Below are positions 1-64,000 of a DNA stretch of 64,000 nucleotides, in pieces (positions within the stretch are counted from its first letter, which is position 1; each line of letters starts with the position of its first letter). The position numbers were made by a program, and so were the translations under genes. Source of the DNA: Dehalococcoidia bacterium. GTDB taxonomy: Bacteria; Chloroflexota; Dehalococcoidia; Plut-88900. The stretch lies in NCBI GenBank assembly GCA_963668115.1, contig OY764147.1, positions 1,928,345 through 1,992,344 of the forward strand. Reading direction: 5' to 3'. Under the pieces are notes generated by a model. It was not told the origin of the DNA. It did no database searches and saw only the letters and a list, made by a program, of their open reading frames with translations.

Positions 1-353
1 CCATCGCTCTAGTGGATGCGGCTCTACGGCGTCGGTTCTACTTCTATGACTTCTTCCCCGACAAGCCCCCGATTAAAGGGCTTCTTCGCCAGTGGCTCGA
101 AAAGAATGACCCCGAGATGATGAAGGTCGCCGATTTAGTAGACCGCGCGAACAAGGCATTAGAAGACCGCCACTTGAGTATTGGGCCAAGCCATTTCATG
201 AAGAAAGAACAGAAACTAGACAAAGAACGGGTGCGATTCATCTGGGAACGAGCCGTTTTCCCCTACATTGAGGAGCAACTGTTTGGACGGCAAGAAGACA
301 TAGACAAGTATAGGTTCCACAGGCTAGAGCACATATTGGATGGCAATACATAG
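1..353 (+). CDS. mcrB: McrB-like AAA+ GTPase subunit of a 5-methylcytosine restriction system, C-terminal fragment (5' end lies outside the window)
   Basis: ORF 12..353 is open to the window edge; 'AALRRRFYFYDF' sensor-like motif typical of McrB C-terminus; followed 18 bp later by McrC. Confidence 0.55.
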   Translation, partial: IALVDAALRRRFYFYDFFPDKPPIKGLLRQWLEKNDPEMMKVADLVDRANKALEDRHLSIGPSHFMKKEQKLDKERVRFIWERAVFPYIEEQLFGRQEDIDKYRFHRLEHILDGNT

Positions 354-370
354 GAATCTTCCCAGAGGGG

Positions 371-1636
371 ATGGGGGATAAGAGCTGGCGCAGAGAGATG
401 TCCAAGATTGACCTCCAAGAATACCAGCAGAGCACGCCAAACCGTCTAACGCCTGAACAACGGGACACCCTAAGGACAGTCATTCCGGACCTCTCCATCG
501 ACCATGTTGCGGGGAGAGAGAGTTTGTACATACTTACCCCCGGATCGACTGTTGGGGCAGTAGAGGTTAATGATCTCTCGGTGGTGATAGAGCCGAAGAT
601 TGGGATATCACAACTTCTGTCGTTGGCGTGCTACGCCATCGGGAAGGTGAAGTTTCAGGAGACGGACGTAGACCTCAGGGAAGAAAAAACGTTGCCGGAT
701 GCGTTGGCTCTCGCGTTATCAGCGGCGGCGAGGCAAGCATTCGGTCGGGGGTTGCTGCATGGGTATCTGGTACATGAAGAGGCGTTGCAGACGGTGCGGG
801 GGCGCATCCGGTTCAATGACCAGATACGGCGGAGGTTCGGAATAGCGCTGCCGGTGGAGGTGCGGTATGACGAGTTTACGGACGATATCACGGAGAACCG
901 GCTGGTGAAGGCGGCGGTGGCCCGGCTTGGCGGGTTGCGGTTGCGGTCGCAGAAGGCGCGGACGGGTCTCGGGTGGGCGTGGGCGATGCTGGACAACGTG
1001 TCGCAGGTGGACTACCGGCCCAAAGACGTGCCGGAAGTGAAGTTCGACAGGCTGAATGAACACTACAGGCAAGTAGTGGCGCTGGCTCGGTTGATTCTGC
1101 GGCACGGGGCTTTTGAGTCGGGGCGGGGGGAGGTGCGGGCACAGGGGTTCCTGATGGACATGAACGTGGTGTTCCAGGAGTTTGTTACGGTGGCGTTGAG
1201 GGAGGCTTTGGGGGTGTCGGCGCAAGTGTTTGGCGAGCAGTGGATTTCTCCATTGGCCGTTGATGGACGGATTGCGCTAAAGCCGGACTTGGTATGGAGG
1301 CGGGGACCTGCTTATAGATTCGTCGGCGATGCGAAATACAAGCATATCAAGGATGACCGCTTTCCCAACGCCGATATCTATCAGATATTTGCATATATGA
1401 CATCGGCTAAGCTACGAAATGGAATGCTAATCTACGCAAAGGGAGAGGTGGAAGATACAACGTATTCGGTGCGGAACGCCGACAAAGAAGTGTACGTGGC
1501 TACGCTAGACCTGGAAGGCGACCTGGATTCGATATTGGGTCGGGTGGAGGAGTTGGCGGAGGGGATTAAGGGACTTGCCGACGTAGGGGGATCACCCTCA
1601 CCCTCTCACGCCCGAGGCGCACTTACAGCCCCTTGA
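371..1636 (+). CDS. mcrC: McrC family 5-methylcytosine-specific restriction endonuclease subunit
   Basis: 421 aa; C-terminal PD-(D/E)xK-like 'KPDLVW...VGDAKYK' motif; RBS agagggg before ATG 371; adjacent to McrB fragment. Confidence 0.7.
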   Translation: MGDKSWRREMSKIDLQEYQQSTPNRLTPEQRDTLRTVIPDLSIDHVAGRESLYILTPGSTVGAVEVNDLSVVIEPKIGISQLLSLACYAIGKVKFQETDVDLREEKTLPDALALALSAAARQAFGRGLLHGYLVHEEALQTVRGRIRFNDQIRRRFGIALPVEVRYDEFTDDITENRLVKAAVARLGGLRLRSQKARTGLGWAWAMLDNVSQVDYRPKDVPEVKFDRLNEHYRQVVALARLILRHGAFESGRGEVRAQGFLMDMNVVFQEFVTVALREALGVSAQVFGEQWISPLAVDGRIALKPDLVWRRGPAYRFVGDAKYKHIKDDRFPNADIYQIFAYMTSAKLRNGMLIYAKGEVEDTTYSVRNADKEVYVATLDLEGDLDSILGRVEELAEGIKGLADVGGSPSPSHARGALTAP

Positions 1637-1649
1637 GGGAGAGGGGACT

Positions 1650-1771
1650 GGACACCACTCCGTTCCGTTCGGTCGACCCTTCGACTCCGCTCAGGGCGAA
1701 CGGAACCCCCACCCCGCGGGATGGATTCACGCCAATGGCGCATCTTCGACCCGACTACTCGGGAATGACGG
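1650..1771 (+). repeat. MITE-like nested-hairpin repeat, copy A (122 bp, identical to 1900..2021)
   Basis: Exact 122-bp direct repeat; outer stem gttccgttcg/cgaacggaac, inner gtcgacccttcgac palindrome; ends with gggaatgacgg module. Confidence 0.85.
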
Positions 1772-1899
1772 CATAAGGTGGGTGGGGATGATGGAGAGGG
1801 GCTTAGGGAGCGACGCTGGAGATTCCTCGCGGGGCATCGGAATGACAGTGTAGTGATGTGCAGGGCTAGGCAAGGGTGAGCGGCACCGCGCCGGGGAGG

Positions 1900-2021
1900 G
1901 GACACCACTCCGTTCCGTTCGGTCGACCCTTCGACTCCGCTCAGGGCGAACGGAACCCCCACCCCGCGGGATGGATTCACGCCAATGGCGCATCTTCGAC
2001 CCGACTACTCGGGAATGACGG
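1900..2021 (+). repeat. MITE-like nested-hairpin repeat, copy B (122 bp, identical to copy A; period 250 bp)
   Basis: Identical to 1650..1771. The 128-bp spacer 1772..1899 carries a 28-bp module (1820..1847) that recurs in reverse complement inside mnmG. Confidence 0.85.
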
Positions 2022-2076
2022 GTTAAAGGGTCGGGAATGATCCGCCATGGGCGGACAGGCTCCCCCGGAGGGTGGG

Positions 2077-3072
2077 TTATTTGGGGAGGACGGTGACTTT
2101 GATGGCGCCGGTGGACTTGTCGAGGGCGGTGTCGAAGGCGTGGGTGATGTGGGTGAGGGGGAAGCGGTGGGTCTGCATGAAGGCGACTTCGGAGGAGTAG
2201 CGGGCGAGGGAGTGTATGGTGGAGGCGAACTCCCGGCCATGGACGCCGACGCCGTACATGCTGGAGCCGACGATGTCGACTTCCTTGGCGACAAGCATGA
2301 GGCCGTCGACCCGGGAGTTGGCGGTGAAGATGCCGAGGATGACGATGCGGGCCTCGGGCTGGGCGGCTTTGATGGCATCGTTGATGGTGTCTGCTGCGCC
2401 GCCTACGGTTTCGATGACTACGTCGGGCTGGCGGTCCCGGGCCCAGTCTTCCCATTCGGTCTCGGAGAGGGGTGTGAGGCCGAGGCGTCGGGCGGCGTCG
2501 AACTGCTGGGGGTGTCGGGCGGTGATGGCGACTTCGGCGGCGCGGTCTCGGGCGAGGAGGCCGGCGAAGAGGCCGATGGTCCCGGCACCCAGGACAAGGA
2601 CACGGCTTTCGATTTTGAGCCGGGCGAGGGCGACGCCGCGGTAGGAGCAGGCCATGGGCTCGACGAGGGAGGCGAGGAGCGGGGGGAGGGAGTCGGGGAC
2701 GGGGTGGAGGGTGTGGGCGGGGACGTCTATAAACTCGGCGAGGCCGCCGGGCTCATCGATGCCGATGAACTTCATGGTTGGGCAGATGTTGGTTGCGCCG
2801 GCGGCGCAGTAGTTACAGTTAAGGCAGGCGTCCAGGGGTTCGATGGCGTAGAGGGAGTCGGGGAGGCCGGCGCCGCCTTCGATTATCGTGCCGACGATCT
2901 CATGGCCCATGACGACGTTGTTGTGCCGCGTGCTACGTCCGGCGTAGACGTGGAGGTCGGAGCCGCAGATGCCGCAGGCGGTGACGGAGATTCGGACGCG
3001 GGTCGGGGGGAGGGGGACGGGTTCGACGTCTTCCACGACCATGCCCTGGGAAGTCCACATTGAGCGCAGCAT
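2077..3072 (-). CDS. Zn-dependent alcohol dehydrogenase (MDR superfamily, sorbitol/threonine dehydrogenase-like)
   Basis: GHEIVG and CGICGSDLH zinc motifs, GAGTIGL NAD-binding motif; start placed at ATG 3072 with GGAGG 8 nt upstream (the longer ORF to 3234 would run into the HAD gene). Confidence 0.85.
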   Translation of the reverse strand: MLRSMWTSQGMVVEDVEPVPLPPTRVRISVTACGICGSDLHVYAGRSTRHNNVVMGHEIVGTIIEGGAGLPDSLYAIEPLDACLNCNYCAAGATNICPTMKFIGIDEPGGLAEFIDVPAHTLHPVPDSLPPLLASLVEPMACSYRGVALARLKIESRVLVLGAGTIGLFAGLLARDRAAEVAITARHPQQFDAARRLGLTPLSETEWEDWARDRQPDVVIETVGGAADTINDAIKAAQPEARIVILGIFTANSRVDGLMLVAKEVDIVGSSMYGVGVHGREFASTIHSLARYSSEVAFMQTHRFPLTHITHAFDTALDKSTGAIKVTVLPK

Positions 3073-3145
3073 AGGGTTGCCTCCGGGGGGTGATGTGGGG
3101 AAGTCTACACGGGCCTCGGGGGGCCGTCCACGAGGAGCGGGGTCT

Positions 3146-3892
3146 CTAGAGTCTTGCGAGGGCTTCGGGTAGCTCTGAGAGGTTGTCGACGCGGGCGTCG
3201 GGGGAGACGGGGACGTGGTCCCAGGTTGCACCACCTATGAGGACGGCTTTCATGCCGACGCGCTGGGCGCCTAGGATGTCGGTTTCGGGGCGGTCACCTA
3301 CGTGGACGGACTGTCGGGGGTCGGCGCCGATGGCTTGGAGGGTATCCAGGAAGAGGGTGGGGGCGGGCTTGGCGATTTGCTCCTCATCGGAGAAGGTGAG
3401 GTGGAGGAGGTACCGGGCAATGCCGATGTCGGCGAGGAATTTTCGGGCGAGGGCGCCGGGGGTGGTTCCGGAGTTGCAGATCAGGGCGATCCTGTAGCCC
3501 TCGTCGGTGAGGGTGGAAAGGGTCTCGAGGACGCCGGGCATCAGGGCGGGGGGGTGCTCCAGGAAGGCGTTCAGGTGGCGCTCGGAGACCTGCGCTTTGG
3601 CTTCGGGGTCGAGGGAAGAGGAAAGGTCGGGCTGGATGGAGTCGAGGAAGTCGTTCAGCTGGGTTTCGAAGGGGGTGTCGAGGCCTCGGGTGCGGACGTT
3701 TTCGAACTTCTGCTGGGAGTCCCAGTAAACCTCGGCAATGTGCTCCCTGGTGCAATGGACACCGTACTCGGAGAGGATGGCGGTTGTGGCGTCGATTCTC
3801 TTCCTGGCTCGGGAGACTCCGCCGCCTGCCACGTCCCTTATGAGGGTGTTCCACAGGTCGAATGTGATGCCTTGTATTGCGTCGTTTCTCAT
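3146..3892 (-). CDS. HAD-superfamily hydrolase (phosphatase-like)
   Basis: N-terminal FDLWNTL (DxD-type HAD motif I) and C-terminal VGDRPETDI motif. Confidence 0.8.
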   Translation of the reverse strand: MRNDAIQGITFDLWNTLIRDVAGGGVSRARKRIDATTAILSEYGVHCTREHIAEVYWDSQQKFENVRTRGLDTPFETQLNDFLDSIQPDLSSSLDPEAKAQVSERHLNAFLEHPPALMPGVLETLSTLTDEGYRIALICNSGTTPGALARKFLADIGIARYLLHLTFSDEEQIAKPAPTLFLDTLQAIGADPRQSVHVGDRPETDILGAQRVGMKAVLIGGATWDHVPVSPDARVDNLSELPEALARL

Positions 3893-3945
3893 GCCCGTAT
3901 TCCAGTTTCTACACTTGCCTCAGTTGCATGAAATGTCCCCAAATG

Positions 3946-3969
3946 AATCGGGGGCGGGTGTTTTCCCGC
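3946..3969 (-). terminator. GC-rich hairpin (gggggcggg-tgttttc-ccgccccc) just downstream of the apt stop
   Basis: 9-bp perfect stem; on the minus strand it is followed by GATTCATTTGGGG; the HAD gene follows on the same strand, so it could act as an attenuator. Confidence 0.35.
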
Positions 3970-3973
3970 CCCC

Positions 3974-4486
3974 TCAGTATTCGATGACGGTTGTAATTGG
4001 ATAGCCCTTGATGCGGTCTCTGCCTCCGAGGTCCGTGAGCTCGATCAGGAAGGCCAGTCCGGCCACCACCCCGCCCAGCTCCTCCACCAGCCTCACCGTC
4101 GCCTCCGCAGTGCCCCCGGTGGCCAGCAGATCGTCTACGACCAGTACCCTCTCCCCGCTGGACACGGCATCCCTGTGCAGTTCCATGGAGTTGGAGCCGT
4201 ACTCCAGGTCGTAGCTGACCTTGACCGCCTCCCTGGGCAGCTTGCCCTCTTTCCTGACCGGGAGGAGCGGTTTTCCCAACTCCAGGGCCAGGGGTGCGGC
4301 GATAAGGAAGCCGCGGGCGTCGATGGCGGCGAAGGAGTCTATGTGATTGCCGTCAATGTCCTGCTTGATGAGGTCCAAGGCGTGACGAAAGGCGGGAGGG
4401 GACTGGAGGAGGGGGGTGATGTCTCGGAAGAGGATGCCGGGCTTGGGGAAGTCGGGGACGTTGGCGATGTAGTCTTTGAGGTCCAT
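3974..4486 (-). CDS. apt: Adenine phosphoribosyltransferase
   Basis: MDLKDYIANVPDFPKPGILFRD N-terminus and VVDDLLATGGT PRPP-binding motif; start chosen at internal ATG (M23 of the longer TTG ORF). Confidence 0.85.
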   Translation of the reverse strand: MDLKDYIANVPDFPKPGILFRDITPLLQSPPAFRHALDLIKQDIDGNHIDSFAAIDARGFLIAAPLALELGKPLLPVRKEGKLPREAVKVSYDLEYGSNSMELHRDAVSSGERVLVVDDLLATGGTAEATVRLVEELGGVVAGLAFLIELTDLGGRDRIKGYPITTVIEY

Positions 4487-4581
4487 CCGGGCTGGTTCCA
4501 GGAGCAATTTCTGCTGCGGAGTAACTTTAACGGATTTGGAGGTGTCAATCAAAGGTCGGGAGTGGGGATAAAGGATGGGGA

Positions 4582-4610
4582 TTGCATTGTGATGTGTATG
4601 CCGTCATAAT
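4582..4610 (+). promoter_or_regulatory. Sigma70-like promoter TTGCAT-17-CATAAT upstream of vapBC; ATG at 4617 lies about 7 nt after the -10 (possible leaderless mRNA)
   Basis: Hexamers read directly from sequence; no SD in front of the vapB ATG. Confidence 0.35.
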
Positions 4611-4616
4611 GCCAGC

Positions 4617-4853
4617 ATGGCAGTCAAGATAACAATTAGGGACATTTCCGAGGAAGTCCGTGACGTGCTAGCGGCACGCGCAGCCGCGCGTCGGCAGTCC
4701 ATGCAGGCCTATCTGCGGGGCGAACTGGAACGGCTCGCTTCCCGTCCTTCGAATGCTGAGTGGGTTAGAGAGTTGCGGGAGTGGAAGAAGGAACACGGGA
4801 TTGACGTTCCCACGTCCGCAATTCTTGAGGCCAAGGACGCAGACAGAGATTGA
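4617..4853 (+). CDS. vapB: Ribbon-helix-helix antitoxin (VapB/FitA-like)
   Basis: 78 aa; N-terminal basic beta-strand MAVKITIRDISEEVRD; stop overlaps the start of the PIN toxin gene (ATGA). Confidence 0.6.
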   Translation: MAVKITIRDISEEVRDVLAARAAARRQSMQAYLRGELERLASRPSNAEWVRELREWKKEHGIDVPTSAILEAKDADRD

Positions 4854-5413
4854 CTGTTGTCCTTGATTCTTCCGCACTTATCGGAGTCCTTGTGCGTTCG
4901 AGTTCAGGAGGCCTCTGGGCGGCTGGTGTATTGGAAGATGAGCAGATTATAGCGCCCGAAATCCTCTTGTCTGAAACAGCTAACGGATTACGACGTCTAG
5001 AGCTTCAGGGCCACTTGTCAAGTCTGGAAGCCAATGGCGCCTTTGACCGAGTTTGTACGTTGCCAGTTGAGTTACATCCGTTCTCCCCATACGCCGAGCG
5101 GGTCTGGGAACTGCGGTTCAACCTCACCGCCTACGACGCATGGTACGTGGCCATAGCCGAGGCAATGGAGTGTCCCTTGGCCACTCTGGACCTGAGAATG
5201 GCTCGTGCCAGCGGGACGCGGTGTGAGTTCCTGCATCCACCCGACTTTATTGGGAAGGCCCACCCAGTCCCGGTTGAGGTCAAATGTAGCTATTGCCAAA
5301 AGCCTACGAAGGTGTTCCGAGTCCGGACGGCCAACTACTGCTCCCCTTCACATAGAACGTTGGCGTGGAAGAAGCGTAAAGAAGAGGCAATGGCGTCTAG
5401 AGCAGCCACTTAG
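4850..5413 (+). CDS. vapC: PIN-domain toxin (VapC) with a roughly 55-aa C-terminal Cys/His-rich extension (putative zinc ribbon)
   Basis: VLDSSALI and E..D.WY PIN acidic residues; C-terminal CEF...CSYC...YCSPSH spacing; 187 aa versus a typical 130-140 aa. Confidence 0.7.
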   Translation: MTVVLDSSALIGVLVRSSSGGLWAAGVLEDEQIIAPEILLSETANGLRRLELQGHLSSLEANGAFDRVCTLPVELHPFSPYAERVWELRFNLTAYDAWYVAIAEAMECPLATLDLRMARASGTRCEFLHPPDFIGKAHPVPVEVKCSYCQKPTKVFRVRTANYCSPSHRTLAWKKRKEEAMASRAAT

Positions 5414-5439
5414 ACACCCTATCACCTGACCGATATAAT
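5411..5439 (+). promoter_or_regulatory. Sigma70-like promoter TAGACA-17-TATAAT in front of the first LLM gene
   Basis: Perfect -10 at 5434..5439; RBS gagagg 6 nt before ATG 5460. Confidence 0.4.
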
Positions 5440-5459
5440 CCCCCCACCCGAGAGGCTTT

Positions 5460-6410
5460 ATGACCAGCAAGCCCCGCATGAAGTTCGGCGTGTCCCTGGG
5501 ACAGGAGCGCGTAACATGGCCGGAGATCGAGGAAGCGGCGATTCTCGTCGAGGAGCTGGGCTTTGACTCTCTCTGGTCTCACGACCACCTGATACCCTCC
5601 GATCCGGGCCGCAACGAGGGGCCGTGCCTGGAGGCGTGGGCGATTCTCGGGGCGTTTGCGAGGATGACGAAGACCGTGACCATCGGGCCGATGGTGGCGG
5701 GGAATACGTATCGCAACCCGGTGCTGCTGGCCAAGTCGGCCACGACTGTGGACATCATCAGCGGAGGCAGGCTGATATTCGGGATCGGGGCGGGGTGGTT
5801 CGAGATGGAGCACACGGCCTACGATTTTCCCTTCTATACCGTCGGAGGGAGGATCAGCCGCCTTGACGAGTCCGTAGAGCTCATCAAGAAGCTGTGGACA
5901 TCGGACGGGCCCGTGGACTTCGACGGCAAGTATTACAACTTGCGGAGCGCCCCCTTCGACCCCAAGCCAACTCAGCAACCCCACCCACCAATCCTCATAG
6001 CCGGGGGCGGTGAGAAACGCACCCTGAGGGTGACGGCCAAGTGGGCCGACATGATGAACATCAACGGCCATGCTCAGATTGCAGCCCACAAATACCGGGT
6101 GCTGGAGGAGCACTGCCGGGCTGTCGGGAGGAACCCTGCCGATATTGTGAAGACCGCCAACGGGGCCTTCGTGCCGCCCGAGAAGATGGACGACTGGAAC
6201 CAGTGGATGGACCGTCTCGCCGAGACCATGCCCGATCAGAGGAAGTCCCGGGGAGAGGGCGGGGTAGTGGGAGACATGGACGTCATCAGGGACTGGGTGA
6301 GGGGTCACGTGGAGGTCGGGACTCAGCATGTCATCTTCACCATGCGTTCTCCGTACCCACTGGAGTCGCTCAGGACCTTCGCCAGAAAAGTGATGCCGGA
6401 GTTCAGATAG
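5460..6410 (+). CDS. LLM-class (luciferase-like) F420/FMN-dependent oxidoreductase
   Basis: 316 aa TIM-barrel LLM signature (DSLWSHDHL, GGRLIFGIGAGW, PKPTQQPHPPILIAGGG). Confidence 0.85.
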   Translation: MTSKPRMKFGVSLGQERVTWPEIEEAAILVEELGFDSLWSHDHLIPSDPGRNEGPCLEAWAILGAFARMTKTVTIGPMVAGNTYRNPVLLAKSATTVDIISGGRLIFGIGAGWFEMEHTAYDFPFYTVGGRISRLDESVELIKKLWTSDGPVDFDGKYYNLRSAPFDPKPTQQPHPPILIAGGGEKRTLRVTAKWADMMNINGHAQIAAHKYRVLEEHCRAVGRNPADIVKTANGAFVPPEKMDDWNQWMDRLAETMPDQRKSRGEGGVVGDMDVIRDWVRGHVEVGTQHVIFTMRSPYPLESLRTFARKVMPEFR

Positions 6411-6420
6411 GAGAAGCGAA

Positions 6421-7584
6421 ATGGCAGCGCCAAGGGACATTCCCTTCCCCGTAGAGGAATACAGGGCCCGACTCTCCGGAGTCCAGGAGCGGATGCGCTC
6501 CCGGGACATCGACGTGCTGCTCGCCTATACGCCGGAGAACATCAACTACCTCACCGGCTACAACACGACGGGCTATTATGTCTACCAATGCCTGATGGTG
6601 CCCGCCGACCGGGACCCGATAATGGTGACCCGGGAGCTGGAGAAGGACAACGTCACCATGGGCACGTGGCTCGACGACTACCGCATATTCGGGGACTCCG
6701 AGGACCCCGTGGCCACGACCTGCGACGCCATCAAGGAGTTCGGGTATGCGGACAAACGCATCGGCTTCGAGTCGACGTCCTGGTTCCTGCAATTGCGGGA
6801 CTACCAGCAGACGGTGTCCCTTCTTCCCAACGCGGAGGTGAAGGATGGAGGCAATATCGTCGAGGAGAACCGGGTCATCAAGTCGCCCCGGGAAATTGCG
6901 TGCATCAGAGAGGCCGCGCGGATAGTGGCGAAGGGGATGCAGTCGGGGATCGATGCTTCCAGGCCGGGAGTCACCGACAACTACGTGGCCGGAGAGCTCA
7001 CCCGCACCCTCTACGCCGAGGGCAGCATCTACTTCGCGGGGCAACCCTACGTGGCCTCCGGCAAGCGGACGGGCAGAGGCCACATAACCTTTGCCAATGT
7101 CACCCTTGAGCCCGGCGACCCCGTATTCTTCGAGATATCCGCCAATGTCAGCCGGTACAGCGCCTCCCTGATGCGCACCATCTCCCTCGGCCCACCCGAC
7201 GACATGGTCAAGAGCGTCGCCGAGGCGTCCATCGCCGGCCTCACGGCCGCGGTGGAGAACATGGGCCCAGGCATGACCTCCCACGACGCCGACGCTTTCT
7301 GCCGCAACGCCATCACCAAGGCCGGATACGGTGAGCTTTTCAACCACCGGACGGGCTACTCCATAGGGGTCGGGTATCCGCCGGGGTGGGGCGAGGGCCA
7401 CATCATGGACATCAAGCCCGGGGACCAGCGGGTACTCAAGCCCGGCATGACCTTCCACCTGACCCCCGCAATACTGATTCCGGGGGTGGCGGGCCCCGGG
7501 TTCAGCGAGACTATCCTGATAACTGATGACGGCGCGGAAGTCCTCACCAATTTCCCCAGGGAGTTCCTTGTCAAGGACGTATAG
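6421..7584 (+). CDS. M24-family metallopeptidase (Xaa-Pro aminopeptidase/creatinase-like)
   Basis: 387 aa; creatinase N-domain plus pita-bread fold with HRTGYSIGVG motif; RBS taggag. Confidence 0.85.
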   Translation: MAAPRDIPFPVEEYRARLSGVQERMRSRDIDVLLAYTPENINYLTGYNTTGYYVYQCLMVPADRDPIMVTRELEKDNVTMGTWLDDYRIFGDSEDPVATTCDAIKEFGYADKRIGFESTSWFLQLRDYQQTVSLLPNAEVKDGGNIVEENRVIKSPREIACIREAARIVAKGMQSGIDASRPGVTDNYVAGELTRTLYAEGSIYFAGQPYVASGKRTGRGHITFANVTLEPGDPVFFEISANVSRYSASLMRTISLGPPDDMVKSVAEASIAGLTAAVENMGPGMTSHDADAFCRNAITKAGYGELFNHRTGYSIGVGYPPGWGEGHIMDIKPGDQRVLKPGMTFHLTPAILIPGVAGPGFSETILITDDGAEVLTNFPREFLVKDV

Positions 7585-7614
7585 CGCCGGGCCGGGCAAA
7601 GGGACGCCTCTCGC

Positions 7615-8565
7615 ATGACTTTCAAAAGGCGCATGGAATTCGGGGGGATGGTCAGCGCGGCCAACGTCTCCTGGCCCGAGTTCCGCCGCATGTGCGAGAC
7701 CGTCGAAGCCCTGGGGTTCGACCACCTCTGGGTCGCAGATCTGCTGACACCCTCGGAAGCCGACTGGTCGGACGGGCCCGTCCACGAATGCTGGAGCTTT
7801 CTCTCCGCGGTGGCTTCGTTCACGGACCGCATACGCATCGGGCCCCTGGTTGTCTCCAACACCTATCGGCACCCGGTCGTCTCGGCTAAGATAGCCGCCA
7901 CAGTAGATATCATTAGCGAGGGCAGGCTGACGTACGGGGTCGGGGCGGGGTGGGCCCGGGAGGAGCACCGTTCCTACGGCATCCCATTCCAGCCCATCGG
8001 GGAGCGAGTGGGTCGGGTGGAGGAGGCCATGCAGCTAACCAAACTGCTCTGGCAGTCCCCGGATCCCGTGACGTTCCACGGTCGGTACTACACCCTGGAC
8101 AACGCCCCGTTCAACCCCAAGCCCGTGCAGAAGCCTCACCCTCCCATCATGATCGCCGGCGGAGGGGAGAAGCTGACCCTCCGCGCCGTGGCGCGGCATG
8201 CAGATGAGATGAACGTATATGGCAGCCCCGAGGAGGTGGCCCACAAGTTCGACGTCCTGAGGAAACACTGCGAGAACGAAGGCCGAGATTTCGACGAGAT
8301 CAAGAAGACGGTACTGGTGCAGATGGTTCCCCCGGAGCGACAGAAGGAATGGGATGAATTCCTGGCCAAGATAGCCGCGGAGGAACCCGAGTTGCTCAAC
8401 CGGGGCCAGAGCCAGGCCATGACCGGGGATGTGGACGACTGGAAGGAGTGGGTGCAGGCTCGGGCGGAGGTGGGCGTAGACCAGGTGATAATCAACCTCT
8501 TTGCGCCCTTTTCCTTTGACTCTATTGAAAGATTCGCCAAAGAGGTAATTCCCACCTTCCGATAG
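7615..8565 (+). CDS. LLM-class F420/FMN-dependent oxidoreductase (paralog)
   Basis: 316 aa; closely parallels 5460..6410 (GPLVVSNTYRHP, PKPVQKPHPPIMIAGGG). Confidence 0.85.
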   Translation: MTFKRRMEFGGMVSAANVSWPEFRRMCETVEALGFDHLWVADLLTPSEADWSDGPVHECWSFLSAVASFTDRIRIGPLVVSNTYRHPVVSAKIAATVDIISEGRLTYGVGAGWAREEHRSYGIPFQPIGERVGRVEEAMQLTKLLWQSPDPVTFHGRYYTLDNAPFNPKPVQKPHPPIMIAGGGEKLTLRAVARHADEMNVYGSPEEVAHKFDVLRKHCENEGRDFDEIKKTVLVQMVPPERQKEWDEFLAKIAAEEPELLNRGQSQAMTGDVDDWKEWVQARAEVGVDQVIINLFAPFSFDSIERFAKEVIPTFR

Positions 8566-8641
8566 AATTGCCCCGCTCGCCGGACGGGGCGACGCGCCGG
8601 TCGCCCCTACAAGTTCAGAAGGGACTCGGAGGAGACGACAG

Positions 8642-9571
8642 ATGACAAAGGTGAAGTTCGGGCCCATCTACACCCGCATTGAAGACCTGATGGGCCCCGT
8701 GGAGCTGGCGGAGAAGTCAGAGTCCTGGGGCTACGATTCCTTCTGGGTGCCCGACTACATCCTCAAACCCCGCCTCGACGCCCTCATCATCCTTGCCGCC
8801 GCCGCCCAACGCACCTCCACCATAGAGTTGGGGACCGCAGTCATGGTGCTTCCGTACAAGGACCCATTGGTCCTTTCCAAGTCGGCGCTGTCCGTTGACG
8901 TGCTTTCCAATGGGCGGCTGCTGCTGGGGGTGGGGATCGGGGCCAACCCGCGAGAGTTTGACGTGCTTGGTCTGGACATCAAGTACAGGGGTCGGGTGTC
9001 CGACGAACGGCTGGACATCATGTCCCGCATCCTGAACGGTGATACCGTCACACACCACGGACGCTTCCACTCATTTGAAGACGTCGCCATAGGCCCGCCG
9101 TCAGTGAGCAAGCCCCGGATCCCGATATGGCTCGGGGCTCATTGCGGGGGCGGCTGGGCCGAGGGCGCCCTCCGGCGCACGGGCCGCTACGGTGACGGCT
9201 TCATACCCACGGAGGCCAGCATCGAGCAGTACAAGGACGCCATGGACCGCATCTCCCGCTACGCCGAAGAGGCAGGCCGGGACCCATCGCAGATCGAATG
9301 GGGCATCTTCATCTTCATCATCATGGAGGACTCCCGGGAATACGCCGAGCGCAAGGGGTTCGCGGAGCTGGCGGATCGGCTGGACCGGGACTACCCGCTG
9401 GTGCACGGTCGGGCGGCGGCTGCGGGGACGGTGGACGAGTGCATCGAAGCTATACAGGCCTACGTGGACATCGGGGTTACGCACTTCATCCTGGACTCGG
9501 CGTCCCCCGCGGAAGAGATCGTCGAACAGTACGAGCGGGCGGCGAAAGAGATAGTGCCGCACTTCCACTAG
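8642..9571 (+). CDS. LLM-class F420/FMN-dependent oxidoreductase (paralog)
   Basis: 309 aa; MTKVKFGP N-terminus shared with other LLM paralogs; RBS ggagga. Confidence 0.85.
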   Translation: MTKVKFGPIYTRIEDLMGPVELAEKSESWGYDSFWVPDYILKPRLDALIILAAAAQRTSTIELGTAVMVLPYKDPLVLSKSALSVDVLSNGRLLLGVGIGANPREFDVLGLDIKYRGRVSDERLDIMSRILNGDTVTHHGRFHSFEDVAIGPPSVSKPRIPIWLGAHCGGGWAEGALRRTGRYGDGFIPTEASIEQYKDAMDRISRYAEEAGRDPSQIEWGIFIFIIMEDSREYAERKGFAELADRLDRDYPLVHGRAAAAGTVDECIEAIQAYVDIGVTHFILDSASPAEEIVEQYERAAKEIVPHFH

Positions 9572-9619
9572 GCCCACCGAAGCCACGCATTGTGGAGTTG
9601 TCCAGGAGACCTGGGAGGG

Positions 9620-10597
9620 TCAGGCCGAGGGCTTGATCCCCCTCACCAAAGGCAGAACTTCCTGAGCGAACCTCTCGTACTGTTCCATCATCCGCTCAGG
9701 GACAACCCCCGCGTTCATCACGAAGTGCGTGACTCCCGCATCGACGTACTCCTGGATCCCCTCTGCACAGTCCTCCGCTCGACCCGACACGTTAGCCTCC
9801 CCACGCACCGCCCTGGTATGGCTCCTCCGCCGGTTGGACTCCGCCTCCAGCGTTTCCCAGGCGCGCTCCGGGTCGTCATCGAGGCAGAACCAGAGCACGG
9901 TGCCGAACTCGATTGCGTCCGGGTCGCGCTTGGCATCTCGGGCGTAGGCGCGTACCTTTTCCCGCACGGCCCTATATTCTGACGCGGGAACCAGGGTGGG
10001 CACGAAGCCGTCCGCCATATTGCCGGCCCTCACGACTGTCGACTCCACGAGGCCGTTTTTCCACAGGGGGCCCATCCAGATCGGGGGGTGGGGCTTCTGC
10101 GCGGTCTCGGGTCCCACCTGCACTCCATCCATCTGATGGAACTTGCCCTTATGGGAGACGTTCTCTCCGGAAAGGAGCTTGCGCAGCAGCATGAGCTTTT
10201 CGTCTGCCATCTTGCCTCGTTCGTGGATGTCGAGGCCGAGGGCGTCGAACTCCCTCTTGTTGCTCCCCACCCCCAATCCCAATATAACGCGCCCGTTGGT
10301 TAGGACGTCCACCGTTGCCACCGACTTTGCCAGCAGCAGCGGATGCCTGTACGGGAGCACCATCACCGCGGTTCCCAGCAGAATATGGTTCGTCCTCTGG
10401 GAGGCAGCGGCGAGAAGGGCAAGGGGGTCGGGGGAGCCGCCGAGGGCGAAGTCGGTGGTCCAGAAGGAGTCGAAGCCTGCGGCCTCGGCGCGGACCGCCA
10501 TGTCGACAGCCTCGGTCGGGTCGTTTATGTGGGAGTGCATTATTCCGAATTTCACGTCAGCAGCATCCTGTCCTAAAGAAAGATAAAGGGCTGGCAC
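9620..10597 (-). CDS. LLM-class F420/FMN-dependent oxidoreductase (paralog); start uncertain (possibly GTG about 10555)
   Basis: 325 aa LLM signature; by analogy with the other paralogs the N-terminus may begin at VKFGIMH. Confidence 0.8.
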   Translation of the reverse strand: MPALYLSLGQDAADVKFGIMHSHINDPTEAVDMAVRAEAAGFDSFWTTDFALGGSPDPLALLAAASQRTNHILLGTAVMVLPYRHPLLLAKSVATVDVLTNGRVILGLGVGSNKREFDALGLDIHERGKMADEKLMLLRKLLSGENVSHKGKFHQMDGVQVGPETAQKPHPPIWMGPLWKNGLVESTVVRAGNMADGFVPTLVPASEYRAVREKVRAYARDAKRDPDAIEFGTVLWFCLDDDPERAWETLEAESNRRRSHTRAVRGEANVSGRAEDCAEGIQEYVDAGVTHFVMNAGVVPERMMEQYERFAQEVLPLVRGIKPSA

Positions 10598-10655
10598 AGA
10601 ATGCCAACCCTTTTCTCATTGTCAGCTAAACCAGGTTGTTTTCGGTGTACCGCCC

Positions 10656-11819
10656 CTACAGATTCGCCACGAACTTCCTTATCCCCTCCACCCCCTTCTC
10701 CAGGTTTTCCATGCTTGTGGCGAAAGATATACGCACAAACCCCTCCCCGTATGCTCCGAAGGAGATGCCCGGGAGCACTGCAACGCCGTTTTCGTAGAGC
10801 AGCCGGTCGCCGAACTCCTGCGCCGAAAGCCCGAGGTCTGACACATTCGGGAAGAGGTAGAAGGCGCCCTCGGGCTTGACGCAGCGGATGCCGTCAATTT
10901 CGTTCAGGGCGTCGCAGGTCATGTCCCTGCGCCTTCGGAACTCCGCAACCATCGCCTGGGGCTCTTCCTTGGAACCCTCCAGGGCCGCAATCCCCGCCTT
11001 CTGGACAAAGGGCGCTGTGCAGGAGACGCTGTTCACCATCAGCTTGGAGATGTGGGGCACCAGCTCCGACGGGAACACCCCGTACCCGAGCCTCCATCCC
11101 GTCATGGCATAGGTCTTCGAAAAGCCGTCCAGGATTACGGAATGTTCCAGCATTCCCGGCAACTGGGCAATGCTGGTGTGAGTGCTGTCGTAGACGATGT
11201 CCCTGTACATCTCGTCGGAGAGGACCAGGATGTCGTTCTCCTTGGCCATATCGGCGACGGCCTCCAGGTCCTCCCTGTCCATCATGCCGCCCGTCGGGTT
11301 GTGGGGAGAGTTGAGGATGATCAGCCGGGTGCGGGAAGTAATGGAGCGCCTCACCTCGTCGAGGTCGGGCTTAAAGCCTTCCTCTTCGTACAGGCGCATG
11401 GGCACGGGCGTAGCCCCCGAGAACTTGATCATCGACTCATAAATCGGGAAGCCGGGGTTCGGGTAGATAACTTCGTCTCCCTCTTCAACCAGGGCAGTGA
11501 GGAGGAAGTACATAATCGGCTTGGCGCCCGGCGTGACAATGATCGAGTCGGGGGAAACGTCAATGCCGCGGGTCTCGGAGGTGTGCTTTGCCACTGCTGC
11601 CCGGACATCGGGTAGGCCGGCTGCGGGCCCGTAGTGGGTGAAGCCTCCGTCAAGAGCGTCCTTGGCCGCTCCGATGATGTGGCCGGGGGTGTCGAAGTCG
11701 GGTTCGCCCAGCTCCAGGTGGACGACGTCGACACCCGTCGCCGCCAGCGCATTGGCCTTGACCAGGACCTCGAACGCGGTCTCGGTGCCCAGGTTGCTCA
11801 TTCTCGAGGCCAGTTTCAT
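10656..11819 (-). CDS. PLP-dependent aminotransferase class I (aspartate/aromatic aminotransferase-like)
   Basis: 387 aa; [16 protein letters not shown]-lysine motif; NSPHNPTG motif. Confidence 0.85.
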
Positions 11820-11953
11820 TTTCCGTGCTCCTCCCGGGACGCAAATGTCATAAATTACAGGCGGGAATTATATCACGGCCACGGTTACATCCATTAAGGC
11901 TTTCAGCTAGAATGACCCCCGACTCCCTACAGCACCCCCAAGAGGTTTGCGCC

Positions 11954-12898
11954 ATGCCCAAAGTCGAATTCGGACCCCTTTACACCACCATGGAGAAGTA
12001 CATCGGACCCGTGGAGTTCGCCGAAAAGGCCGAAGCCTGGGGATACGACTACTACTGGGTGCCCGACTACGTCACGCTTAGCCCCATGGACGCCTTTGTG
12101 CTGCTTTCGGCGGTGGGGCAGAGGACGAACTCCATCAAGTTGGGGACCGCCGTTGTGGTTGTGCCGTTCAGGACGCCCTTCCAGCTTGCCAAGGCCTCGG
12201 CGACGGTGGACGTGTTGTCGGGTGGGCGTTTCACCTTGGGGGTGGGGATAGGGGGCGCCGTGCCCCGGGACTTCGATGTCGCCCAGGTCGACATGCGAAA
12301 GCGCGGCCGCATCTCCAACGAGACCCTCCACATCACCCGCCGCCTCCTCACCGAGGAGAACGTCAGCCACCGCGGCCACTACTATTCATTCGACGACCTT
12401 ACAATCGAGCCACGGCCCGTAAACGACTCCGGGATACCTATCTGGATAGGTTCCATCTGTAACAACGGCTTCCCGCAGGGTGTCGTGGACCGGGCGGCAC
12501 GCTACGGCGACGGATTCTGCCCTACCGACACCCCAATCGAAGAGTTCAAGAAGGTCCAGGAGCGTGTCCGTGCCAGGGCGGCAGAGCTGGGTCGGGACCC
12601 GGACTCCATACAATGGGGCTTGCTGGCCTGGACCTGTGGCGGTAGTTCCAAGGAAGAGGCACGGCAGACGGCGAGCCGAGAGATAAGCAAACGGCTGGAG
12701 TCGGAGTGGGACGTGCAGGCGGACAACGGGTACATTCTCGGGACTCCCGAGGAGATGGCCGAGACCCTTCAGGGCTACGTGGATATTGGGGTGACGAATT
12801 TCGTCGTGGACCCGGCCTGCGCACCGGAAGACATGCTCGAAATGTTCGAGGTCTTCGCGAAAGAGGTCACACCCCACTTCAGGGGCGAAGACAGCTGA
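11954..12898 (+). CDS. LLM-class F420/FMN-dependent oxidoreductase (paralog)
   Basis: MPKVEFGPLY start at ATG 11954 (the longer ORF from 11825 has no LLM-like N-terminus); stop overlaps the next LLM start (ATGA). Confidence 0.8.
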   Translation: MPKVEFGPLYTTMEKYIGPVEFAEKAEAWGYDYYWVPDYVTLSPMDAFVLLSAVGQRTNSIKLGTAVVVVPFRTPFQLAKASATVDVLSGGRFTLGVGIGGAVPRDFDVAQVDMRKRGRISNETLHITRRLLTEENVSHRGHYYSFDDLTIEPRPVNDSGIPIWIGSICNNGFPQGVVDRAARYGDGFCPTDTPIEEFKKVQERVRARAAELGRDPDSIQWGLLAWTCGGSSKEEARQTASREISKRLESEWDVQADNGYILGTPEEMAETLQGYVDIGVTNFVVDPACAPEDMLEMFEVFAKEVTPHFRGEDS

Positions 12899-13848
12899 TG
12901 AGCGAATTGGGATTCGGGGTTACCCTGTTCGACGCGAATGAGAGGCCGGTTATCAAGCAGGGTGTCGACGCAGAGGCATGGGGCTATTCCATCTTCTGGG
13001 CCCCCGAGTTTTTGGGCATCCCCACCCTTGAACCCTTTCCCGTCCTCTCAGCAGTAGCACAGCACACCACCAGCATCAGGCTGGGCACCGGAATAGCGGG
13101 GCTGGCCGTTCGCAGCCCCGTCCAGATGGCCAAGGCCGCAGTCACCACCGACATCCTTTCCAACGGCCGGCTGGTGTTGGGGCTGGGGTTGGGGGGACTT
13201 GTTCCCATCGATCTGGAGGTCGAAGGCATCCCCAATCTCAGGGAACGCGGGCGCATCTCCAATGAGCGCCTCGAAATCCTCTATAGGCTCTTTACCGAGC
13301 GCATCGTTTCCTATTCCGGTGACTACTATGATTTCAAGGACTTTACCCTGGGTCCCGACCCCGTGCAGAAGCCCCGAGTCCCCATCTGGCTCGGGGCACG
13401 GTGGACGGGCAAGATAGCCGATGCTGCCCTCAAGCGCGCCGGGACCTACGCCGACGTCTTCATCTTCCCCGCCGACACCCCAACGTCCTACTATACTTAC
13501 GGCAAGGAAAAGGTCCGGGCCTACGCCGAAGCCGCGGGTCGGGACCCGGACGCCATAGGCTTCGCAAGCACCATGTGGACGTGCCTCGGGCCGTCTCGGG
13601 AGAAGGCAATTGAAGTCGCCGACCGCATCATCCCGGAGATGCTCAGCGTGCCCTGGGTGGTGCCGGACAACGCCTGCTACGGCATGGGCACCCCCGAGGA
13701 CTGCATCGCAACGGTGGAGGAGTTCGCCGAACTGGGTGTATCGCACCTCATCATGAACCCCTGCTGCGATTACGAAGAGGTCACGGCGCAGACCGAGCAG
13801 TTCGGTCGGGAGGTAATATCGCACTTCAAGTCGGGTGATGCCTCGTGA
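12898..13848 (+). CDS. LLM-class F420/FMN-dependent oxidoreductase (paralog; near-duplicate of 13845..14792)
   Basis: ATG 12898 overlaps upstream stop; MSELGFGVTLFD N-terminus; highly similar to the downstream gene. Confidence 0.8.
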   Translation: MSELGFGVTLFDANERPVIKQGVDAEAWGYSIFWAPEFLGIPTLEPFPVLSAVAQHTTSIRLGTGIAGLAVRSPVQMAKAAVTTDILSNGRLVLGLGLGGLVPIDLEVEGIPNLRERGRISNERLEILYRLFTERIVSYSGDYYDFKDFTLGPDPVQKPRVPIWLGARWTGKIADAALKRAGTYADVFIFPADTPTSYYTYGKEKVRAYAEAAGRDPDAIGFASTMWTCLGPSREKAIEVADRIIPEMLSVPWVVPDNACYGMGTPEDCIATVEEFAELGVSHLIMNPCCDYEEVTAQTEQFGREVISHFKSGDAS

Positions 13849-14792
13849 CAATAATGGAGTTCGGGGTTACCCACACCGGGCTAAGTGACCGCTCGCCGGT
13901 GCGGCAGGGCATGGACGCCGAGGCCTGGGGCTACGGCATTTTCTGGGCGCCCGAATTCCTCGCGATTCCGACCCTTGAACCCTTTTCCGTCCTCTCAGCC
14001 GTGGCCCAGCGCACCTCCACTATCAAGCTAGGCACGGGCGTCGCAGGGCTGGCACTGCGCAGTCCATTCCAGCTAGCCAAGGCTGCCATCACCACGGACA
14101 TCCTATCCGACGGACGGCTGGTACTCGGGCTGGGCCTGGGGGGTGTCCATCCCAAAGACCTGGAGGTTGAGGGCATTCCCAACCTGCGGGAACGGGGCCG
14201 GGTCTCCAACGAGAGGCTGGAAATCCTTTACCGGCTCTTCACCGAGAAGAACGTCTCCCACTCCGGCGAATACTACCAGTTCGAGGACTTCACCCTCACC
14301 CCCGACCCCGTGCAAAGGCCCCATGTTCCCATCTGGGTCGGGGCACGGTGGTCGGGCAAGATCTTCGACGCCGCCCTGAAGCGCGCCGGGACCTACGCCG
14401 ACGTCTTCATCTTCCCCGCCGACACGCCGACGGACTACTACCCGGGCGCCAAGGAGAAGATCAGGAAGTACGCCGAAGCTGCGGGCCGGGACCCGGGCGA
14501 TATCCGTTTCGCCTCGACTCTCTGGACTTGTCTTGCCTCATCGCGGGAAGAAGCAAAGGCCATTGCCAACCGTGAGATTACCCGTTCGCTGCAAGTCCCC
14601 TGGGTGGTCCCCGACAACGCCTGCTACGGGCTCGGGACGCCGGAAGACTGCATAGCTACCGTGGAGGAATTCGCAGACCTCGGCGTCTCCCATCTACTCC
14701 TGGCCCCCTGCTGCACTCCCGAAGAGATTACCGCCCAGACGGAGCAGTTCGGCCGCGAAGTCGTATCCCATTTCAAAGGTGATGCCCAATGA
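13845..14792 (+). CDS. LLM-class F420/FMN-dependent oxidoreductase (tandem duplicate)
   Basis: 315 aa; most residues identical to 12898..13848; 4-bp overlaps on both sides. Confidence 0.85.
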   Translation: MTIMEFGVTHTGLSDRSPVRQGMDAEAWGYGIFWAPEFLAIPTLEPFSVLSAVAQRTSTIKLGTGVAGLALRSPFQLAKAAITTDILSDGRLVLGLGLGGVHPKDLEVEGIPNLRERGRVSNERLEILYRLFTEKNVSHSGEYYQFEDFTLTPDPVQRPHVPIWVGARWSGKIFDAALKRAGTYADVFIFPADTPTDYYPGAKEKIRKYAEAAGRDPGDIRFASTLWTCLASSREEAKAIANREITRSLQVPWVVPDNACYGLGTPEDCIATVEEFADLGVSHLLLAPCCTPEEITAQTEQFGREVVSHFKGDAQ

Positions 14793-15718
14793 ACAAAATC
14801 CAGTTCGGACCCCTCTTTTTCCCTACCGAAGAAGGCCCCGAGGCCCTCGAACTCGCCAAAATGGCCGATGACCTCGGGTACGACTACTTCTGGGTCCCTG
14901 ACTACGTGACCCTGCCTTACCTGGACGCCTTCGTCCTGCTGGCAGCAGCCGCCCGGGAGACGAAGAACGTGAGGCTCGGAACTGCGGTGACGCTGGCGCC
15001 TTTCCGGTCGCCCTTCCAGATGTTCAAGGATGCGGCGTCGGTGGACGTGCTTTCGGATGGTCGGCTGACGCTGGGCGTGGGTATCGGCGCCGTGGCCCGG
15101 GACTTCGAGATCGCTCAGGTCGACTTCCGTAAGCGCGGCCGCATCTCCGATGAGTACATCGACATCACCCGACGCCTCTTAGCCGGGGAGCACGTGGACT
15201 ACGACGGTGAGTTCTACAGCTTCCGCGACCTGACTATGGGCCCTCGACCCGTCCAGCAGCCCGTTCCCATCTGGATCGGGGCAAATGGGCAGAGCGGCTT
15301 TCCACCGGGTGTGCTGCGTAGAGCAGGGCGCCTCGGGGACGGCTTTTTCCCCACCGAGACCCCCATCAAGACCTTTATGGAGGCCCAGGCCAGCATCCAG
15401 GAGCACGCCGAGGCCGCAGGCCGCAATCCCGACAACATCGGATGGGGCCTGCTAACCTGGAGCGCCCTGGCCGACAACCGGGAAGAGGGGGTCAGGACGG
15501 CTGAAAGGGAGATCGGGGCCCGGCTGAACAAAGTGCACACGGTGAACCCGGATGCCGGGTACGCAGTCGGGCGGCCCGAGGACATGATCGAGACCATAGA
15601 GTCCTTCGCCAAGATCGGTGTAACCAACTTCGTCATAGATCCCGGATGCCACCCCCGTGACATACGCACCCTCGTCGAGACCTTCGCCAAAGAGGTCATG
15701 CCCCACTTCCGAGATTAG
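14789..15718 (+). CDS. LLM-class F420/FMN-dependent oxidoreductase (paralog)
   Basis: 309 aa; MNKIQFGPLF N-terminus; start overlaps upstream stop. Confidence 0.85.
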   Translation: MNKIQFGPLFFPTEEGPEALELAKMADDLGYDYFWVPDYVTLPYLDAFVLLAAAARETKNVRLGTAVTLAPFRSPFQMFKDAASVDVLSDGRLTLGVGIGAVARDFEIAQVDFRKRGRISDEYIDITRRLLAGEHVDYDGEFYSFRDLTMGPRPVQQPVPIWIGANGQSGFPPGVLRRAGRLGDGFFPTETPIKTFMEAQASIQEHAEAAGRNPDNIGWGLLTWSALADNREEGVRTAEREIGARLNKVHTVNPDAGYAVGRPEDMIETIESFAKIGVTNFVIDPGCHPRDIRTLVETFAKEVMPHFRD

Positions 15719-15745
15719 TGCGCAGTTAAATCCAAGGAGATTGTC

Positions 15746-16726
15746 ATGGCGTTAAAAATAGGAATCCACGCCGGCCCACAGGACTGCTCCTACGAAGACC
15801 TGAAGCGGCTGTGGCACATGGCCGACTCCTCGGGGTTTTACTGGGTCTCGGTCTGGGACCACTTCTACGAGACCCCGGTTATCGACGGCAAGGGCCCCTG
15901 CTTCGAGGCCGTGTCCATCATGACCGCGCTGGCTGCGGAGACGAAGAACGTACGAGTCGGGTGCCTGGTGTTCTGCGTCGGGACCCGGAACCCCGGTCTT
16001 TTGGCTAAGGCAGCTGTCACCATCGACCACGTCAGTAACGGGCGTTTGGAACTAGGAATCGGCTACGGCCCGTGGGGTCCGGAATACGTCGCCTATGGGC
16101 TTGACCTGCCTACAATGAAGGCCCAGATGGACATCCTGGAGGAGGCGGCGCAAATCACCCGCTCCATGCTCCACAACGGGACCACCAGCTTCCAGGGTAA
16201 ACATTTCCAGATCGAAAATGCCCACGTCTACCCCCGACCTATCCAGGACCCCCCGAGGCTGTGGATAGCGGGCATAGGAGAAAGGCGCATTCTGCCAATG
16301 GTCGCCCGCTACGCCGACGGCTGGAACGCCACTTACATCCCCGACGCGGCCTTCAAGTCCAAGAACGAGCTGTTGAACAGGCTATGTGAGGAGCAGGGTC
16401 GGGACCCGGCGGAGATCGCCCGTACCTGCAACGTAGGCTTCTACATGGGCGCCGACGAAAAAGCCGCCCAGCGAAAGCGTCGGGAGTTCGAGGAGAAATG
16501 GGGTCGGGGGGAGGCGGGTCCCGACGACGCGAAATACGACAAAGACCGGGACTACCTGGCGGAGTTCGAACAAGGGATGATCTTCGGCACCGCCCAGAAC
16601 GCCATCGAGCGGCTCGGGAGTTTGCAGGAGTCGGGGGCGGACCAAGTCAACATCTCCGTCCGCGCCCCCTTTGACTGGGAGGGGTTGCAGGCCTTTGTGG
16701 AGGAGGTCATTCCAGCGTTCAGTTGA
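15746..16726 (+). CDS. LLM-class F420-dependent oxidoreductase (more divergent paralog)
   Basis: 326 aa; RBS aaggaga; LLM fold motifs (PRLWIAGIGERR). Confidence 0.8.
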   Translation: MALKIGIHAGPQDCSYEDLKRLWHMADSSGFYWVSVWDHFYETPVIDGKGPCFEAVSIMTALAAETKNVRVGCLVFCVGTRNPGLLAKAAVTIDHVSNGRLELGIGYGPWGPEYVAYGLDLPTMKAQMDILEEAAQITRSMLHNGTTSFQGKHFQIENAHVYPRPIQDPPRLWIAGIGERRILPMVARYADGWNATYIPDAAFKSKNELLNRLCEEQGRDPAEIARTCNVGFYMGADEKAAQRKRREFEEKWGRGEAGPDDAKYDKDRDYLAEFEQGMIFGTAQNAIERLGSLQESGADQVNISVRAPFDWEGLQAFVEEVIPAFS

Positions 16727-16746
16727 GTTGCCCTACGGTGACACCT

Positions 16747-16959
16747 ATGAATAGGGCCGATAAAGCGGAAATCACATTCATAGTCAGCGTCGACGAACTG
16801 GACGGTGGCTATTCTGCTAGCGCCTTGGAGTTTGGCATCCATACCCAGGCCGACACGCTTGACGAGCTGCACTACAACATGGCAGAGGCCGTCGAGTGCT
16901 ACTTTGATGATGGGCAGGCATTGCCGCGGATTCGGGTAACTACGGATATTCCAAGTTAA
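16747..16959 (+). CDS. HicB-like / UPF0150-family small antitoxin-like protein (no adjacent HicA)
   Basis: 70 aa from ATG 16747; ITFIVSVDELDGGYSASALEFGIHTQADTLDE pattern typical of HicB N-domain. Confidence 0.5.
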   Translation: MNRADKAEITFIVSVDELDGGYSASALEFGIHTQADTLDELHYNMAEAVECYFDDGQALPRIRVTTDIPS

Positions 16960-16986
16960 CTTTACGGGGGCGAGGACCCCTATGCC

Positions 16987-18330
16987 CTACCCCTCCTCCG
17001 TCACCCGATCAACGAACTCCTTCGCCAGCCCGAGATACGAGTCGGGGTCCAGCAGCCGGTCTATCTCCGCCTCTGATAGGACATTGGTGACCCTTTCGTC
17101 CTCCATCAGCAGGTCTTTCAGCCACCGACCCTCCTCGAAGGCTTTCTGGGCGGCCTCGTAGACCACGTCGTGGGCGGTGAAGCGGCCGAGGGTCTCGGCC
17201 AGCCCGATCATCACCGCCTCCGACATTATCAGGCCCCGGCTGTGGTCCAAGTTCCGGCGCATGGCCTCGGGCTTGACCTGCAGGTTCTCGAAGATGCCGA
17301 TGGACAGGTTCAGCAGGCCCGCGGCAAGGATGCACCCCTCCGACACGAAATGCCATTCGGTGTGCCACACCGCCGAGTCCCGTTCGTCCTCGTGCTCCAG
17401 CCCCTCCAACGCTGCCCCGGCCAGGGCGCGGATGATCCGGGCCACGGCGATCACCTGCTCGGACCAGGTCGGGTTTCGCTTCTGGGGCATCGTGCTGCTG
17501 CCAACCTGCCCCACCCCGAACTTCTCCTCAAGCTCGCCCATTTCAGTCCGCTGCATCAGCACGACCTCGTGGGTCATCTTCGCCAGGCTGCCCGCAATCA
17601 TTGAAAGCACCGTGATGAACTCAACGAGGTTGTCCCGGGCCGAGTGCCAAGTAATGACCGGGTTCCCAAGCCCCAGGTCCTCCATCAGGGCGTCCCGCAC
17701 CTCAGTCGCCCTGTCACCCAGCGACGAAAGCGTGCCCGCCCCACCACTGAACTGCCCTACCAAGAGCCTGGGCTTGCACTGCTCCATCCGCTCGATGTGC
17801 CGGCCCATCTCCGCCGCCCATACAGCCACCTTGTACCCGAAGGTGATCGGCAATGCCTGCTGCCCGTGCGTCCGACCCGCCATAAGAGTACCTCGGTGCT
17901 CCTTTGCCAGGTCGATGAGCGACCGGTGCACTCGCCCCAGGTCCCGATTCAGGATCGCCAGGGCCTGCCTCAGCTGCAGCACCATCCCCGTGTCCATGAT
18001 GTCCTGCGTCGTCGCGCCCCAGTGGATGTACTCACCAGAGTCCCCCGGACAGTGCCGTTCAAGTTCCTTGATTACGGGGACAATGGGGTGTCGGGTCACG
18101 TCCATGTCCCGCTTGATGGCCTCGAGGCTCATTTCACTGGCATTGCAATGGGCGACGATGGCGTCCGCCGCTTCCTGTGGGACCACCCCCAGCCGCCCCT
18201 CGACCCGGGCGAGGGCCGCCTCCACGTCCAGCCAGCACTGGAGCTGGTTCCGCTCCTCGAAAATGGCGCGCATCTCGTCGGTGCCGAACAGGTCCTTGAA
18301 AAACGCCGAGTCCAGGGGTGTCGAGCCCAT
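16987..18330 (-). CDS. Fumarate-lyase superfamily enzyme (adenylosuccinate lyase / 3-carboxy-cis,cis-muconate cycloisomerase-like)
   Basis: 447 aa; GSSTMPQKRNP signature of the aspartase/fumarase family. Confidence 0.8.
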   Translation of the reverse strand: MGSTPLDSAFFKDLFGTDEMRAIFEERNQLQCWLDVEAALARVEGRLGVVPQEAADAIVAHCNASEMSLEAIKRDMDVTRHPIVPVIKELERHCPGDSGEYIHWGATTQDIMDTGMVLQLRQALAILNRDLGRVHRSLIDLAKEHRGTLMAGRTHGQQALPITFGYKVAVWAAEMGRHIERMEQCKPRLLVGQFSGGAGTLSSLGDRATEVRDALMEDLGLGNPVITWHSARDNLVEFITVLSMIAGSLAKMTHEVVLMQRTEMGELEEKFGVGQVGSSTMPQKRNPTWSEQVIAVARIIRALAGAALEGLEHEDERDSAVWHTEWHFVSEGCILAAGLLNLSIGIFENLQVKPEAMRRNLDHSRGLIMSEAVMIGLAETLGRFTAHDVVYEAAQKAFEEGRWLKDLLMEDERVTNVLSEAEIDRLLDPDSYLGLAKEFVDRVTEEG

Positions 18331-18515
18331 GTGATATTCCTTTCAATGTGGGAGGGTGTCGGGAGCGCCCGCCTAGCCTAATGCGGAGGGAGGGGGATGG
18401 CAACACGGGTGTCGCCGTACCCTAATTGTACAGGCGCCGAATCACAAATAGTCGCGCCGGCAATGTTATAATTGATGTATCCCATTTGGAATACACATTT
18501 TTCGGGAGGTATACG

Positions 18516-18779
18516 ATGGCTAAATCCGCAATGGTACGAGCACGGGTAGAGCCCGAATTGAAGCGCCAGGCCGAAGAACTATTTTCGGAGCTTGGATTAT
18601 CTGCCACGGAGGCAATTACACTCTTTTACAGACAGGTCGCAATACACCGAGGCTTACCATTCCCTGTGCGAATTCCAAATGCAGAGACCTTAGAGGCGCT
18701 GCGGCAAGCTGAGAATCGAGAAGACCTCCTTGAATACTCCAGTATCGAAGACTTCAAGGAAGACCTAGAGCGCGCATAG
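18516..18779 (+). CDS. dinJ: RelB/DinJ-family antitoxin
   Basis: 87 aa from ATG 18516 (GGGAGG RBS); MVRARVEPELKRQAEELFSELGLSATEAITLFYRQV matches DinJ; the toxin gene starts immediately after its stop. Confidence 0.75.
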   Translation: MAKSAMVRARVEPELKRQAEELFSELGLSATEAITLFYRQVAIHRGLPFPVRIPNAETLEALRQAENREDLLEYSSIEDFKEDLERA

Positions 18780-19046
18780 ATGCGGCTTCGAACAACGAGG
18801 GGGTTTAGGAGAGATGCTGGCAGGGCAAAGAGGCGAGGCAAGTCCATGCATAAGCTCTGTACGGTCGTGGAATTGCTTTTGTCAGGCGAGTCCCTCCCCT
18901 CGCGATACAGGCCCCACCGTCTCTCCGGCAACTGGTCTCACTATTGGGAATGCCATATCGAATCCGATTGGCTTTTGGTCTGGAACCGAGAGGAGGATGA
19001 GTTGATACTGGTACGCACCGGTACACATTCCGACCTATTTGATTGA
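18780..19046 (+). CDS. yafQ: YafQ-type RelE/ParE-family mRNA interferase toxin
   Basis: 88 aa; HRLSGNWSHYWECHIESDWLLVWNREEDELILVRTGTHSDLF closely matches YafQ. Confidence 0.8.
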   Translation: MRLRTTRGFRRDAGRAKRRGKSMHKLCTVVELLLSGESLPSRYRPHRLSGNWSHYWECHIESDWLLVWNREEDELILVRTGTHSDLFD

Positions 19047-19109
19047 CCCATACTCACCCCCATCCCCGCGCTATAATGTCCCCACCCCACCCCAAGGAGG
19101 AACCCCGAC

Positions 19110-19511
19110 ATGAAAAAAGAGGTCGTTAACTCACCGAAGATTGGCAAGGCTTTTTCCAGCACCACCTGTCACGCCACCAAGGCCGGCGGTTTCCTGTTCA
19201 TTACCGGCCAGGTCGCCAACCCCCCGGACGTAGGCGGCAACCCCCATGCCACCCCCGAGATGGGCACCATTGAGCAGCAAGCTACCCAGGTCATGGAGAA
19301 CCTCAAGGCTATCCTGGAGGAGGCCGGCACCAACTTCGACAACGTGATCAAGCGCAACGTCTACCTTACCCACATCAACGACTTCGACCCCGTGTACAAG
19401 GTCATGGAGAAATATCTCTCCTCGCCGATGGCCAGCACGGGCGTCCTCGCAGGGCTGATTCCCCCCAGCGCCCGACTCGAAATCGAGCTCATCGCCGTCA
19501 TACCCGACTAA
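19110..19511 (+). CDS. ridA: RidA/YjgF/TdcF-family reactive-intermediate deaminase
   Basis: 133 aa; RNVYLTHINDF and C-terminal ARLEIELIAV motifs; RBS aaggagg. Confidence 0.8.
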   Translation: MKKEVVNSPKIGKAFSSTTCHATKAGGFLFITGQVANPPDVGGNPHATPEMGTIEQQATQVMENLKAILEEAGTNFDNVIKRNVYLTHINDFDPVYKVMEKYLSSPMASTGVLAGLIPPSARLEIELIAVIPD

Positions 19512-19527
19512 CACCCTGGAGTTTTTC

Positions 19528-19953
19528 ATGTTTATCCGCCTTCACCACGTCGGCCTTCTCGTCAAGGACCTCAACGAGACCAAACGCCTCTACTGCGACC
19601 ACTATGGCCTTAGACCCGGCCGGGAGTTCGATCTTGTTGAAGAAGACGTGCGCATTCTCAACATACCCATCGGTGACAGCATGATCGAGGTCAACCAGGT
19701 CATCAACCATGACAGCGGCGTCGGACGCTACCTGGAGAAGAACGGCGATGGTCTCCATCACATCTGCCTTGAGTCCGACAACCTTGACGCCGACCTGGCA
19801 ATGCTGAAGCCCCTCGGCTACGACCTCATCAAGCCCATAGGCTCCAACGACTACGGCTTCCGGGTCGGCTGGATTCACCCCAGGCAGGCCCAGGGCGTCC
19901 TAATCGAGCTCTGGGAAAACCCCAAGGGCAAGCCCGACATCTCCCGCTCTTAG
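19528..19953 (+). CDS. VOC-family protein (glyoxalase/methylmalonyl-CoA epimerase-like)
   Basis: 141 aa; LHHVGLLVKDL and HHICLESDN VOC metal-binding pattern. Confidence 0.75.
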   Translation: MFIRLHHVGLLVKDLNETKRLYCDHYGLRPGREFDLVEEDVRILNIPIGDSMIEVNQVINHDSGVGRYLEKNGDGLHHICLESDNLDADLAMLKPLGYDLIKPIGSNDYGFRVGWIHPRQAQGVLIELWENPKGKPDISRS

Positions 19954-19995
19954 TCCACCTGCAGCCAACCGATTAGTAACTATCCAAGGAGATTT

Positions 19996-20541
19996 TTGAC
20001 GATGGAAAGCAATTCACTGGCAAAACTGGCTGACCTGTTGAGACAGCGCAACCATATCGATGATGCCATTGCCAACCTAATAGACCGTCCAGCCCATTCA
20101 AGCCATCTTGGTGAGTTCGTTGCTGCCGAGATTTTCAACATTAAGTTGGCAGAATCCGCTGTGCAGAAAGGCAGTGACGGCCATTTCACTAACGGACCCC
20201 TCACCGACCAGTCGGTTAACGTCAAGAAATACTCCCTAGATAATGGCATACTTGATATCCGTCCCAATGCAGTTCCAGATTACTACCTTGTTCTCACTGG
20301 CCCACGCTCTTCGGCAATGTCGTCGCGAGGCACAAGTCAACCCTGGACTATTGAAGCGGTCTATTTATTCAAGGCTGATCCTTTGATTCAAAGCCTGAGA
20401 CAACGCGGCATCAAGCTCAACGAAGCCACCAGTGTTAGACGTCACTATTGGGATGAGGCGGAAATCTACCCTACCCCTACCAACCCCGCCCTAGTATTGA
20501 CCCCTGAACAACGTTCTGTGCTCGCGTTATTCAAGGGTTAG
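19996..20541 (+). CDS. Hypothetical protein, no recognisable family; lower GC than its surroundings
   Basis: 181-aa ORF (TTG 19996 or ATG 20002) with aaggag RBS; compositionally distinct. Confidence 0.5.
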   Translation: MTMESNSLAKLADLLRQRNHIDDAIANLIDRPAHSSHLGEFVAAEIFNIKLAESAVQKGSDGHFTNGPLTDQSVNVKKYSLDNGILDIRPNAVPDYYLVLTGPRSSAMSSRGTSQPWTIEAVYLFKADPLIQSLRQRGIKLNEATSVRRHYWDEAEIYPTPTNPALVLTPEQRSVLALFKG

Positions 20542-20546
20542 CTAGG

Positions 20547-20885
20547 CTACCCGTACAGTCCGTCCGTCTTTGCCGCCATTATGAAGTCGTTGCGGTGGAG
20601 GTTGCGGATCTTGTGGGTCCACCAGGTGACGCGTACCTTTCCCCATTCGGTGATGAGCCTCGGGTGATGGCCCTCGGCATCCGCCGTACTCCCGACCCTC
20701 TGCGTAAACGACAACGCCTCACCGAAGTTGCCAAACTTAAAGGTCCGGTCCAACTTCGGAATCCCACCCTCGTCTATCAACTCCCACTCCGACACCTGCG
20801 GACGAAGCCCCGCGATCTCATCTTCCGTCACATGCGGCGCATCCCGACGGCACGCCACGCATTTCTCCTGTGTCAATGAAGCCAA
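20547..20885 (-). CDS. phhB: Pterin-4a-carbinolamine dehydratase
   Basis: 112 aa; EGHHPRL...W..V.V.WWTH signature of PCD/DCoH. Confidence 0.8.
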   Translation of the reverse strand: MASLTQEKCVACRRDAPHVTEDEIAGLRPQVSEWELIDEGGIPKLDRTFKFGNFGEALSFTQRVGSTADAEGHHPRLITEWGKVRVTWWTHKIRNLHRNDFIMAAKTDGLYG

Positions 20886-21031
20886 AGTTATGTCCTCCCG
20901 GATTATTCCGTTTCGTCAAATCGGCCCTAACTTCCTCCCCTTGCCGCTCCACGCCTTCTACGATATATTACATCGACTGACAGCCGCACTACCTAAGCTG
21001 CGGCGCAACTTCAACAACCCAGGGGATCTCC

Positions 21032-21226
21032 ATGGCATACGCCGAGCAGGACAGCGTCGAGGCAGGACTAGAGTTCAAAAGCCCCAGTGGCCTGAACGTC
21101 AAGACTACGGGCAACACCGTATTCCTGGACGCCGACAGCATGTACGTCCATGAGGTCGAAATCGCCGACGGCGACTGGGAAGGCGAGAAGTTCCTGCTCA
21201 ACCTGGACTACGCCGAGGCGAAGTAG
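21032..21226 (+). CDS. Small acidic hypothetical protein (64 aa)
   Basis: Preceded by TTGCCG-17-TATATT promoter-like hexamers (20941..20969) and a weak RBS; no homology recognised. Confidence 0.3.
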   Translation: MAYAEQDSVEAGLEFKSPSGLNVKTTGNTVFLDADSMYVHEVEIADGDWEGEKFLLNLDYAEAK

Positions 21227-21280
21227 CGGCATCCCTACCAGTCAAAGCCATAACCAATCGGGCGTAACCCTCGCCAACCG

Positions 21281-21616
21281 CTAACGCCGTAATGCTAGAC
21301 GCTCTGCGGCCAACCGGTTCATACTGACTCCGGCTTCGGCGGCATCCATAGCGAGGGAGCGGTGGGTGTCGGGTGGGATGCGAAGTGTGAGAGTCCCGCT
21401 GTAGCGTCGTGTGGAAATCGGCTCAGGGACCGGCTTGCCCTCCTCACGTAACCATCGGATCGAGAAGGCCACCAGCTCACGGATGCCTGCGAATGCCTTT
21501 TCCGGCGTGTCGTCCAGGTGGCTGAGGGAGCCGAACTCGGAGCACAGCCCGACGAACTCCTCGTCCTCCTCGGACCAGAGGACTCGGTAAGCGTATCGGT
21601 CGGCGATTTCAGGCAT
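21281..21616 (-). CDS. hicB: HicB-family antitoxin (UPF0150 N-domain plus C-terminal ribbon-helix-helix), orphan
   Basis: YRVLWSEEDEEFVGLCSEFGSLSHL HicB N-domain; C-terminal TLTLRIPPDTHRSLAMDAAEAGVSMNRLAAERL RHH; no HicA ORF in the 58-bp upstream gap. Confidence 0.7.
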   Translation of the reverse strand: MPEIADRYAYRVLWSEEDEEFVGLCSEFGSLSHLDDTPEKAFAGIRELVAFSIRWLREEGKPVPEPISTRRYSGTLTLRIPPDTHRSLAMDAAEAGVSMNRLAAERLALRR

Positions 21617-21674
21617 CGATCTGCTCTTTAGGCTTCCTTGATAAATGAAGGTCTAAAAAGTGTCAATTCTTCTC

Positions 21675-21980
21675 TTATGGGGTCGTAATATCGCAGTTAG
21701 CTTTAAGCCAGTCTATAGCTTCTCTGGCTTCTTGCTGATTTAATTGGACATAAAATAGGTTATACCAAGCATAATCCTCCTCTAATTGAGTATCGCTGAT
21801 GAGGGGATTCTCCTGGATTTTCCCCAAGTACCATTCACATGCAGGCTCTTTGCCTCCAAAAGCACTTTTTGTGATTACGCTTGGGGTTCCACCAGGCAGT
21901 GATGAACAACCCACAGTGGTAGTGATAGCTATCACTACCACTGTCACAGCTACCGGCAATTGTCTCAATGCTCTGAACAT
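21675..21980 (-). CDS. Small secreted lipoprotein (hypothetical) in a low-GC islet
   Basis: Signal peptide plus lipobox (VAVTVVVIAITTTVGCSS); the segment 21620..22140 is clearly AT-richer than its flanks. Confidence 0.55.
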   Translation of the reverse strand: MFRALRQLPVAVTVVVIAITTTVGCSSLPGGTPSVITKSAFGGKEPACEWYLGKIQENPLISDTQLEEDYAWYNLFYVQLNQQEAREAIDWLKANCDITTP

Positions 21981-22142
21981 GTTGCCATCCTTAAATAGCT
22001 CCATAATTATACTTGAACTTAATGGCCCATGAACGAGTAATATCTGTTAATTACCGACATGGAACCTACGGATAAATACATGTGTATCTGCTCTCTTCTC
22101 ACCAATACCCATTATAAACAAGAATTGTCAAATTATTAGTTT

Positions 22143-23189
22143 TTAACTTAGAGCACCTCCCTCCACCTCCCCCCTCAGCCCCGATATCCAACTGTTCATC
22201 GCCCTGTGCGACATCACCTTCACACCCGACACGACCATCATCCGGTACACCCAGCCCCGACTCACCTTGCTCCTGCGGCTTGGGTCCAGCCACTCTTTGT
22301 TCTTCGCCAGCTCCGCCAGGGTCCCAAGACCCATAAGCAGGGGCCAGGCGGTCGCCAACCGGAGGCGATAGTGTCTCTTGGGGATGGCCTGCAGGTATTC
22401 GGCGGCGGCCTTGTAGTGGTCCAGGGCTCGGCTGATGCCCCACGTTAGCGCAGTCCTGGCAGCCTCACTGTTTTTGGAGTCGAGCAGGTCATCTGCGGAG
22501 AGCCCGACTCGCTCCAACACTTCGCTCGGCAGGTAGCACCGGCCCAGCCGCAGGTCCTTGGGAACGTCCCTGAGGATGTTGGTCAGTTGCAGGGCCTTGC
22601 CGAACCTCACCCCCTTCTCGCTCATCTCTTCCGAATCCCAGCCCCCCAGCCCCGACAAGTGCGCCATGCACATCTCCGTCCAGAACCGACCCACGCATCC
22701 CGCCACCAGGTACGTGTACTCGTCGAGTTGCTCCGGGGTCTGGAAGCCCGTCACGCCTTCTTCTCGGAAGTAGGTCAGGTCGAGCTCCATACCCTGGGTC
22801 AGCGTCACGACCACCTGCCGGACTCGGAAGCGGTCCATCTCATCTTGTTCGTCCAGCATGGATATGGTCGTCGGCATGGCCCCGACGAGCTCCCGCTCGA
22901 TCCCACCCAGCCCCTCCTCCGCCGTCCGGGCAAGGGGCTCGACCTTGTCCGCGCCGCCTTTCCCTTCGACCATTCCGCGAAACTCCAGCAGCATAGCTAA
23001 CCTGTTATCGGCAGCGGCGGTCTTGGAGTCGGCTATTGTGTCTGCGGTACGCGCCAGCAGGTAGGCAAGGCCGAGGGGCTTTCTGAGGTTTCCGGGAAGC
23101 ACCCGAAGAGTCAGGTAGAAAGCCCGGGATGTGCCCTTAAGCACGGGCCCGAGGAGCCGGGCTTCTTCGTCCGGCGTTACGACCGGCAC
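22143..23189 (-). CDS. Squalene/phytoene synthase family protein (HpnC/HpnD-like); start uncertain (GTG about 23189)
   Basis: SRAFYLTLRVLP and YLLARTADTIAD isoprenoid-synthase motifs; the first ~208 aa of the 556-aa ORF overlap the GMC gene in another frame and are discarded. Confidence 0.7.
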   Translation of the reverse strand: MPVVTPDEEARLLGPVLKGTSRAFYLTLRVLPGNLRKPLGLAYLLARTADTIADSKTAAADNRLAMLLEFRGMVEGKGGADKVEPLARTAEEGLGGIERELVGAMPTTISMLDEQDEMDRFRVRQVVVTLTQGMELDLTYFREEGVTGFQTPEQLDEYTYLVAGCVGRFWTEMCMAHLSGLGGWDSEEMSEKGVRFGKALQLTNILRDVPKDLRLGRCYLPSEVLERVGLSADDLLDSKNSEAARTALTWGISRALDHYKAAAEYLQAIPKRHYRLRLATAWPLLMGLGTLAELAKNKEWLDPSRRSKVSRGWVYRMMVVSGVKVMSHRAMNSWISGLRGEVEGGALS

Positions 23190-23191
23190 AC

Positions 23192-24736
23192 CTATCCCGC
23201 CACCCCCAACCCCACCTTCATACCGATGAGCATGCTGGTCAGGTTGGTGTTGGCCAGGGGGATTACCGGAATGATGGAGGCGTCGGCGACATAGAGGTTG
23301 TCCAGCCCGTGCACCTTGCCCCGGGCGTCCACCACAGACCCCGGGTCTGACTCGGGGCCCATCTTGCACGTCCCGGAGGCGTGGGAGTAGTTCCCAATCG
23401 ACTGTTTTAGCTGGGCTGCTATCCCTTCGTCGGTCTGAAGCGGGGCCCAGGGATCCAGTTCTTCCTGGACGAATGAGGACAGGGGCGGCGCCTGCATTAC
23501 GCTGCGGAACACCTTCAGAGCATACACAAGGGCCGCCATATCCCGGCCTTCTTCGTCGGTGAGGTAGTTGGTCTCGATTGTCGGGGGGGCTTCCGGGTCC
23601 TGGCTGGTGATCCACATGCGTCCCCGAGACCTGGGGGCCATGTGGCAGATGAAGCCTTCCAGCGTGCGGGCCTCCAGCGTCCTCGGCACCTGGGAGGGCA
23701 ACATGTGCAGGTCGAATGGCAGCCCCTCCTGGCAGACGGGGCTCTGTGCTCGGAGGATCACCTGTCCCCTGTATAAGCTCTCTTCGCCCAGGTCTCGCAC
23801 TATCCGGTCCCATCTCTCATCCGTCGGCCTGTACTGCACGTAAAAAGACGGGTGGTCATGGAGGTTTCTCCCGACCCCTTCGATGACCGCCGTTTCATCC
23901 ACCCCGAGCTTTTTCAGCATATCCCCCGGCCCCACCCCCGACCTCATCAGTATCGAAGGCGTGCCATAGCTTCCCGCCGAGAGGATAATCGTGTCTGCCC
24001 GGAGTTCGACCTCTTCTCCTCGGGCCTTTACCAACAATGCCTGCGCCCTTGACCCCTCGATTACTACCCTGTCGATCATCGTGTGGTCAAGGATGGTCAG
24101 GTTGGATTGGTCCCTCACGGGGTCGAGGAAGGCGAAGGCGGCATTCCAGCGCTCCGAGTCCTTGACGTTTCCGTGGTAGGACGCGACCCCTTCTTCGGGG
24201 GTAGGGCCTCCCATGTCGTCGACCCTGCCGTAGCCCGTGTTCAGGGAAGCCTCTATAAAAGCTTGCTGGTAGAGTGAAAGCTCACTTTCCGCCATCCGGT
24301 GCGTATAAAGCGGGCCTTGAGTCCCCCTGTAAGGAGTCACCGAGTCCTCAGCCGTTCCCTCCACAGCCTGTATCAGGGGAACAATGTCTTTATATGACCA
24401 GCCGGGGTTGCCGGCGTCGGCCCAGGCGTCGTAGTCCCGGGGCACTCCCCATATTGCTGCACAGTCGTTGTGGGAGGAGCACCCGCCGATTACCCTGGCC
24501 CGGAGTTCCGTGAAGCTCGACCCTCCGGGTCGGTTGGCCTTGTAGCCCCAGTCGTGGCTGTCGGGATCGAAGCGGGGGTCGAGCAGGTCTTTGGGCCAGC
24601 GTCCCTCCGACTTCGACCCGTAGTCGGGGCCCGCCTCCAGCAGCGCCACCGACAGCCCGGCCTTGCTCAGCACGTTCGCCGCCGCGCACCCCGCCGACCC
24701 CCCACCCGCGACTATCACATCATAATGCAGCTTCAT
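23192..24736 (-). CDS. GMC-family FAD-dependent oxidoreductase (choline dehydrogenase-like)
   Basis: 514 aa; N-terminal YDVIVAGGGSAGCAAA Rossmann fold; C-terminal GTCKMG and ADASIIP GMC motifs. Confidence 0.85.
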   Translation of the reverse strand: MKLHYDVIVAGGGSAGCAAANVLSKAGLSVALLEAGPDYGSKSEGRWPKDLLDPRFDPDSHDWGYKANRPGGSSFTELRARVIGGCSSHNDCAAIWGVPRDYDAWADAGNPGWSYKDIVPLIQAVEGTAEDSVTPYRGTQGPLYTHRMAESELSLYQQAFIEASLNTGYGRVDDMGGPTPEEGVASYHGNVKDSERWNAAFAFLDPVRDQSNLTILDHTMIDRVVIEGSRAQALLVKARGEEVELRADTIILSAGSYGTPSILMRSGVGPGDMLKKLGVDETAVIEGVGRNLHDHPSFYVQYRPTDERWDRIVRDLGEESLYRGQVILRAQSPVCQEGLPFDLHMLPSQVPRTLEARTLEGFICHMAPRSRGRMWITSQDPEAPPTIETNYLTDEEGRDMAALVYALKVFRSVMQAPPLSSFVQEELDPWAPLQTDEGIAAQLKQSIGNYSHASGTCKMGPESDPGSVVDARGKVHGLDNLYVADASIIPVIPLANTNLTSMLIGMKVGLGVAG

Positions 24737-24751
24737 TTCGGACGAGACTCT

Positions 24752-25639
24752 CTAATACCCCATCCGCTCGATGTGCTCTATTAGCTGCTTGATGGTTGCT
24801 TCTCCGGCACGGGTCCCGGGTTGTCGCACGACCGGGCTCCCGAGCAGGCCCCGGTAGTGCAGTGCGTTCTTCCGGATGCTCAGGTCAATCCCGTCCTGCA
24901 CCTCGAACAGGATCAGGGGGAGCCATTCGTAAAAGAGCTTTTCCGCGGCGTCGGTCTCGCCCTCCGCCATGTGGCGGCAAATCTTGACCAGGGTTTCCGG
25001 GAAGGCGAAACCCGTCATGGCTCCAGCCCCTCCCTGTGCCAGCTCGTCCAACAGAAACAGACCGCCCAGACCGCCGAAAATTGTAAGCCTGTCACCGGCC
25101 AGCGCCTTGATGGCGCGGACCTTCGGGGGGGTGGGTGGGGCCTCTATCTTGCAGTACTGCACCGACGGGATGTCGTCCGCGAGGCGCATGAAGAACTCCG
25201 GCGGCATGTGCACGCCCGTGGTCTTTGGGTAGTCCTGCACCACGATGTCGATATCCACGGCCTCGGCGATGCGATAGTAATGGGAGTAGACGACGTCCAG
25301 GTTGGACTTGGGCATGGGTGGAGGGGCTATCATCACCGCTGCGGCCCCCATCTCCTTCGCCTCCCGAGTGCGTGCTATGGCAGTCACGGTGCTCGGGCCA
25401 GAGGTTCCCAGGGTCACGGGCATCCCGTTGGCCTCGGCGATCACCGTCTCGGCGACTCCTCGGCCCTCGGCGTCCGTCAGCCGGTGAGCTTCGCCCATCA
25501 CGCCTAGGGCCACGACGCCCTCGCACCCCGACTCCCGGGCCTTGCCGACCAGGTTCGGTATGCTGGACTCGTCCACCGATTCGTCTTCGTGAAAGGGTGT
25601 CGCCAGCATCCAGTGAACGCCTTTGAGCTTACTTGCCAT
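24752..25639 (-). CDS. Dihydrodipicolinate synthase/N-acetylneuraminate lyase family (DapA-like) aldolase
   Basis: Start at ATG 25639 (GGAGG RBS); VHWMLATPFHEDESVD N-terminus and TIM-barrel class I aldolase pattern. Confidence 0.7.
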   Translation of the reverse strand: MASKLKGVHWMLATPFHEDESVDESSIPNLVGKARESGCEGVVALGVMGEAHRLTDAEGRGVAETVIAEANGMPVTLGTSGPSTVTAIARTREAKEMGAAAVMIAPPPMPKSNLDVVYSHYYRIAEAVDIDIVVQDYPKTTGVHMPPEFFMRLADDIPSVQYCKIEAPPTPPKVRAIKALAGDRLTIFGGLGGLFLLDELAQGGAGAMTGFAFPETLVKICRHMAEGETDAAEKLFYEWLPLILFEVQDGIDLSIRKNALHYRGLLGSPVVRQPGTRAGEATIKQLIEHIERMGY

Positions 25640-25842
25640 CCGAGACCTCCCTATTAGGTACACGCGGGTATCGAACCGTGTTATTGGAGATGCTGAAAGT
25701 GCGCCTTTGGCGTGGGCCGCATTATGTTTGAGGGGATTCTCGGGTGTCAACAGCCGTTGCGCCCTCCACCCCTTGCATCGCCTATTCCTGCGTAATGGTA
25801 GAATGGCTACTGTAAGGAGCACACCCCGGAAAGCGAGTACAC

Positions 25843-26160
25843 ATGAGAAAGGCAAACGCCGCAGCACCTATGCAGGCTGCAAGACCCACCGTGCCGCCAG
25901 CTCGCCCTAAAGATGAAACGGCCCGCCTGGGCAAAGAAATCTACGAGCGGGACATTCGCCCAGTGGTGGAGGCAGACCACAAAGGGGATGTCGTCGCCAT
26001 CGATGTGGACAGCGGGAAATGGGCCGTCGGCTATGAGGCATCTGAAGCGGTGGACCTCCTGAGCGCCCAATGGCCCGAGGCCCATGACATCCTGTGCCTG
26101 AGGGTAGGCCGCATTGCGGTATACAGCTTCGGCGGCAGCTCTTTGCGGAGACCCGAGTGA
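25843..26160 (+). CDS. DUF5678-like small protein
   Basis: HKGDVVAIDVDSGKWAVG and ILCLRVG motifs; TGgTAGAAT extended -10 upstream; stop overlaps the GTG start of the downstream protease. Confidence 0.5.
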   Translation: MRKANAAAPMQAARPTVPPARPKDETARLGKEIYERDIRPVVEADHKGDVVAIDVDSGKWAVGYEASEAVDLLSAQWPEAHDILCLRVGRIAVYSFGGSSLRRPE

Positions 26161-26528
26161 TCCAGGGCTACGTTAGCGACTCCTATGAAGCCATCGTTGC
26201 CTTCACCATACAAGGCCCGTCGGGTCTAACAAGAGAAATAGAGGCCGTGATAGATACCGGCTACACCGGATTCCTTACCCTGACCCGTGGGCTGGTGAAT
26301 GAGTTGCAGTTGCGTTTCCGGAACCGTGACTTGGCAATTCTTGCAGACGGACGTGAGGCGGTCTTCGACGTTTACGGTGTCACGGTTCTGTGGGACGGTA
26401 ATAGCCGGTACGTCGACGCTTATGTGTCCGATGCTAGTCCACTGGTGGGGATGCGGCTGCTGGACGGCCACAACCTGAACGTCGAAGTGGTGAACGGCGG
26501 ATCCGTGGCAATCCAGGGCCGAGCGTAG
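26157..26528 (+). CDS. Retropepsin-like (clan AA) aspartic protease
   Basis: IDTGYTGFLTL contains a DTG catalytic motif; GTG start at 26157 overlaps the upstream stop (GTGA). Confidence 0.65.
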   Translation: MIQGYVSDSYEAIVAFTIQGPSGLTREIEAVIDTGYTGFLTLTRGLVNELQLRFRNRDLAILADGREAVFDVYGVTVLWDGNSRYVDAYVSDASPLVGMRLLDGHNLNVEVVNGGSVAIQGRA

Positions 26529-26719
26529 AGAAGCCGGACACCCGCCCCTTGCATCCCCCCACCCCTCGACCTATCCTTTTCCCCAAGTGGCATCGCCCCG
26601 ATAAGCCCTCTCCACAAAAAGATTTTTCCCGTTAAACAATCAAACCCGTGCCTGAGAGCTCAATTCAATCAAATAGACTGGCCTCTGAATCATGATCATT
26701 TCTTGGAGTACCCACCCCC

Positions 26720-29635
26720 GTGACCCTCGCCGTTAAGTCCGACATATCCCTGGCCCGAGACCTGGCCGCAGAGCTGGAGCGACGCGTATCCGGGGAAGTG
26801 CGCCTCGACGAATTCTCCCGCACCCTCTACAGCACCGACGCCAGCATCTACCAGATGAAGCCCGTGGGTGTTGTATTCCCGCAAGACGTCGACGATGTCG
26901 TTGCCGTAACAGAATTCGCCCACCGGGAGGCTATCGCCGTCCTGCCCCGGGGCGCGGGCACCAGTCTTTCCGGCCAAACCGTTAACCACGCCATAGTTAT
27001 GGACTTCAGCCGACACCTCAACCGGTTGCTGGAAGTGAACCCAGAGGAAGGCTGGGCCCGTGTGGAGCCTGGTATCGTAGTAGCGGCGCTCAATCGGCAG
27101 GTTGGCGGCCACCGCCTCCAGTACGCCCCCGATCCCTCGACGGTGAACCGCGCCACGGTCGGGGGCGGCATTGGGAACAACTCCTGTGGTACTCACTCCG
27201 CCATTTTCGGCAAGACCCTCGACCAGGTCATTGAGCTTGACACCATCCTGTCCGATGGAACCCGGGCGCGGCTCGGCTCTCTATCCCCGACTGAGCTGGA
27301 AGCCCGTCTCTCTACCCCCGGTCTCCTCGGCCACGTCTACAGAGAGACCGCCCGCCTCGCCGAGGCCAACCGGGCTGAGATCGACGCACGGTACCCCAAG
27401 ATCATGCGCCGCGTCAGCGGCTACAACCTGGATGAGTTCCTGGACCCCGACCCCTTCAACCTAGCCCGCATCGTCGTCGGCTCCGAGGGCACCCTCTGCA
27501 CCATTACCGAGGCTAAGGTCAAGCTGGAGCCCCTTCCTAACTTCACGGGCGTCGCCGCGCTCCACTTCGATGACATCTTCCAGGCCTGCGACGCCACGTC
27601 GGCAATAATCGAGCACTCTCCCGCCGCCGTCGAGTTCATCGACGACATGATTATCCGGCAGACCCGGGCGTCCCTGGGCCTGAAGCGCTACATAGACTTC
27701 ATGGAGGGCGACCCCGGGGGCCTGGTCCTGGTCGAGTTCTTCGGCGACTCGGAGCCCGAGGTCCGCACCAAGCTCGACGCCTTCAAGACCGACATGGAGC
27801 GCCAGCGGCTCGGCTACGCCTGCGTCAACCTGCTGGAGAAGGAAGACCAGGCCAAGGCCTGGGCTGTCCGGAAGGCGGGGCTCGGGCTCCTGATGGGCGT
27901 CCGCGGCGACGCCAAGCCCATCCCCTTCGTCGAGGACGCCGCCGTTGACCCGACCCGGCTCGGCGAGTTCGGGCGTCGCTTCGACGAGATAGTCCAGGCC
28001 CACAACACGACGGCTTCCTATTACGGTCATGCGAGCGTCGGGTGCCTGCACATCCGACCACTGGTCAACCTGAAGAATGACGCCGGCATCAACCGGATGG
28101 AGTCCATCGCTGAGGCCGTAGCCGACCTAGTCCTGGAGTTCGGGGGTTCTTTGAGTGGCGAACACGGCGACGGCATCGTCCGGGGCGTCTGGACGGAGAA
28201 GATGTTCGGCCGCAGGATCTACGACTCCTTTGTCGAACTCAAGGACGCCTTTGACCCCAAGCGCATCATGAATCCGGGCAAGATAGTCGAGTGCCCACTC
28301 ATGTCGGAGAACCTGCGTTATGGTACCGACTACCGGGCCCAGTCCCTCAACACCCGTATGGACTTCTCCTCCTTCGAGGGTTACGCCGGGGCCGTGGAGA
28401 TGTGCAATGGGATGGGCGAGTGCCGGAAGTCGGCGGGCGTCATGTGCCCGTCCTTCCAGGCCACGAGGGAGGAGGAACACTCGACCCGGGGTCGGGCCAA
28501 CCTACTGCGTGCCGCTCTATCCGGCGCCCTCCCCCACGAGACCATGATCAGCGAACGACTCCATGAGGCGCTGGACCTCTGCCTTGAGTGCAAGGGCTGC
28601 AAGGCCGAGTGCCCGTCCAACGTGGACATGGCCAAGCTCAAGTACGAGTTCCTGGAGCGCTATAACGCCGCCAACGGGACGCCCCTCCGGTCACGAATCT
28701 TTTCCGAAATCGCACTGATAAACAAGGTCGGGTCTGCCCTGGCGCCACTGTCCAACTGGTTATTCCAACTGCCAGGCGCCCGATCGCTAAACCACCGGCT
28801 TCTCGGCATCCATAGAAATCGGTCCATGCCCCCGTTTGCCAGCCTCACCCTCCACGAATGGTTCAACGGCCACCGACCCCTCAGCCCCGGGGCTCGGGGG
28901 GAGGTCATACTCTTCAACGACACCTTTATGACCTACAACTACCCGTCTGTCGGGATTGCTGCGGTGGAGTTGCTGGAATTGGCCGGGTACCGGGTGCGGC
29001 TTGCCAACGTGCGCTGCTGCGGCCGGCCGATGATCTCCAAGGGCCTGCTTAAGAGGGCCCGTGGGAATGCCCGATACAACGTGAACAGACTATTCGATGC
29101 GGCTTCCAGGGGTATACCAATTATCGGGTGCGAGCCCAGTTGCCTGCTCGCCTTCCGAGACGAATACCCCGACCTTCTCCAGGACAATAAGTCAAAGGTC
29201 GTGGCGGAAAACACCTTCATGATAGACGAATTCCTGGCCAGACTGGCGGAGGAGGGGAAGCTGGATATCGCCTTCTCCACCCAGCCCCGTAAGGTCCTCT
29301 TCCACGGCCACTGCCACCAGAAAGCCCTGGTTGGGGTGGAGGCCGCCAAGACCTCCCTTTCCCTCCCACCGGGCCACGAGGTGGAGGTTATCGACTCGGG
29401 CTGCTGCGGCATGGCCGGCGCCTTCGGCTACGAGAAAGAGCACTATGAGCTCTCCATGCAGATTGGGGGTATGAAGCTCTTCCCGGCCATCGAAGCCAAG
29501 GGCCAGGGGTGGGAGGTTGCCGTGATGGGGGTCTCCTGCCGCCAGCAGATCGAGCACGGCACCGGGCGTCGGACCCGACACCTGGTGGAAGTCCTCCGGG
29601 ATTCCGTCCTCACCGAACAGATCCCTCTCCCCTAG
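26720..29635 (+). CDS. FAD-linked oxidase (GlcD/D-lactate dehydrogenase-like) fused to a C-terminal Fe-S / cysteine-rich CCG domain
   Basis: 971 aa, GTG start; N-terminal FAD-binding PCMH-type domain (RGAGTSLSGQ), central CxxCxxC...C and C-terminal CCG-like cysteine motifs. Confidence 0.8.
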   Translation: MTLAVKSDISLARDLAAELERRVSGEVRLDEFSRTLYSTDASIYQMKPVGVVFPQDVDDVVAVTEFAHREAIAVLPRGAGTSLSGQTVNHAIVMDFSRHLNRLLEVNPEEGWARVEPGIVVAALNRQVGGHRLQYAPDPSTVNRATVGGGIGNNSCGTHSAIFGKTLDQVIELDTILSDGTRARLGSLSPTELEARLSTPGLLGHVYRETARLAEANRAEIDARYPKIMRRVSGYNLDEFLDPDPFNLARIVVGSEGTLCTITEAKVKLEPLPNFTGVAALHFDDIFQACDATSAIIEHSPAAVEFIDDMIIRQTRASLGLKRYIDFMEGDPGGLVLVEFFGDSEPEVRTKLDAFKTDMERQRLGYACVNLLEKEDQAKAWAVRKAGLGLLMGVRGDAKPIPFVEDAAVDPTRLGEFGRRFDEIVQAHNTTASYYGHASVGCLHIRPLVNLKNDAGINRMESIAEAVADLVLEFGGSLSGEHGDGIVRGVWTEKMFGRRIYDSFVELKDAFDPKRIMNPGKIVECPLMSENLRYGTDYRAQSLNTRMDFSSFEGYAGAVEMCNGMGECRKSAGVMCPSFQATREEEHSTRGRANLLRAALSGALPHETMISERLHEALDLCLECKGCKAECPSNVDMAKLKYEFLERYNAANGTPLRSRIFSEIALINKVGSALAPLSNWLFQLPGARSLNHRLLGIHRNRSMPPFASLTLHEWFNGHRPLSPGARGEVILFNDTFMTYNYPSVGIAAVELLELAGYRVRLANVRCCGRPMISKGLLKRARGNARYNVNRLFDAASRGIPIIGCEPSCLLAFRDEYPDLLQDNKSKVVAENTFMIDEFLARLAEEGKLDIAFSTQPRKVLFHGHCHQKALVGVEAAKTSLSLPPGHEVEVIDSGCCGMAGAFGYEKEHYELSMQIGGMKLFPAIEAKGQGWEVAVMGVSCRQQIEHGTGRRTRHLVEVLRDSVLTEQIPLP

Positions 29636-30606
29636 ACCAGCGGCACAATCTCTTCCGCAAACCGCTCTATCTGCTCCCGCTGGTACTCCCCAGACGCCGA
29701 TCCCCGGTAACTGAAGTCCAGCAGGAGGTGGTCTACGCCCGCGTCGAAAAAGGCCCTGACCCTCTCTGCGCAAGATTCCGGGGATCCGACGATGGTCATG
29801 TCCTCCGGCTGTACCCCCGACGCCGTCAGGCGTATGCACTGCCGCAGCTGGGGGACGACCTCGGTCTCCACCTTGCTTTCGTCGTCGACGATGGCGACGA
29901 AGTTCATCAGGCTTATCTTCAGGGAGGCACCCGCCCTGTCGTTCTCCGCCTCAATTGCCGGGATCCACTGCTCCCTAATCTCTTCGACGGGCATGGGAGC
30001 GGGCAGAATGTGGGTGGCGTACTTCGCTGCCCTGGGTATGGAGGGCAGGCCGCCGCCGTACCAGATGGGCGGGTAGGGTTTCTGGACGGGTTTCGGGTCA
30101 AGGGTTACGTCTTCAAGCTGGTAGTAGCGGCCGTTGTGCGTCACGCCGTCCTCCGTCCAGAGTCGGGTGATTAGCTCCATCTGCTCGTCCGTGACCCGGG
30201 CCCTGCGGCGGTGGTGCTCCTCCGCACCGGCCATGTGGAAGTCGCCGGGCGACCAGCCCATGCACATCCCCGGTATGAGGCGACCTCCTGAGATCACGTC
30301 GATGGTCGAGAGGTTCTTGGCCCAGAAGTAGGGCGGAAGCACGGGGAGGATGAGCGAGTGAATGCCGAGCCGCAGCTTCTTGGTGACTGCGAACAGGGCC
30401 GGGAGCAGGGCGAGGGGGTCGAAGAGATGGTGGCTGCCGAAGCGGTCGAACATGGGGGCGTGGGGCAGGGTCATGTGGTACGGAAACCCCGCCGAATAGA
30501 ACCCCAGCCGGTCAAGCTGTTGTACCACGTCCGTTAGAGATTCCATGGTGGGGGGCGTCGCGCCCCAACCGTAAATGTACGCGCTGAACCTGCTCATGTC
30601 GGCCAT
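29632..30606 (-). CDS. LLM-class F420/FMN-dependent oxidoreductase (10th paralog)
   Basis: 324 aa LLM pattern (PKPVQKPYPPIWYGGG); RBS aaggtgga; stop overlaps the FAD oxidase stop region. Confidence 0.8.
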   Translation of the reverse strand: MADMSRFSAYIYGWGATPPTMESLTDVVQQLDRLGFYSAGFPYHMTLPHAPMFDRFGSHHLFDPLALLPALFAVTKKLRLGIHSLILPVLPPYFWAKNLSTIDVISGGRLIPGMCMGWSPGDFHMAGAEEHHRRRARVTDEQMELITRLWTEDGVTHNGRYYQLEDVTLDPKPVQKPYPPIWYGGGLPSIPRAAKYATHILPAPMPVEEIREQWIPAIEAENDRAGASLKISLMNFVAIVDDESKVETEVVPQLRQCIRLTASGVQPEDMTIVGSPESCAERVRAFFDAGVDHLLLDFSYRGSASGEYQREQIERFAEEIVPLV

Positions 30607-30700
30607 GTTCGTCCACCTTGCTTTCCGGCCAAAGAATCTTCAAGTCGTGCGCCGGGCGCACGACTTGAAGGAAAGACTCGCCTGAAGGAAGGGATGCGCC

Positions 30701-30904
30701 CTAGGCCCGGGCCTTCATCCTCTCCGACAGCATCTCGCCGCCCATGGCCCAGTGCTCGCCCACCGTCTCCGTGATGATGACGTGCACCGATTCCGCCGAG
30801 GGGGTGCCTGCGATGTTGACCATGGCGTCGGTCATCGCCTTCACCAGGTCGGACTTCTGGTCTTCGCTCCTGCCGGGCAGCATTTCGACTCTAACTATGG
30901 GCAT
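30701..30904 (-). CDS. 4-oxalocrotonate tautomerase family protein
   Basis: MPIVRVEMLPGRSEDQK with Pro1 after Met; about 67 aa; GGAGG RBS 6 nt upstream of the second ATG. Confidence 0.75.
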   Translation of the reverse strand: MPIVRVEMLPGRSEDQKSDLVKAMTDAMVNIAGTPSAESVHVIITETVGEHWAMGGEMLSERMKARA

Positions 30905-30978
30905 AACCATCCTCCTTCACGCATTGGGACTCTCAGGGTTGGGAACGCGAAGATATTATCAGTACGGGCCGAACGGCG

Positions 30979-32352
30979 CTACCGAGGGGGAAGGGCAAAG
31001 GGGAAGGACACCGAGGGGTTGCGCTCGAGGAGCCGGCGCCAGACCGCCTGACCCATCTCTTCGGCCCGGGCCACGACATCTTCCTCGTCGATGGTCAGCA
31101 GCTTGCCGTCCCTCATCAGCCAATTGCCGTCTACCATTACGGCTTCTATGTCGTCGGCCTGCCCGTTGTGGATAAAAGCCGACACTATGCGGTGGTTCGG
31201 CACGAGGTGGGGGCGCATGGTGTTAATCATGAACAGGTCGGCCTTCTTGCCGACCTCCAGGCTCCCGACCTCTTCTCCGAGACCCAGGGCTCGGGCGCTG
31301 CCTATGGTGGCCCACTCCAGCATCTGCTCGGGCTGAGGGGCCATAGGCGTGTGCCGGCGTACGCGCTCGGCGAAGAGGCCGGTGCGCAGAACGTGGAGCA
31401 TGTTTTCGTCCATGTTGTCGGAGCCCATGCCCATGTTGCACCCTGCTGCGTTCAGCTCGGTGGCCGGGGCTGCGGCGCCTCGTCGGGCAGCGATGGCCGG
31501 GTTGAAGGACACGTTGGTCCGCATCTGGCCCGCCAGGGCAATCTCCGATTCGTCCAGGTACCGGCAGTGGGCGGCCACGACCCTCGGGCCGAGGGCGCCG
31601 TTGGCGTAGAGGTACTGGGTCGGCCTCACGCCCCTGGTGCGCATCACCGCCTGCACCTCGTTGTAGCTTTCGCTGAGGTGGACGGTCATACCGATGTCGT
31701 ACCGGTCGGCGACCCGGCGGCACTCCTGCAATAGCTCGGGGGAGCAGTACTCGGGGGTGGAGGGGGAGGTCATGCACGTCACCCGACCGCCGGCCTTCCC
31801 ATGCCATGCCTCGATGAGATCGACGCTTTTGCGCATACCTTCTTCGGCCTTGGCGGGGATGAAGCTGTACCGGCTCTGTCGGGCCAGGGGCATGTCCACG
31901 TCCTCGACATACTCGGCCAATGCTAGCCTCATGCCGGTGGCGGCTAGCGAGTCGGCGTAGTTGGCGATGTCCGCCTCGATCTCAAGGACGCAGGTTGCGC
32001 CGCTGCGCAGGGACTCGATGGCCCCCAGGAGAGCGAACACGTTATCCTCTTCGTTGCCCATCAGGGACCGGGTGTCTTCGGGGAAGCGGAGGGTTGTGGG
32101 GAACCCGGTGTCCTCCAGGATGCCCTTGTTGATGGTCTTCAGGAGGTGGGTGTGGGCGTTAACCAGGCCCGGGAACACGGCCTTTCGTTGTCCGTCGATC
32201 ACCTCGGCGTCCGGGAGCCGGGCGATGACTTCCTGGGAAGGGCCGAGGGCGACGATTCTTCCGCTGTCGATGCCTATAGCGGAGTCGTGGAGGATGGTGT
32301 TGCCCGGGCCGCCGGTGACGATTGTTGTGTTCTTGATAATTGTTGCGGTCAT
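30979..32352 (-). CDS. Amidohydrolase-superfamily enzyme (chlorohydrolase/aminohydrolase-like)
   Basis: GLVNAHTHL metal-binding motif, HLSE, and SDN downstream; start chosen at ATG 32352. Confidence 0.8.
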   Translation of the reverse strand: MTATIIKNTTIVTGGPGNTILHDSAIGIDSGRIVALGPSQEVIARLPDAEVIDGQRKAVFPGLVNAHTHLLKTINKGILEDTGFPTTLRFPEDTRSLMGNEEDNVFALLGAIESLRSGATCVLEIEADIANYADSLAATGMRLALAEYVEDVDMPLARQSRYSFIPAKAEEGMRKSVDLIEAWHGKAGGRVTCMTSPSTPEYCSPELLQECRRVADRYDIGMTVHLSESYNEVQAVMRTRGVRPTQYLYANGALGPRVVAAHCRYLDESEIALAGQMRTNVSFNPAIAARRGAAAPATELNAAGCNMGMGSDNMDENMLHVLRTGLFAERVRRHTPMAPQPEQMLEWATIGSARALGLGEEVGSLEVGKKADLFMINTMRPHLVPNHRIVSAFIHNGQADDIEAVMVDGNWLMRDGKLLTIDEEDVVARAEEMGQAVWRRLLERNPSVSFPFALPPR

Positions 32353-32422
32353 TGTGCAGATGTCGTGTGGTAAGGGACTCGGGGACTCTACTCGGGTCAA
32401 GGGCTATAATACCGCTCAAACC

Positions 32423-33094
32423 ATGAACGGCAAAAGGTGCATACAACTACCGCTTCTCCTAGTGGCCCTCATCCTCCTCCTCGCCGCGGCGTGCTCTGCA
32501 TCCCCGCCCACCCCCACCCCCGAGCCTACGGTCGAGCCCACGGTTAGACCTACGCCAACCTCGCTTCCCATCCCCACCGCCACGCCGACACCGGAGTCGG
32601 CCCTGAGGCTGGGAATCAAGGACACGCCCAATCCCGATGGCCTTCAGATCGGTGCCGAAATCGGGACCCTTGCGCCGGACTTTCGGCTGGAGACCGAAGA
32701 GGGCGAGGTCCTGGTGCTCAGCGACTACCGGGGCAAGCCCGTATTCATCAACTTCTTCGCTGTCTGGTGTGGCCCCTGCCGCTTCGAAATGCCCGAGATT
32801 GAAAGCGTCCACCAGTCCCTGGGCGATGAGCTGGTTGTGCTTGCAGTGGACGTCCGGGAGTCGGCGGAGAGGGTGAAGGGATACAAGGAGCTGCTGGGCC
32901 TGACCATGCCCACGGTACTCGACACCCGACGCGAAGTCGCAAACTCCTACCAGGTCCCGGGCCTGCCCTGGACATTCATCCTGGATGAGCAGGGCGTGAT
33001 CCGCCACATCAAGTTCGGGGCGTTTCTGAGCCGGGAGGAGATTATTGCCGCGCTGGGCAGTGTGGGGATTACGGAGGGGTCGGGGTCGGGCTAG
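32423..33094 (+). CDS. TlpA/ResA-like thiol-disulfide oxidoreductase lipoprotein
   Basis: Signal peptide plus lipobox (LLLAAAC), Pro/Thr-rich linker, thioredoxin WCGPC active site. Confidence 0.85.
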   Translation: MNGKRCIQLPLLLVALILLLAAACSASPPTPTPEPTVEPTVRPTPTSLPIPTATPTPESALRLGIKDTPNPDGLQIGAEIGTLAPDFRLETEEGEVLVLSDYRGKPVFINFFAVWCGPCRFEMPEIESVHQSLGDELVVLAVDVRESAERVKGYKELLGLTMPTVLDTRREVANSYQVPGLPWTFILDEQGVIRHIKFGAFLSREEIIAALGSVGITEGSGSG

Positions 33095-33390
33095 GCCGCG
33101 CTTGGTTCCTTGAACCTTTGGACCTTGATCCGCTTTGCGCGGTCGCGTGCGTGCCAGAGGTCGTAGGCCATCTGCATCCCCAGCCAAGTTTCGGGAGTAG
33201 ACCCGAAGGCTTTTGACAGCCTTATGGCCATGTCTACCGAGATCCCGGCCCTCTCGTTAATCACATCGGAGAGAGCTTGCCGAGTTACGCCTAGTCCTTT
33301 GGCCGCGTTTGTAATTGTTAGGCCCAACGGTTCCAGGCATTCATATTTCACTATTTCGCCGGGATGACATGGATCGGCCATCGGCATCAT
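33091..33390 (-). CDS. higA: HigA-family HTH (XRE) antitoxin
   Basis: 99 aa; HPGEIVKYECLEPLGLTITNAAKGLGVTRQALSDVINERAGISVDMAIRLSKAFG matches HigA. Confidence 0.8.
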   Translation of the reverse strand: MMPMADPCHPGEIVKYECLEPLGLTITNAAKGLGVTRQALSDVINERAGISVDMAIRLSKAFGSTPETWLGMQMAYDLWHARDRAKRIKVQRFKEPSAA

Positions 33391-33399
33391 CTTACCTCC

Positions 33400-33678
33400 T
33401 CAGTGATAGTCGATGTAGTCGACATCGTATACGTCTCCGTCTTCAAATCGGAATGTAACCCGCCAATTGCCAGACACCGAGACAGCGTAATGACCCTTCA
33501 TATTGCCAGAAAGCTGATGGAGCCGAAATCCTGGAAGGTTCATACTCCTTGGCGACGCGCTCCTATCCAGTGTTGTCAGGATACGCCTCAACCTTTTGGC
33601 ATGTTCTGGATTGACTCGTTGCACGTCCACTTTCCTAAAGAACGACCTGAGCCCTCTGTGCCTGAAGGAACGAATCAC
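33400..33678 (-). CDS. higB: HigB-family RelE/ParE toxin (killer protein), GTG start
   Basis: 92 aa; GFRLHQLSGNMKGHYAVSVSGNWRVTFRFEDGDVYDVDYIDYH matches the HigB signature. Confidence 0.8.
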   Translation of the reverse strand: MIRSFRHRGLRSFFRKVDVQRVNPEHAKRLRRILTTLDRSASPRSMNLPGFRLHQLSGNMKGHYAVSVSGNWRVTFRFEDGDVYDVDYIDYH

Positions 33679-33702
33679 ATTGGAAGTGTATAGTGTCGTC
33701 TG

Positions 33703-34347
33703 TCACTTGTCAATTGACGCGGCCGAAACCACGTACACCGGGTCACTATAGGCGCCGACCCTCGGGGTGATGTCCCGGGCCTCGGGCTCGCCCCATCGAC
33801 CCGACCGATGGAAATACGCCCCTATCAGCTTTGCCCTATCCGAGTCTGAGAGCGCTTTCCAGATGGCTGTGGCCTTGGTTGGGAACATGCGGTTTGAGTA
33901 GATGACGTGGAATCGGGCCCCGGGCTTCAAGACTCTCGCTACCTCTGCGAATACCTGCTCGGGCCTGGTCAGGTACTGTACTGATACCGTCAGGATTGCC
34001 GCATCAAACGCCTCATCCCGAAAGGGTAATGCAGGATGGGCATTAAGGTCGTGGGTCACGGCTTCGTCAAGTTGACGGTTCTCCTTCATCTCAACCCGGT
34101 TCAATCCAAGCCCGACCACTTTGCCCATCGCCGGGCGGTCCGGCAGATGTGATCTCCAGCTGCTCATCAGGTCCAGTAATGCGCCTCCCGCAGGCAGGGT
34201 ATCAGACAGGTAAGCGCCTATGGCACGTATGGCGTGTTCGTCAATGTGGACTACCAGCCGAGGCTCGGCGTAGAAGAGGACGTCGGGCCTCTCGTCGTCT
34301 CTCCTGAAATACTCGGGTCGGAAAAGGTCTCCTGGTTGTCTACTCAC
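33703..34347 (-). CDS. Class I SAM-dependent methyltransferase
   Basis: 214 aa; LDLMSSW and VLKPGARF motifs of the Methyltransf_11-like fold. Confidence 0.7.
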   Translation of the reverse strand: MSRQPGDLFRPEYFRRDDERPDVLFYAEPRLVVHIDEHAIRAIGAYLSDTLPAGGALLDLMSSWRSHLPDRPAMGKVVGLGLNRVEMKENRQLDEAVTHDLNAHPALPFRDEAFDAAILTVSVQYLTRPEQVFAEVARVLKPGARFHVIYSNRMFPTKATAIWKALSDSDRAKLIGAYFHRSGRWGEPEARDITPRVGAYSDPVYVVSAASIDK

Positions 34348-34439
34348 GCAATATTCCCTTACGCTGCAGTCTGGGGCTCACAATACTGTACCCCAATGAA
34401 GCCTCCGATGACCGAGGTTTCTCTTTAGCCCTTATACTC

Positions 34440-36041
34440 ATGGGCAACCCCGAAGGAGGACACCCGATTATGGCCGAAGAAAAGAACTCGACGGTCGATG
34501 CTGGAGCTTTCATCGCCTGGGCGCAAGGCGAGGCCATACCTTTATCAATTCCCCGGCATGATGAGAACTATGACGATCTGGGGTTCCTGGGAGATGTGGT
34601 CGGTGATGCCCGCATCGTCGCTATCGGTGAGAACGCCCACTACCTGCACGAGTGGAACCGCATCCGTGCAAGGGTGTTCAAGTACCTTGTAGAAGAGCAC
34701 GGATTCAATACCTTCGTGCTGGAGTCGGGGCTTGTAGAAAGTCGGGCCATTCACGAATACGTCGCCGGGGCCGACGTGGACTGGGATACGGTGGTCAACT
34801 CGGTGACCAATGCCTGGGGGATATGGGCGGAGCTACAGGAACTCATCCAGTGGATGAGGGAGTACAACGCCAACCCAAATCGGGACAGGGAACTGCGTTT
34901 CTACGGGATGGATGGCTCCGGGAACTGGTTCCATGCCCGGCACGCATTCAATGCGGTGGTGGACTTCGGCCGCAAGGTGGACACCGGTCTCGCCGACCAC
35001 GTGGAGGCCATCTTTGAAGGACCTGTCCGAGACATCAATTTTGATAATCGAAGCGAGGTCGAAGAAGAAACCTGGCGCCGGCTCATTGCAGAATCGACCC
35101 TCGTCGTCAACCTGATCGAACAACGGAGGATGGCTTATATCCGGGCCAGCTCACAGGACGACTACGACTGGGCGTTGAGGAGCGCAGAAATCTTGCGTGA
35201 CCTGTTCCTGACTTTTGCCCAGACCGGGGATTTGGATTCCGCCGACGGATTCAGAGCCTTCTGGAACACCCGAGACGTCTCCATGGCCTGTTCCTTGGAA
35301 TGGATCCTGAAACGTGAAGGCCCCGGGGCCCGGATGGTTGTCGGGGCCCACAACAGCCATCTGCAGCTGTACCCGGTGCGAGTCCAGAGAGGGACCTCCA
35401 TGGGTTCCTACGCCGCAAATCGTATAGGCAGGGAAAAGCTGCTGTATATCGGCGTTTCCAGCACCTACTCAGTGAAGGGCGAAGACCCGATACCCGACTC
35501 CAACGCTGCCGCCTATGAGCAGGTCGGGCCTGAGTGTTATTTCCTGGATTTTCGCAAAGCGCTCGACTCCGGGCCCGCAGCGGACTGGCTGAACACCGAG
35601 AGGATGACGCGCCACAACCTTCGCTATAACCCCGAGGCGCCGGGGCTTGCCTGGGACTGCCTGATATTCCACCGCACAGTCTCGATAGCGGAGGTGGCGC
35701 TCCCGCCGTCAATGTCGAGGGAACTTGCCGCGCCGGACCCTTCGCGGTTCGACGATCATGTGGGCCGTTATTCGATAGTCGGGTTTCTCGGCCAACACCC
35801 TGACCTGGACATCACCCGAAAGGGTGACAAGCTCTACTCCAACGGGGAACGAGACCTGAGCGGCGAGCTATTTCCTCCCTACCTTTCGGAGATCCGGGGG
35901 ACGGAGGACGGGAGTTTCGTCTGGTCGGGATGGCCGGCGGTGCTCGAATTTCAGCCCGGCGCTGGACGTAGCGAGCGGGTGACGGTCACCATGCCGGGTA
36001 TGGGCAGCTTTCATGGAAAGCGGGTCGAAGCCTCCGATTAG
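34440..36041 (+). CDS. Erythromycin esterase (EreA/EreB) family protein
   Basis: 533 aa; IVAIGENAHYLHEWNRIRARVFKYLVEEHGFNTFVLE matches the Ere-family N-terminal region. Confidence 0.7.
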   Translation: MGNPEGGHPIMAEEKNSTVDAGAFIAWAQGEAIPLSIPRHDENYDDLGFLGDVVGDARIVAIGENAHYLHEWNRIRARVFKYLVEEHGFNTFVLESGLVESRAIHEYVAGADVDWDTVVNSVTNAWGIWAELQELIQWMREYNANPNRDRELRFYGMDGSGNWFHARHAFNAVVDFGRKVDTGLADHVEAIFEGPVRDINFDNRSEVEEETWRRLIAESTLVVNLIEQRRMAYIRASSQDDYDWALRSAEILRDLFLTFAQTGDLDSADGFRAFWNTRDVSMACSLEWILKREGPGARMVVGAHNSHLQLYPVRVQRGTSMGSYAANRIGREKLLYIGVSSTYSVKGEDPIPDSNAAAYEQVGPECYFLDFRKALDSGPAADWLNTERMTRHNLRYNPEAPGLAWDCLIFHRTVSIAEVALPPSMSRELAAPDPSRFDDHVGRYSIVGFLGQHPDLDITRKGDKLYSNGERDLSGELFPPYLSEIRGTEDGSFVWSGWPAVLEFQPGAGRSERVTVTMPGMGSFHGKRVEASD

Positions 36042-36061
36042 GCTGTAGCAGGCGAGAACGC

Positions 36062-37327
36062 TCAAGCTGGGGTAGGTGTCCTGCCCGGGTTCCGGAGAAG
36101 CACTGCGCTCACTACCAGGGCCAGGGACCCGAACGCCGTGTAGAAAAGCGCCTGCCTCAAGTCGCCGGTTGCCTCCTGTATGAAGCCCACCATCATCGGC
36201 CCGATGGCAGCGCCGGTCGAAATCGCAATTCGCAGAAGAGCCTGGCCCACTGCCACTTCCCTGGGCTTGATATTCGGCAGGTAGAAGACCATCCCCATCA
36301 GCACGGCGAAGAATGCTGAGAAAACACCCTTAACAGTCGCAAGAAGGACGACCAGTACTGCCGGTTCCGTGTAGAGCAGGAGCAGGATGAGGACGAACTT
36401 CGCAATCCCGCACGTTGCCAGGACAAGAGGCCTATGCCGGTTGAAGAAACCAACGGCGTTAATGCCTATGGAACTGGGCGCCGCTGCCAGCGCCGACAAC
36501 CCCACCGCCACCCCGACCATCGTGGCAGATAAATTCAATGTGGTCTCTGCGAATGTCGGCCAGAATACACTGAATGCCATCTCCGAAAGGACCACACCCA
36601 GCAACCCGACACTCGCAAACCACAGTTCCCGGTACTTCAGCACGCTCTTCAGAGGAGTACCCGCCTGAGATTGGGTGCGTCTATTCTGCTCTTCTCCTCC
36701 CCTCTCTCTCCCGACCACGAACCACAGCAGCGTCAGCGCCAGGCACAGGAATCCCCAGACGTGAAGTGCATTCCTCCAGCCTCCCGACCATTCAATAATC
36801 AAAGGCGTGAGGAACGAGACCACACCGAACATCGTGTCCACGCTTCCCACCAGGATGCCGTTGGTCATGGCCATCTGACGCCTGGTCGACCACTGCTGGA
36901 TGAGCAGGACCCTCGGGGCTTGCGTGAACATGGTGCCAAGGGCCAGGGACACCCTGCCGAGAATCAGCACCGCATACACCGGCGCCCGGGCCTGTATGAA
37001 CACCGACCCGGCGACTAGCAGCAACGCGAAAGTCATCATTCGCCGGGGCCTGAACCGCGATGACCAGGAATTTATCGGCATTACCAGAACGAGGTTTGCA
37101 AGCAATGCCGAAGACCCCACCAGACCCTGCTGCGTAGGAGAGAGACCCAGCTCTTTGGAGATATCGGGCAGCATCAGCCCGATGAAAAAGAGCATGGACA
37201 TCGACGTGGAAATGCCCGACGCCATGCCCCCGATAACCACCCACCGATACCGCGGGATGGCGTCTTCCTGGGCAGTACCGAAACGAAGGGTTTCCGAAGA
37301 TGTGGCTGCCATGCTATTGACAGCCAT
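36062..37327 (-). CDS. MFS transporter
   Basis: 421 aa, 12 predicted TM helices, MFS loop motifs. Confidence 0.8.
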   Translation of the reverse strand: MAVNSMAATSSETLRFGTAQEDAIPRYRWVVIGGMASGISTSMSMLFFIGLMLPDISKELGLSPTQQGLVGSSALLANLVLVMPINSWSSRFRPRRMMTFALLLVAGSVFIQARAPVYAVLILGRVSLALGTMFTQAPRVLLIQQWSTRRQMAMTNGILVGSVDTMFGVVSFLTPLIIEWSGGWRNALHVWGFLCLALTLLWFVVGRERGGEEQNRRTQSQAGTPLKSVLKYRELWFASVGLLGVVLSEMAFSVFWPTFAETTLNLSATMVGVAVGLSALAAAPSSIGINAVGFFNRHRPLVLATCGIAKFVLILLLLYTEPAVLVVLLATVKGVFSAFFAVLMGMVFYLPNIKPREVAVGQALLRIAISTGAAIGPMMVGFIQEATGDLRQALFYTAFGSLALVVSAVLLRNPGRTPTPA

Positions 37328-37339
37328 TATAAGCGGAGG

Positions 37340-38593
37340 CTAGATGATGCCTGCCTCCCGGAACCTCTCCACCTCTGCCCAGTCGTACCCGCACTCCTCG
37401 GTCAACACTTCCTCGGTGTGCTGTCCGAACTCGGGGGCCGGATTTCCGACCATAGCCGGAGTCCTGGAAAACTTGACGGGCAGGCCCGTAGTCCTGGTAG
37501 GGCCCATAGTCGGATGCTGTGTGGGAACCACGTACTCGTTTGCGAGCACCTGCGGGTCTGTGGCCGATTCAGCCACCGTATTCACGGAGGTGTATACGAA
37601 CCGCACCTTCCTCCGGGTAAAGAGGTCGGCCCATGATTGTCGGGCCCTGGAGCCGAATGTTGCGATCAGGATATCCCTGAGCTCTGCCGCGTACTGCAGC
37701 CTGCCGGACAGCGTGTTGAATCGCGGATCGCTTACAAACTCATCCAGCCCCATTACGGAGCAAAACTCTTCCCATATCCTCTCCGAATGGGGCTCGTTGA
37801 GCATGAGCCATTTTCCGTCCGCGCACTTGTACCAGTTGACGAAAGGGTCCAGCGAGCCACGGGGAGATGTTCCGAAGGTCGAGTCGTTCTTCCATAGGAA
37901 CATGTGGAAGTTGTCATGCTGGAAGTGCACCGAGCTCCCTAGCATCGAGGCCTCCACCGCCTGCCCCACCCCATGTCTCTCCCTTGCTATCAGGGCTGCC
38001 ATGATGCCATAGACCAGCATCGTGGCGCCCAGCTGGTCAAAGGTCCCGCCCCCGATGATTATTGGGTCCCCGCCCTCGGCGTTGCCCATTCGGTAGGCGA
38101 ATCCGGTATGGGCCTGTATCGAAGAGTCGTAGCCGTGCTTGTTGGCTAACGGCCCTCGGGTCCCGTAGGCGGTGTTAATAGCCCAGATGAGCCTGGGATT
38201 GATGGCGGACAGGGTCTCGTAGTCGACCCCCAGCCGTTCCACCACATCCGTGGTGTAGTTGGTGAAGAAGACATCGGCCTTGGAGACGAGTCTTCGGAGG
38301 ACTTCCTTGCCCTGCTCGCTCTTGAGGTCAAGGGTGATGGCCCGTTTGCCCCGGTTGACCATCTCGAACCACAGGGCCCGACCGCCGGGCAGTTCCAGGC
38401 TGTGGCCGAAGGCCTGGGTGACGCCCCGGCACGGGTCCCCGACCACCGGCTGCTCTATCTTGATTACGTCGGCGCCCAGGTCTCCGAGCATGTAACCTGC
38501 CGCGCCGCCGTTGTGCCAGACGGCCAGCTCAATGACCCGTATCCCCTTCAAGGGCCCCGAGGTACATCCCGCTTCTCCGTTTGCCGAGTCCAT
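37340..38593 (-). CDS. CoA-transferase family III (CaiB/BaiF-like)
   Basis: Start at ATG 38593; GPLKGIRVIELAVWHNGGAAGYMLGDLGADVIKIE N-terminal signature; followed 12 bp later by the MFS gene (operon). Confidence 0.85.
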   Translation of the reverse strand: MDSANGEAGCTSGPLKGIRVIELAVWHNGGAAGYMLGDLGADVIKIEQPVVGDPCRGVTQAFGHSLELPGGRALWFEMVNRGKRAITLDLKSEQGKEVLRRLVSKADVFFTNYTTDVVERLGVDYETLSAINPRLIWAINTAYGTRGPLANKHGYDSSIQAHTGFAYRMGNAEGGDPIIIGGGTFDQLGATMLVYGIMAALIARERHGVGQAVEASMLGSSVHFQHDNFHMFLWKNDSTFGTSPRGSLDPFVNWYKCADGKWLMLNEPHSERIWEEFCSVMGLDEFVSDPRFNTLSGRLQYAAELRDILIATFGSRARQSWADLFTRRKVRFVYTSVNTVAESATDPQVLANEYVVPTQHPTMGPTRTTGLPVKFSRTPAMVGNPAPEFGQHTEEVLTEECGYDWAEVERFREAGII

Positions 38594-38998
38594 GTTGCGC
38601 CCCTTCCCCGGCTCGAAAAATTTTGCCCGACATGATAGACCCGCACCACCCATTCAGCAATACAAATCGGCTTGTGCAAACCCGGTATTGCGCGATTCAC
38701 CACAATGGCCTTATATTGGAAGTACATCAAGAAAGGAGGTGATCAATTGGAAACAGATGATAAACGGACTGGTGAGGTGTCTGTAACGTAAACGGTTTTG
38801 ACACGTAGTCGTGCCCATTGGGTTCCGTTTACGGAATCCGCGCAGGCACCGGGCCCCGAAGCTCCCGGGTAGTCCACCGGGGCGGCCGCAAGGCTGAAGC
38901 GCTTCGGGGCTTTTCCTTTGCCCGTCTTAACTCCAAAACAATCTATCGCCGCACTGCCTAGGGGTCACTACAGGAAGACTCTTAAACATCAGTAAGGC

Positions 38999-40072
38999 CT
39001 AGCAATCAGCCAATGGGAGTTCGGAGAGGTCATTGCTGCGGGCATAATGTAGGAGTCGGGGTATACAGCCGGCAAGACGATTTCCTCCAGCGATATACAG
39101 AGAATTAAGCTCAGACAACTTGCCCAATTCCGGCGGTATCTCTCCGCTCAACTTGTTGTAGTTGAGCCATAATGTTTCCAACTTGGAAAGGTTTCCCAAT
39201 TCCGGCGGTATCTCTCCCGTTAGCTCATTCTCACGGAGATTCAACTCTTCTAGGTTGGAGAGTTCACTCAGTTCGGGCGGTATCTCCCCGCTTAAGTTAT
39301 TATCCCAGAGGCTCAGGCGCTCCAAGCTGAAAAGCTTGCCTAATTCCGGGGGTATCTCCCCGCTTAAGTTATTATCCCAGAGGCTCAGGCGCTCCAAGCT
39401 GAAAAGCTTGCCTAATTCCGGGGGTATCTCCCCGCTTAACCCTTCGAAACCGAGATCCAGTGCCACAACCCGGTCATTCACGGCGGTTACGCCGTCCCAT
39501 TCGCCAATGGGTTTATCGCTTAGCCAGTTTTCGTTACTGTCCCAACTCGGGCCATTCGTAGCGTTGTACAAGGTAATCAAAACTTCCCTATCAGATTCGG
39601 GAGTATGCCAGCAAGGTGGCAGCTCAAGGGATTCTCCCCATTCGGATAACTGATCTTTGTGTAACTCGTCCCATTCAGATGGTATCTCTCCACACAATTC
39701 GTTAAAGCTGAGAGACAGTGATTCCAAGTTGGCAAGTTTGCCTAGTTCCGACGGTATTCGCCCGCTCAACTCATTGTCATCAAGCCACAAAACTTTTAGG
39801 TTGGAGAGTCTACCTAGTTCCGGTGGTATTTCCCCACTCAACTCGTTCCAACTGAGATTCAATACCACAACACGGCCGTTTTCAGTGATGACACCATCCC
39901 ATTCGCCAATGGGCTTATCGCTCAGCCAATTGTCATTATGCCTCCAATCCGGGCCATTTGTAGCGTTATACAAGGTGACCAAAACTTCCCTGTCCGACTC
40001 AGGAGTATCCCCGCAGGCTGACAAAATAATGGACGTTACGCAAATTATCGCCAGTAAGACAACGATCAACAT
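38999..40072 (-). CDS. Leucine-rich-repeat lipoprotein (plant-type LRR units L..LSGEIPPELG), internally duplicated two-domain architecture
   Basis: Signal peptide plus lipobox (ILSAC); two TPESDREVL(V/I)TLYNATNGP...W domain starts; about ten 24-aa LRR units; low-GC region. Confidence 0.8.
   Translation of the reverse strand: MLIVVLLAIICVTSIILSACGDTPESDREVLVTLYNATNGPDWRHNDNWLSDKPIGEWDGVITENGRVVVLNLSWNELSGEIPPELGRLSNLKVLWLDDNELSGRIPSELGKLANLESLSLSFNELCGEIPSEWDELHKDQLSEWGESLELPPCWHTPESDREVLITLYNATNGPSWDSNENWLSDKPIGEWDGVTAVNDRVVALDLGFEGLSGEIPPELGKLFSLERLSLWDNNLSGEIPPELGKLFSLERLSLWDNNLSGEIPPELSELSNLEELNLRENELTGEIPPELGNLSKLETLWLNYNKLSGEIPPELGKLSELNSLYIAGGNRLAGCIPRLLHYARSNDLSELPLADC
39291..39434. 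repeat. Perfect 72-bp x2 tandem repeat inside the LRR gene (two identical 24-aa LRR units)
   Basis: The 72-bp unit tctccccgcttaagttattatcccagaggctcaggcgctccaagctgaaaagcttgcctaattccgggggta occurs twice consecutively. Confidence 0.85.
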
Positions 40073-40661
40073 TTGACTTCTGCCGATTAAAGGAATGATG
40101 GCGTCACCTCAATGAATAGGTCGACACAAAACTTAAACCGGAATCTGTTCGCATGTCAATTTTTACCGTCACTTGAACTTGAATTTTATGAGTGCCTTCA
40201 AATTTATTCGAGGTCAAACACTGACTTGGCCGACTTGACAGCCTCCATATACAATGATAGCATATATATGCTAGTTATAATGTACTAGAAAAGGAGGTGC
40301 ACCTATGAATCCCTGACGTAGTGCGCATCTGGATTCGACCCCGGATGCCGTATCGTGCCCATGGTTCGCAGATATTAGCGTTAGGAGAAGTTAATGAGCA
40401 ATTGGCAACATAGCCGTGAAGGACCGAAGGAAGAACTATCCAGTGGAGGCATAAGTCATGAGCCGACTTAAGCAGTTGCATCTCAAATGCACACAAAATG
40501 ACAATACTGTGACTGTCGAGGTGCATCTCGCAGACTCTTCAGAATCAGATCAAGAAAATCTAGGTAAATATGGGCATATCATGTCCCTTATTCAACATCT
40601 TCGTAGATTTATTACTGTATTCCTAATTTTGATAGCGTAATTGTTTGATTTAAAATAGAGT

Positions 40662-40700
40662 CGTTTTAAGGGGGAGACGCTGCCAAGCAGCGTCTCCCCC
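40662..40700 (-). terminator. Strong hairpin (13-bp stem gggggagacgctg/cagcgtctccccc, loop ccaa) about 60 bp downstream of the btpA-like stop
   Basis: Perfect stem seen directly; on the minus strand it is followed by TTAAAACGACTCTATTTTAAAT. Confidence 0.5.
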
Positions 40701-40755
40701 ATTTCCATAAGGAGATTGTGGGCCATGAAATGAGCCTAGAATAAGACGAGACTTC

Positions 40756-41556
40756 CTACCCTCGCCCCGCCGAAACGAGCCTCGCCACCCTCTCCACATC
40801 GGCCGGATTGGATACCACGCTACCCCTCTTCAGGCTCGTTCCCACGATCACCCCGTCCGCCCATTCCAGGTAGTCCCCGATGTTTGCCTCGGTGACTCCG
40901 CTCCCGACCAGCACCGGCGTCCCTTCAGGTACAACTTCCTTCACTGCTTTAACGTCGGCGATGTCTGCTTCCTCTCCGGTGAAGGCCCCCGTCACGATTA
41001 ACGCGTCCGCCAATCCACGATATATCGCCGCCTTGGCAGCGTCCCGGATGTCCTGCTCTCCGAGGGGCACGGCGTGCTTGACCAGGACATCGGCGAGGAG
41101 TTTCACGGGAGCCGCCAGAGCAGATCTCCTTCTGACCGTATCCTCGGCCCGGCCCTCGATGATCCCCTGGTCGGTGACCATTACGCCGGTGTGAACGTTG
41201 ACCCTTATGAACTCGCCGCCCGTGGCGTAGGCAAGGCCGAGGGCGGCTACGGGGTCGTTGCGCAGGACGTTCACGCCAAAGGGGACTTCGACGTTGTTGG
41301 CCACGCTCTCTATGACCACCGCCATAGCGGCGACGGTCTCGGGTGGGACGGGCCCGCGCAGAAAGGGCACGTCGCCGAAGTTTTCGAATATCACGGCGTC
41401 GACGCCGCCGCGGGCGAGGGCCTCGGTGTCCCGCAGCGCGTGCTCCACGACGGAGTCGAGGTCTCCCTTCCAGCCGGGACTCCCGGGCAGCGGCAGCAGG
41501 TGTACGACCCCTATGATCTCTTTAGCGCCATCGCGGCTCTTGCTCAATACAGGCAT
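40756..41556 (-). CDS. BtpA/SgcQ-family TIM-barrel protein
   Basis: Start at ATG 41556 (GGAG RBS); GVVHLLPLPGSPG N-terminus characteristic of the BtpA family. Confidence 0.7.
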   Translation of the reverse strand: MPVLSKSRDGAKEIIGVVHLLPLPGSPGWKGDLDSVVEHALRDTEALARGGVDAVIFENFGDVPFLRGPVPPETVAAMAVVIESVANNVEVPFGVNVLRNDPVAALGLAYATGGEFIRVNVHTGVMVTDQGIIEGRAEDTVRRRSALAAPVKLLADVLVKHAVPLGEQDIRDAAKAAIYRGLADALIVTGAFTGEEADIADVKAVKEVVPEGTPVLVGSGVTEANIGDYLEWADGVIVGTSLKRGSVVSNPADVERVARLVSAGRG

Positions 41557-41695
41557 AGATTCTCCGGGCCTAGGGTATCCCGACCCGTGCAAAAAAGGAA
41601 CCTACACACCGACCTTTTGTTGCCCGACCCCACGTCTGGTAGAATCACACCCATAAACGGTCCCTTGATAGACCGTCAGCGAGGGGTGAGGCGCT

Positions 41696-42982
41696 ATGGT
41701 AGTCACGACCAAGAGGGAAATCGAAACTCTTACAACCCAAAGACCGGATGTCCAGGACGAGGCCTACGGAGCGACGCAGATCGGCCCGTTCGACTACGTG
41801 CCGAAGGTCGGGTTCCGGGAGTACTGGTACCCGTGCGTCTGGTCGAAGGAGGTAGGGCGGAAGCCGAAGAACATCAAGATGCTCGGGGAGGAGCTGGTGC
41901 TGTTCCGGGGCAAGAAGGGCAATGTTGTCGCGCTGAACGAGTGGTGCCCGCACCGCGGGGCTCGGCTCTCCCGGGGCTTCTGCGAGTTTGAGGGCACCGT
42001 GACCTGCCCTTACCACGGGTACACGTTTGACGAGTCGGGCAACTGCGTGGCCGGCCTCATCGAGAGTACGGACTCCCCGCTGGTAGGCAAGATGCGCACC
42101 CGCTCCTATCCCACCGCCGAGTGGAACGGCATCGTCCTCGTCTGGATGGGGGAGACCGACCCCGTTCCCTTCGAAGAAGACCTCCCCTACGAGTTCTCCG
42201 ATGCCACGCTCACGGGCCGCAAGTACACGCGGGTCAAGATGTGGGAGACCAACTGGACCGAGCCCATGAACCAGGGCATCGATTACCATGAGTTCTACCT
42301 GCACCGGGGGCTTAACTTCTGGCGTTTCGTGGACTGGCGTTTCCCCTTCTGGCGGCCGAAGTCGGTCTCTACGGGGGGCACCGAGATAGTCTCCGAAGGA
42401 GATGACAACATCTGGGTCAAAACGGCGCAGGCCAAATTTGGTCATGCGGAGTATCCGGGCCTGGGCAAGTGGCCCCGCAAGACATGGTGGCGCAAGCTTC
42501 CCGCTCCCAAGACCCCCAACGCAGGCATGATCGCCACCGCCACCGGCGAAAAGGCCTGGGCCACCTACAACCACAACCTGCAACTTCCCACGAAGATTAG
42601 GGTCTGCATCGGGAGCCTGGTGCACCTGCGCTGGGGCGTACCCGTCGACGAGGAGAACACCCGGGTCTGGACGTTCACCATCTGCAAGACGCCGAAGACC
42701 ATCTTCGGCAAACTGTGGATGGACGTCTGGTACTACTTCTGGAACAAGCCCGCCCGGGTCATTGCCATCAACGAAAAAGAAGACCTGATAGTCTTCAAGA
42801 ACGAGCACATCAACCTGGAGCGGCCGCAGAAGCTCGGGCTCTTGGACAGGGGCCTGATCCTCTTCCGGCGTAACTTAGCGAAGAGATCTCGGGACTTCCA
42901 GCGTCTCGGCGGCGCTCAGGGCTGCCTAAAGCAGGAGCCCGACCCCTCAATGGTCCGGCAGTGGGCGCGTAATCACCGGTAG
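41696..42982 (+). CDS. Rieske [2Fe-2S] non-heme iron oxygenase alpha-subunit-like protein
   Basis: CPHRGARLS...CPYHGY Rieske motif; 428 aa; RBS gaggggtgagg. Confidence 0.8.
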   Translation: MVVTTKREIETLTTQRPDVQDEAYGATQIGPFDYVPKVGFREYWYPCVWSKEVGRKPKNIKMLGEELVLFRGKKGNVVALNEWCPHRGARLSRGFCEFEGTVTCPYHGYTFDESGNCVAGLIESTDSPLVGKMRTRSYPTAEWNGIVLVWMGETDPVPFEEDLPYEFSDATLTGRKYTRVKMWETNWTEPMNQGIDYHEFYLHRGLNFWRFVDWRFPFWRPKSVSTGGTEIVSEGDDNIWVKTAQAKFGHAEYPGLGKWPRKTWWRKLPAPKTPNAGMIATATGEKAWATYNHNLQLPTKIRVCIGSLVHLRWGVPVDEENTRVWTFTICKTPKTIFGKLWMDVWYYFWNKPARVIAINEKEDLIVFKNEHINLERPQKLGLLDRGLILFRRNLAKRSRDFQRLGGAQGCLKQEPDPSMVRQWARNHR

Positions 42983-43062
42983 GCTGCGCCACTGCCCCGG
43001 CGACTTGCTCAATGAACCTACCTTGATCACTTCGACCAAGGTTCCGATTAACGGTTGATAGC

Positions 43063-43090
43063 GTACCACTTAAAGTGGTACGCTACTCGC
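43063..43090. promoter_or_regulatory. Perfect 12-bp-arm palindrome agcgtaccactt-aa-agtggtacgct immediately upstream of the second higB start (putative operator)
   Basis: Inverted repeat read directly; lies between a TTGATA hexamer and the GTG at 43094. Confidence 0.45.
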
Positions 43091-43093
43091 GTC

Positions 43094-43390
43094 GTGAAAG
43101 TCACCTTCGCCAACAATAAGCTTGAGCGTTGCTTTCACAACCATACTGAAGCTGTCCGTGAATGGGGCCCTAGGGTCGGCCTTAGGTATGTGAGCAGGAT
43201 CGAAGTATTGATTGTAGCCGACAGCTTGCAGGTTCTCAGGAAGTCGAAGGCTCTCGGACTCCACAGGCTAAAGGGAAACATGCGTGGGCTATGGGCCATG
43301 ACAGTACAGGGGCGATGGCGGTTGATTATCGAACCGATCAATGACCATTCCATAATCGTAAGGGATGTGAGTGCACACTATGGCGACTGA
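43094..43390 (+). CDS. higB: HigB-like RelE/ParE-family toxin (second copy, divergent)
   Basis: VKVTFANNKLERCF N-terminus and LHRLKGNMRGLWAMTVQGRWRLIIE core resemble HigB; GTG start chosen downstream of the palindrome; stop overlaps the higA start. Confidence 0.6.
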   Translation: MKVTFANNKLERCFHNHTEAVREWGPRVGLRYVSRIEVLIVADSLQVLRKSKALGLHRLKGNMRGLWAMTVQGRWRLIIEPINDHSIIVRDVSAHYGD

Positions 43391-43733
43391 CGTTAAAGCA
43401 ACAGCCTCCAAGTCACTGGAAACGACTGAGAATAGGCCAACAATTGCGATTCCTCCGGGCTTGATGATCAGGGATGAGCTTGAAGCCCGGAGAATGAGCC
43501 AACGACGATTGGCATCCGAGATGAAGCGACCCCTTCATGTCATCAACGAAATCGTGCTGGGGAAAAGGGCTCTCACACCAAGGACCGCTCTGGAACTTGA
43601 GAAGGTACTGGAGATACCTGCCCACGTTTGGATCGGGCTTGAAGGCCGATATCGGCTGGCGCTCGAGCTTGGATGTCCTCTTGCTTCAATCGATGAGATT
43701 GGCCCACTTACCGACGACTCCTCTATAGATTAG
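43380..43733 (+). CDS. higA: HigA-like HTH (XRE) antitoxin
   Basis: LMIRDELEARRMSQRRLASEMKRPLHVINEIVLGKRALTPRTALELEKVL HTH; ATG 43380 overlaps the toxin stop by 11 bp. Confidence 0.7.
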   Translation: MATDVKATASKSLETTENRPTIAIPPGLMIRDELEARRMSQRRLASEMKRPLHVINEIVLGKRALTPRTALELEKVLEIPAHVWIGLEGRYRLALELGCPLASIDEIGPLTDDSSID

Positions 43734-43848
43734 CCCACACCACCGAGACCCAACCCCGGGAATGTGTATTGAATTCCCGGAGTTCTTTTTCTCCCTCAGT
43801 GCATAGGGCCGCATCCCCGTCTAAAAGGGTGCTAGGATTGCGCCCGCC

Positions 43849-45081
43849 ATGCTACGTGCGCTCGGTGGAGTATCCCGGATAGGAAGCAGCCCCGCTTACG
43901 GATGGATCGTCATCCTCACCTGGATGCTGGTCCACATGTGGGGTTTCCTGGTCATGGAGACCCTGGGACTCTTTCTTCCCAGCATGAGGGACGAGCTGGC
44001 CCTCACCCCGGTGCGTGAAGGGCTCCTCGGAGCGGCGCCCCAACTCACCATCCTCGTTCTGTCGGTCCCCTTCGGCCTCTACCTGTCCCGCTTCTCCCCA
44101 AGGCTTCTCACCCTCGTATCCATTGTTGGGGCCATAGCCGTGATCTTCTTCCAGGCGTGGGCCCCCGTCTACGCCCTCGTCCTGATCGCCCGGTTCCTCT
44201 ATGGCCTGACCATAGTCGCTCGGGAGCCGGCCCAGACCCTGCTCATCAGGATGTGGATATCGCCCCGACGGATTCTCATCGCCAACGCCTCCGTCGAACT
44301 CCTATGGGGCGTGGGCTCGGCCTTCTTCATCGTCGTCCCCCTGGTCCTGGAGGCCCTCGACGGTGACTGGCGAAGGACCATGCAGGTCTTCGGGTACGCA
44401 ACCATCGGATTCGCCCTCCTTTGGCTGCTGCTCGGGAGGGAAAGACCGATGCCCGCCACCGAGAAAGAAGCCGAGGCCCGGGGCCCCGTTTCCGTTCGAA
44501 GCGCTCTTCGCTACCCTGAACTCTGGCTTCTGGCCATCGGCGTCTTGGGTATCGAGCTCACCTTTTCCTCTTTTGGCACTTTCTGGCCCAGCCTAATGCT
44601 CGACAGATACGACATCCCAGTGAAGACCACCGCTCTGCTGTGGGCTATTGCTGGGATGGTTGCCGGCCCCGCCGCCCTCGGCATCAGCCTGCTGGTGAAC
44701 AGGACCGGCAAGCGCAGGACAGCGCTGCGGATGGGAGGCATATTCGTATCCGCCACTACCATAGCCCTTCTCTACTCCGGGTCATTTCCGGTGCTGGTAG
44801 TCCTTTCGCTCTTGAACGGCCTGAGCGTCACCTTCTTCCCGGTGGTTATGACCATCCCCTTCCAGCTGAAGGGCATACGTACCCGGGAGATCGCCACCGC
44901 AGCGGGCTTTCTCAATGCGGCCATGATGGTGGGTTCTGTGTCGGGGCCCGTGGTGGCGGGACTGCTCCACGAGGCAACGGGAGACCAGAGGCTCGCCCTC
45001 ACCATAACCGGGCTTGCCGGTGTCCTCTTGACCCTCGGCGCCCTGTTCCTATCGGGGGAGTGGGACCGCAACACCGACTAG
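43849..45081 (+). CDS. MFS transporter (tandem paralog 1)
   Basis: 410 aa, multi-TM; near-identical N-terminus to the downstream paralog. Confidence 0.8.
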   Translation: MLRALGGVSRIGSSPAYGWIVILTWMLVHMWGFLVMETLGLFLPSMRDELALTPVREGLLGAAPQLTILVLSVPFGLYLSRFSPRLLTLVSIVGAIAVIFFQAWAPVYALVLIARFLYGLTIVAREPAQTLLIRMWISPRRILIANASVELLWGVGSAFFIVVPLVLEALDGDWRRTMQVFGYATIGFALLWLLLGRERPMPATEKEAEARGPVSVRSALRYPELWLLAIGVLGIELTFSSFGTFWPSLMLDRYDIPVKTTALLWAIAGMVAGPAALGISLLVNRTGKRRTALRMGGIFVSATTIALLYSGSFPVLVVLSLLNGLSVTFFPVVMTIPFQLKGIRTREIATAAGFLNAAMMVGSVSGPVVAGLLHEATGDQRLALTITGLAGVLLTLGALFLSGEWDRNTD

Positions 45082-45164
45082 GCGGTCCTCCACCCTCCAT
45101 CGATTCGTTTCCCGTACTTCCGGACGTTGTCTCCGCTCCTTTTGGTGATAGCATTGCCCGCATC

Positions 45165-46406
45165 ATGGCGCAGGCAGTCCGGCAAGCATCCAACACTGGC
45201 AGCAGCCCCACCTACGGCTGGGTCGTCATCCTCACCTGGATGGCCATCCACATGTGGGGATACCTGGTTATGGAGACCCTTGGTCTCTTCCTGCCCAGCA
45301 TGCGCGAGGAACTCGACCTCACCCCCGTCCGTGAAGGTTTCCTCGGGGCTGCGCCTCAATTCACCGTCCTGCTGCTGTCCATACCCTTCGGCCTGTGGCT
45401 GTCCCGCTTCTCTCCCAAATGGATCACCCTGGCCTCCATTGTCGGCGCCATACTGGTCATCTTCATGCAGGCCTGGGCCCCGGTCTACGCCTTCCTGCTC
45501 CTCGCCAGGGCCCTGTACGGACTATCCATAACCATCAGAGAGCCCGCCCGCACCCTCCTTCTCAGGATGTGGATAAAGCCCCGACAGATCCTCATTGCCA
45601 ACGCCTCCATTGAGCTTCTCTGGGGCATCGGGGCGGCATTCTTCATGCTGGTGCCGGTAATCCTGAAGGCCCTGGACGGAGACTGGCGTAGGACCATGCA
45701 GGTGCTTGGTCTCGTCACCATCGCAATAGCCGTGGTCTGGCTGCTGGTCGGGAGAGAGCGCCCCCTGCCCGACGCCGAAACCGAAAGGGAGAGCAAGGAG
45801 CCGGTATCCATCAGGAGCGCCCTGCGCTACAAGGAGCTGTGGCTCCTGGCCTTCGGCCTGGTCGGTGTGGAGATGACATTCGCTTCCTACCTCACCTTCT
45901 GGCCCAGCCATATGAAAGACACCTATGGCATCGATATCCAGACCTCCGCTCTCATCTGGGCGATAGGAGGGATGGTTGCCGGGCCGTCGGGCTTGGGAAT
46001 CAACCTCATGATCAACAGGACCGGCAGGCGCAGGACAGCCCTGCGGGTGGGCGGCATCCTGATATCCGTGACGACAATTGCCCTGCTCTATTCCGGCTCT
46101 TTCCCCCTGCTGGTCGTCATCTCGCTGCTCCACGGCCTCAGCTTCACCTTTTTCCCCGTGATTTTCACCATTCCCTTCCAGCTAAAGGGTATCCGCACCC
46201 GAGAAATCGCCGTCGCCATGGGCTTCCTGAGGTCGGCCTTGATGGTCGGCGCGATGGCCGGCCCTGTAGTAGCAGGCATCCTCCACGAGCTAACCGATGA
46301 CCGACGCCTCGCCCTCACCATAGTAGGCATGGCCGGTCTAACCCTGAGCATCGGCGCCCTCTTCCTCTCCTCCGAATGGGACCGACGCCCCAGCGAGCAA
46401 GATTGA
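45165..46406 (+). CDS. MFS transporter (tandem paralog 2)
   Basis: Start at ATG 45165 (MAQAVRQASN...), parallel to paralog 1; the 5' extension of the 588-aa ORF overlaps paralog 1 and is discarded. Confidence 0.8.
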   Translation: MAQAVRQASNTGSSPTYGWVVILTWMAIHMWGYLVMETLGLFLPSMREELDLTPVREGFLGAAPQFTVLLLSIPFGLWLSRFSPKWITLASIVGAILVIFMQAWAPVYAFLLLARALYGLSITIREPARTLLLRMWIKPRQILIANASIELLWGIGAAFFMLVPVILKALDGDWRRTMQVLGLVTIAIAVVWLLVGRERPLPDAETERESKEPVSIRSALRYKELWLLAFGLVGVEMTFASYLTFWPSHMKDTYGIDIQTSALIWAIGGMVAGPSGLGINLMINRTGRRRTALRVGGILISVTTIALLYSGSFPLLVVISLLHGLSFTFFPVIFTIPFQLKGIRTREIAVAMGFLRSALMVGAMAGPVVAGILHELTDDRRLALTIVGMAGLTLSIGALFLSSEWDRRPSEQD

Positions 46407-46431
46407 GACTGGGCTTACCTCCCGGCCTCTC

Positions 46432-47634
46432 TCAATATGTCCGCCCCTTCCACCCCCCGCCCCGACCCCTCCAACTCCGCAACGCGGAATCCACCGTCAT
46501 CAGCGTATACAGCAACCCCGACACCGGGAGCAGCGTCGCCCACCCCTTCATTAGCCCGTACCACCTCAACATCGGCACATACAGCGCGGCCATCAACCCC
46601 CATCCGGCCAGACCCGATCCCAGCATCACCCAAGTCGCCACACCCCCAACCCCAACCACCGACAGGCCAATCCCGGCTCCCATCGTCGCTGGAGAAACTA
46701 GGTAAAGCCAGACCATCCCCAAAACTGTTCCCGCCAACACCACTGGCGAACGTCTTAGCTGGACGTATGCCGTCCTGGCCACCATGTCCCAGATGCCCCT
46801 CAGTCCGTCGTATGGCCGGATGCTCCGCACCTCCTGGCTCAACCCCAGCCACAGCTTCCCCTCCACCCGTGGCCCGCGCACCAGCCTCGCCAGCGCGCAG
46901 TCGTCGATTACCGCATCCCTTATCGCAGCGAGGCCCCCGACCTCGATTAGCCGCTCCTTCCTGACCAGCACACATCCCCCCGCCGCCGCAGCCGTCCCCC
47001 GACCGTGATCGTTCACCCACCTGAACGGATACAGTTTGCCGAAGAAGAACACGAACGCCGGTATCAGGAGCTTGTCCCAAAATGTCGAGACGTAAAGCCT
47101 CGCCATCACCGACACCATGTCCAGCCCCTCCCCCTCCGCCCGCGCCACCAGCCCTGTTAGCACGTCCGGCGAATGCAAAATATCGGCATCGGTGAACCAG
47201 AAGTATTCGTGCTCCTCCCCCGAGGCCGCTTCCACCCCCTCGTGCAGGGCCCAGACCTTGCCGGCCCAGCCGTTGGGCCTCTCCTTCGCCACTACCACCC
47301 GAAACGGCGGACACTCCTTGACCCGTGATGCCGCCTCCCTCGCCACATCCGCCGTTCCATCGGAGCTCCGGTCGTCAACCAGATAGACCGATAACTCGCC
47401 TGAATAACGCTGCCCCAGCACCGACCCAATGGTCTCCCCTATGAACTCCGACTCATCCCTCGCCGGTACGACAGCCACTACCCGTGGCCACACGTGATTT
47501 CCCCAGTCGTCGTTAGTATCGAGGCGCTGGTCCGTAGCCCAGAATCGCCCCCGAAAAAACGTAAGCCATATCCAGCCAAGCAGGGCAGATATAGAAAGGC
47601 CCGTCCCCACCCAAGCCCCGAGTTCCCCCGTCAT
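46432..47634 (-). CDS. GT2-family glycosyltransferase, hopanoid-associated HpnB-like
   Basis: N-terminal TM helix, VVAVVPARDE and DDRSSDGT GT2 motifs; HpnB-like TM-rich C-terminus. Confidence 0.6.
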   Translation of the reverse strand: MTGELGAWVGTGLSISALLGWIWLTFFRGRFWATDQRLDTNDDWGNHVWPRVVAVVPARDESEFIGETIGSVLGQRYSGELSVYLVDDRSSDGTADVAREAASRVKECPPFRVVVAKERPNGWAGKVWALHEGVEAASGEEHEYFWFTDADILHSPDVLTGLVARAEGEGLDMVSVMARLYVSTFWDKLLIPAFVFFFGKLYPFRWVNDHGRGTAAAAGGCVLVRKERLIEVGGLAAIRDAVIDDCALARLVRGPRVEGKLWLGLSQEVRSIRPYDGLRGIWDMVARTAYVQLRRSPVVLAGTVLGMVWLYLVSPATMGAGIGLSVVGVGGVATWVMLGSGLAGWGLMAALYVPMLRWYGLMKGWATLLPVSGLLYTLMTVDSALRSWRGRGGGWKGRTY

Positions 47635-47653
47635 CGATGCAAGTCAGTGGGCT

Positions 47654-47950
47654 CTAGGGCTCGGGCCTGTCCGGCACGCCGTCAAACGACGCCATCTTGT
47701 CCAGGTAGTGCTTGGGGTCCGACGACGTCGGGGAGTTCTTGAACGCCTCATCGACCATCTTGTCGTACTTCGGGTCAAGCTCCTCCATCTTCGTCGCTGC
47801 CGTCTTGTGCAGGGCAAACGTGGAGAACTTACGCTCCGCCCCCGACCCCCCGCACCCTTCACAAGTCGCGGTCTCGGGAGGCGCGAAGTTCCTCCAGTAG
47901 AGGCTCGTCACCCGGCTGCAATGCGGACACGCGTACTCATACAGAGGCAT
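47654..47950 (-). CDS. FmdB-family zinc-ribbon protein
   Basis: MPLYEYACPHC...CEGCG; two CxxC pairs at the N-terminus; 98 aa. Confidence 0.75.
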   Translation of the reverse strand: MPLYEYACPHCSRVTSLYWRNFAPPETATCEGCGGSGAERKFSTFALHKTAATKMEELDPKYDKMVDEAFKNSPTSSDPKHYLDKMASFDGVPDRPEP

Positions 47951-47958
47951 GACGAGTC

Positions 47959-48384
47959 CTACGCTGCGAATACCGTTTCTACCTGCGTGGAGGCGTCGAA
48001 GAAATTCTGGATCGAAAGGTGGTATCGGAAAAAAGACTGGCGCAGAAGGTCGTCCCTGGCCCGCAGCACTCCTGTCTCTCGACTCAAGTCCAACGTGTTC
48101 AGGCTATGCTCCCCGTCTGCCCCGCCATTGGCCTTGATGTTCTCCAAAAGCCCTCTCCACTCCGCCGGCGACATCTCCAGGTAGAAGTCCATCTCCCCCA
48201 GCCCCTCCACCCCGACCTCCGACACCTCTTCACACGCAAACGCCTCGAACTTCAGCCGGAAGGCCCTGTCTCCCACCCTCACCCCCATCGTCGTGTCGCA
48301 GTTTCCCAGCGCCCGGAACTCTTTGCTCCCATTGACGGTCTGCCTCACCTCCTCGAACCACTCTACGGACGGAAATACCGGCAT
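47959..48384 (-). CDS. Hypothetical protein, possibly SCP2 sterol-carrier-like fold
   Basis: 141-aa ORF forming an operon with the fmdB-like gene; weak resemblance to SCP2 domains. Confidence 0.35.
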   Translation of the reverse strand: MPVFPSVEWFEEVRQTVNGSKEFRALGNCDTTMGVRVGDRAFRLKFEAFACEEVSEVGVEGLGEMDFYLEMSPAEWRGLLENIKANGGADGEHSLNTLDLSRETGVLRARDDLLRQSFFRYHLSIQNFFDASTQVETVFAA

Positions 48385-48520
48385 CTGAATCTCTCCTCCG
48401 ATGCCGATGTTAAGCGTCCCTTTCTCGCAGTGTCAACCGCGCCGGATACACTCTCAGGATGACAAGTTAATCACAGCCTGTTAGATTGCTCTCAACGACA
48501 CGTTGAAGAGAATTACGGAC

Positions 48521-48889
48521 ATGCTCAATCCCAAAGTCCGGGAAGCCCTCGAAAAAGACCTCGTCATCGACATCACCACCACGGGCCGCAAGAGCGGCCA
48601 GCCCCGACGCGTCGAAATCTGGTTCCATAACCTGGATGGCATCCTCTACATCACCGGTCTCCCCGGGACCCGAGGTTGGTACGCCAACATCCTCGCCGAC
48701 CCCCGTATGACCTTCCACCTCAAAGAAACTACAGCAGCCGACCTCCCCGCCCGCGCCACCCCCATCACCAACGTCGAGCAAAAGCGTGACATCCTCCGCC
48801 GCATCTGCACCAAGCAGGGCACCTTGGAACAACTGGAGGCACGGGTCTCCGGCGCCCCGCTCATCAAGGTAGATCTCGTTCACGATTAG
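48521..48889 (+). CDS. Deazaflavin (F420)-dependent nitroreductase-family protein (Ddn/DUF385-like)
   Basis: DITTTGRKSGQPRRVEIWFHNLDGILYI split-barrel motif; ATG 48521 preferred over the upstream TTG. Confidence 0.7.
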   Translation: MLNPKVREALEKDLVIDITTTGRKSGQPRRVEIWFHNLDGILYITGLPGTRGWYANILADPRMTFHLKETTAADLPARATPITNVEQKRDILRRICTKQGTLEQLEARVSGAPLIKVDLVHD

Positions 48890-48975
48890 CCTTACTCGCC
48901 GAGTTTGACCCCACCCATCCACCCCCGCTAGCATAACCCCATACCCCGAGACCACACGAGGGAGGAACCAAGCCC

Positions 48976-50142
48976 ATGCCCGGACCCGTCATCGACATCG
49001 ACAGCCACATCTGGGAAAACCTCCCCGTCATGGCCGAATACCTGGCCCCGAAGTATCGACACCTCGCCCTCTCCATCCGGGAGGACGAGCGCGGCCTTGA
49101 GTACATGACCGTCGAGGGCCGTAAGCCCCACAACCTCTTCCTCCGGGAGGGGCGTTTCGGGCGCATGGCCGCCGGCAAGTCCATCGAAGAGAAGCGGGAC
49201 ATATACCTCAAGCCCGGGGCCGTCACCTACGAACAGGGCCTTATCAACGTCCCCGCCTCCCACCAGCCCGGCCCCCGAGTACAGGTCCTCGATGAGGAGG
49301 GCATCGACACCTCCTTCATCTACCCGACCCTCGGTCTGCACTGGGAGACCGACGTCAAGGACCCCAACGTCGCCGTCGCCTATGCCCGCGCCTATAACGA
49401 CTACGTCTACGACTTCTGCAGCGACAACCTGGAACGGCTCCAGCCCATCGCCCATATAACCCTATTGGACATTGAACAGGGCACAGCCGAGCTTCGCCGG
49501 ATGGCGGCCCAGGGAGTGAAGGCCGCCCTCATCAGCGGCTTCCCCCTCAACGGCCGCTCCTACGGAGACCCGGCCTTCGACTCCTTCTGGTCGGCCTTGG
49601 AAGAGCTTCAGATACCCGTGACCCTTCACGTCGTCGGTGGCTTGTATCCCTTCTATAATGCCAACTTCCCCAACACCTCCCTCAACGACCTGCTGGACTC
49701 CGATATCTGGTACTTCGTCCTCATGGAGCCTCCCGCCGTCCATCTCGGGTTTGGGAGCATGGTCGCTGGCCGGGTCTTCGACCGGTTCCCGGGTCTGAAA
49801 GTTGTCCTCCTCGAGACGGGCAGTGCTTGGATGCTCTACTGGTTCGAGCGGATGGATGGCCTCATCGACGCCTTCCCCGGTACCAGCGAGATGTCCCTGT
49901 ACCCCAGCGAGTATTTCAAGCGCCAGGTCTGGACATCCATGGACCCCGACGAAGAGCTCGCGCCCCTCGTCGTGGAACGCTTCGGCTCCAACAAGTTCAT
50001 GTGGGGCGCCGACTTCCCCCACTCCGAGGGCATGACCGGCGCCGTTGGGGCCCTTAAAGAAAGCCTGGAACCCCTCCCACCCGACGCCCAGGCTAACATC
50101 CTCGGCCTCAACGCTGTGGACCTGTACCGGCTCTCCTCCTGA
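48976..50142 (+). CDS. Amidohydrolase-2 (PF04909-like) metal-dependent hydrolase
   Basis: 388 aa; IDIDSHIWEN N-terminus; TIM-barrel hydrolase His/Asp pattern. Confidence 0.7.
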   Translation: MPGPVIDIDSHIWENLPVMAEYLAPKYRHLALSIREDERGLEYMTVEGRKPHNLFLREGRFGRMAAGKSIEEKRDIYLKPGAVTYEQGLINVPASHQPGPRVQVLDEEGIDTSFIYPTLGLHWETDVKDPNVAVAYARAYNDYVYDFCSDNLERLQPIAHITLLDIEQGTAELRRMAAQGVKAALISGFPLNGRSYGDPAFDSFWSALEELQIPVTLHVVGGLYPFYNANFPNTSLNDLLDSDIWYFVLMEPPAVHLGFGSMVAGRVFDRFPGLKVVLLETGSAWMLYWFERMDGLIDAFPGTSEMSLYPSEYFKRQVWTSMDPDEELAPLVVERFGSNKFMWGADFPHSEGMTGAVGALKESLEPLPPDAQANILGLNAVDLYRLSS

Positions 50143-50167
50143 CCCTTCCCTCCCCTTCACTGCCTCA

Positions 50168-50197
50168 GTTTGACTACCCCCTCCACCGCCCCATATA
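50168..50197 (+). promoter_or_regulatory. Sigma70-like promoter TTGACT-18-TATAAT in front of a roughly 200-nt leader of the first SBP gene
   Basis: Hexamers read directly from sequence. Confidence 0.35.
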
Positions 50198-50402
50198 ATG
50201 CCCACTCGTAGTCCCCCCGATACTGGTCGTTGCAGGAAGGCAACCCCAGACCCGACTCTCGACCATCCTCGCGACTGTTCCGGAGCCTGCATCCCGCTGC
50301 GGAGGTAGCTTATGGAATAGACCCGGCAGCAGATGAACTGTCTGCGGGGAGGCGCGTAATCCCTCCGAAGGCATCCTTAACACTGAAGGAGAATCTACAG
50401 GT

Positions 50403-51722
50403 ATGAAAAAACATTCTATGAAATCTAGGAGCAAGCGATGGCTGGCATTCGGGCTTCTTTCCCTTGCCCTGGTCGCTTTGCTTGTAGTTGCGGCCTGTGG
50501 CGAGTCAGCCACCGCCACCCCCGAGCCCGAGGAGGCGATGCCCGAGCCCACGCCCACCGCAATGATGGAGGAAGAGCCCGATGAGCCTTCCACCGGCTTG
50601 CGTCCTCTAAGCGAATGGACCGTCGATAACCCCGCCACCCACGAGGAGATCGAGGCGGCGCTGGCGGCCCACCAGGGCGGCTCCTTCGTCTTCGTCTCCT
50701 GGGGAGGCTCTTACCAGGACATGCAGGCCAAGGCGTTCCTGAGGCCCTTCGCCGAGAAATTCGGCGTGAATATCATCGAGGACGGCCCTCCCGACTACGC
50801 CAAGGTGCGGGCCATGGCCCACACAGGAAACGTGACCTGGGACGTGGTCGATGGCTCCGGCCAGGCCGGCGTCACCATGGGCCTCGAGGGCGTGCTGGAA
50901 GAGCTCGACGAGTCCATCATCAACAAGGCAGACCTGTTCCCCCACATCCGTGACGCGCCGTGGATCGGCGGCGGAGGCTCCGCCTACTCCATGGTCATGA
51001 TGTACAGCACGGACACTTACCCGGACGGCGGGCCTCAGCCCTCCAGCTGGGCCGACTACCTGGACAAGGAGAAGTTCCCCGGCATTCGCGGAATGATTCC
51101 CCAGGACTGGAACTGGAAGCACATGGTGCGCTGGCCCCTTATCGCCGACGACCCCTCGCTCCTTGAAACCGAGGAAGGCAGGGCTACGCTGTCAGCCATG
51201 TCCCCGGAGCAGCTGGACAAGGCCTGGAGACTTGTCGAGGAGCAGTGGATCCCCGCTATCGACATCTTCACCTCCGGAATCTACGACTGCCTCGCCTTCC
51301 TCGACTCCGGGGAGGTTGACATCTGCCAGGGGGACAACGGGGCCGCATACAACGGCATCGTGGAGGAAGAGTTCAACGTCGCGGCCTGCTGGGAGTGCGG
51401 GCACGATGTGCTGACCGACAACTGGTGGGTCATTAAGGGCATCAAGGAAGAGGACCCCAAGAAGTGGGAGCTCATTAACCTCTTCTTCGCCTGGACCCAG
51501 CACCCGGAAATTGCGGCAAGCCAGGCCCTCTACCAGCCCTTCGGGCCGACCAACCTGAAGTCGGCGCCCTTCCTGGATGCGCCTGAGTTCGACAGAATAA
51601 GGCCGTACCTGCCCACCGCCGACGCCAACCTTCCCTACGCCATCCTCATGGACGAGGCTGCTGACGGGGAGATAGGTGGACCTCAGGCGGAAATCTGGTT
51701 CGAAGTTCAGGGCAAGAATTAA
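50403..51722 (+). CDS. ABC-transporter periplasmic substrate-binding lipoprotein (PotD/PotF-like), copy 1
   Basis: Signal peptide plus lipobox (LVVAACGES), Pro/Glu/Thr linker, 439 aa SBP fold; no permease or ATPase genes nearby. Confidence 0.75.
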   Translation: MKKHSMKSRSKRWLAFGLLSLALVALLVVAACGESATATPEPEEAMPEPTPTAMMEEEPDEPSTGLRPLSEWTVDNPATHEEIEAALAAHQGGSFVFVSWGGSYQDMQAKAFLRPFAEKFGVNIIEDGPPDYAKVRAMAHTGNVTWDVVDGSGQAGVTMGLEGVLEELDESIINKADLFPHIRDAPWIGGGGSAYSMVMMYSTDTYPDGGPQPSSWADYLDKEKFPGIRGMIPQDWNWKHMVRWPLIADDPSLLETEEGRATLSAMSPEQLDKAWRLVEEQWIPAIDIFTSGIYDCLAFLDSGEVDICQGDNGAAYNGIVEEEFNVAACWECGHDVLTDNWWVIKGIKEEDPKKWELINLFFAWTQHPEIAASQALYQPFGPTNLKSAPFLDAPEFDRIRPYLPTADANLPYAILMDEAADGEIGGPQAEIWFEVQGKN

Positions 51723-51926
51723 TTAGGCCCAGGCAAGAAAACAGTGGGGGGCCGGTCATGCGACCGGCTCCCCACTGTGGTAACTCCGATCTTTGGCCCC
51801 ATGCTGGGAGGTGGCTGATGGACTAGAAAAGGCGGCATCCGTGCCGCAGCCGGTAATGTGAGCTTAACGCCCATTACAGTTGAGTACGTTGGACTGGTTG
51901 AGCAGCGATTGGAGAAGAGGTTAGCT

Positions 51927-53234
51927 ATGAGAAACGAGACCCGCAATTTCAAGAGCAAGCGGTGGTTGGCCATGGTCCTTCTGTCCCTGGCCCTCGTCGC
52001 CCTGCTAGTGGTTGTGGCTTGCGGAGAGTCCGCCACGGCGACTCCGGAACCCGAGGACGCCATGCCCGAGCCAACCCCCACGGCTATGATGGAACCAGAT
52101 GAGCCGGAGACTTCGTTGCGGCCCATCAGCGAATGGACCGCCGACAACCCCGGCACCCACGATGAGGTCGTTGCTGCCCTGGCAGCCCACCGCGGCGGCA
52201 GTTTCACCTTTGCATCCTGGGGCGGCGCCTACCAGGCCATGCAGCGTCAGGCCTTCCTTGTCCCATTCGCAACTGAATTCGGCGTCGAGATCATTGAAGA
52301 CGGCCCACCCGACTACGCCAAGGTCAGGGCCATGGCCCGCACCGGCAACATCACATGGGACATTATCGACGGCTCCGGCCAGGCCTCAATCACCATGGGC
52401 CTTGAGGGAGTCCTCGAAGAGGTCAACCCCGCTATCGTCGACAAGACCGACCTCTTCCCCCACATCCGGGACGCCCCGTGGATCGGCGGCGGAGGCTCTG
52501 CCTTTTCCCACATGGTCATGTGGAGCAAGGACACCTACGGAGACGACGGGCCCAAGACCATGGCCGACGTTTTCGACAAGGAGAAGTACCCCGGCCGCCG
52601 CGGCATTTTCACCCAGGACTGGGCCTGGAAGCACCGCGTACGCTTCGGACTCCTTATCGATGATCCCACCCTCCTTGACACCGAGGAAGGCAGGGCTTCT
52701 CTGTCGGCCCTCTCTCCCGAGCAGCTCGATTATGCATGGCAGGTTGTCGAAGAAGTGATGATTCCCAATACCGACGTCTTCTTCTCCGGCGCCAGCGACT
52801 GCCCGGCCCTTCTGGAGTCCGGTGAGCTGGACGTTTGCGAGACCGACAACGGCATCGGCTTCGACTCAATCGTCAATAGTGGTCTAAACGCCCACCTGTG
52901 CTGGGAGTGCGGCCACGACGTGCTGACGGACAACTGGTGGACCCCCAAGGGTCTCGCCGAGCAGGAGCCTGAGCGATATGAGCTCATTAACCTGTTCTTC
53001 GCATGGGCCCAGCATCCGGAAATCGCGGCCAGCCAGGCTCTTTACCAGCCCTACGGCCCGACCAACCTGAAGTCGGGACCTTTCCTGGCCGACCCCAAGT
53101 TCGACACCCATAGGCCATACCTGCCCACCGCAGAGGCCAACCTCCCCTTCGCCATCTTGATGGACGAGGCAGCGGACGGAGTAATAGGCGGCGCGCAGGC
53201 GGAAATCTGGTTCGAAGTACAGGGCAAGAACTAG
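51927..53234 (+). CDS. ABC-transporter substrate-binding lipoprotein, tandem paralog (copy 2)
   Basis: Start at ATG 51927; signal, lipobox and linker almost identical to copy 1; mature domain is similar but divergent. Confidence 0.75.
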   Translation: MRNETRNFKSKRWLAMVLLSLALVALLVVVACGESATATPEPEDAMPEPTPTAMMEPDEPETSLRPISEWTADNPGTHDEVVAALAAHRGGSFTFASWGGAYQAMQRQAFLVPFATEFGVEIIEDGPPDYAKVRAMARTGNITWDIIDGSGQASITMGLEGVLEEVNPAIVDKTDLFPHIRDAPWIGGGGSAFSHMVMWSKDTYGDDGPKTMADVFDKEKYPGRRGIFTQDWAWKHRVRFGLLIDDPTLLDTEEGRASLSALSPEQLDYAWQVVEEVMIPNTDVFFSGASDCPALLESGELDVCETDNGIGFDSIVNSGLNAHLCWECGHDVLTDNWWTPKGLAEQEPERYELINLFFAWAQHPEIAASQALYQPYGPTNLKSGPFLADPKFDTHRPYLPTAEANLPFAILMDEAADGVIGGAQAEIWFEVQGKN

Positions 53235-53260
53235 TCCAAGCCGGTCAAGCCGAAAAAAGA

Positions 53261-53300
53261 GGGGGCCCGAGCTTGCTCGGGCCCCCTCAACTTTCACATC
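53261..53300 (-). terminator. Bidirectional intrinsic terminator between the convergent SBP and mnmG genes
   Basis: A-tract followed by a 12-bp perfect stem gagggggcccga / tcgggccccctc with loop gcttgc; on the minus strand this gives hairpin + UUUUUUCGG. Confidence 0.6.
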
Positions 53301-53308
53301 AATGCTGC

Positions 53309-55366
53309 CTAGGTTGCCTCAACCCTCTCCCGCCCCCGCTCCAAATGCACCAGCAGCAGGCTGATGTCCGAGGTCCTCACCCCCGGCACCCGGGATGCCT
53401 GCCCCACCGTCAGCGGCACGAAGCGGCCTAGGTTCTCCCGGGCCTCGTTCGAAAGGCCCTTGATCTCCCCGTAGTCCACGTCCTGCGGAATCGGTCTCTG
53501 CTCCAGCCTGCGTATCCTCTCCACCTCCCGGCCCTGACGCTCGATGTAGTCCTGGTACTTGGCCTCGATCTCCACCTGCTCCCTCTCCTCCTCCCCCAGT
53601 CCCTCGTCCCCCAGGCCTAGCTCTACCGCCGTCTGATACCCGACCTCGGGCCTGCGCAGGAACTCCATCCCCGTGACCGCCTTCCGAACGGGCGTCAGCC
53701 CGATGCTTACCAGGTGAGGGTCTATGCTTCCGTCCTGCGGCAGATACGTCTTGCCCAGCCTTTCCATCTCCCGGGTCACCCGGCTACGCTTCTCCTCCAC
53801 CGTCCTGTATTGCCCCTCGCTGAGCAACCCAACGTCATAGCCGATGGGAGCGAGACGGAGGTCGGCGTTGTCCTGACGTAACAGGAGCCGGTGCTCGGCC
53901 CGAGACGTGAGCATCCGATACGGCTCGAAGTGGTCCCGGGTCACCAGGTCGTCTATCATCACCCCCAAATAAGCCTGGTCCCGACGCAATACCATCGGCC
54001 CCCGGCCCTTCACCCGAAGCGCCGCGTTTATCCCCGCCACTATCCCCTGCCCCGCCGCCTCCTCGTACCCCGATGTCCCGCACACCTGCCCCGCCAGGAA
54101 CAGGTTTGGAATCAGCTTTGTCTCCATCGTCGCGTTGATCTGGTCCGTCAACACGAAGTCGTACTCTATGGCGTAGCCGTGCTTCAGTATCTCGGCCCGT
54201 TCCAGCCCCGCTATCGACCTCACGAAGGCTTCCTGCACGTCCTCCGGAAGGCTGGTATTAGCGCCCTGGAGGTACACCTCGTCGGTCTGCCAACCCTCGG
54301 GTTCCAGGAACAGGCCATGTGACTCCTTGTGGGCGAAGCGCACAACCTTGTCCTCGATGGACGGGCAGTACCGTGGCCCGACCCCCTCTATCGAGCCGTT
54401 GAACATCGGCGCCCGGTCCAGGTTTGCAGTGATAAGTTCGTGGGTCATGGGATTCGTGCTCACCAGGTAGCAGGCCATCTGCGGCCGCCACCCCGACTCC
54501 TGGGGCTTGGGATATACCGGATTAGGCGTAGGAAAGCGCAGTGAATCGCCGTTGGCGCCCCAGAAGCTGAAGTGCAGGGGCGTCGGGCTGCCGGGCTGTA
54601 TCCTGGCCTTTGAGAAGTCGATAGTGCGAGCGTCCAGCCGGGGCGGCGTCCCTGTCTTGTGTCTTCCGAGAACGAACCCCAACTGCTTCAACGACTCCGA
54701 TATCTCCGACGCCGCGGGCTCCCCCGCCCGACCCCCCGTGTACGCCCGCTCACCCATGATGATCTTTCCCGCCAGCGACGTCCCTGTAGTCAGCACCACC
54801 GTCCTCCCCACATATGCCTCCCCGGACTTCGTCTCCAAACTGATCCACCCACCCTCAGACAATCCGTCATTCCCACCCCCGAGCCGGAATCCATCCCCTC
54901 CCCCAATATCACTACGACGCCTATCTCCCATGTCATTCCGATGCCCCGCGAGGAATCTGGGGTGGGGTCCGCCTCCTCCCCCCAGCACAATCCCCACAAC
55001 CAAATCCTCCCTGGCCGTCAACCCCTCCTGCCTCTCCAGCGTCCTCCGCATCTCCCGCGCATACATCTCCTTATCCGACTGGGCACGAAGTGCTTGCACC
55101 GCCGGTCCCTTCCCTGTGTTCAGCATACGGATCTGGATGAACGTCTTGTCCGTGTTCCGGCCCATCTCCCCACCCAGCGCATCCACTTCCCGGGCCAGGT
55201 GTCCCTTCGCCGGCCCCCCTATCGACGGGTTGCAAGGCATCAGTGCGATATGGTCCAGCTTCATCGTCAGGACCAGGGTATCGCAACCCATCCGCGCCGC
55301 CGCCAAAGCTGCCTCGCACCCCGCATGCCCCGCCCCGATAACAATTACGTCGTAGGTCTTGGTCAT
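53309..55366 (-). CDS. mnmG: tRNA uridine 5-carboxymethylaminomethyl modification enzyme MnmG (GidA), carrying a roughly 45-aa Gly/Arg-rich in-frame insertion
   Basis: [28 protein letters not shown]-terminus and GidA core motifs; 685 aa versus about 630 typical. Confidence 0.85.
54864..54985 (-). repeat. Repeat-family-derived segment inserted in-frame within mnmG
   Basis: Begins with the ccgtcattccc terminal module; 54931..54958 is an exact 28-bp reverse-complement match to 1820..1847; ggggtgggg module at 54960. Confidence 0.7.
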
Positions 55367-55444
55367 TATGTTGGAAATATTAATGCGCTACCTCCCCATG
55401 AGGTCAAGGATAGAGGCAAGGTGGGTATGGTGTAGAATAACAGC

Positions 55445-55711
55445 ATGCCGTCCGTAGAGTCGGGTCTACAATACACCCGACATGCTCTGCAGGCCATTGA
55501 AGAGCGCAGAATCCAGTTGAACTGGGTTGAGGAGACAATAACAAAACCCGAGTTGCGCACTAACGACCCCGAAGATGAAGAGTTGGAACGCTTCTATAAA
55601 CGCATCCCCGAATATGGGGATCGGGTGTTACGGGCAGTTGTTAACACTCGGGAATCCCCCTGGCGTGTAATAAGCGCTTTCTTTGATGGCAGAATGAGAA
55701 ATAGATTATGA
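55445..55711 (+). CDS. DUF4258-family protein (putative toxin-like partner of DUF2283)
   Basis: 88 aa; overlaps the downstream gene by ATGA; the DUF4258+DUF2283 arrangement is a recognised two-gene module. Confidence 0.5.
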   Translation: MPSVESGLQYTRHALQAIEERRIQLNWVEETITKPELRTNDPEDEELERFYKRIPEYGDRVLRAVVNTRESPWRVISAFFDGRMRNRL

Positions 55712-55908
55712 AGCTATACGTCGATAAGGAAGCCGACGCCCTATACCTGCGTCTGGACGATTCTCCGATATTGGAATCCGAAGAAGTCTCCGCAGGTGTT
55801 GTTCTCGACTACAACGAGGCGAGGGATGTAGTGGGTGTCGAGATGCTAAACCTCTCAAAGCGTTCATCAAGGCTCAACCTCTCCGCCCTTCAGTTCGAGA
55901 CCGTCTAG
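55708..55908 (+). CDS. DUF2283-family small protein
   Basis: MKLYVDKEADALYLRLDD...GVEMLN pattern typical of DUF2283. Confidence 0.55.
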   Translation: MKLYVDKEADALYLRLDDSPILESEEVSAGVVLDYNEARDVVGVEMLNLSKRSSRLNLSALQFETV

Positions 55909-55975
55909 AGACTAGTCGGGCCTCCGGCCCTTCACCGTCAACCCTTACCTCGCCGCTCTGCCGTATAATTCATCT

Positions 55976-57103
55976 ATGGCAACTGAAATCCAGACCACCC
56001 CCGCCCCCACCCGCGCCCCGACCACCACCAAGCCCACCGTCGCCGCCGTCTTCACCTCCCCCGACACCGTCCTGGACGACTACGTCCGCCTCGCCGAGCT
56101 TGCCGGGATGGAAGACCATCTCCCCAGGGACCTCCCAACCCTCCTCAAGATAAACATCTCCTGGCAGTACTACTACCCCGCATGCTCCACCCCACCCTGG
56201 CAGATCGAGGGGACGGTGAAGGCCCTACAGGCCAACGGCTACAACGACCTCATCGCCGCTCACAACGGCACCGTGGTCGTCGACGCCCGGGAAGGCGAGG
56301 TTCGCAACAAGCAGAAGGTCGTCACCGACAAGTACGACCTCCCCAACATGCACCTCGAAGAGGACCCCGTTCGCTGGATCGAGTACCGGCCCAGGGCCAA
56401 AATGCTGGCCCTGGACGAAATCTTCCCCGACGGAATCCAGATCCCCGAGCCTTTCATCGGCAAGAACATAGTCCAGCTCCCGACCATGAAGACCCACGTC
56501 TTCACGAAGATGACCGGCGCCATGAAGAACGCCTTCGGGGGCTTGCTGAACAGGAAAAGGCACTACACCCACTCCGTCATCCACGAGACCCTCGTCGACC
56601 TCCTCGCCATCCAGAAGGAGATCCACCCCGGCATCTTCGCCATGATGGACGGCGCCTTCGCCGGCGACGGCCCCGGGCCCCGAGCCATGCGCTGGCACGT
56701 CAAAAACCTCCTCCTCGCCAGCGGCGACCAGGTCGCCATCGACGCCGTCGCCGCCAGGCTCATGGGTTTCGACCCCATGTCCATCAAGTTCATCCGCCTC
56801 GCCCACGACGCCGGCCTCGGGTGCGGAGACCCGAGGGAAATCGAGATAGCGGGAGAGGACCTGTCGGGGGTGAACTGGGGGTTCAGTGGGTCGGAGAACA
56901 CCTTTGCCAGCCGCGGCCAGAAGCTGATTTACTGGGGCCCGCTGAAGCCCCTGGAGAAGCTGCTGCTCAGGTCGCCGCTGGTGCCCTGGGCCTACCTCGC
57001 GTCGAACCTGTACCACAACGTCTTCTGGATGAACCTCGTCGGCAAGGGCAGGATCAGGAAGGCTATGAAGACGGGCTGGGGCAAGCTCTTCCTGAGCTAC
57101 TGA
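55976..57103 (+). CDS. DUF362-domain protein
   Basis: 375 aa; LPTMKTHVFTKMTGAMKNAFGGL motif recalled as DUF362-like; Thr/Pro-rich N-terminus. Confidence 0.45.
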   Translation: MATEIQTTPAPTRAPTTTKPTVAAVFTSPDTVLDDYVRLAELAGMEDHLPRDLPTLLKINISWQYYYPACSTPPWQIEGTVKALQANGYNDLIAAHNGTVVVDAREGEVRNKQKVVTDKYDLPNMHLEEDPVRWIEYRPRAKMLALDEIFPDGIQIPEPFIGKNIVQLPTMKTHVFTKMTGAMKNAFGGLLNRKRHYTHSVIHETLVDLLAIQKEIHPGIFAMMDGAFAGDGPGPRAMRWHVKNLLLASGDQVAIDAVAARLMGFDPMSIKFIRLAHDAGLGCGDPREIEIAGEDLSGVNWGFSGSENTFASRGQKLIYWGPLKPLEKLLLRSPLVPWAYLASNLYHNVFWMNLVGKGRIRKAMKTGWGKLFLSY

Positions 57104-57408
57104 GACCCGCCGCCCTCTTCCTCGTCAAAGTCCTCGTCGCTGAACACCCCGACCTCCCGACCCTGGTACACCGCGACTATGAAGTCGCCCCGCGAAGCGT
57201 CGGCGGTCATCACCAGCTCTTCGTCGATGGTGTCTATCAGCTCCTGGACGCCTTCCTGCGTGACGTTCTCCAGCACGCATAGCGTACCGTGGACTACGTT
57301 GGAGCCGAAATGCAGGTCTATCCGACCCGCCGTGCTCTCGTCGTCGATTATCGTATAGGTCTCGGACTGGGGCGTACGGCATTCTCTTTCGAATCGGTAG
57401 GGGGCCAT
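57097..57408 (-). CDS. Hypothetical small protein with an acidic C-terminal tail
   Basis: 103-aa ORF; convergent 7-bp overlap with the DUF362 stop; no family recognised. Confidence 0.35.
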   Translation of the reverse strand: MAPYRFERECRTPQSETYTIIDDESTAGRIDLHFGSNVVHGTLCVLENVTQEGVQELIDTIDEELVMTADASRGDFIVAVYQGREVGVFSDEDFDEEEGGGSQ

Positions 57409-57429
57409 TGCCGGTGTTTCCTCTCTGGT

Positions 57430-58701
57430 CTAGGGCCGGACGTGTCCGCGGCCCAGGATTATCCACTTGTAGGATGTCATTTCCCGGAGCCCCATCGGGC
57501 CCCGAGCGTGCATTTTCTGTGTGCTGATCCCCACCTCCGCCCCCAGCCCGAACTGCCCGCCGTCCGTGAACCGCGTGCTCGCGTTCACGAAAACCGCCGC
57601 GGCATCAACCTCGTCCAGGAACCTCTGCGCCGCCGAGTAGTCCTCGGTGAGGATCGCCTCCGAATGCCCCGACCCGTATGCCTCGATGTGGGCCAGGGCC
57701 TCGTCCATGTCGTCGACTACCTTCACCGAGGCGACCAGGGCCAGGAACTCCATCCCCCAGTCCGACTCCACCGCAGCCGACACACCGCCCATCCCATTTA
57801 TCACGTCGAAAGCCCTCTCGTCGCACCGGATCTCGACGCCCTTCTCGCCCCAGGCGCGGGCTATCCGGGGAAGATATTCTTGGGCGACTGAGGAGTGCAC
57901 GATGAGGGTGTCCAGGGCGTTGCAGGTGGAGGGGCGTTGTACCTTCGCATTGTAGGCTATGGCCACCGCGCTGTCGAGGTTGGCGGACCTGTCCACGTAG
58001 GTGTGGCAGACCCCCACCCCGCCCGCCACCACGGGCATGGAAGCGTTCGAGTCCACGTACCGGATGAAGTCCTCGCTGCCCCGGGGCACCATCAGGTCGA
58101 TTATGCCCTTCATCTCCAGCATCTCCCCGACCAGGGCCCGGTCCGTGGAGTCGACGAACTGCACCGCCTCCCCCGGGCCCCCCGCCTCGACCAGGCTGTC
58201 CCGCACGATGGATGCCAGCAGCCGGTTCGACCGGATGGCCTCCTTGCCGCCCCTCAGCAGCACCGCGTTCCCCGACTTCAGGCATAAGCAGGATATATCA
58301 ATTGTCACGTTGGGCCGGCTCTCGTATATCGCCCCGATAAGCCCCAGCGGCACCCGACGCTTCCCCACCTGCAACCCGTTGGGCAGTGTCCGCATGTCGA
58401 ACGTCTCCCCGACGGGATCGGGCAGCCCGGCGATGCTCTCCACGTCCTCGGCGAGGGCCCGGATGCGGTCATGGGTGAGGAGCAGCCGGTCCAGCAGCGA
58501 CTCCGAAAGTCCCGACTCGGCGCTGGAGTCATAGTCCTGCCGGTTCGCCTCGACAATCTCGTCCTGCCGCTCCACCAACGCCCCGGCGATGTTCAGCAAC
58601 GCCCGGTCCTTAACCGCACTGGAAGCCCGACCCAGCTCCCGCCCCGCCCCCCGCGCCGCCAGCGCCTGCGCCCTCAGGTCTTGTTTAACCGTGGTGGTCA
58701 T
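57430..58701 (-). CDS. proA: Glutamate-5-semialdehyde dehydrogenase (gamma-glutamyl phosphate reductase)
   Basis: Start at ATG 58701 (AGGTG RBS); ALDH-fold ProA motifs (PLGLIGAIYESRPNVT, catalytic Cys region STCNALDTL). Confidence 0.85.
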   Translation of the reverse strand: MTTTVKQDLRAQALAARGAGRELGRASSAVKDRALLNIAGALVERQDEIVEANRQDYDSSAESGLSESLLDRLLLTHDRIRALAEDVESIAGLPDPVGETFDMRTLPNGLQVGKRRVPLGLIGAIYESRPNVTIDISCLCLKSGNAVLLRGGKEAIRSNRLLASIVRDSLVEAGGPGEAVQFVDSTDRALVGEMLEMKGIIDLMVPRGSEDFIRYVDSNASMPVVAGGVGVCHTYVDRSANLDSAVAIAYNAKVQRPSTCNALDTLIVHSSVAQEYLPRIARAWGEKGVEIRCDERAFDVINGMGGVSAAVESDWGMEFLALVASVKVVDDMDEALAHIEAYGSGHSEAILTEDYSAAQRFLDEVDAAAVFVNASTRFTDGGQFGLGAEVGISTQKMHARGPMGLREMTSYKWIILGRGHVRP

Positions 58702-58901
58702 AGCGACACCTATTATCAGACCTCCACCTTTGAGGGGCAAGAACGGTCGGGCATGCTGTCAATTAGCTCCATCGTCCGCACACTCACCGTGCACCTCCAC
58801 TTACGGATTACGTTAGTTAAAATATATCAGACCGTGGGTCTAAGCACCGCCTAAGACTACGCCGCTTACTGGCAAGAATAACACTCGAGGAAGCACGACC
58901 A

Positions 58902-59933
58902 TTGGCTAAGAACAAGCGCACGTTGCCCGCTCCAAACACTTGGGACAATTCAAATCAGCACTGGGTTTCGCAGTTTCTCTTAAAAGGCTTTGGCCTTCCA
59001 GGCAATGCAAGTCATGTATATACCTTGGATAAACGCACTCTTTCTACCACGATTCGATCTGTAGACGACGTTGCTTCTAAAGTGAATTTGCTCACAGCCC
59101 AGGACAATAGCCGCTTAACTAGTATTGAGCGCAGCATTACCGGAGCGGTTCAACGCCTTCGTAAAGGCCACCAAATTCACCTGGCAGTAAAGGAACGACA
59201 ATTACTCAACGACCTAGTACTGTCTCTAATCCTGGCTGACCCTTATTCTGGAGTGAAAAGAGAAAAGCTACGCAAGGACGTCGTTCAGAATACGGCCAAC
59301 ATGATTGCCGAGATTGCATTTCGCAATGGGTTGCCAGTCAGTAGGCCTCGACTACAATCCTCAATGCACCCACTTCTACCGGAGGATGTTCTAACGCTGG
59401 CGCTGGACTCCGAAAACAGCCTGACCTCCATCGCCTTAAGCCTTATGGGTTTGAGTATCCATAAGGCAACAAAACCCCTCGTGATTGGTGATTCTCCGGT
59501 GATGATTGCTCGAGCGCGGCGTAACAGTGTCCCAAGCCTGTTAAATTTTGGCAGCGAGATAGCATTGCCTATAGCCTATAACTGCGTCTTGGTCTACGAC
59601 TGGGTTACTGAACCAAACACGGTGACTCTAGCGGATCCCCTGACCAACCAGCAAAGTCGACTAGTAGGACACTATTACTGGAGTATTTCAAGGTGCCGGT
59701 ACGTGTTTAGTCGAACACGCGACGCACTTTACGAAGCTAGGATGCCATACGAGTCATTAGTTGAGTCGACGGGCTCAGTTACTCCTTCCACAGGTTGGCA
59801 TCTTATGCAGGAAATAGCCAAGAATAGTGAAATACGGCGACAGCTGCAGGATGACCAGGAACGCCTAAAGTTTGAGAGGGGGATCAATACTCTTGCGACC
59901 CGAGGTGACGCCCGACCTCTGTATGAGTATTGA
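58902..59933 (+). CDS. DUF4238-family protein on the opposite strand between proB and proA, low GC
   Basis: 343 aa, TTG start; N-terminal HWVSQFLLKGF resembles the DUF4238 'H.VPQFYL..F' motif; GC about 47% versus roughly 62% in the flanks. Confidence 0.5.
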   Translation: MAKNKRTLPAPNTWDNSNQHWVSQFLLKGFGLPGNASHVYTLDKRTLSTTIRSVDDVASKVNLLTAQDNSRLTSIERSITGAVQRLRKGHQIHLAVKERQLLNDLVLSLILADPYSGVKREKLRKDVVQNTANMIAEIAFRNGLPVSRPRLQSSMHPLLPEDVLTLALDSENSLTSIALSLMGLSIHKATKPLVIGDSPVMIARARRNSVPSLLNFGSEIALPIAYNCVLVYDWVTEPNTVTLADPLTNQQSRLVGHYYWSISRCRYVFSRTRDALYEARMPYESLVESTGSVTPSTGWHLMQEIAKNSEIRRQLQDDQERLKFERGINTLATRGDARPLYEY

Positions 59934-60056
59934 CTATTCGTCTCTCGTCCACCTAAGGCCGGATCTTGCCCAACAACCGGCCTAGCTCACACCGGGTTTT
60001 CATAAACGGTTGAGCCGCTCGTGATAGCGCTCTATGTGTGGATATTTCGCCATAAC

Positions 60057-61199
60057 CTACAACAACACCAAATTATCCCGGTGCACCAGCTCCGCCCCGT
60101 ACTCATACCCGAGAATTTCGAATATCCTACCCGACCTCTCCCCCGCAATCGCCCTCGCATCCTCCGCATCGTAGTTTGACAGGCCGCAGGCTATCCGGTT
60201 CCCGTCCCCGTCCTCCACGACCAGCACGTCGCCCCGCTCAAAGCTCCCCGACACCTCCGTCACCCCCGCAGGCAACAGGCTCTTCCCTCCCTTCACCACC
60301 GCCGACGCCGCTCCCCCGTCCACCCGCACCGACCCCCGGGAGTTCAGCCCGCTCAGCATCCACCGCTTCCGGCTCTCCATCTTCGTCGTATGGCTCGGGA
60401 AGAACGTCCCCAGCCCCTCGCCCCCGGCCAGCCTCGGGATCACGTTCTCCAGCCGCCCCTTGGCGATCACAACGTCCACCCCCGACGCCGTCGCCAGGCT
60501 CGCAGCCTGCAGCTTGGTCACCATCCCCCCGACCGCCTTGCTGCTCTTGGTGCCCGCCGCCAGCGAGGTTATGGAGTCGTCGATGGTCTCGACCTTCGGG
60601 ATTAGCTCGGCCTGAGGGTCGTGCATCGGGTCCGAGGTGTACAGCCCGGCCACGTCCGAAAGTATCATCAGCAGGTCCGCATCTACGAGGTTCGCCACCA
60701 TCGCTGAAAGGTTGTCGTTGTCCCCGAACCGGGCCCCCCTTATCTCCTCGACGGCGACCACGTCGTTCTCGTTGACAATCGGCTGCACCCCGAGCTCCAG
60801 CAACGTGTTAAGGGTGTTGCGCACGTTCAGATACCCCAGCCTGTCCGACAAGTCCCCCCTCGACACCAGCGCCTGCGCCACCGTTATCCCGTGCTCCCCA
60901 AACAGCCTGTCGTAGGCCTGCATCAGCCGGCCCTGTCCCACCGACGCCAGCACCTGCTTCAGCGGCACCCCCCGATGCTCCGGCACCTGACCCAGTATCT
61001 CCCGCCCCGACGCCATCGCCCCCGATGACACCAGCACCACCTCCATCCCGTCCCGCCTGATCTCCGCTATCTGCCTCACCAGCGAGGCCATGCAGTCCAG
61101 GTCGAGGCCGCGGTCGGGCCCCGCTAGCAAGTTGCTCCCCAGCTTGACCACCACCCTCCGGTACGCGCCCGATTCTAGGTTGTTATTCGACTTAGCCAT
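60057..61199 (-). CDS. proB: Glutamate 5-kinase (with C-terminal PUA domain)
   Basis: Start at ATG 61199; VVVKLGSNLL, amino-acid-kinase fold, C-terminal PUA domain (VDGGAASAVVKGGKSLLPAGV). Confidence 0.85.
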   Translation of the reverse strand: MAKSNNNLESGAYRRVVVKLGSNLLAGPDRGLDLDCMASLVRQIAEIRRDGMEVVLVSSGAMASGREILGQVPEHRGVPLKQVLASVGQGRLMQAYDRLFGEHGITVAQALVSRGDLSDRLGYLNVRNTLNTLLELGVQPIVNENDVVAVEEIRGARFGDNDNLSAMVANLVDADLLMILSDVAGLYTSDPMHDPQAELIPKVETIDDSITSLAAGTKSSKAVGGMVTKLQAASLATASGVDVVIAKGRLENVIPRLAGGEGLGTFFPSHTTKMESRKRWMLSGLNSRGSVRVDGGAASAVVKGGKSLLPAGVTEVSGSFERGDVLVVEDGDGNRIACGLSNYDAEDARAIAGERSGRIFEILGYEYGAELVHRDNLVLL

Positions 61200-61324
61200 T
61201 TCCTGCTTCGACAAGGAATCGAGTATAGCACCGGCCATTCAAAACAGTGGTGGGAAGGGGCAATGCTCCTTCCCACCACTGGACTAATTTACAACTGTAG
61301 CTTCCACTTCAGAGCGAGAATTCG

Positions 61325-61405
61325 TCCCCTTGGGGTGGGGCATTCCGCTCGCCCTGAGCGGAGTCGAAGGGTCTCAAGAGCGGAATGGGTGGGGTGTCCC
61401 GCTCC
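61325..61405 (-). repeat. Nested-hairpin repeat, copy C (reverse orientation relative to copies A/B)
   Basis: Core gccctgagcggagtcgaagggtc identical to the reverse complement of the copy A core; outer stem cattccgctc/gagcggaatg differs from A by compensatory changes. Confidence 0.8.
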
Positions 61406-61491
61406 GCTATCTCGTTGGTATACAAAGGTCTCGTCGAGGGAAAGGAGGCAGAAAGCCACACTTACCCTACCCAGTACCCCTTGAGGTCTCC

Positions 61492-62373
61492 CTACGTTGT
61501 CCCGTTGGAGCCGTCCTCCTGCGCAGTCGCAGCCAGGTTCATGAACGGCTTCAGCACGTTCGTGAACTCCATCGGGAAAATGAACTTGGTGGACGGGCTC
61601 GCCCCGATGTCCTTCAACGTCTCGAAGTACTGTAGGCTCATCGTCTTGGAGTCGACCCCCTGTGCCACCCTGTAGATCTGGTCCAGCGCATTGCTGAATC
61701 CCTCGGCGTTCAGAATCGCCGCCTGTCTGTTGCCCTCGGCCTTCAAAATTTCTGCTTGTCTCAGTCCTTCGGCACTCAGGATGGCAGCCTGCTTCTGGCC
61801 CTCGGCGACGGTGATGTTCGCCTCTTTCTGGCCGTCCGCCTCGGTGACCACCGCCCGGCGTTCCCGCTCGGCGGCCATCTGCCTGTTCATGGCGTGCTGT
61901 ATCTCGGCAGGCGGGTCGATCTCCCGTATCTCGACCGCCGTGACCTTCACCCCCCACCTCCCCGTCACCTCGTCCAGCTTAACCCGCAGGATTTGGTTGA
62001 TCTCCTCCCTCTTTGCCAGGACGTCGTCCAGCGGAATATCCCCGACCACCGCCCTCAGCGTTGTCGTCGCCATTCCGACAATCGCCGCCCTGAAGTCCTG
62101 CACCTCCAGCACGCTCTTCTCCGCCTCGTGGTCCAGCACCTTGTAGTAGATCAGGAAGTCGATGTCTATCGGCGCGTTGTCCTTGGTGATGTTCGTCTGT
62201 CGGGCGACGTCAATGACGTCTTCTCGGAGGTCGACCTTCTGGAAGCTGTCGACGAACGGGATTAGCAGCCGAAGCCCCGCCCCCTTCAGCCCGAAGAACT
62301 TGCCCAGCCTGAAGGGCACCATCCTTTCGTACTGCTTCACTATGATTACCGGAAATATAACGGGTGTAGCCAT
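61492..62373 (-). CDS. SPFH/band-7 (stomatin/prohibitin-like) protein
   Basis: 293 aa; SPFH domain followed by coiled-coil AEGQKQAAILSAEG repeats; downstream of nfeD. Confidence 0.85.
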   Translation of the reverse strand: MATPVIFPVIIVKQYERMVPFRLGKFFGLKGAGLRLLIPFVDSFQKVDLREDVIDVARQTNITKDNAPIDIDFLIYYKVLDHEAEKSVLEVQDFRAAIVGMATTTLRAVVGDIPLDDVLAKREEINQILRVKLDEVTGRWGVKVTAVEIREIDPPAEIQHAMNRQMAAERERRAVVTEADGQKEANITVAEGQKQAAILSAEGLRQAEILKAEGNRQAAILNAEGFSNALDQIYRVAQGVDSKTMSLQYFETLKDIGASPSTKFIFPMEFTNVLKPFMNLAATAQEDGSNGTT

Positions 62374-62391
62374 ATACGGCTCCTTTCTGAT

Positions 62392-63723
62392 TCACGCTTT
62401 ACGGACCTTGATTATAAGTCCATCCACCCCAACCACCTCCACCTTGTCCCCCACCCCGATCTCCTCCTCCCCCGACGAAACCGCACTCCACGTCTCACTG
62501 GTAAGCTGCACAGTCCCGACTGGACTCAAGGCCGTCAAGACCTTGCCTGTCTGCCCTATCAAATTCTCTCCAACCTGGGTGTACTTCATCTTTCGCGTCC
62601 TCACCACCGCCCCGACGATAAACAGTGCGAAAAAGGCAATCAGCCCCGACAGTATCCCCACCAGCCACAAGCTTATCCTGACTACGGGCGCATCCGGAAA
62701 GTCCGGCTCCCCGACGGAGAAGAGCAGCAATGTGCCCAGCACGAACGCGACCACTCCACCTATCCCCAGGAACCCCAGCCCCGGGGCCTGGATTTCGAAG
62801 AATATCAGTATGGCGGCCAGTGCAAGAAGTACGATGCCCGCCCAGTTGAAAGGCAGCGTGCCCAGGGCCACCAACCCGATTATCATGGCGAGGCCCCCGA
62901 CCACGCCTGGCACTATCAGCCCGGGGCTAAGTAGCTCCACGAACAGGCCCAACGCCCCGAAGGTCAGCAAAAGCCCGATAACGTTCGGGTCCCCGACGAA
63001 CCCGAAGAACCTCTCCGCCAGGCTCATATCCACCTCACGCTCCACCAGCCCTTCCGTCTCCATCGTCACCACCCCCGACACCGTCTCCGTCTCCCGCCCG
63101 TCCAGCTGTTCCAGCAGGTCCTCCATGTCCACTGCCACGAAGTCGACTAGGTTCGCCTCCACCGCCGCCGAGGCCGTGTATGCCTCGGCCTCGGTGATGG
63201 TCTTGGTCAGGGCCTCCTTGTCCCGGCCCCGCTTCTCGGCTATGCCCTCGGCCATGGCGACGGTGATATTCGTGGCTTTCTCGGAGAGGGTGTCGGGCAA
63301 ATCTTCCCCGTCCGCCGACACCGGCGGCGCCGCCCCGATGGATGTGCCTTCCGCCATCACCGCAAAGTTCGCCGCCGCCGTCACAAACGTCCCCGCCGAA
63401 GCCGCAAAAGCGCCCGGTGGATACACGTACACCGCCACAGGCACATCGGCGCTTAGCAGATGTTCAACAATCTTTTCAGTGGACGAAAGCAGGCCTCCCG
63501 GCGTGTCCAGCTTGATGACCACCAGCGACGCCCCATCCTCCTCCGCCAGCCTGATCCCCCTGGAGAAGTACCTCTCCGCGTTGGGGTCTATGTTGCCGTC
63601 ATAGGTGAGTACGTAGACCTGCTCTGTCGCGCTTTGGGCGTGGGCGGGGGTCAGCAGCAACGCCAGCCCGACAACCAACATCGCCACCGCCAGTGACAGC
63701 CTGATGCCCCTTTTCACCCCCAT
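62392..63723 (-). CDS. NfeD-family membrane-bound ClpP-class serine protease
   Basis: 443 aa; signal peptide, ClpP-like N-domain, multi-TM region, C-terminal OB-fold; classic nfeD-stomatin operon. Confidence 0.85.
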   Translation of the reverse strand: MGVKRGIRLSLAVAMLVVGLALLLTPAHAQSATEQVYVLTYDGNIDPNAERYFSRGIRLAEEDGASLVVIKLDTPGGLLSSTEKIVEHLLSADVPVAVYVYPPGAFAASAGTFVTAAANFAVMAEGTSIGAAPPVSADGEDLPDTLSEKATNITVAMAEGIAEKRGRDKEALTKTITEAEAYTASAAVEANLVDFVAVDMEDLLEQLDGRETETVSGVVTMETEGLVEREVDMSLAERFFGFVGDPNVIGLLLTFGALGLFVELLSPGLIVPGVVGGLAMIIGLVALGTLPFNWAGIVLLALAAILIFFEIQAPGLGFLGIGGVVAFVLGTLLLFSVGEPDFPDAPVVRISLWLVGILSGLIAFFALFIVGAVVRTRKMKYTQVGENLIGQTGKVLTALSPVGTVQLTSETWSAVSSGEEEIGVGDKVEVVGVDGLIIKVRKA

Positions 63724-63764
63724 GCTTCGAATTATACAACCTCATCATTTCCTCCCTTCACGTT

Positions 63765-63870
63765 CCGTCATTCCCGCAAGAGCCAAATGCCGCTCGCTTC
63801 AGGGGTGGGGCAGAATCCGCTCATCCTGAGCAGGGTCGAAGGGTCGAGCGGATTCTGGGAGGTGTCCCCC
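63765..63870 (-). repeat. Nested-hairpin repeat, copy D (full length, with terminal modules ccgtcattccc ... ggtgtccccc)
   Basis: Outer stem cagaatccgctc/gagcggattctg (12 bp, compensatory relative to A and C); core atcctgagcagggtcgaagggtc. Confidence 0.8.
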
Positions 63871-63914
63871 TAACGGGCAGGCCATGTAAATGTCACTGCT
63901 ACGAAGAGTGGAGG

Positions 63915-63972
63915 CGATGTGGGGCCGCTCATACTGAGCCCTGTCGAAGCATGAGCCGGGGGAGCGGTCGTT
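63915..63972. repeat. Related short hairpin repeat, copy E (ccgctcatactgagccctgtcgaagcatgagccggggagcgg)
   Basis: Shares the ctgagc...gtcgaag motif; stems gctcat/atgagc and ccgctc/gagcgg. Confidence 0.6.
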
Positions 63973-64000
63973 GCTATAATCTCACCAGGGACGGCTTCCC

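Follow-up and report, generated by a model that had tools for sequence, protein, structure and literature searches.

Hairpin repeats behind mcrC in a Dehalococcoidia bacterium: a probable mosaic of non-autonomous REP/BIME-type modules

What kind of element lies in two identical 122-bp copies behind mcrC of this Dehalococcoidia bacterium, and how might it have come to be there? We addressed this question for the whole stretch of DNA analysed (64 kb, hereafter the window), of which a preliminary description had regarded the two copies as members of one family of MITE/REP-like elements, each a single unit of ~110-120 bp. Our analysis indicates that the region is probably a mosaic of non-coding, non-autonomous hairpin repeats of the REP/BIME type that are moved or copied by an activity acting in trans, and not one transposon. 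The modules of this mosaic are separable, dispersed within and between genomes and variable among close relatives; their sites directly follow stop codons or lie, in frame, within a variable part of MnmG.

The two direct copies (1650-1771 and 1900-2021) agree at 122 of 122 bases, exactly as first described, and the identity breaks off precisely at either end; with the flanks included, copy 1 matches copy 2 at 97% over 134 nt or, with gaps, at 94% over 150 nt. A 23-nt core, CCCTTCGACTCCGCTCAGGGCGA, has three mismatch-free occurrences in the window (1677, 1927 and, on the minus strand, 61349; 0.00 expected in window shuffles), and the loop motif TTCGACnnnGCTCAG was found at 5/5 sites (1680, 1930 and, on the minus strand, 61354, 63826 and 63934). 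A covariance model built from eight Dehalococcoidia copies was scanned, unfiltered, against both strands of the window; four copies were matched at E < 1e-7, the fifth was matched weakly, and there was no match on either strand of the 64 kb beyond these five (Table 1). The loop motif and the covariance model bear out the related copies previously placed at 61325..61405, 63765..63870 and 63915..63972, the last of them weakly. Hairpin copies thus sit at both ends of the window, with none in the intervening 59 kb.

Table 1. Repeat modules in the 64-kb window (CM, covariance model)
Feature	Position	Strand	Basis
Leading module, inverted repeat CCCTCACCCTCTC...GAGGGAGAGGGG; left flank of copy 1	1595..1646	+	direct reading
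Copy 1, 122-bp composite	1650..1771	+	exact match to copy 2; CM match 1643-1724, 85.7 bits; fold predictions
Copy 1 outer stem, TTCCGTTCG/CGAACGGAA (as in copy 2)	1662-1671/1697-1706	+	
Copy 1 inner stem	1677-1680/1693-1696	+	
Copy 1 loop, TCGACTCCGCTC	1681-1692	+	
Copy 1 unit B GGATTCAC...GGGAATGACGG, preceded by a C-rich linker	1723-1771	+	
Spacer unit B', GAGATTCCTCGCGGGGCATCGGAATGAC	1820..1847	+	28-bp exact match to mnmG 54931-54958
Candidate 3'-half remnant of an older 'class II' A' hairpin, AAGGGTGAGCGG	1872..1883	+	alignment with L208 hairpin CCCCGCTCGACCCTTCGACGGGGCTCAGGGTGAGCGG
Copy 2, 122-bp composite (hairpin 1912-1956, loop 1931-1942, unit B 1973-2021)	1900..2021	+	CM match 1893-1974, 86.9 bits
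Degenerate B-like stub GGGTCGGGAATGATCC, just ahead of the ADH stop codon	2028..2043	+	flank resembles that after copy 1
In-frame mnmG insert, ~45 codons, two B-type (CGTC/TGTC-tagged) units	54848..54982	-	DNA alignment with insert-free L120
Copy 3, A' hairpin, outer stem ATTCCGCTC/GAGCGGAAT, flanks GGGACACCCCACCC and GCCCCACCCC	61324..61405	-	CM match 61324-61405, 98.4 bits
Copy 4, A' hairpin GAATCCGCTC/GAGCGGATTC (outer stem), C-rich linker, CGTC-tagged half-unit ending GGGAATGACGG	63765..63870	-	CM match 63794-63870, 44.2 bits
Copy 5, short relative, stem GCTCAT/ATGAGC, loop TCGACAGGGCTC	63909..63975	-	loop motif; CM 12.3 bits, E 0.74

Each 122-bp copy is a composite rather than a single unit, in which a nested hairpin (A') and a second unit (B) are set on a backbone. 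In A', an outer stem of 9-10 bp encloses a 4-bp stem, CCCT/AGGG, and a 12-nt loop, TCGACnnnGCTC; the outer stem has one sequence in copies 1 and 2, another in copy 3 and another in copy 4. Across the eight Dehalococcoidia copies, three outer-stem pairs carry compensatory changes and 93.8% of cells are paired, versus 31-50% when the partner is slid, and these changes uphold the nested hairpins of the preliminary description. Two of its details hold for a subset of copies: the inner palindrome GTCGACCCTTCGAC is a predicted fold of copies 1 and 2 but is not family-wide (4 bp of it remain in copy 4 and nothing in copy 3; throughout the family the inner stem is CCCT/AGGG around the loop), and the conserved terminus CCGTCATTCCC is present in copies 1, 2 and 4 but not in copies 3 and 5. 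Read on the strand on which its tag comes first, the underlying unit A consists of a (C/T)GTC tag, a 5-bp stem that mostly starts with A-T, an apex of 11-12 nt (GAGC(G)NAGTCGA), the return stem and a C. In Dehalococcoidia this core is nested in an extra outer stem of 6-11 bp (CCGCTC/GAGCGG or CCGTTCG/CGAACGG), which makes it A'.

Unit B spans GGATTC...GGAATGACGG, with the generic form GTCATTCC...GGAATC. On the opposite strand the unit at 1723-1771 reads CCGTC-ATTC...GAAT-CC, a CGTC tag followed by an AT-starting stem, and unit B is a degenerate representative of the CGTC-tagged REPs described by Di Nocera, De Gregorio and Rocco (2013, BMC Genomics 14:522, PMC3733652). The B tag, CCGTCATTCC, lies on the opposite strand at 1761-1771 and 2011-2021 and on the plus strand at 63765-63775 and 54864-54874. 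The spacer unit B' has TGTC in its place and reads, on the opposite strand, as TGTC tag, ATTCC stem, 12-nt loop, GGAAT and C; both units in mnmG have the same build. The C-rich backbone, GGACACC...CCCCACCCC, hosts the inserted A' and is followed by the B unit, which copy 3 is without. The window copies are single units, not inverted dimers, and short imperfect palindromes are dispersed over the window in multiple copies, A' five times and B-type units at least six times in the 64 kb.

The genes neighbouring the copies were confirmed by Pfam. Copies 1 and 2 are enclosed by two genes that converge on them, those of McrC (371-1636, +) and a zinc-type alcohol dehydrogenase (ADH; 2077-3099, -); copy 3 falls in the gap that separates the stop codon of an SPFH/Band 7 gene (61492-62373, -) from the proB start, and copies 4 and 5 precede nfeD. 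Copies 1, 2 and 3 each share the orientation of their upstream gene and come right after stop codons. All A' copies are intergenic, as had been noticed for the intact copies, and the sole intragenic exception among the repeat units is the B-type insert in mnmG. At mcrC, the leading module of the repeat block overlaps the end of the gene, and the block provides its last 10 codons; the McrC ORF of the window is 10 codons longer than its ortholog at L208, a related locus where the leading block is missing at that position, and the left-flank sequence GAGGGAGAGGGGAYTGGACACC is seen again in the L208 backbone. The last SPFH codons are possibly supplied by repeat DNA too. Homologs of MnmG and SPFH are annotated as Dehalococcoidia or Chloroflexota, and a 3.01-Mb contig has a recorded MnmG identical to that of the window. 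GC skew tracks the coding strand and was uninformative on replication direction.

The mnmG insert amounts to 126 nt when compared with the L120 ortholog (93% identical), with 135 nt being repeat-derived. A segment of mnmG had previously been derived from the hairpin family; the 28-bp exact match is real, and joins the spacer unit to an in-frame mnmG unit on the opposite strand, but what it shares is the B-type spacer module and not the hairpin. The same match confirms that the spacer holds a second, independent module. Among orthologs that are 78-93% identical the insert is present, absent or expanded. In a protein alignment it is missing in three MnmG sequences (P0007, P0043 and P0044) and variable in length in others (643-749 aa overall), so that the same site holds anything from zero insert to >100 extra residues of repeated peptide units. 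An AlphaFold2 model of MnmG, poor overall (mean pLDDT 55), has the insert disordered and likewise half of the protein. For annotation, ~0.5 kb after mcrC, the surroundings of nfeD and SPFH, and the 135 nt within mnmG are to be taken as repeat-derived. The peptides RPERSRRV and LSGVEGS are, as had been suggested, read-through of the elements, and the antisense ORFs that contain them are spurious.

Modules are gained and lost independently and quickly between close relatives, the comparison being one of presence and absence without a phylogeny, so that gain is not distinguished from loss. Orthologous loci without copy 1, 3 or 4 occur in relatives whose neighbour proteins are 88-99% identical. 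In the mcrC-ADH spacer of L208 (ADH 88% identical), B' is at the orthologous place, copy 1 is absent and the position of copy 2 is taken by a different A' subtype with an intact hairpin; judging from its alignment with that hairpin, the 12-nt remnant at 1872..1883 in the window looks like the leftover half of an older 'class II' A' hairpin. The spacer unit B' is also present in L005 and L115. Beside ADH, L208 carries a hairpin-less backbone together with B, in which GGGAGAGGGGATTGGACACC, CCGCA and CCACCCCTCGGGATGGATTC...GGAATGACGG follow one another, and A' is therefore an insert into a backbone. The 122-bp copies are thus a mosaic of backbone, inserted A' and unit B, and the single element of ~110-120 bp has to be abandoned.

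Similar differences are seen at the other end of the window, where nfeD-SPFH-proB is syntenic in five relatives with SPFH 94-99% identical. The SPFH-proB spacer measures 253 nt in the window versus 71-110 nt in L202, L204 and L206, and copy 3 lies within an extra block of ~150 nt that starts right after the SPFH stop and is missing in all three. L206 lacks copy 4, with CCCCAC on both sides of the junction, and retains the orthologous copy 5; L202, L203 and L205 have dissimilar A/B arrays upstream of nfeD. Near-identical elements of the copy-3 type also occur at non-orthologous loci in other Dehalococcoidia genomes, e.g. L017.

The core of unit A extends far beyond this lineage. The pattern GACCCTTCGACNNNGCTCAGGRYGA matched at least 119 genome stretches and, among the matches listed, the 25-nt hairpin core is almost unchanged in more than a dozen phyla (>14). 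Matches came from Chloroflexota, Bacillota (Clostridia), Bacteroidota, Spirochaetota, Planctomycetota, Cyanobacteriota, Zixibacteria, Ignavibacteria, Cloacimonadota and Eremiobacterota, and further from SAR324, CPR groups and Alpha-, Beta-, Gamma- and Deltaproteobacteria; cultured isolates among them are Moraxella lacunata, Algoriphagus, Mucilaginibacter and Sphingomonas. The repeats had initially been treated as lineage-specific, which for the A core is not the case. Searches of the literature found no description of unit A (the DNA core and the read-through peptides returned only unrelated primer matches, which is not proof of absence) and nothing on MITEs in Dehalococcoidia, and the cross-phylum core motif seems to be uncatalogued.

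In its tag-first form this core comprises a (C/T)GTC tag, a 5-bp covarying stem and GAGCGNAGTCGA. Units at the same loci that had not been selected by the pattern read GTCA-NNNN-GAGCGNAGTCGA-N'N'N'N'-TC, with many different complementary stems, and when viral contigs were scanned with the stem left free, 50 of 59 matches had four perfect Watson-Crick pairs, in at least 10 stem sequences. Over all loci, perfect 5-bp stems are found in 206 of 398 distinct units; these stems are of 26 types, mostly with an A-T start (ATCCC, ATTCC, ATGCT and others), and the tags of the 206 units include TGTC (118), CGTC (30), GTTC (21) and GCTC (12). A strand test based on G.T versus A.C mismatches was discarded, its excess of G.T (41) being an artefact of a search pattern that fixes one arm. 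Proteobacteria-like contigs commonly carry a variant with an 11-nt loop, GAGCTTGTCGA, followed after 10-30 nt by a canonical CGTC REP, TGGATTCCCGCnnnnGCGGGAATGAC, and the A-then-B order of the window was seen again in 31 metagenome contigs. Unit pairs within 120 nt of one another, counted over all loci, are inverted tag-out in 35 cases, tag-in in 13 and tandem in nine.

Among known repeat systems, the closest counterparts are the CGTC REPs. As published (PMC3733652), these have an unpaired CGTC, TGTC or CCTC tag, an AT-starting stem of 8-9 bp, a 4-5-nt loop and a short tail; they occur mostly as tag-out (HH) inverted dimers, with occasional in-frame intragenic copies, and have no dedicated transposase. 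The superfamily includes Neisseria dRS3 and Rickettsia RPE-4 and RPE-6, and the repeats were recorded in five phyla, Chloroflexi not being one of them (PMC3733652). Our repeats are alike in the CGTC/TGTC end tag, the A-T/T-A stem start and the short C-starting tail (cross-phylum A, and window B loosely), in the predominance of tag-out dimers, in being mostly after genes and sometimes in frame, and in having no linked transposase. The B-unit peptides GNDG and RNDM also match the intragenic CGTC-1 peptides VIPAKAGI and DSRLRGND (PMC3733652). They differ in that unit A combines a 5-bp stem with a conserved 11-12-nt apex, against the published 8-9 bp and 4-5 nt; that the fit of the window B units is loose, with a 5-bp ATTCC stem and a loop of 12 to ~34 nt; and that the window A' tags, GTTC or GCTC, are base-paired in the outer stem and do not fit the CGTC definition. 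CGTC-type REPs had not been listed for this phylum before; the kind of repeat is already known.

Other systems share parts of this organization. E. coli BIMEs are bacterial interspersed mosaic elements made of REP/PU units and other short motifs (PMC2817692). Like the repeats studied here, they are intergenic mosaics that differ between strains, combine a few short modules with and without hairpins, and are found behind genes or where two genes converge, but the sequences are unrelated and BIME REPs are of the GTAG type. The functions of BIMEs include gyrase and IHF binding. REPINs (Bertels and Rainey 2011, PMC3116915) are similarly non-autonomous hairpin repeats, often in inverted doublets, and were proposed to move via recognition of a single-stranded hairpin by a single-copy transposase in trans; in our case there is no RAYT gene near the copies examined, the tag is not GTAG, and the unit A core is common to many phyla whereas REPIN sequences are lineage-specific. 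The Rickettsia RPEs provide a parallel for the mnmG insert, being palindromic repeats inserted in frame in a conserved protein gene, but belong to another lineage and have another sequence, and here the array is hypervariable at one MnmG hot spot. Finally, QMITE2 of Coxiella burnetii (Wachter et al. 2018, PMC5896051) is a 150-190-bp composite with a REP hairpin, located in the 3' regions of genes and often extending over their final codons, comparable with the ends of mcrC and possibly SPFH; it is set apart by TIRs, 7-11-nt direct repeats and a GTAG REP targeted by IS1111.

One alternative is that the copies are a functional RNA element, a 3'-UTR hairpin that acts as an exonuclease block, in termination or as an sRNA and is kept by selection rather than mobility. 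The covarying stems, the location of copies 1 and 2 between convergent genes and of copy 3 right after the SPFH stop, and the sense orientation of all three relative to the upstream gene would suit such a role, but the orientation of 169 units located outside long ORFs shows no bias with respect to neighbouring genes (51 sense versus 41 antisense downstream of genes; 50 versus 59 upstream). Effects on 3' UTRs are documented for E. coli REPs (10.64898/2026.03.23.713779; PMC12306157), and sRNAs arise from Coxiella MITEs (PMC5896051); no match to Rfam was found, however, at the elements of the window and of 16 representative loci in either gathering or permissive scans (E up to 10). An intrinsic terminator was rejected as the elements are without terminator-like T runs, and a separate, conserved terminator-like hairpin already follows SPFH and is also present in relatives without copy 3. 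B-type units occur in frame within mnmG as well, and the copies are dispensable in relatives with neighbour proteins 94-99% identical. On balance, we consider it unlikely that a selected RNA function explains these copies.

An improbable reading, less well placed than that of an RNA element, is a classical MITE: a deletion derivative of an IS, 110-200 bp long, with TIRs and target-site duplications and with a DDE transposase elsewhere in the genome. Size and copy number are compatible with this, but the ends, GGGGACACC... and ...GGGAATGACGG, are by direct reading not inverted repeats of one another, the inverted repeats being the internal hairpins. Insertion polymorphisms do exist among relatives, yet the boundaries vary by copy (copy 3 is without B, copy 5 without flanks) and the modules are also found separately. 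Direct repeats can be seen at junctions, namely CCCCAC around the copy-4 block (versus L206) and, by eye, GT(A)GGGGAT-like strings on either side of the copy-1 block, but the C-rich flanks are alike in most copies and are present hairpin-less in L208, and look less like random duplications than like part of the element or its target. In L202 and L203, repeat arrays are adjoined by transposase genes of the IS5-type DDE_Tnp_1 and rve families; against this, the hairpin core is common to phyla with unrelated IS families. Of the original MITE/REP-like label we therefore retain REP-like and drop MITE, as the ends are not inverted repeats, and neither a clear target-site duplication nor a parent IS was seen in the 64-kb window and in related-genome fragments of up to 8 kb. 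An assembly artefact, in which one element was doubled by the assembler, would account for 100% identity over 122 bp between differing flanks but is scarcely credible, given those flanks, the unique 128-bp spacer between the copies with its B' conserved in the independent L208 assembly, a source contig that is a 3.01-Mb chromosome-scale record, and the related copies seen both at other places in the window and in numerous independent assemblies.

If the region is a mosaic of REP/BIME-type repeats, as we favour, then the units would spread at the DNA level as non-autonomous elements, with a folded single strand, made up of the unpaired tag and the structured hairpin, being recognized by a trans-acting enzyme encoded elsewhere. 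Single-strand recognition by a trans-acting enzyme has been proposed for REP/RAYT and for the ends of IS200/IS605. No RAYT or Y1 (HUH) transposase was evident by Pfam beside the window copies, and no protein family recurs within 1.5 kb of the hairpin in the 119 loci among the matches listed. We also considered a link to small GIY-YIG/URI nuclease genes and rejected it: a six-frame scan of 905 kb gave no motif, and there was no recurrent neighbour family. As no transposase or other enzyme was identified near the loci, the mobilizing activity is one that we purely infer. A very recent local duplication or gene conversion could have left the 122 bp identical between diverged flanks, and any effects on mRNA 3' ends would be secondary.

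The hairpin itself offers hints as to what might be recognized. The basic unit folds marginally in nearest-neighbour calculations (-1.5 kcal/mol as DNA and -4.3 as RNA, no better than shuffled sequences), and the apical sequence of unit A has hardly changed between groups as far apart as CPR bacteria, Bacteroidota, Cyanobacteriota, Pseudomonadota and Chloroflexota. Marginal stability combined with strict conservation of the apical 12 nt suggests protein recognition or non-canonical pairing. A structured loop can be proposed for the apex on the tag-first strand, in which tandem sheared G.A pairs and a C(GNA)G triloop would be joined by one G-C pair and a bulged T. Tentatively, and with less conviction than we attach to the mosaic, the tag, the 5-bp covarying stem and GAGCGNAGTCGA might define one bacteria-wide REP family, whose apex would be the recognition structure of a widespread enzyme that also mobilizes the orphan CGTC REPs; under such a single family, the structure recognized would probably be single-stranded DNA whose fold includes a GNA triloop and tandem G.A pairs. 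To our knowledge, there is no known mobilizing enzyme for the CGTC REPs, a large class of bacterial repeats. This lineage offers many near-identical genomes that differ by single module gains or losses, an 'empty backbone' allele and a cross-phylum core, assets which open the spread and recognition of such repeats to comparative genomics and simple biochemistry. Two minor resemblances were noted by eye: the core loosely resembles the Tn3 inverted repeat, and GCTCAGGRYGAACG resembles the 5' end of 16S rRNA, a likeness limited to ~14 nt that we treat as a coincidence.

In a related genome, sequence fragment L208 carries an allele of the 122-bp element (the composite of backbone, hairpin and B unit that lies in two identical copies between mcrC and ADH) in which the backbone and the B unit, a degenerate CGTC-tagged REP (short dispersed hairpin repeat), are kept and the nested A' hairpin is absent between GGACACC and CCACCCC. 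This allele serves as an empty-site reference. Repeat DNA also reaches into the end of mcrC and possibly into that of the SPFH gene. The C-terminal ~10 codons of mcrC (...ADVGGSPSPSHARGALTAP) consist of it, whereas the L208 ortholog ends in ...GLAGVV, and the SPFH protein is one residue longer than in relatives without copy 3, the A' hairpin copy between the SPFH stop and the proB start. Between these two genes there is also a terminator-like hairpin, GGTGGGAAGG...CCTTCCCACCACTGTTTT, that is kept in all compared relatives (L202, L204 and L206), with or without a repeat insertion.

Within mnmG, two REP units form an in-frame insert of ~45 residues, located between two beta strands. Among orthologs that are 78-93% identical, the length at this site ranges from 0 to >100 extra residues. 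The AlphaFold2 model of MnmG was poor (mean pLDDT 55), too low for the insert to be placed as a surface loop. Upstream of mnmG, there are two small genes whose start and stop overlap in a shared ATGA. The first encodes a DUF4258 protein (E 1.5e-13) with weak similarity to the BrnT toxin and the second a DUF2283 protein (E 7e-15); together they look like a toxin-antitoxin-type pair.

In two close relatives (L202 and L203), the repeat arrays upstream of nfeD are adjoined by transposase genes, IS5-like (DUF772/DDE_Tnp_1) and rve-type.

Several other repeats of the window are of different kinds. Diverged, gene-length direct repeats, 70-79% identical and spaced at 947, 1316 and 1512-1518 nt, appear to be paralogs arranged in tandem, and a periplasmic solute-binding-type protein makes up one of the families. 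The 72-nt periodic repeats internal to an LRR lipoprotein gene correspond to its leucine-rich repeats. In the gap between this gene and a family III CoA-transferase gene, the Rfam family RF02471 (Ms_IGR-5, an 'Actinobacteria sRNA') is matched over its full length at 58.8 bits (E 1.6e-10; gathering score 45), which is unexpected in a Dehalococcoidia genome.

Coordinates of the features described, in the window unless a fragment is named
Feature	Position	Strand
Allele without hairpin	L208 3487-3593	
mcrC end in repeat DNA	1583-1636	+
Terminator-like hairpin	~61240-61280	-
mnmG	53309-55366	-
mnmG insert	~54848-54982	-
DUF4258 gene	55445-55711	+
DUF2283 gene	55708-55908	+
Transposase genes	L202 1-559; L203 271-1728 and 6771-7451	
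Gene-length direct repeats	8.6-15.3 kb; 43.8-45.4 kb; 50.5-53.2 kb	
Solute-binding-type family	51858-53234	
CoA-transferase gene	37340-38653	-
Ms_IGR-5 match	38724-38918	+
LRR lipoprotein gene	38999-40072	-
72-nt periodic repeats	39117-40023	-

Follow-up and report, generated by a model that had tools for sequence, protein, structure and literature searches.

A conserved array of nine luciferase-like oxidoreductase genes, most of them resembling F420-dependent enzymes, in a Dehalococcoidia bacterium

Expansion of luciferase-like monooxygenase (LLM) genes is a described trait of SAR202 bacteria. Five partial SAR202 genomes were found to carry 152 FMNOs together with an expansion of CaiB/BaiF (Landry et al. 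2017, PMC5395668), and both FMNO and CaiB/BaiF are likewise enriched in sponge SAR202 (Bayer et al. 2018, PMC6306507). The COG2141 paralogs occur chiefly in SAR202 groups II and III, with many copies already placed in an 'F420-dependent' branch (Saw et al. 2020, PMC6946804). Landry et al. and Saw et al. give genome-wide counts, and a term search of their texts indicates that a fixed tandem array is apparently undescribed in them. Outside this phylum, 45 luciferase-like hydride transferases (LLHTs), a group of F420-dependent enzymes, are predicted in M. smegmatis (PMC8498797).

The array reported here is a single locus-level case of the LLM (COG2141, 'FMNO') expansion known from SAR202-type Dehalococcoidia. 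It lies in a 64-kb stretch of DNA (the window) from a genome of roughly 3.0 Mb. The MnmG of the contig, which is 89-90% identical to that of complete-chromosome MAGs labelled 'Dehalococcoidia bacterium' and whose remoter matches are all Chloroflexota, places the contig in the class Dehalococcoidia, in agreement with the phylum expected in the first-pass annotation. None of the sequence matches carries a SAR202 label, and JGI metagenome contigs essentially lack the lineage (best M24 match 47%). The locus shares with the SAR202 expansion the PF00296 superfamily, the bacterial class, and many deeply diverged paralogs. It also shares the co-occurrence of a CaiB/BaiF-type CoA-transferase, a Rieske protein, amidohydrolases (two) and MFS genes (three), all listed earlier for this window along with a GMC oxidoreductase and all present. 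What differs from the published genome-wide counts is the organization as a nine-copy syntenic block with a hydrolase and an aminotransferase, conserved in relatives.

Ten full-length genes match PF00296 (Bac_luciferase, Pfam; E 1e-41 to 1e-60), each over approximately profile positions 2-311. Nine lie within 5460-16726, interrupted by two other genes, and one lies at 29632-30606, which is the number and placement previously proposed; this tenth copy ends a run of genes on the minus strand:

5460..6410, plus strand: LLM1, 316 aa, clade A (Rv1855c-type); PF00296 E 3e-44; TIGR03560 256 bits, cut-off 231
6421..7584, plus strand: M24/Creatinase_N hydrolase (PF00557 and PF01321)
7615..8565, plus strand: LLM2, 316 aa, clade A; TIGR03560 250, cut-off 231; TIGR03619 170, cut-off 167
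8642..9571, plus strand: LLM3, 309 aa, clade B (Rv2161c-type, Mer-like); TIGR03619 188, cut-off 167
9620..10597, minus strand: LLM4, ORF of 325 aa, clade B; TIGR03619 191, cut-off 167
10656..11819, minus strand: class I/II (aspartate-type) aminotransferase, upstream of LLM4; PF00155 E 1e-72
11954..12898, plus strand: LLM5, 314 aa from the corrected start, clade B; TIGR03619 175, cut-off 167
12898..13848, plus strand: LLM6, 316 aa from the corrected start, clade B; TIGR03619 143.5, under the cut-off of 167
13845..14792, plus strand: LLM7, 315 aa, clade B; TIGR03619 152, under the cut-off of 167
14789..15718, plus strand: LLM8, 309 aa, clade B; TIGR03619 196, cut-off 167
15746..16726, plus strand: LLM9, 326 aa, divergent within clade A; TIGR03560 213, under the cut-off of 231
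29632..30606, minus strand: LLM10, 324 aa, PF00296, separate lineage
30704..30916, minus strand: tautomerase, between the amidohydrolase and LLM10
30979..32400, minus strand: amidohydrolase, first in the run that ends with LLM10

Most likely LLM5 starts at 11954 and LLM6 at 12898. The true start of LLM4 is probably near 10555, giving 311 aa, the length of its gene calls in two relatives (L026, L027). LLM genes make up 75.6% of the 5460-16726 interval, and their density, nine in 11.3 kb, compares with one in about 390 kb of Chloroflexota DNA around MnmG (L001-L020); the clustering is far above chance expectation. An HMM built from the ten LLMs and run against all six-frame ORFs of the window with a length of 70 aa or more recovered exactly those ten, and no fragments, pseudogenes or further copies. 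The first-pass annotation had made its reading depend on intact paralogs and a Chloroflexota marker gene; all ten copies are intact and the marker belongs to that phylum, so its core reading stands.

Pairwise identities among the LLMs range from 24 to 76%, and the array copies fall into two old clades, A (LLM1, LLM2, LLM9) and B (LLM3 to LLM8). LLM1 and LLM2 are 46% identical. That the paralogs are old and diverged was thus rightly suspected, but the claimed recent, near-identical tandem pair is old as well: LLM6 and LLM7 share 76% protein and 74% DNA identity with a saturated dS of about 1.1, and their sole near-identical segment is one exact 47-nt run. Two supposedly common motifs also need revision. 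KxxFGP is present in three copies only (LLM3, LLM5, LLM8), and PKPxQxPHPPIxxGG occurs in none as an exact string, a looser P-x-P-x-Q-x-P-x-x-P-I being what the proteins have in common.

At least four other assemblies carry the entire block, matched gene for gene (synteny at L021, L022, L024, L025/L026 and L027), with one-to-one positional orthologs of the array LLMs at 77-98% identity. LLM1 is 84% identical to its ortholog in L022 and 94% to that in L025 (dN/dS 0.07), the LLM3 orthologs are 94-98% identical (dN/dS 0.035), those of LLM9 93-97%, and LLM6 has 83% identity to its positional ortholog in L022, compared with 79% to the neighbouring paralog. For LLM8 dN/dS is 0.02-0.05, and over all array LLMs it spans 0.02-0.12, in line with the neighbouring purB (0.04-0.05). 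The embedded genes are conserved too, the M24 protein at 90-96% identity (dN/dS 0.04-0.06) and the aminotransferase at 95-98% (dN/dS 0.01-0.02). Purifying selection keeps all nine array copies, and every duplication took place before this lineage parted from relatives with an MnmG identity of just 81%. The gene-for-gene recurrence, the one-to-one orthologs and the low dN/dS therefore identify the array as an old selected unit passed on gene for gene, and a recent or ongoing expansion is rejected. In L022 an LRR gene lies within the array; the window also contains one.

From spacing and consensus matches, the block appears to comprise three transcription units: LLM1, M24 hydrolase, LLM2 and LLM3 (plus strand); aminotransferase and LLM4 (minus strand); and LLM5 to LLM9 (plus strand). 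The LLM5 stop and LLM6 start overlap by one base (TGATG) and LLM7 overlaps both LLM6 and LLM8 by 4 nt, which implies co-expression; gaps are otherwise 10-76 nt. Candidate signals are as follows:

5411..5439, plus strand: sigma-70-like candidate promoter, consensus match TAGACA-17-TATAAT (11/12), 20 nt upstream of LLM1
10585..10613, minus strand: putative terminator or attenuator-like hairpin by pattern match, 13 bp followed by a T-rich tail, between aminotransferase and LLM4
11884..11913, plus strand: weaker promoter-like match (9/12) in the divergent region between aminotransferase and LLM5

With respect to the cofactor, the best NCBIfam match is an F420-labelled LLM subfamily for nine of the ten LLMs, and database homologs are annotated as 'LLM class F420-dependent oxidoreductase'. 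Curated F420-labelled cut-offs are passed by six (TIGR03560 by LLM1 and LLM2, TIGR03619 by LLM2 to LLM5 and LLM8) and remain out of reach for LLM6, LLM7, LLM9 and LLM10. We know of no characterised member of these two subfamilies, so no substrate can be transferred to the array LLMs, nor are we aware of mycobacterial LLHTs reported to form a nine-gene array. The actinobacterial LLHTs of TIGR03560 (Rv1855c) and TIGR03619 (Rv2161c) belong to another phylum but resemble the copies here in the short TIM barrel (about 310-330 aa) and the multi-paralog lifestyle.

The closest solved structures are Mer for clade B and Adf, Fgd1 and FGD2 for the LLM1 model. All three clade B proteins queried have F420-dependent Mer as nearest PDB entry (LLM8 2e-32, LLM4 6e-23, LLM7 7e-21). 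For clade A, F420 and FMN enzymes cannot be told apart by sequence similarity to PDB entries, and the top match is 3rao, a putative Bacillus cereus LLM; this species is not known to make F420. An AlphaFold2 model of LLM1 (pLDDT 94.8) gave the best Foldseek TM-scores with Adf, Fgd1 and FGD2 (0.83-0.84), a small difference from the 0.75-0.79 of FMN enzymes. A His of LLM1 aligns with the catalytic His (Adf His39, Fgd1 His40), and a Trp occupies the position of the catalytic Glu (Fgd1 Glu109, Adf Glu108); LLM1 is therefore not an Fgd- or Adf-type catalyst. The array LLMs are not orthologs of Mer, Adf or Fgd1 (LLM8 scores 124 bits on the Mer equivalog with a cut-off of 349, and the Fgd family model gives at most 97, cut-off 210) and therefore have different substrates. 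One gene outside the array is relevant to the organism's cofactor use:

48485..48886, plus strand: small Ddn/FDOR-A-type gene (F420H2-dependent quinone reductase family); PF04075 35.5 bits, gathering score 22; TIGR00026 42, narrowly under the cut-off of 46.35

In view of these matches, the majority of array copies look like F420 hydride transferases and not like oxygen-inserting monooxygenases. We consider it rather probable that the locus is a block of nine functional genes for TIM-barrel flavin/deazaflavin oxidoreductases, located on the chromosome and inherited vertically, and most or all of these enzymes would use F420. With nine of ten LLMs matching F420-labelled subfamilies best and F420 an obligate hydride carrier (PMC6279831), oxygen insertion, by which SAR202 FMNOs are proposed to attack recalcitrant organic matter, is not the likeliest chemistry of the array. 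The SAR202-like picture drawn earlier fits in the expansion of the family. According to the published reading of the SAR202 expansion (PMC5395668; PMC6306507), the copies would be two-component monooxygenases that depend on FMNH2, of the type II Baeyer-Villiger, alkanal or alkanesulfonate kind, and with a flavin reductase encoded elsewhere they would oxygenate organic matter that is recalcitrant and alicyclic or sulfonated. The clade A match to 3rao, the four LLMs under the F420 subfamily cut-offs and the nearest structures of LLM10 are in its favour, but for the array we find it doubtful. For all ten LLMs the FMN-labelled NCBIfam models fall well short of their cut-offs (maxima: SfnG 104 against 383, SsuD 76 against 518, NtaA/DmoA 67 against 280), which leaves the type II Baeyer-Villiger reading unsupported for these copies, and F420-labelled models score 1.8-3 times higher for nine of them. 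The proximity of clade B to Mer, the Ddn-type gene in the window and the protein lengths, 309-326 aa versus 355-421 aa for the matched FMN-dependent monooxygenase chains, also argue against it. No flavin reductase was found among the scanned ORFs of the window, but this is weak evidence because two-component flavin reductases are often encoded away from their partner. LLM10, which forms its own lineage and belongs to another operon, may itself be FMN-dependent: its best PDB matches are all FMNH2-dependent (SfnG 1.4e-19, MsuD, SsuD), and it stays under all NCBIfam cut-offs (TIGR03619 141, cut-off 167; SfnG 104, cut-off 383).

Two further explanations concern the use of the array. Coupled neighbours (LLM6/LLM7 or LLM5 to LLM8) could pair like LuxA and LuxB, with one subunit catalytic and the other structural, since two adjacent paralogs make up the bacterial luciferase heterodimer; the 1-4 nt overlaps joining LLM5 to LLM8 and the gene order and pairing kept in all relatives would suit this. 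The likeness to LuxA/LuxB, adjacent paralogous LLM genes in one operon, is one of arrangement only, the LuxA model scoring at most 59 bits here against a cut-off of 600. Core motifs are conserved in all ten LLMs with no evidently degenerate copy, constraint is similar on all copies, and characterised LLMs are, to our knowledge, mostly homo-oligomers. Such pairing is highly improbable, and the gene data give no sign of heterodimers or light emission. Alternatively, the block could be a secondary-metabolite tailoring cluster and not catabolic, its F420 LLMs reducing the imines or enones of a product derived from amino acids, in the manner of the 4-alkyl-L-proline, lanthipeptide and thiopeptide pathways. 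F420-dependent LLHTs are indeed frequent in biosynthetic clusters (PMC8498797), the block is co-oriented and tightly conserved, and the aminotransferase scores 343 bits on the model of the guanitoxin cyclodehydratase GntC. This score is, however, below the cut-off of 415, no PKS, NRPS, RiPP precursor or maturase, terpene cyclase, transporter or regulator lies within the block, housekeeping genes flank it (purB passes TIGR00928), and nine redox paralogs for a single product would be unprecedented, so that a biosynthetic role seems barely plausible.

If most or all nine array LLMs act as F420-dependent hydride transferases and not as O2-activating FMNH2 monooxygenases, they would reduce or dehydrogenate C=O, C=N or C=C bonds, the paralogs probably widening the range of one pathway across related small substrates. 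The M24 hydrolase is related to ectoine hydrolase (DoeA-like) without being an equivalog, with 333 bits over its full length on NF038259 (ectoine_DoeA_2; cut-off 575), and the aminotransferase meets no NCBIfam cut-off (aspartate aminotransferase 360 against 550, besides GntC). Embedding of these two genes, with their putative specificities, suggests substrates that contain nitrogen, for instance cyclic amidines, amides or amino compounds, which would be opened, next transaminated and finally oxidised or reduced. The nearest outgroup LLM (54% identity, L023) sits amid amidases and a class III aminotransferase.

The window further resembles sponge SAR202 in its LLM and CaiB enrichment and in its LRR gene, eukaryote-like repeat proteins such as LRR being regarded as symbiont features (PMC6306507). 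This is only a hint of a host-associated origin of the contig.

Ten open reading frames in the window match the luciferase-like family PF00296 (Bac_luciferase), with E-values of 1e-41 to 1e-60 and scores of 142–203 bits at a gathering score of 27.9 bits. They lie exactly where the first-pass annotation had placed them, nine within 11 kb (LLM1 to LLM9, the array) and a tenth at 29.6 kb (LLM10). Pfam also identifies the two genes reported as interleaved with the array, an M24 peptidase-type protein and an aminotransferase. The neighbours named at first pass are all present: a CaiB-type CoA transferase, a Rieske protein, amidohydrolases, a GMC oxidoreductase and MFS genes, three of which are found in the window. 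The genes are:

5460–6410, plus strand, LLM1 (PF00296)
6421–7584, plus strand, M24/Creatinase_N protein, interleaved in the array
7615–8565, plus strand, LLM2 (PF00296)
8642–9571, plus strand, LLM3 (PF00296)
9620–10597, minus strand, LLM4 (PF00296)
10656–11819, minus strand, class I/II aminotransferase, interleaved in the array
11825–12898, plus strand, LLM5 (PF00296)
12706–13848, plus strand, LLM6 (PF00296)
13845–14792, plus strand, LLM7 (PF00296)
14789–15718, plus strand, LLM8 (PF00296)
15746–16726, plus strand, LLM9 (PF00296)
23192–24736, GMC oxidoreductase
29632–30606, minus strand, LLM10 (PF00296)
30979–32400, minus strand, amidohydrolase
37340–38653, CoA_transf_3 (CaiB-type) protein
41696–42982, Rieske protein
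48976–50142, amidohydrolase

The most likely starts of three genes were corrected relative to the open reading frames: LLM5 to 11954 (MPKVEFGP), LLM6 to 12898 (MSELGFG), and LLM4, by comparison with 311-aa orthologs, to near 10555. LLM coding sequence accounts for 75.6% of 5460–16726. A profile of the ten LLMs, searched against the 447 six-frame ORFs in the window that are 70 aa or longer, returned the same ten and no extra copies. No fragments or pseudogenes were detected by this search, since each of the ten covers the whole profile (positions about 2–311); the concern that most paralogs might be fragments is thereby settled, all ten being full-length. Only a single LLM gene occurs in about 390 kb of Chloroflexota DNA around MnmG (L001–L020), versus nine in 11.3 kb here, and the clustering is therefore not due to chance. 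The array is a real feature and the picture drawn at first pass is broadly right.

From the sequence we infer three transcription units. The first, on the plus strand, comprises LLM1, M24, LLM2 and LLM3, separated by gaps of 10, 30 and 76 nt, with a strong sigma-70-like match ahead of LLM1 at 5411–5439 (11/12). The second, on the minus strand, contains the aminotransferase followed by LLM4, with a 13-bp hairpin and T-rich tract between them (10585–10613). In the third, on the plus strand, LLM5 and LLM6 overlap by 1 nt (TGATG), LLM6/LLM7 and LLM7/LLM8 each overlap by 4 nt, and LLM9 follows after a 27-nt gap; a weaker promoter-like site precedes LLM5 at 11884–11913. All three sites are consensus matches only. 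The stop/start overlaps from LLM5 to LLM8 imply translational coupling.

The window carries genes for ProA, ProB, a purB-type lyase and MnmG (53309–55366, minus strand). The MnmG protein is 89–90% identical to that of complete MAG chromosomes (3.0–3.4 Mb) of 'Dehalococcoidia bacterium', 78–81% to further Dehalococcoidia MAGs and 67% to a 'Chloroflexota bacterium' MAG. Lower values were obtained with a Lake Baikal Dehalococcoidia MAG (58%), an Anaerolineales MAG (53%) and Chloroflexia MAGs (48–50%). These stepwise identities support placement in the Chloroflexota, class Dehalococcoidia, so that an origin of the contig outside the phylum, one of the doubts attached to the earlier reading, is not supported. 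Membership of SAR202 and a marine source found no confirmation: a SAR202 label was not found among the MnmG and LLM homolog matches, and the 64-kb window contains no rRNA or tRNA. ENA and Logan assemblies contain many close relatives (L021–L027), but none turned up among 241 million JGI metagenome records scanned with the M24 protein (L028–L043), where the best match was 47% identical. This points to a habitat that is little sampled by JGI. No usable mention in papers was found for the related accessions OZ241876, OZ220734, OY760104, CBDBLV01, ERZ250..., SRR13587050/54, SAMN17524321 and GCA_034421055; the sample label 'NGUY21-1' may come from a metagenome study of sponges.

Long contigs carry the nearest homologs of LLM7, and the neighbourhoods of these homologs repeat the array gene for gene. 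The conserved order is PRTase, (FitA/PIN), LLM, M24, LLM, LLM, LLM (minus), aminotransferase (minus), then five LLMs, purB (minus), RelB, RidA and glyoxalase. The whole order occurs in at least four relatives (L021, L022, L025/L026 and L027), and the five-gene part in L024. L022 comes from a 4.99-Mb contig with an MnmG only 81% identical to that of the window, and still has a positional one-to-one ortholog for every array gene:

Identity of array genes to their positional orthologs in L022
LLM1, 84%
M24, 90%
LLM2, 77%
LLM3, 94%
LLM4, 79%
aminotransferase, 95%
LLM5, 88%
LLM6, 83%
LLM7, 82%
LLM8, 93%
LLM9, 93%

In a neighbour-joining tree the LLM sequences cluster by position and not by genome, with some blurring of positions 6 and 7 in L022. 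All nine duplications are therefore older than the divergence from that relative, in line with the old duplications proposed at first pass. Pairwise protein identities among the ten LLMs are 24–76%. Two old clades can be distinguished, clade A with LLM1, LLM2 and the divergent LLM9, and clade B with LLM3 to LLM8. The dN/dS ratios of the nine array LLMs against L025, L022 and L024 are 0.02–0.12. These values resemble those of purB (0.04–0.05) and of the embedded M24 (0.04–0.06) and aminotransferase (0.01–0.02) genes, and selection thus maintains every copy. The dN/dS values and the full profile coverage together rule out pseudogenisation of the LLMs. The array is thus an old, conserved unit.

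A recent tandem duplication of LLM6 and LLM7, described earlier as a near-identical pair, does not survive this analysis. They are the closest pair, with 76% protein and 74% DNA identity, but dS is about 1.1, which is saturated, and both have orthologs in relatives. The sole trace of recent exchange is an exact run of 47 nt (13432–13478 in LLM6, 14379–14425 in LLM7). A short gene-conversion tract could account for this run, which agrees with the blurring between LLM6 and LLM7 orthologs in L022. The sequence motifs said to be shared by the paralogs held up in part: 'KxxFGP' is present in LLM3, LLM5 and LLM8 only, and none of the ten LLMs matches PKPxQxPHPPIxxGG exactly, while a looser form, P-x-P-x-Q-x-P-x-x-P-I-W/L-x-G, is common to them.

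Acquisition of the array as a horizontally transferred island can be dismissed. Its GC content (0.60–0.63) is no different from that of the flanks, there is no tRNA, synteny is conserved, and the block is chromosomal and adjoins a purB that passes TIGR00928. The association of its genes is lineage-specific. The nearest LLM6/7-type homolog at greater distance (54% identity, in the outgroup locus L023) is a singleton amid amidases and a class III aminotransferase. Via M24 the array could not be traced to deeper relatives, because the 39–48% identical M24 relatives in JGI metagenome contigs have no LLM neighbours.

Two irregularities were seen in the relatives. In L021 (ERZ25069412 ctg851519_13x_l, 13x coverage) several array genes between 5765 and 9049 are broken into two or three pieces, among them pairs of 195 + 92 aa and 244 + 104 aa. 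Assembly indels, not genuine pseudogenes, are the most likely cause, because the genes are intact in the other assemblies. In L022 a minus-strand gene with a faint LRR match (6442–7473) is inserted in the array between LLM4 and the aminotransferase.

The top NCBIfam match of all ten LLMs is an F420-labelled LLM subfamily. LLM1 (256 bits) and LLM2 (250) exceed the cut-off of TIGR03560 (Rv1855c type, 231.4 bits), and LLM2, LLM3, LLM4, LLM5 and LLM8 (170–196) that of TIGR03619 (Rv2161c type, 166.9 bits). The others stay below, LLM9 with 213 versus 231 for TIGR03560, and LLM6 (143.5), LLM7 (152) and LLM10 (141) versus 167 for TIGR03619. None of the ten reaches the cut-off of any FMN-labelled model (SfnG, SsuD, NtaA/DmoA, RutA, LuxA, MupA type, 2I7G type); the highest scores are 104 versus 383 for SfnG (with LLM10), 76 versus 518 for SsuD, 67 versus 280 for NtaA/DmoA, 58 versus 498 for RutA and 59 versus 600 for LuxA. 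The equivalog cut-offs for Fgd, Mer, SsuD, SfnG, LuxA and RutA are all missed by wide margins, which eliminates these specific identities.

Among solved structures, the closest matches of the clade B queries are F420-dependent methylene-H4MPT reductases (LLM8, 2e-32; LLM4, 6e-23; LLM7, 7e-21). For clade A the PDB sequence matches are mixed (3rao, Adf, Fgd1, FGD2 and Mer, E 2e-12 to 2e-18), and this similarity does not discriminate F420-dependent from FMN-dependent relatives. An AlphaFold2 model of LLM1 (pLDDT 94.8, pTM 0.92) gave Foldseek top matches that all have the LLM fold, a (β/α)8 TIM barrel, with TM scores of 0.74–0.84. The modelled structure resembles Adf, Fgd1 and FGD2 (TM 0.83–0.84, rmsd 3.0–3.3) slightly more than the FMN-dependent MsuD, SfnG and luciferase (TM 0.74–0.79), a preference for F420 enzymes that is small and not decisive. 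LLM1 keeps a histidine aligned with His39 of Adf and His40 of Fgd1, and has a tryptophan at the position of the catalytic glutamate of Fgd and Adf, from which it follows that LLM1 is not an Fgd- or Adf-type enzyme.

A second type of F420-associated enzyme, of unrelated fold, is encoded in the same 64 kb. The small ORF at 48485–48886 (plus strand) belongs to the Ddn/FDOR-A family, scoring 35.5 bits with PF04075 (F420H2-dependent quinone reductase; gathering score 22) and 42 bits with TIGR00026, just under its cut-off of 46.35. It is easily missed because longer opposite-strand ORFs without a family match overlap it. Its presence suggests that the organism uses coenzyme F420. About 76 ORFs of the window were scanned and no NAD(P)H:flavin reductase was detected; such partner genes can sit elsewhere in a genome.

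F420-dependent LLMs form one clade derived from FMN-dependent ancestors, and F420 is an obligate hydride carrier (Mascotti et al., PMC6279831, where binding was assayed by fluorescence quenching). Luciferase-like hydride transferases reduce ketones, imines and enones, or dehydrogenate alcohols or sugar phosphates (PMC8498797). In view of the F420 family assignments and the obligate hydride chemistry of this cofactor, the nine array enzymes most likely catalyze F420-linked hydride transfer and not O2 activation. The oxygenase chemistry implied at first pass is probably wrong for the array, as F420-labelled subfamilies match best and FMN models score far below their cut-offs.

LLM10 differs from the array LLMs in its sequence affinities. 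Its closest solved relatives are all FMNH2-dependent (SfnG, 1.4e-19, then MsuD and SsuD), and no NCBIfam cut-off is reached. It ends a minus-strand run of amidohydrolase (30979–32400), tautomerase (30704–30916) and LLM10, and an ortholog is found elsewhere in a close relative (L007). Convergent to it, with a 4-nt overlap of the gene ends, lies a plus-strand gene (26720–29635) for a 971-aa fusion of a GlcD-like FAD-linked oxidase and a 4Fe-4S/GlpC-like part, distantly similar to the D-2-hydroxyglutarate dehydrogenase YdiJ (612 bits versus a cut-off of 1350).

Clues to the substrates come from the accompanying genes. The M24 protein matches the model for ectoine hydrolase DoeA type 2 along its whole length, at 333 bits versus a cut-off of 575, and by this score is related to DoeA but no equivalog. 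The aminotransferase is aspartate-type and reaches no cut-off. In all relatives, purB is followed by genes for RidA and a VOC/glyoxalase protein. Taken with the amidase-rich surroundings of the L023 homolog, the accompanying genes weakly suggest that the array acts on nitrogen-containing small molecules. A more specific possibility, which we consider rather unlikely, is that the nine-gene block encodes one co-regulated, O2-independent pathway for nitrogen compounds. The substrates of a battery of F420 hydride transferases would be related small molecules containing nitrogen, such as cyclic amidine or osmolyte-type compounds, the ectoine-hydrolase-like M24 enzyme would open a ring or amide, and the aminotransferase would act in the same pathway. 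The organism may belong to a host-associated Dehalococcoidia lineage, and some translationally coupled neighbours might act as hetero-oligomers. If this pathway exists, much of the SAR202-like 'FMNO' hallmark would represent deazaflavin redox chemistry instead of Baeyer–Villiger oxygenation.

The hypothesis that SAR202-type Dehalococcoidia oxidize recalcitrant dissolved organic matter leans heavily on LLM ('FMNO') expansions. To our knowledge, neither a substrate nor a verified cofactor has been assigned to any enzyme from such expansions. Five partial SAR202 genomes contain 152 FMN/F420-dependent monooxygenase paralogs, most of them read as type II Baeyer–Villiger monooxygenases, and a CaiB/BaiF expansion (Landry et al., PMC5395668). 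COG2141 paralogs occur mainly in SAR202 groups II and III, most of them in the alkanal and 'F420-dependent' branches (Saw et al., PMC6946804), and sponge-associated SAR202 show the same enrichment (Bayer et al., PMC6306507). The window resembles the expansion of Landry et al. in having ten deeply diverged paralogs (24–76%) in 64 kb and a CoA_transf_3 gene at 37340–38653. What it adds to these accounts is the conserved block, the signs of selection and the attribution of most copies to the F420 type. The terms 'tandem', 'operon' and 'synten' are not used in PMC5395668 and PMC6946804 (term search), and a conserved tandem array apparently was therefore not described there. The array extends the known pattern of LLM expansion and is no new kind of system. 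Nine paralogs from two old clades, all under purifying selection, keep a fixed order here together with a hydrolase and an aminotransferase; the locus thus offers a compact experimental handle, and several complete or long assemblies contain it. Should the enzymes bind F420, as their family assignments suggest, they would transfer hydride rather than insert oxygen, and the family signal in ocean and symbiont metagenomes would have to be read differently.

Some other features of the window deserve mention. At 38724–38918 (plus strand), between the CoA transferase and a leucine-rich-repeat gene that both lie on the other strand, there is a full-length match to the actinobacterial sRNA Ms_IGR-5 (Rfam RF02471; 58.8 bits, E 1e-12, gathering score 45). 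It terminates in a GC-rich hairpin and U tract, and its family would not be expected in a Dehalococcoidia genome. The leucine-rich-repeat gene (38999–40072, minus strand) encodes a eukaryote-like protein, a type that has been brought up in connection with symbiosis in sponge Chloroflexi (PMC6306507). Defence and toxin–antitoxin genes are unusually many (371–1636, 4593–5413, 16746–16956, 18426–19043, 21284–21652, 33094–33702, 43052–43730 and 55436–55708). McrBC, PIN, RelB and HicB are Pfam-supported, and FitA, a RelE/YafQ-like gene, a second HicB-like gene, two HigB/HigA-like genes and DUF4258 were assigned by visual inspection or from the synteny in relatives.

Follow-up and report, generated by a model that had tools for sequence, protein, structure and literature searches.

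A probable cluster of REP-like CGTC/TGTC-tagged repeats lies in frame in a surface loop of Dehalococcoidia MnmG

The MnmG (GidA) protein encoded in the window, the 64,000-nucleotide stretch of Dehalococcoidia DNA analysed here, contains a Gly/Arg-rich insert that most probably (probability of about 0.8) constitutes a small cluster of REP-like, CGTC/TGTC-tagged units at the tip of a β-hairpin in the FAD-binding domain. At the level of sequence comparison the interpretation holds that the 43-residue segment comprises two in-frame copies of a small dispersed REP-like repeat of this kind. A repeat-derived, in-frame origin of the segment had been proposed in a first-pass annotation of the same DNA, and is borne out by covariance-model matches and by an exact 28-mer. 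Coordinates of the insert, its component units and related elements are presented in Table 1.

The length of 685 residues and the Gly/Arg-rich stretch quoted in the annotation were both recovered, and PDB MnmG/GidA structures match the product with E values of 1e-166 to 1e-170 (HMMER). Pfam analysis of an identical database protein (P0001) revealed GIDA, GIDA_C_1st and SAM_GIDA_C domains. In the window protein the GxGxxG FAD motif is intact, as are the two catalytic-type cysteines, C45 and C334, which sit in the motifs containing C47 and C277, respectively, of the E. coli enzyme. The ORF encodes MnmG/GidA, as shown by the features that mark this family, namely a GIDA FAD domain, C-terminal GIDA domains and a pair of conserved cysteines. 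The gene was termed essential in the annotation; E. coli gidA/mnmG mutants are viable. The EDLVVG and VVLTTGT blocks, described in the annotation as contiguous in canonical GidA, are in fact separated by ~25 residues, which form a β-hairpin, in solved structures and in insert-free relatives.

The insert was delimited through protein and DNA alignments with the insert-free alleles P0007/L021 and P0043/L022, which carry the uninterrupted loop that the annotation expected in related genomes. The resulting boundaries, uncertain by up to ~20 nt, lie close to those originally assigned (54864-54985, ~45 residues), and HMMER broke the alignment with PDB structures at query residues 131/171. The annotation envisaged a single landed element; the segment contains at least two units plus a junction, and across the clade the locus appears to gain, lose, duplicate and erode units. 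Read on the plus strand, unit A comprises TGTCATTCC-GATGCCCCGCGA-GGAATCT followed by GGGGTGGGG, with TGTC-ATTCC at 54931 and a predicted translation of 13 residues. Unit B, with a predicted translation of 14 residues, reads CCGTC-ATTCCCAC-CCCCGA-GCCGGAAT-CCATCC; its stem is eroded, with a G-G mismatch and a G-T wobble. Unit A is open in five of its six reading frames, so survival in frame is easy. The spacer connecting the two units varies greatly among relatives, and blastn of the insert detected nothing significantly similar to it in the rest of the window. In the related filled allele L023, the stretch matching the 5′ junction aligns out of frame with ancestral loop codons. The empty-allele loop, AAGTGCCGAGAATGGAA, is identical to the 5′ part of L023 at 14 of 17 positions (p=0.004, shuffles), and its similarity to the 3′ part is not significant. 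A target-site duplication is unsupported: flank-to-flank similarity was not significant in eight of ten genomes, and only one flank of the insert in the filled allele could be aligned with the empty loop.

Table 1. Positions of mnmG, its insert and related repeat elements in the window
Feature	Position	Strand	Description
mnmG (gidA)	53309..55366	minus	685 aa, ORF intact (ORF list)
In-frame insert relative to empty alleles	54860..54988	minus	aa 127-169; 43 aa, 129 nt; Gly/Arg-rich
G-rich 5′ junction of insert, VLGGGGG	54969..54988	minus	
Unit A, TGTC-tagged	54929..54968	minus	Covariance-model match, 50.9 bits, E 2e-12
Spacer between units A and B	54898..54928	minus	10 aa predicted translation
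Unit B, CGTC-tagged	54863..54902	minus	Covariance-model match, 35.2 bits, E 1e-7
Intergenic unit A	1810..1849	plus, opposite orientation to mnmG copy	Covariance-model match, 47.6 bits; exact 28-mer
Intergenic long unit B	1713..1772	plus	GGATTC / ACGCCAATGGCGCATCTTCGAC / ...CGGGAATGACGG
Second long unit B copy	1963-2022		Member of 250-nt tandem duplication
Intergenic member-like fragment	63764..63810	plus	TCCGTCATTCCCG ... GGGGTGGGG, then hairpin of second repeat family

The insert has one significant match in the rest of the window, the exact 28-nt reverse-complementary match between 54931-54958, within unit A, and 1820-1847 (blastn E 4e-10 within the window), just as first annotated. The partner is an intergenic unit A that belongs to a composite repeat cluster flanked by convergent McrBC-like and Zn-ADH genes (Pfam on flanking ORFs). 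Two motifs are over-represented in the window: CGTCATTCCC, with 4 copies against 0.22 expected, and GTCATTCC-N12-GGAATC, with 3 copies against 0.03 expected, two of them in mnmG and one at 1821. The terminal module named in the annotation, CCGTCATTCCC, does begin at 54864, where unit B reads CCGTC-ATTCC, but neither of the 11-12-mers CCGTCATTCCC and GAATCCATCCC is individually significant (blastn E 0.8-3). Their kinship to the two long unit B elements is clear only through a long unit B in the mnmG of a relative; the 21-nt inner piece of the intergenic long form lies inside a unit B of L145 mnmG. These two elements are weak covariance-model matches (E 3.2 and 0.84, respectively), and the duplication to which the second belongs (1643-1776 / 1893-2026) is 97% identical. 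The annotated G-rich module, GGGGTGGGG, is likewise present, at 54959-54967, but is weak evidence by itself because many of its 19 copies in the window merely encode Gly-Val-Gly in genes; its value as evidence comes solely from relatives, in which many intergenic copies of the unit are preceded by a C-rich CCCCNCCCC tail.

A covariance model built from 14 units was searched against 280 kb of sequence from this genome and from 14 relatives, revealing 44 matches at E<=0.01. The 27 matches located in mnmG are all on the coding strand, and the other 17 represent 16 sites, every one between genes. Units extend over 27-48 nt and comprise ATTCC...GGAAT arms flanked by the tag at one end and by a C-rich or CCA-type tail at the opposite end; those in mnmG share the coding strand, a single orientation and a single frame, and the reading frame is kept in every allele. 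Unit A also occurs at intergenic sites in relatives, and intergenic copies of unit B were identified at L006 18431 and L004 18761. The 16 intergenic sites are non-homologous or syntenic and lack flanking mnmG sequence. More widely, the pattern AGATTCCTCGCNNNGCNTCGGAATGACA was found in >120 metagenome contigs whose GC content ranges from 30 to 72%; they derive from unrelated organisms, most of them of low GC, and the pattern nearly always lies outside credible genes. Such a distribution bears on whether the loop could be home-grown, arising by replication slippage in mnmG, with the intergenic likenesses due to chance or to copied mnmG fragments. The region is G-rich and repetitive, unit arms are partially duplicated and all units share one orientation, as expected from tandem duplication. 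Against this stand the 27-40-nt unit at the 16 intergenic sites, its occurrence in the metagenome contigs, the E value of the 28-mer match and the lack of motif traces in outgroup loops. A slippage origin is accordingly given very little credence and is, in essence, refuted by the metagenome-contig and covariance-model distributions. A phmmer search with the 46-residue insert against 1.84 billion representatives retrieved only an MnmG fragment (P0127), so occurrence of the two-unit block in other protein families is unsupported; single units are too short for detection by phmmer.

In ~35 MnmG proteins from independent assemblies (78-93% identity), including long-read chromosomes and short-read scaffolds, 22-98 extra residues built from the same two peptide modules are located at the same β-hairpin tip. 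The loop is short and empty in three close relatives and in all Chloroflexota that are more distant; it spans 12-24 residues in the 11 sequences that are outgroup or empty, against 34-110 residues in filled ones, and alignment revealed no trace of the repeat motif in outgroup loops. The empty P0007 adjoins the filled P0003 in a neighbour-joining tree, and the empty L021 and filled L023 originate from the same sample and share ~96% nucleotide identity. The insert is probably not required, because empty alleles persist at this level of identity. Nearly every filled allele contains unit A, and filled alleles differ in the number (1-5), type, order and decay state of their units; mnmG DNA of relatives displays nested long forms, half units, decayed units and partial arm duplications. 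On these comparisons the insert is old and variable between relatives. The recent event considered in the annotation is contradicted by unit A and the same non-repeat 5′ flank being common to lineages only ~80% identical in protein.

The annotation had also considered an assembly chimera. Repeats are classic places for misjoins, and the segment might alternatively represent an intein- or intron-like sequence that is later removed. These possibilities have next to no probability, since units occupy exactly the same codon position, always in frame, in the ~35 independent assemblies, and P0127, from a separate assembly, carries an insert 88% identical over 41 aligned residues. Rfam detected no intron or other RNA family at the insert, 43 residues are too few for an intein, and intein blocks were not noticed on reading the sequence; intein and intron were both dropped on grounds of length and of the missing RNA family match. 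A diversity-generating retroelement was likewise discarded, as neither a template repeat nor a reverse transcriptase accompanies the segment.

The structural context of the repeat cluster was modelled with AlphaFold using 91 sequences (mean pLDDT 68.8, pTM 0.74); an earlier run with 47 close sequences was set aside as too poor (mean pLDDT 56). The insert is modelled between strands 123-128 and 175-179 of the FAD-binding domain, with pLDDT of 30-37 for residues 131-171 and >80 for the flanks. The site corresponds approximately to residues 130-131 of E. coli MnmG, which places it in segment 100-160 of the FAD domain and not among the residues listed as contacting MnmE. In the model the insert is predicted to fall on the protein surface, at the β-hairpin tip and away from catalytic residues, in agreement with the surface loop of the FAD domain anticipated in the annotation. 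Chloroflexia MnmG displays an unrelated insert of ~30 residues at the same hairpin tip.

The mobile hairpin of the annotation fits the family, but the eroded window copies fold poorly: the two units fold no better than shuffles (z +0.57 and -0.62). The unit A stem comprises 5 bp (ATTCC/GGAAT, 96.5% of cells paired) with a 12-nt loop and a CTGGGG tail. Unit B has an 8-bp stem, ATTCCGGC/GCCGGAAT, paired in 93.8% of cells over 12 copies and perfect in L144, L146 and L149, a 6-nt loop (coding strand, TCGGAG or TCGGGG) and a CCAT tail. The unit at L002 15446 has a 4-nt loop, a CCAG tail and a fold z of -3.7. Conservation at the DNA level is strong. In 10 genes (alignment-defined columns), none of the nine codons of the unit A core changes at its third position, whereas 25% of third positions are invariant gene-wide (0.25^9 ~4e-6), and five of the nine vary at position 1 or 2. 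As third positions are fixed and first or second positions vary, conservation acts on the DNA element rather than on the peptide. This claim rests on the alignment-column version; a 15-gene test (P 2e-7) was rejected as biased because the selecting regular expression fixes five of the nine third positions. The wider unit A set presents a single synonymous third-position change, CTC to CTT in L144, and another synonymous substitution, CGG to AGG in L149, affects a first position. From the sequences compared, this strong conservation of unit A is not predicted by simple neutral decay.

One way to account for such conservation is domestication, with units kept because they function as DNA or RNA (a hairpin for an Ssn-type nuclease, a recombination or transformation signal, an mRNA structure) or as an RGG-like tRNA-binding arm. 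The third-position pattern, the presence of unit A in nearly all filled alleles and the resemblance of the L002 unit to the target of the Neisseria nuclease SsnA point in this direction, as does a stem pair changing from T-A to C-G through T-G within coding copies. This covariation is limited to a single base pair, and the observed values are reached by 36-51 of 500 shuffles. Empty alleles in close relatives, including the one from the same sample, free variation in unit number and order, units that are clearly decaying and the poor folding of the window copies all argue against domestication, which is unlikely. Furthermore, concerted evolution with genomic copies would produce the same third-position pattern with no function needed, and motif scanning of the window revealed no ssn/GIY-YIG gene. 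A related suggestion, also rather improbable, is that the nucleotide sequence of the mnmG units may be actively maintained, either by hairpin selection (an Ssn-like nuclease or other repeat-binding factor) or by gene conversion from the repeat pool; in a weaker variant, the Gly/Arg loop would have been co-opted as a tRNA-contacting arm. If true, mnmG would carry a live cis-element, of which the peptide would be a by-product.

MITEs measure 70-300 bp and carry 15-30-bp terminal inverted repeats and short target duplications. Like the units described here, they (Correia/NEMIS, Nezha and others) are non-autonomous and can be translated as part of a protein; identity with MITEs was rejected as units extend over 27-48 nt and a target-site duplication is unsupported. 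RAYT-mobilised GTAG REPs/BIMEs (IS200/IS605-like Y1) share with the present units a small size, clustering as hairpin repeats, strand-specific behaviour, absence of target-site duplication and occasional intragenic copies. This identity was also rejected, because the tag is CGTC/TGTC rather than GTAG and no RAYT/Y1-transposase was noticed in the 10 ORFs beside repeat clusters scanned with Pfam.

The closest counterparts are CGTC-tagged REPs (Di Nocera et al. 2013, PMC3733652) and the RPE-4/RPE-6 elements of Rickettsia conorii (Ogata et al. 2000). CGTC-tagged REPs carry an unpaired CGTC (often TGTC or CCTC) at one hairpin end, a stem of 8-9 bp with A-T as the first two pairs, a 4-5-nt loop and a short single-stranded tail, frequently CCA; they flank no RAYT gene (PMC3733652). 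In-frame GTAG/CGTC REPs and RPEs have been described, including clusters encoding 43-82 residues and insertions in tRNA-modification genes (PMC3733652), and five supplementary text files of that study make no mention of mnmG. The likeness extends to several features: short palindromes tagged CGTC (often TGTC) with arms starting AT; a mostly intergenic location, at times in frame within housekeeping and tRNA-modification genes; occurrence as singles, dimers or clusters of up to 43-82 residues, absent from orthologues; and no known dedicated transposase. The present units display the same tag (CCGTC-ATTCC in unit B, TGTC-ATTCC in unit A), dispersed and mostly intergenic copies, and an element within a conserved ORF that introduces no stop or frameshift and is absent from orthologues. 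In contrast, the host belongs to Dehalococcoidia (Chloroflexota), a single mnmG loop serves as a hot spot with 1-5 units and clade-wide presence/absence and copy-number polymorphism, the stem of unit A has only 5 bp with a loop of 12 nt, and long forms carry the nested 21-nt piece.

Neisseria dRS3/NTS repeats form another close counterpart. The NTS consensus, CGTCATTCCCG-CGMAVG-CGGGAATCYRG, is the target of the GIY-YIG single-strand nuclease SsnA (PMC11893778). It is matched at 26 of 28 positions by the L002 unit only (CGTCATTCCCG-AGCAGT-CGGGAATCCAG); the window units diverge in the inner stem, and unit B retains CGTCATTCCC and GGAATCCA. NTS and the present units are both oriented, many-copy hairpins with conserved non-palindromic flanks. 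They differ in that NTS are intergenic and clustered around genes, whereas the mnmG units lie in coding sequence and would be translated. The degenerate SRM regular expression of PMC11893778 produced 0 matches among the units tested, and the 64-kb window yielded no ssn homologue. Motif scanning of all ORFs of the window and loci for GIY-YIG returned false positives only (e.g. a HicB-like ORF), Pfam identified no GIY-YIG protein among the 10 ORFs beside repeat clusters, and the same searches found no transposase or nuclease gene. We infer the mobility of the units solely from their distribution.

For the REP-like cluster we propose that at least one unit entered the loop in the ancestor of the Dehalococcoidia clade. 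Birth and death of units would have followed, through local duplication and deletion between repeated arms and nested 21-24-nt insertions, possibly together with new insertions beside existing units, and with decay by point mutation. Most of the copy-number variation could be explained by local duplication alone. Frame-breaking variants would all have been purged by selection, and the product would be a disordered Gly/Arg/Asp-rich surface loop tolerated by MnmG.

In-frame intragenic copies of the CGTC/TGTC-tagged REP superfamily, which includes Neisseria dRS3/NTS and Rickettsia RPE-4/6, are already known. The present data would extend the in-frame REP decoration of housekeeping proteins, best known in Rickettsia, to Chloroflexota. 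The near-identity of one unit to Neisseria NTS, together with that of the 28-mer core across organisms of 30-72% GC, suggests recognition machinery that may be shared across phyla, and the invariance of third codon positions offers a simple handle on DNA-level constraint within coding sequence. Such Gly/Arg-rich stretches in conserved enzymes should be annotated with care, as they may be repeat-derived rather than novel domains. Empty, one-unit and up to five-unit alleles in closely related genomes form a natural series in one enzyme, which could reveal how small repeats enter, multiply and decay in a gene, and how large a disordered insert can be accommodated in an enzyme loop.

The protein encoded by the minus-strand mnmG gene matches solved MnmG/GidA structures with E values of 1e-166 to 1e-170, and it retains the FAD motif and the two conserved cysteine motifs unbroken. 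HMMER alignments against the PDB fall into two pieces, query residues 4-131 and 171-676, with no equivalent for residues 132-170. Comparison with empty alleles (mnmG without repeat units in the loop concerned) defines 43 extra aa, close to where the first-pass annotation, made from the sequence alone, had placed the insert. The Gly/Arg-rich stretch quoted there is found in the ORF translation, and the core of its interpretation, an in-frame, repeat-derived insert, is right. The EDLVVG and VVLTTGT blocks had been described as contiguous in canonical GidA, which is wrong: a β-hairpin of ~25 residues separates them in solved structures and in insert-free relatives.

An AlphaFold run on 91 sequences (mean pLDDT 68.8, pTM 0.74) predicts strands at residues 123-128 and 175-179 that bracket the insert, with pLDDT of 85-95 for residues 101-130, 30-37 for residues 131-171 and 81-93 for residues 171-190. 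PDB alignments equate query residue 178 with E. coli residue 139 (numbering corrected for the tags of 9hip_C and 3ces_A, 20 and 22 residues long as inferred from chain lengths), and thus the insert is predicted to lie at about E. coli residues 130-131, within the FAD-domain segment 100-160. The site is absent from the MnmE-contact residues listed in PMC12397908. A β-hairpin tip of low pLDDT between confident strands agrees with the surface loop of the FAD domain that had been anticipated. Chloroflexia MnmG proteins (loci L012, L013 and L017) present an unrelated insert of ~30 aa at the same tip, which argues that the tip is generally permissive. These proteins also display a second insert, of ~35 aa, after the GINAAL helix, and in L014 the C-terminal domain contains GEQRFAPTDNAxAGMQ repeats arranged in tandem.

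An identical MnmG protein is present in the database on a 3.0-Mb contig. About 45 relatives with 75-93% identity, from chromosome-level or large-contig MAGs labelled 'Dehalococcoidia bacterium', are 638-749 aa long, and their internal length variation, start-codon artefacts excluded, is confined to one loop. The loop region comprises 12-24 aa in uninterrupted alleles, which were found in outgroups (identity ≤70%) and in the close relatives P0007, P0043 and P0044. Filled alleles, with units, have 34-110 aa, in which two modules, the first (G)ASPRFLAG(H/P)RNDM or a 14-residue alternative and the second of 11 residues, are joined by variable, Gly/Arg/Asp-rich linkers. The empty P0007 (locus L021) and the filled P0003 (locus L023) come from one sample, have a common gene order and are ~96% identical in DNA either side of the insert site; a neighbour-joining tree of insert-masked protein places P0007 as sister to P0003 and P0043 basal to this sub-clade. 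The frameshifted MnmG fragment P0127, from a separate assembly, carries an insert 88% identical to that of the window over 41 aligned residues. The first-pass annotation had allowed for an assembly chimera or a recent event; the filled and empty relatives together with the independent P0127 copy exclude a chimera as well as a recent single event. The mnmG insert represents a polymorphic locus with several units, old and shared across the clade.

The insert contains two dispersed-repeat copies, unit A and unit B. As first proposed, 54931-54958 (28 nt) is the exact reverse complement of 1820-1847; with a blastn E value of 4e-10, this is the insert's sole significant match elsewhere in the window. 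The window holds four copies of CGTCATTCCC (0.22 expected) and three of GTCATTCC-N12-GGAATC (0.03 expected), two within mnmG and one at 1821. The GGGGTGGGG module is indeed present in the insert, at 54959, but is a weak marker taken alone: of the 19 window copies, many lie in genes and simply encode Gly-Val-Gly. A covariance model derived from 14 units has strong hits in the window solely at the two mnmG units and at 1810-1849, while weak hits at 1713-1772 and 1963-2022 represent a long form of unit B containing a 21-nt inner piece, ACGCCAATGGCGCATCTTCGAC. This piece recurs within a unit B of L145 mnmG, which vindicates the earlier tie of CCGTCATTCCC / GAATCCATCCC to the 1.7-2.0 kb cluster, and a similar one is present within unit A of L004 and L009. 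The cluster comprises a 250-nt tandem duplication (1643-1776 and 1893-2026, 97% identical) and contains a unit A, two unit B copies of the long form and, also in two copies, a second dispersed family of hairpins, GGGGTGGGG-N-(A/G)ATTCCGCTCGCCCTGAGCGGAGTCGAAGGGTC...GAGCGGAAT, whose frequent neighbours are CGTCATTCCCG fragments.

Coordinates of the mnmG locus and of repeat features (window positions unless a relative's locus is named)
Feature	Position	Strand	Remarks
mnmG ORF	53309-55366	minus	685 aa
Insert in mnmG	54860-54988		aa 127-169
Unit A in insert	54929-54968		TGTC-tagged
Unit B in insert	54863-54902		CGTC-tagged
Composite repeat cluster	1640-2060		between convergent McrBC-like (371-1636, plus) and Zn-alcohol-dehydrogenase (2077-3234, minus) genes
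Second hairpin family	1660-1715, 1910-1965, 61332-61388, 63802-63850		every copy intergenic
Long units A and B with a nested 21-nt piece	1713-1772; L004 10402-10462; L009 10453-10513; L145 ~1990-2050		

Other repeats in the window involve tandem paralogous genes at ~12250-15250 (repeat run spaced 941-947 nt; families D2, D4 and D9) and two tandem paralogous solute-binding proteins at 50346-53234 (1512 nt apart, 70-79% DNA identity). An Rfam hit above gathering score (58.8 bits, 38724-38918) to Ms_IGR-5, an actinobacterial sRNA family, lies immediately upstream of a 72-nt tandem repeat block (39117-39841).

On the coding strand, unit A reads CCCCACCCC-AGATTCC-TCGCGGGGCATC-GGAATGACA and unit B GGATTCCGGC-TCGGGG-GTGGGAAT-GACGG; on the opposite strand they start with TGTC and CGTC, respectively. 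CGTC-tagged REPs, as defined by Di Nocera et al. (PMC3733652), carry a terminal CGTC (often TGTC), have short loops, CCA-like tails and 8-9-bp stems with A-T pairs first, and lack a dedicated transposase. These authors equate them with Neisseria dRS3 and Rickettsia RPE-4/6 and describe copies lying in frame within genes, among them clusters that encode 43-82 aa and insertions in tRNA-modification genes. Unit B fits this class in its CGTC tag, CCAT tail and 8-bp stem ATTCCGGC/GCCGGAAT, which is paired in 93.8% of cells (12 copies) and perfect in L144, L146 and L149, whereas in unit A the agreement is limited to the tag and the 5-bp arms (96.5% of cells paired). The unit at L002 15446, CGTCATTCCCG-AGCAGT-CGGGAATCCAG, folds well (z -3.7) and matches 26 of 28 positions of the consensus of Neisseria NTS, which the single-strand nuclease SsnA targets (PMC11893778); the stricter SRM pattern of that study found no match among the units tested here. 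'Hairpin element', as the insert had been called, is apt for the family, but the window's two copies are eroded: their folds are no better than those of shuffled controls (z +0.57 and -0.62), nor is that of the whole insert on either strand, and the window's unit B stem has one G-G mismatch and one G-T wobble. No GIY-YIG ORF was seen within the 64-kb window. A small minus-strand ORF at 21281-21652, conserved in L001 and L002, came up as a false hit when ORFs were scanned for GIY-YIG motifs and is a candidate HicB-type antitoxin.

In the 280 kb searched, the covariance model returned 44 hits at E≤0.01, 27 of them in mnmG and every one of these on the coding strand; the other 17 represent 16 sites, each between genes, and no unit was found in a gene other than mnmG. 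In L001, L002 and L023 a unit A lies upstream of an amidohydrolase gene; L005, L009, L144 and L147 have one between DUF362/DUF2283 and mnmG. Unit B or variants occur outside mnmG at L006 18431, L004 18761 and L002 15446. At one intergenic site upstream of mnmG (9884-9923), the core ATTCC-N12-GGAAT is inverted in L009 relative to L005, with flanks (CCCC...AG / GACAGT) of unchanged orientation, as if the palindrome core had flipped. Among the matches listed for the degenerate unit A pattern AGATTCCTCGCNNNGCNTCGGAATGACA are more than 120 contigs, 30-72% GC, of soil, peat, marine and sludge metagenomes; ...TCGCTTCGCTTCGG... is the core most often met among them, and a handful of copies lie in long, spurious-looking ORFs. 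The family is thus far older and wider than the mnmG clade, and mnmG cannot be its source. In contigs from these environments (L024-L143, e.g. L026, L041, L054 and L129), with GC contents from 30% to 72%, the 28-mer AGATTCCTCGCTTCGCTTCGGAATGACA recurs letter for letter; its core includes GCGAAGC, a very stable DNA mini-hairpin. In L028 (5566-5830, 40% GC) this 28-mer is repeated in tandem every 39 nt, and an open frame there reads VIPKRSEESxSLS repeats; L046 and L055 have arrays with a period of ~200 nt.

Across ten genes, only 25% of third codon positions show no variation gene-wide, while all nine codons of the unit A core (AGA TTC CTC GCG GxG CxT CGG xAT GAC) are third-position invariant (0.25^9 ~ 4e-6, alignment-defined columns) and five of the nine vary at position 1 or 2. 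Conservation thus acts on the nucleotides of the element and not on the peptide. An extension to 15 genes gives a biased P-value, as its units were picked by a pattern fixing five of the nine third positions. The larger set shows just two synonymous changes in the core, one at a third position (CTC to CTT in L144) and one at a first position (CGG to AGG in L149). Stem pair 3 in coding copies follows the path T-A, T-G, C-G, and unit B covariation only weakly exceeds its shuffle control, 36-51 of 500 shuffles attaining the observed values. The conservation of unit A may stem from selection on a hairpin or a recognition site in DNA or RNA, or else from concerted evolution with copies elsewhere in the genome.

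Among relatives, the loop DNA differs by gain and loss of whole units. L003 and L144 each combine two unit A variants in one gene, and one unit A of L144 contains a 24-nt partial duplication of its 3' arm. Isolated half-arms (CCTCGGAATGGCATG) occur in L145 and L147 and a decayed long unit B in L146. L004, L009 and L145 have nested 21-nt pieces in their units; the piece, (A/C)CGCCTCGGCG(C/G)A(T)CTT..., is similar across long units A and B and placed right after the 5' arm, which suggests a repeat within a repeat. Five of the six reading frames of unit A are open, and all 27 mnmG units share one orientation and one frame (xGG AAT GAC). Neither empty-versus-filled alignment nor within-genome flank comparison supports a target-site duplication: the 5' portion of the filled allele aligns, out of frame, with the empty loop (14/17 identical, p=0.004), the 3' portion does not (p=0.14), and flank similarity is not significant in eight of ten cases. 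We infer an old entry of a repeat unit into the mnmG loop, which would have been followed by birth-and-death of units through slippage or recombination between arms, possibly with further gains from fresh insertions, each change being filtered for an unbroken reading frame.

The mnmG case belongs to the known phenomenon of intragenic CGTC-type REPs and RPEs. New are the host lineage and host gene, the hot-spot behaviour, with alleles from empty to five units, the near-identity of one unit (L002) to Neisseria NTS, and DNA-level conservation in a repeat that is predicted to be translated.
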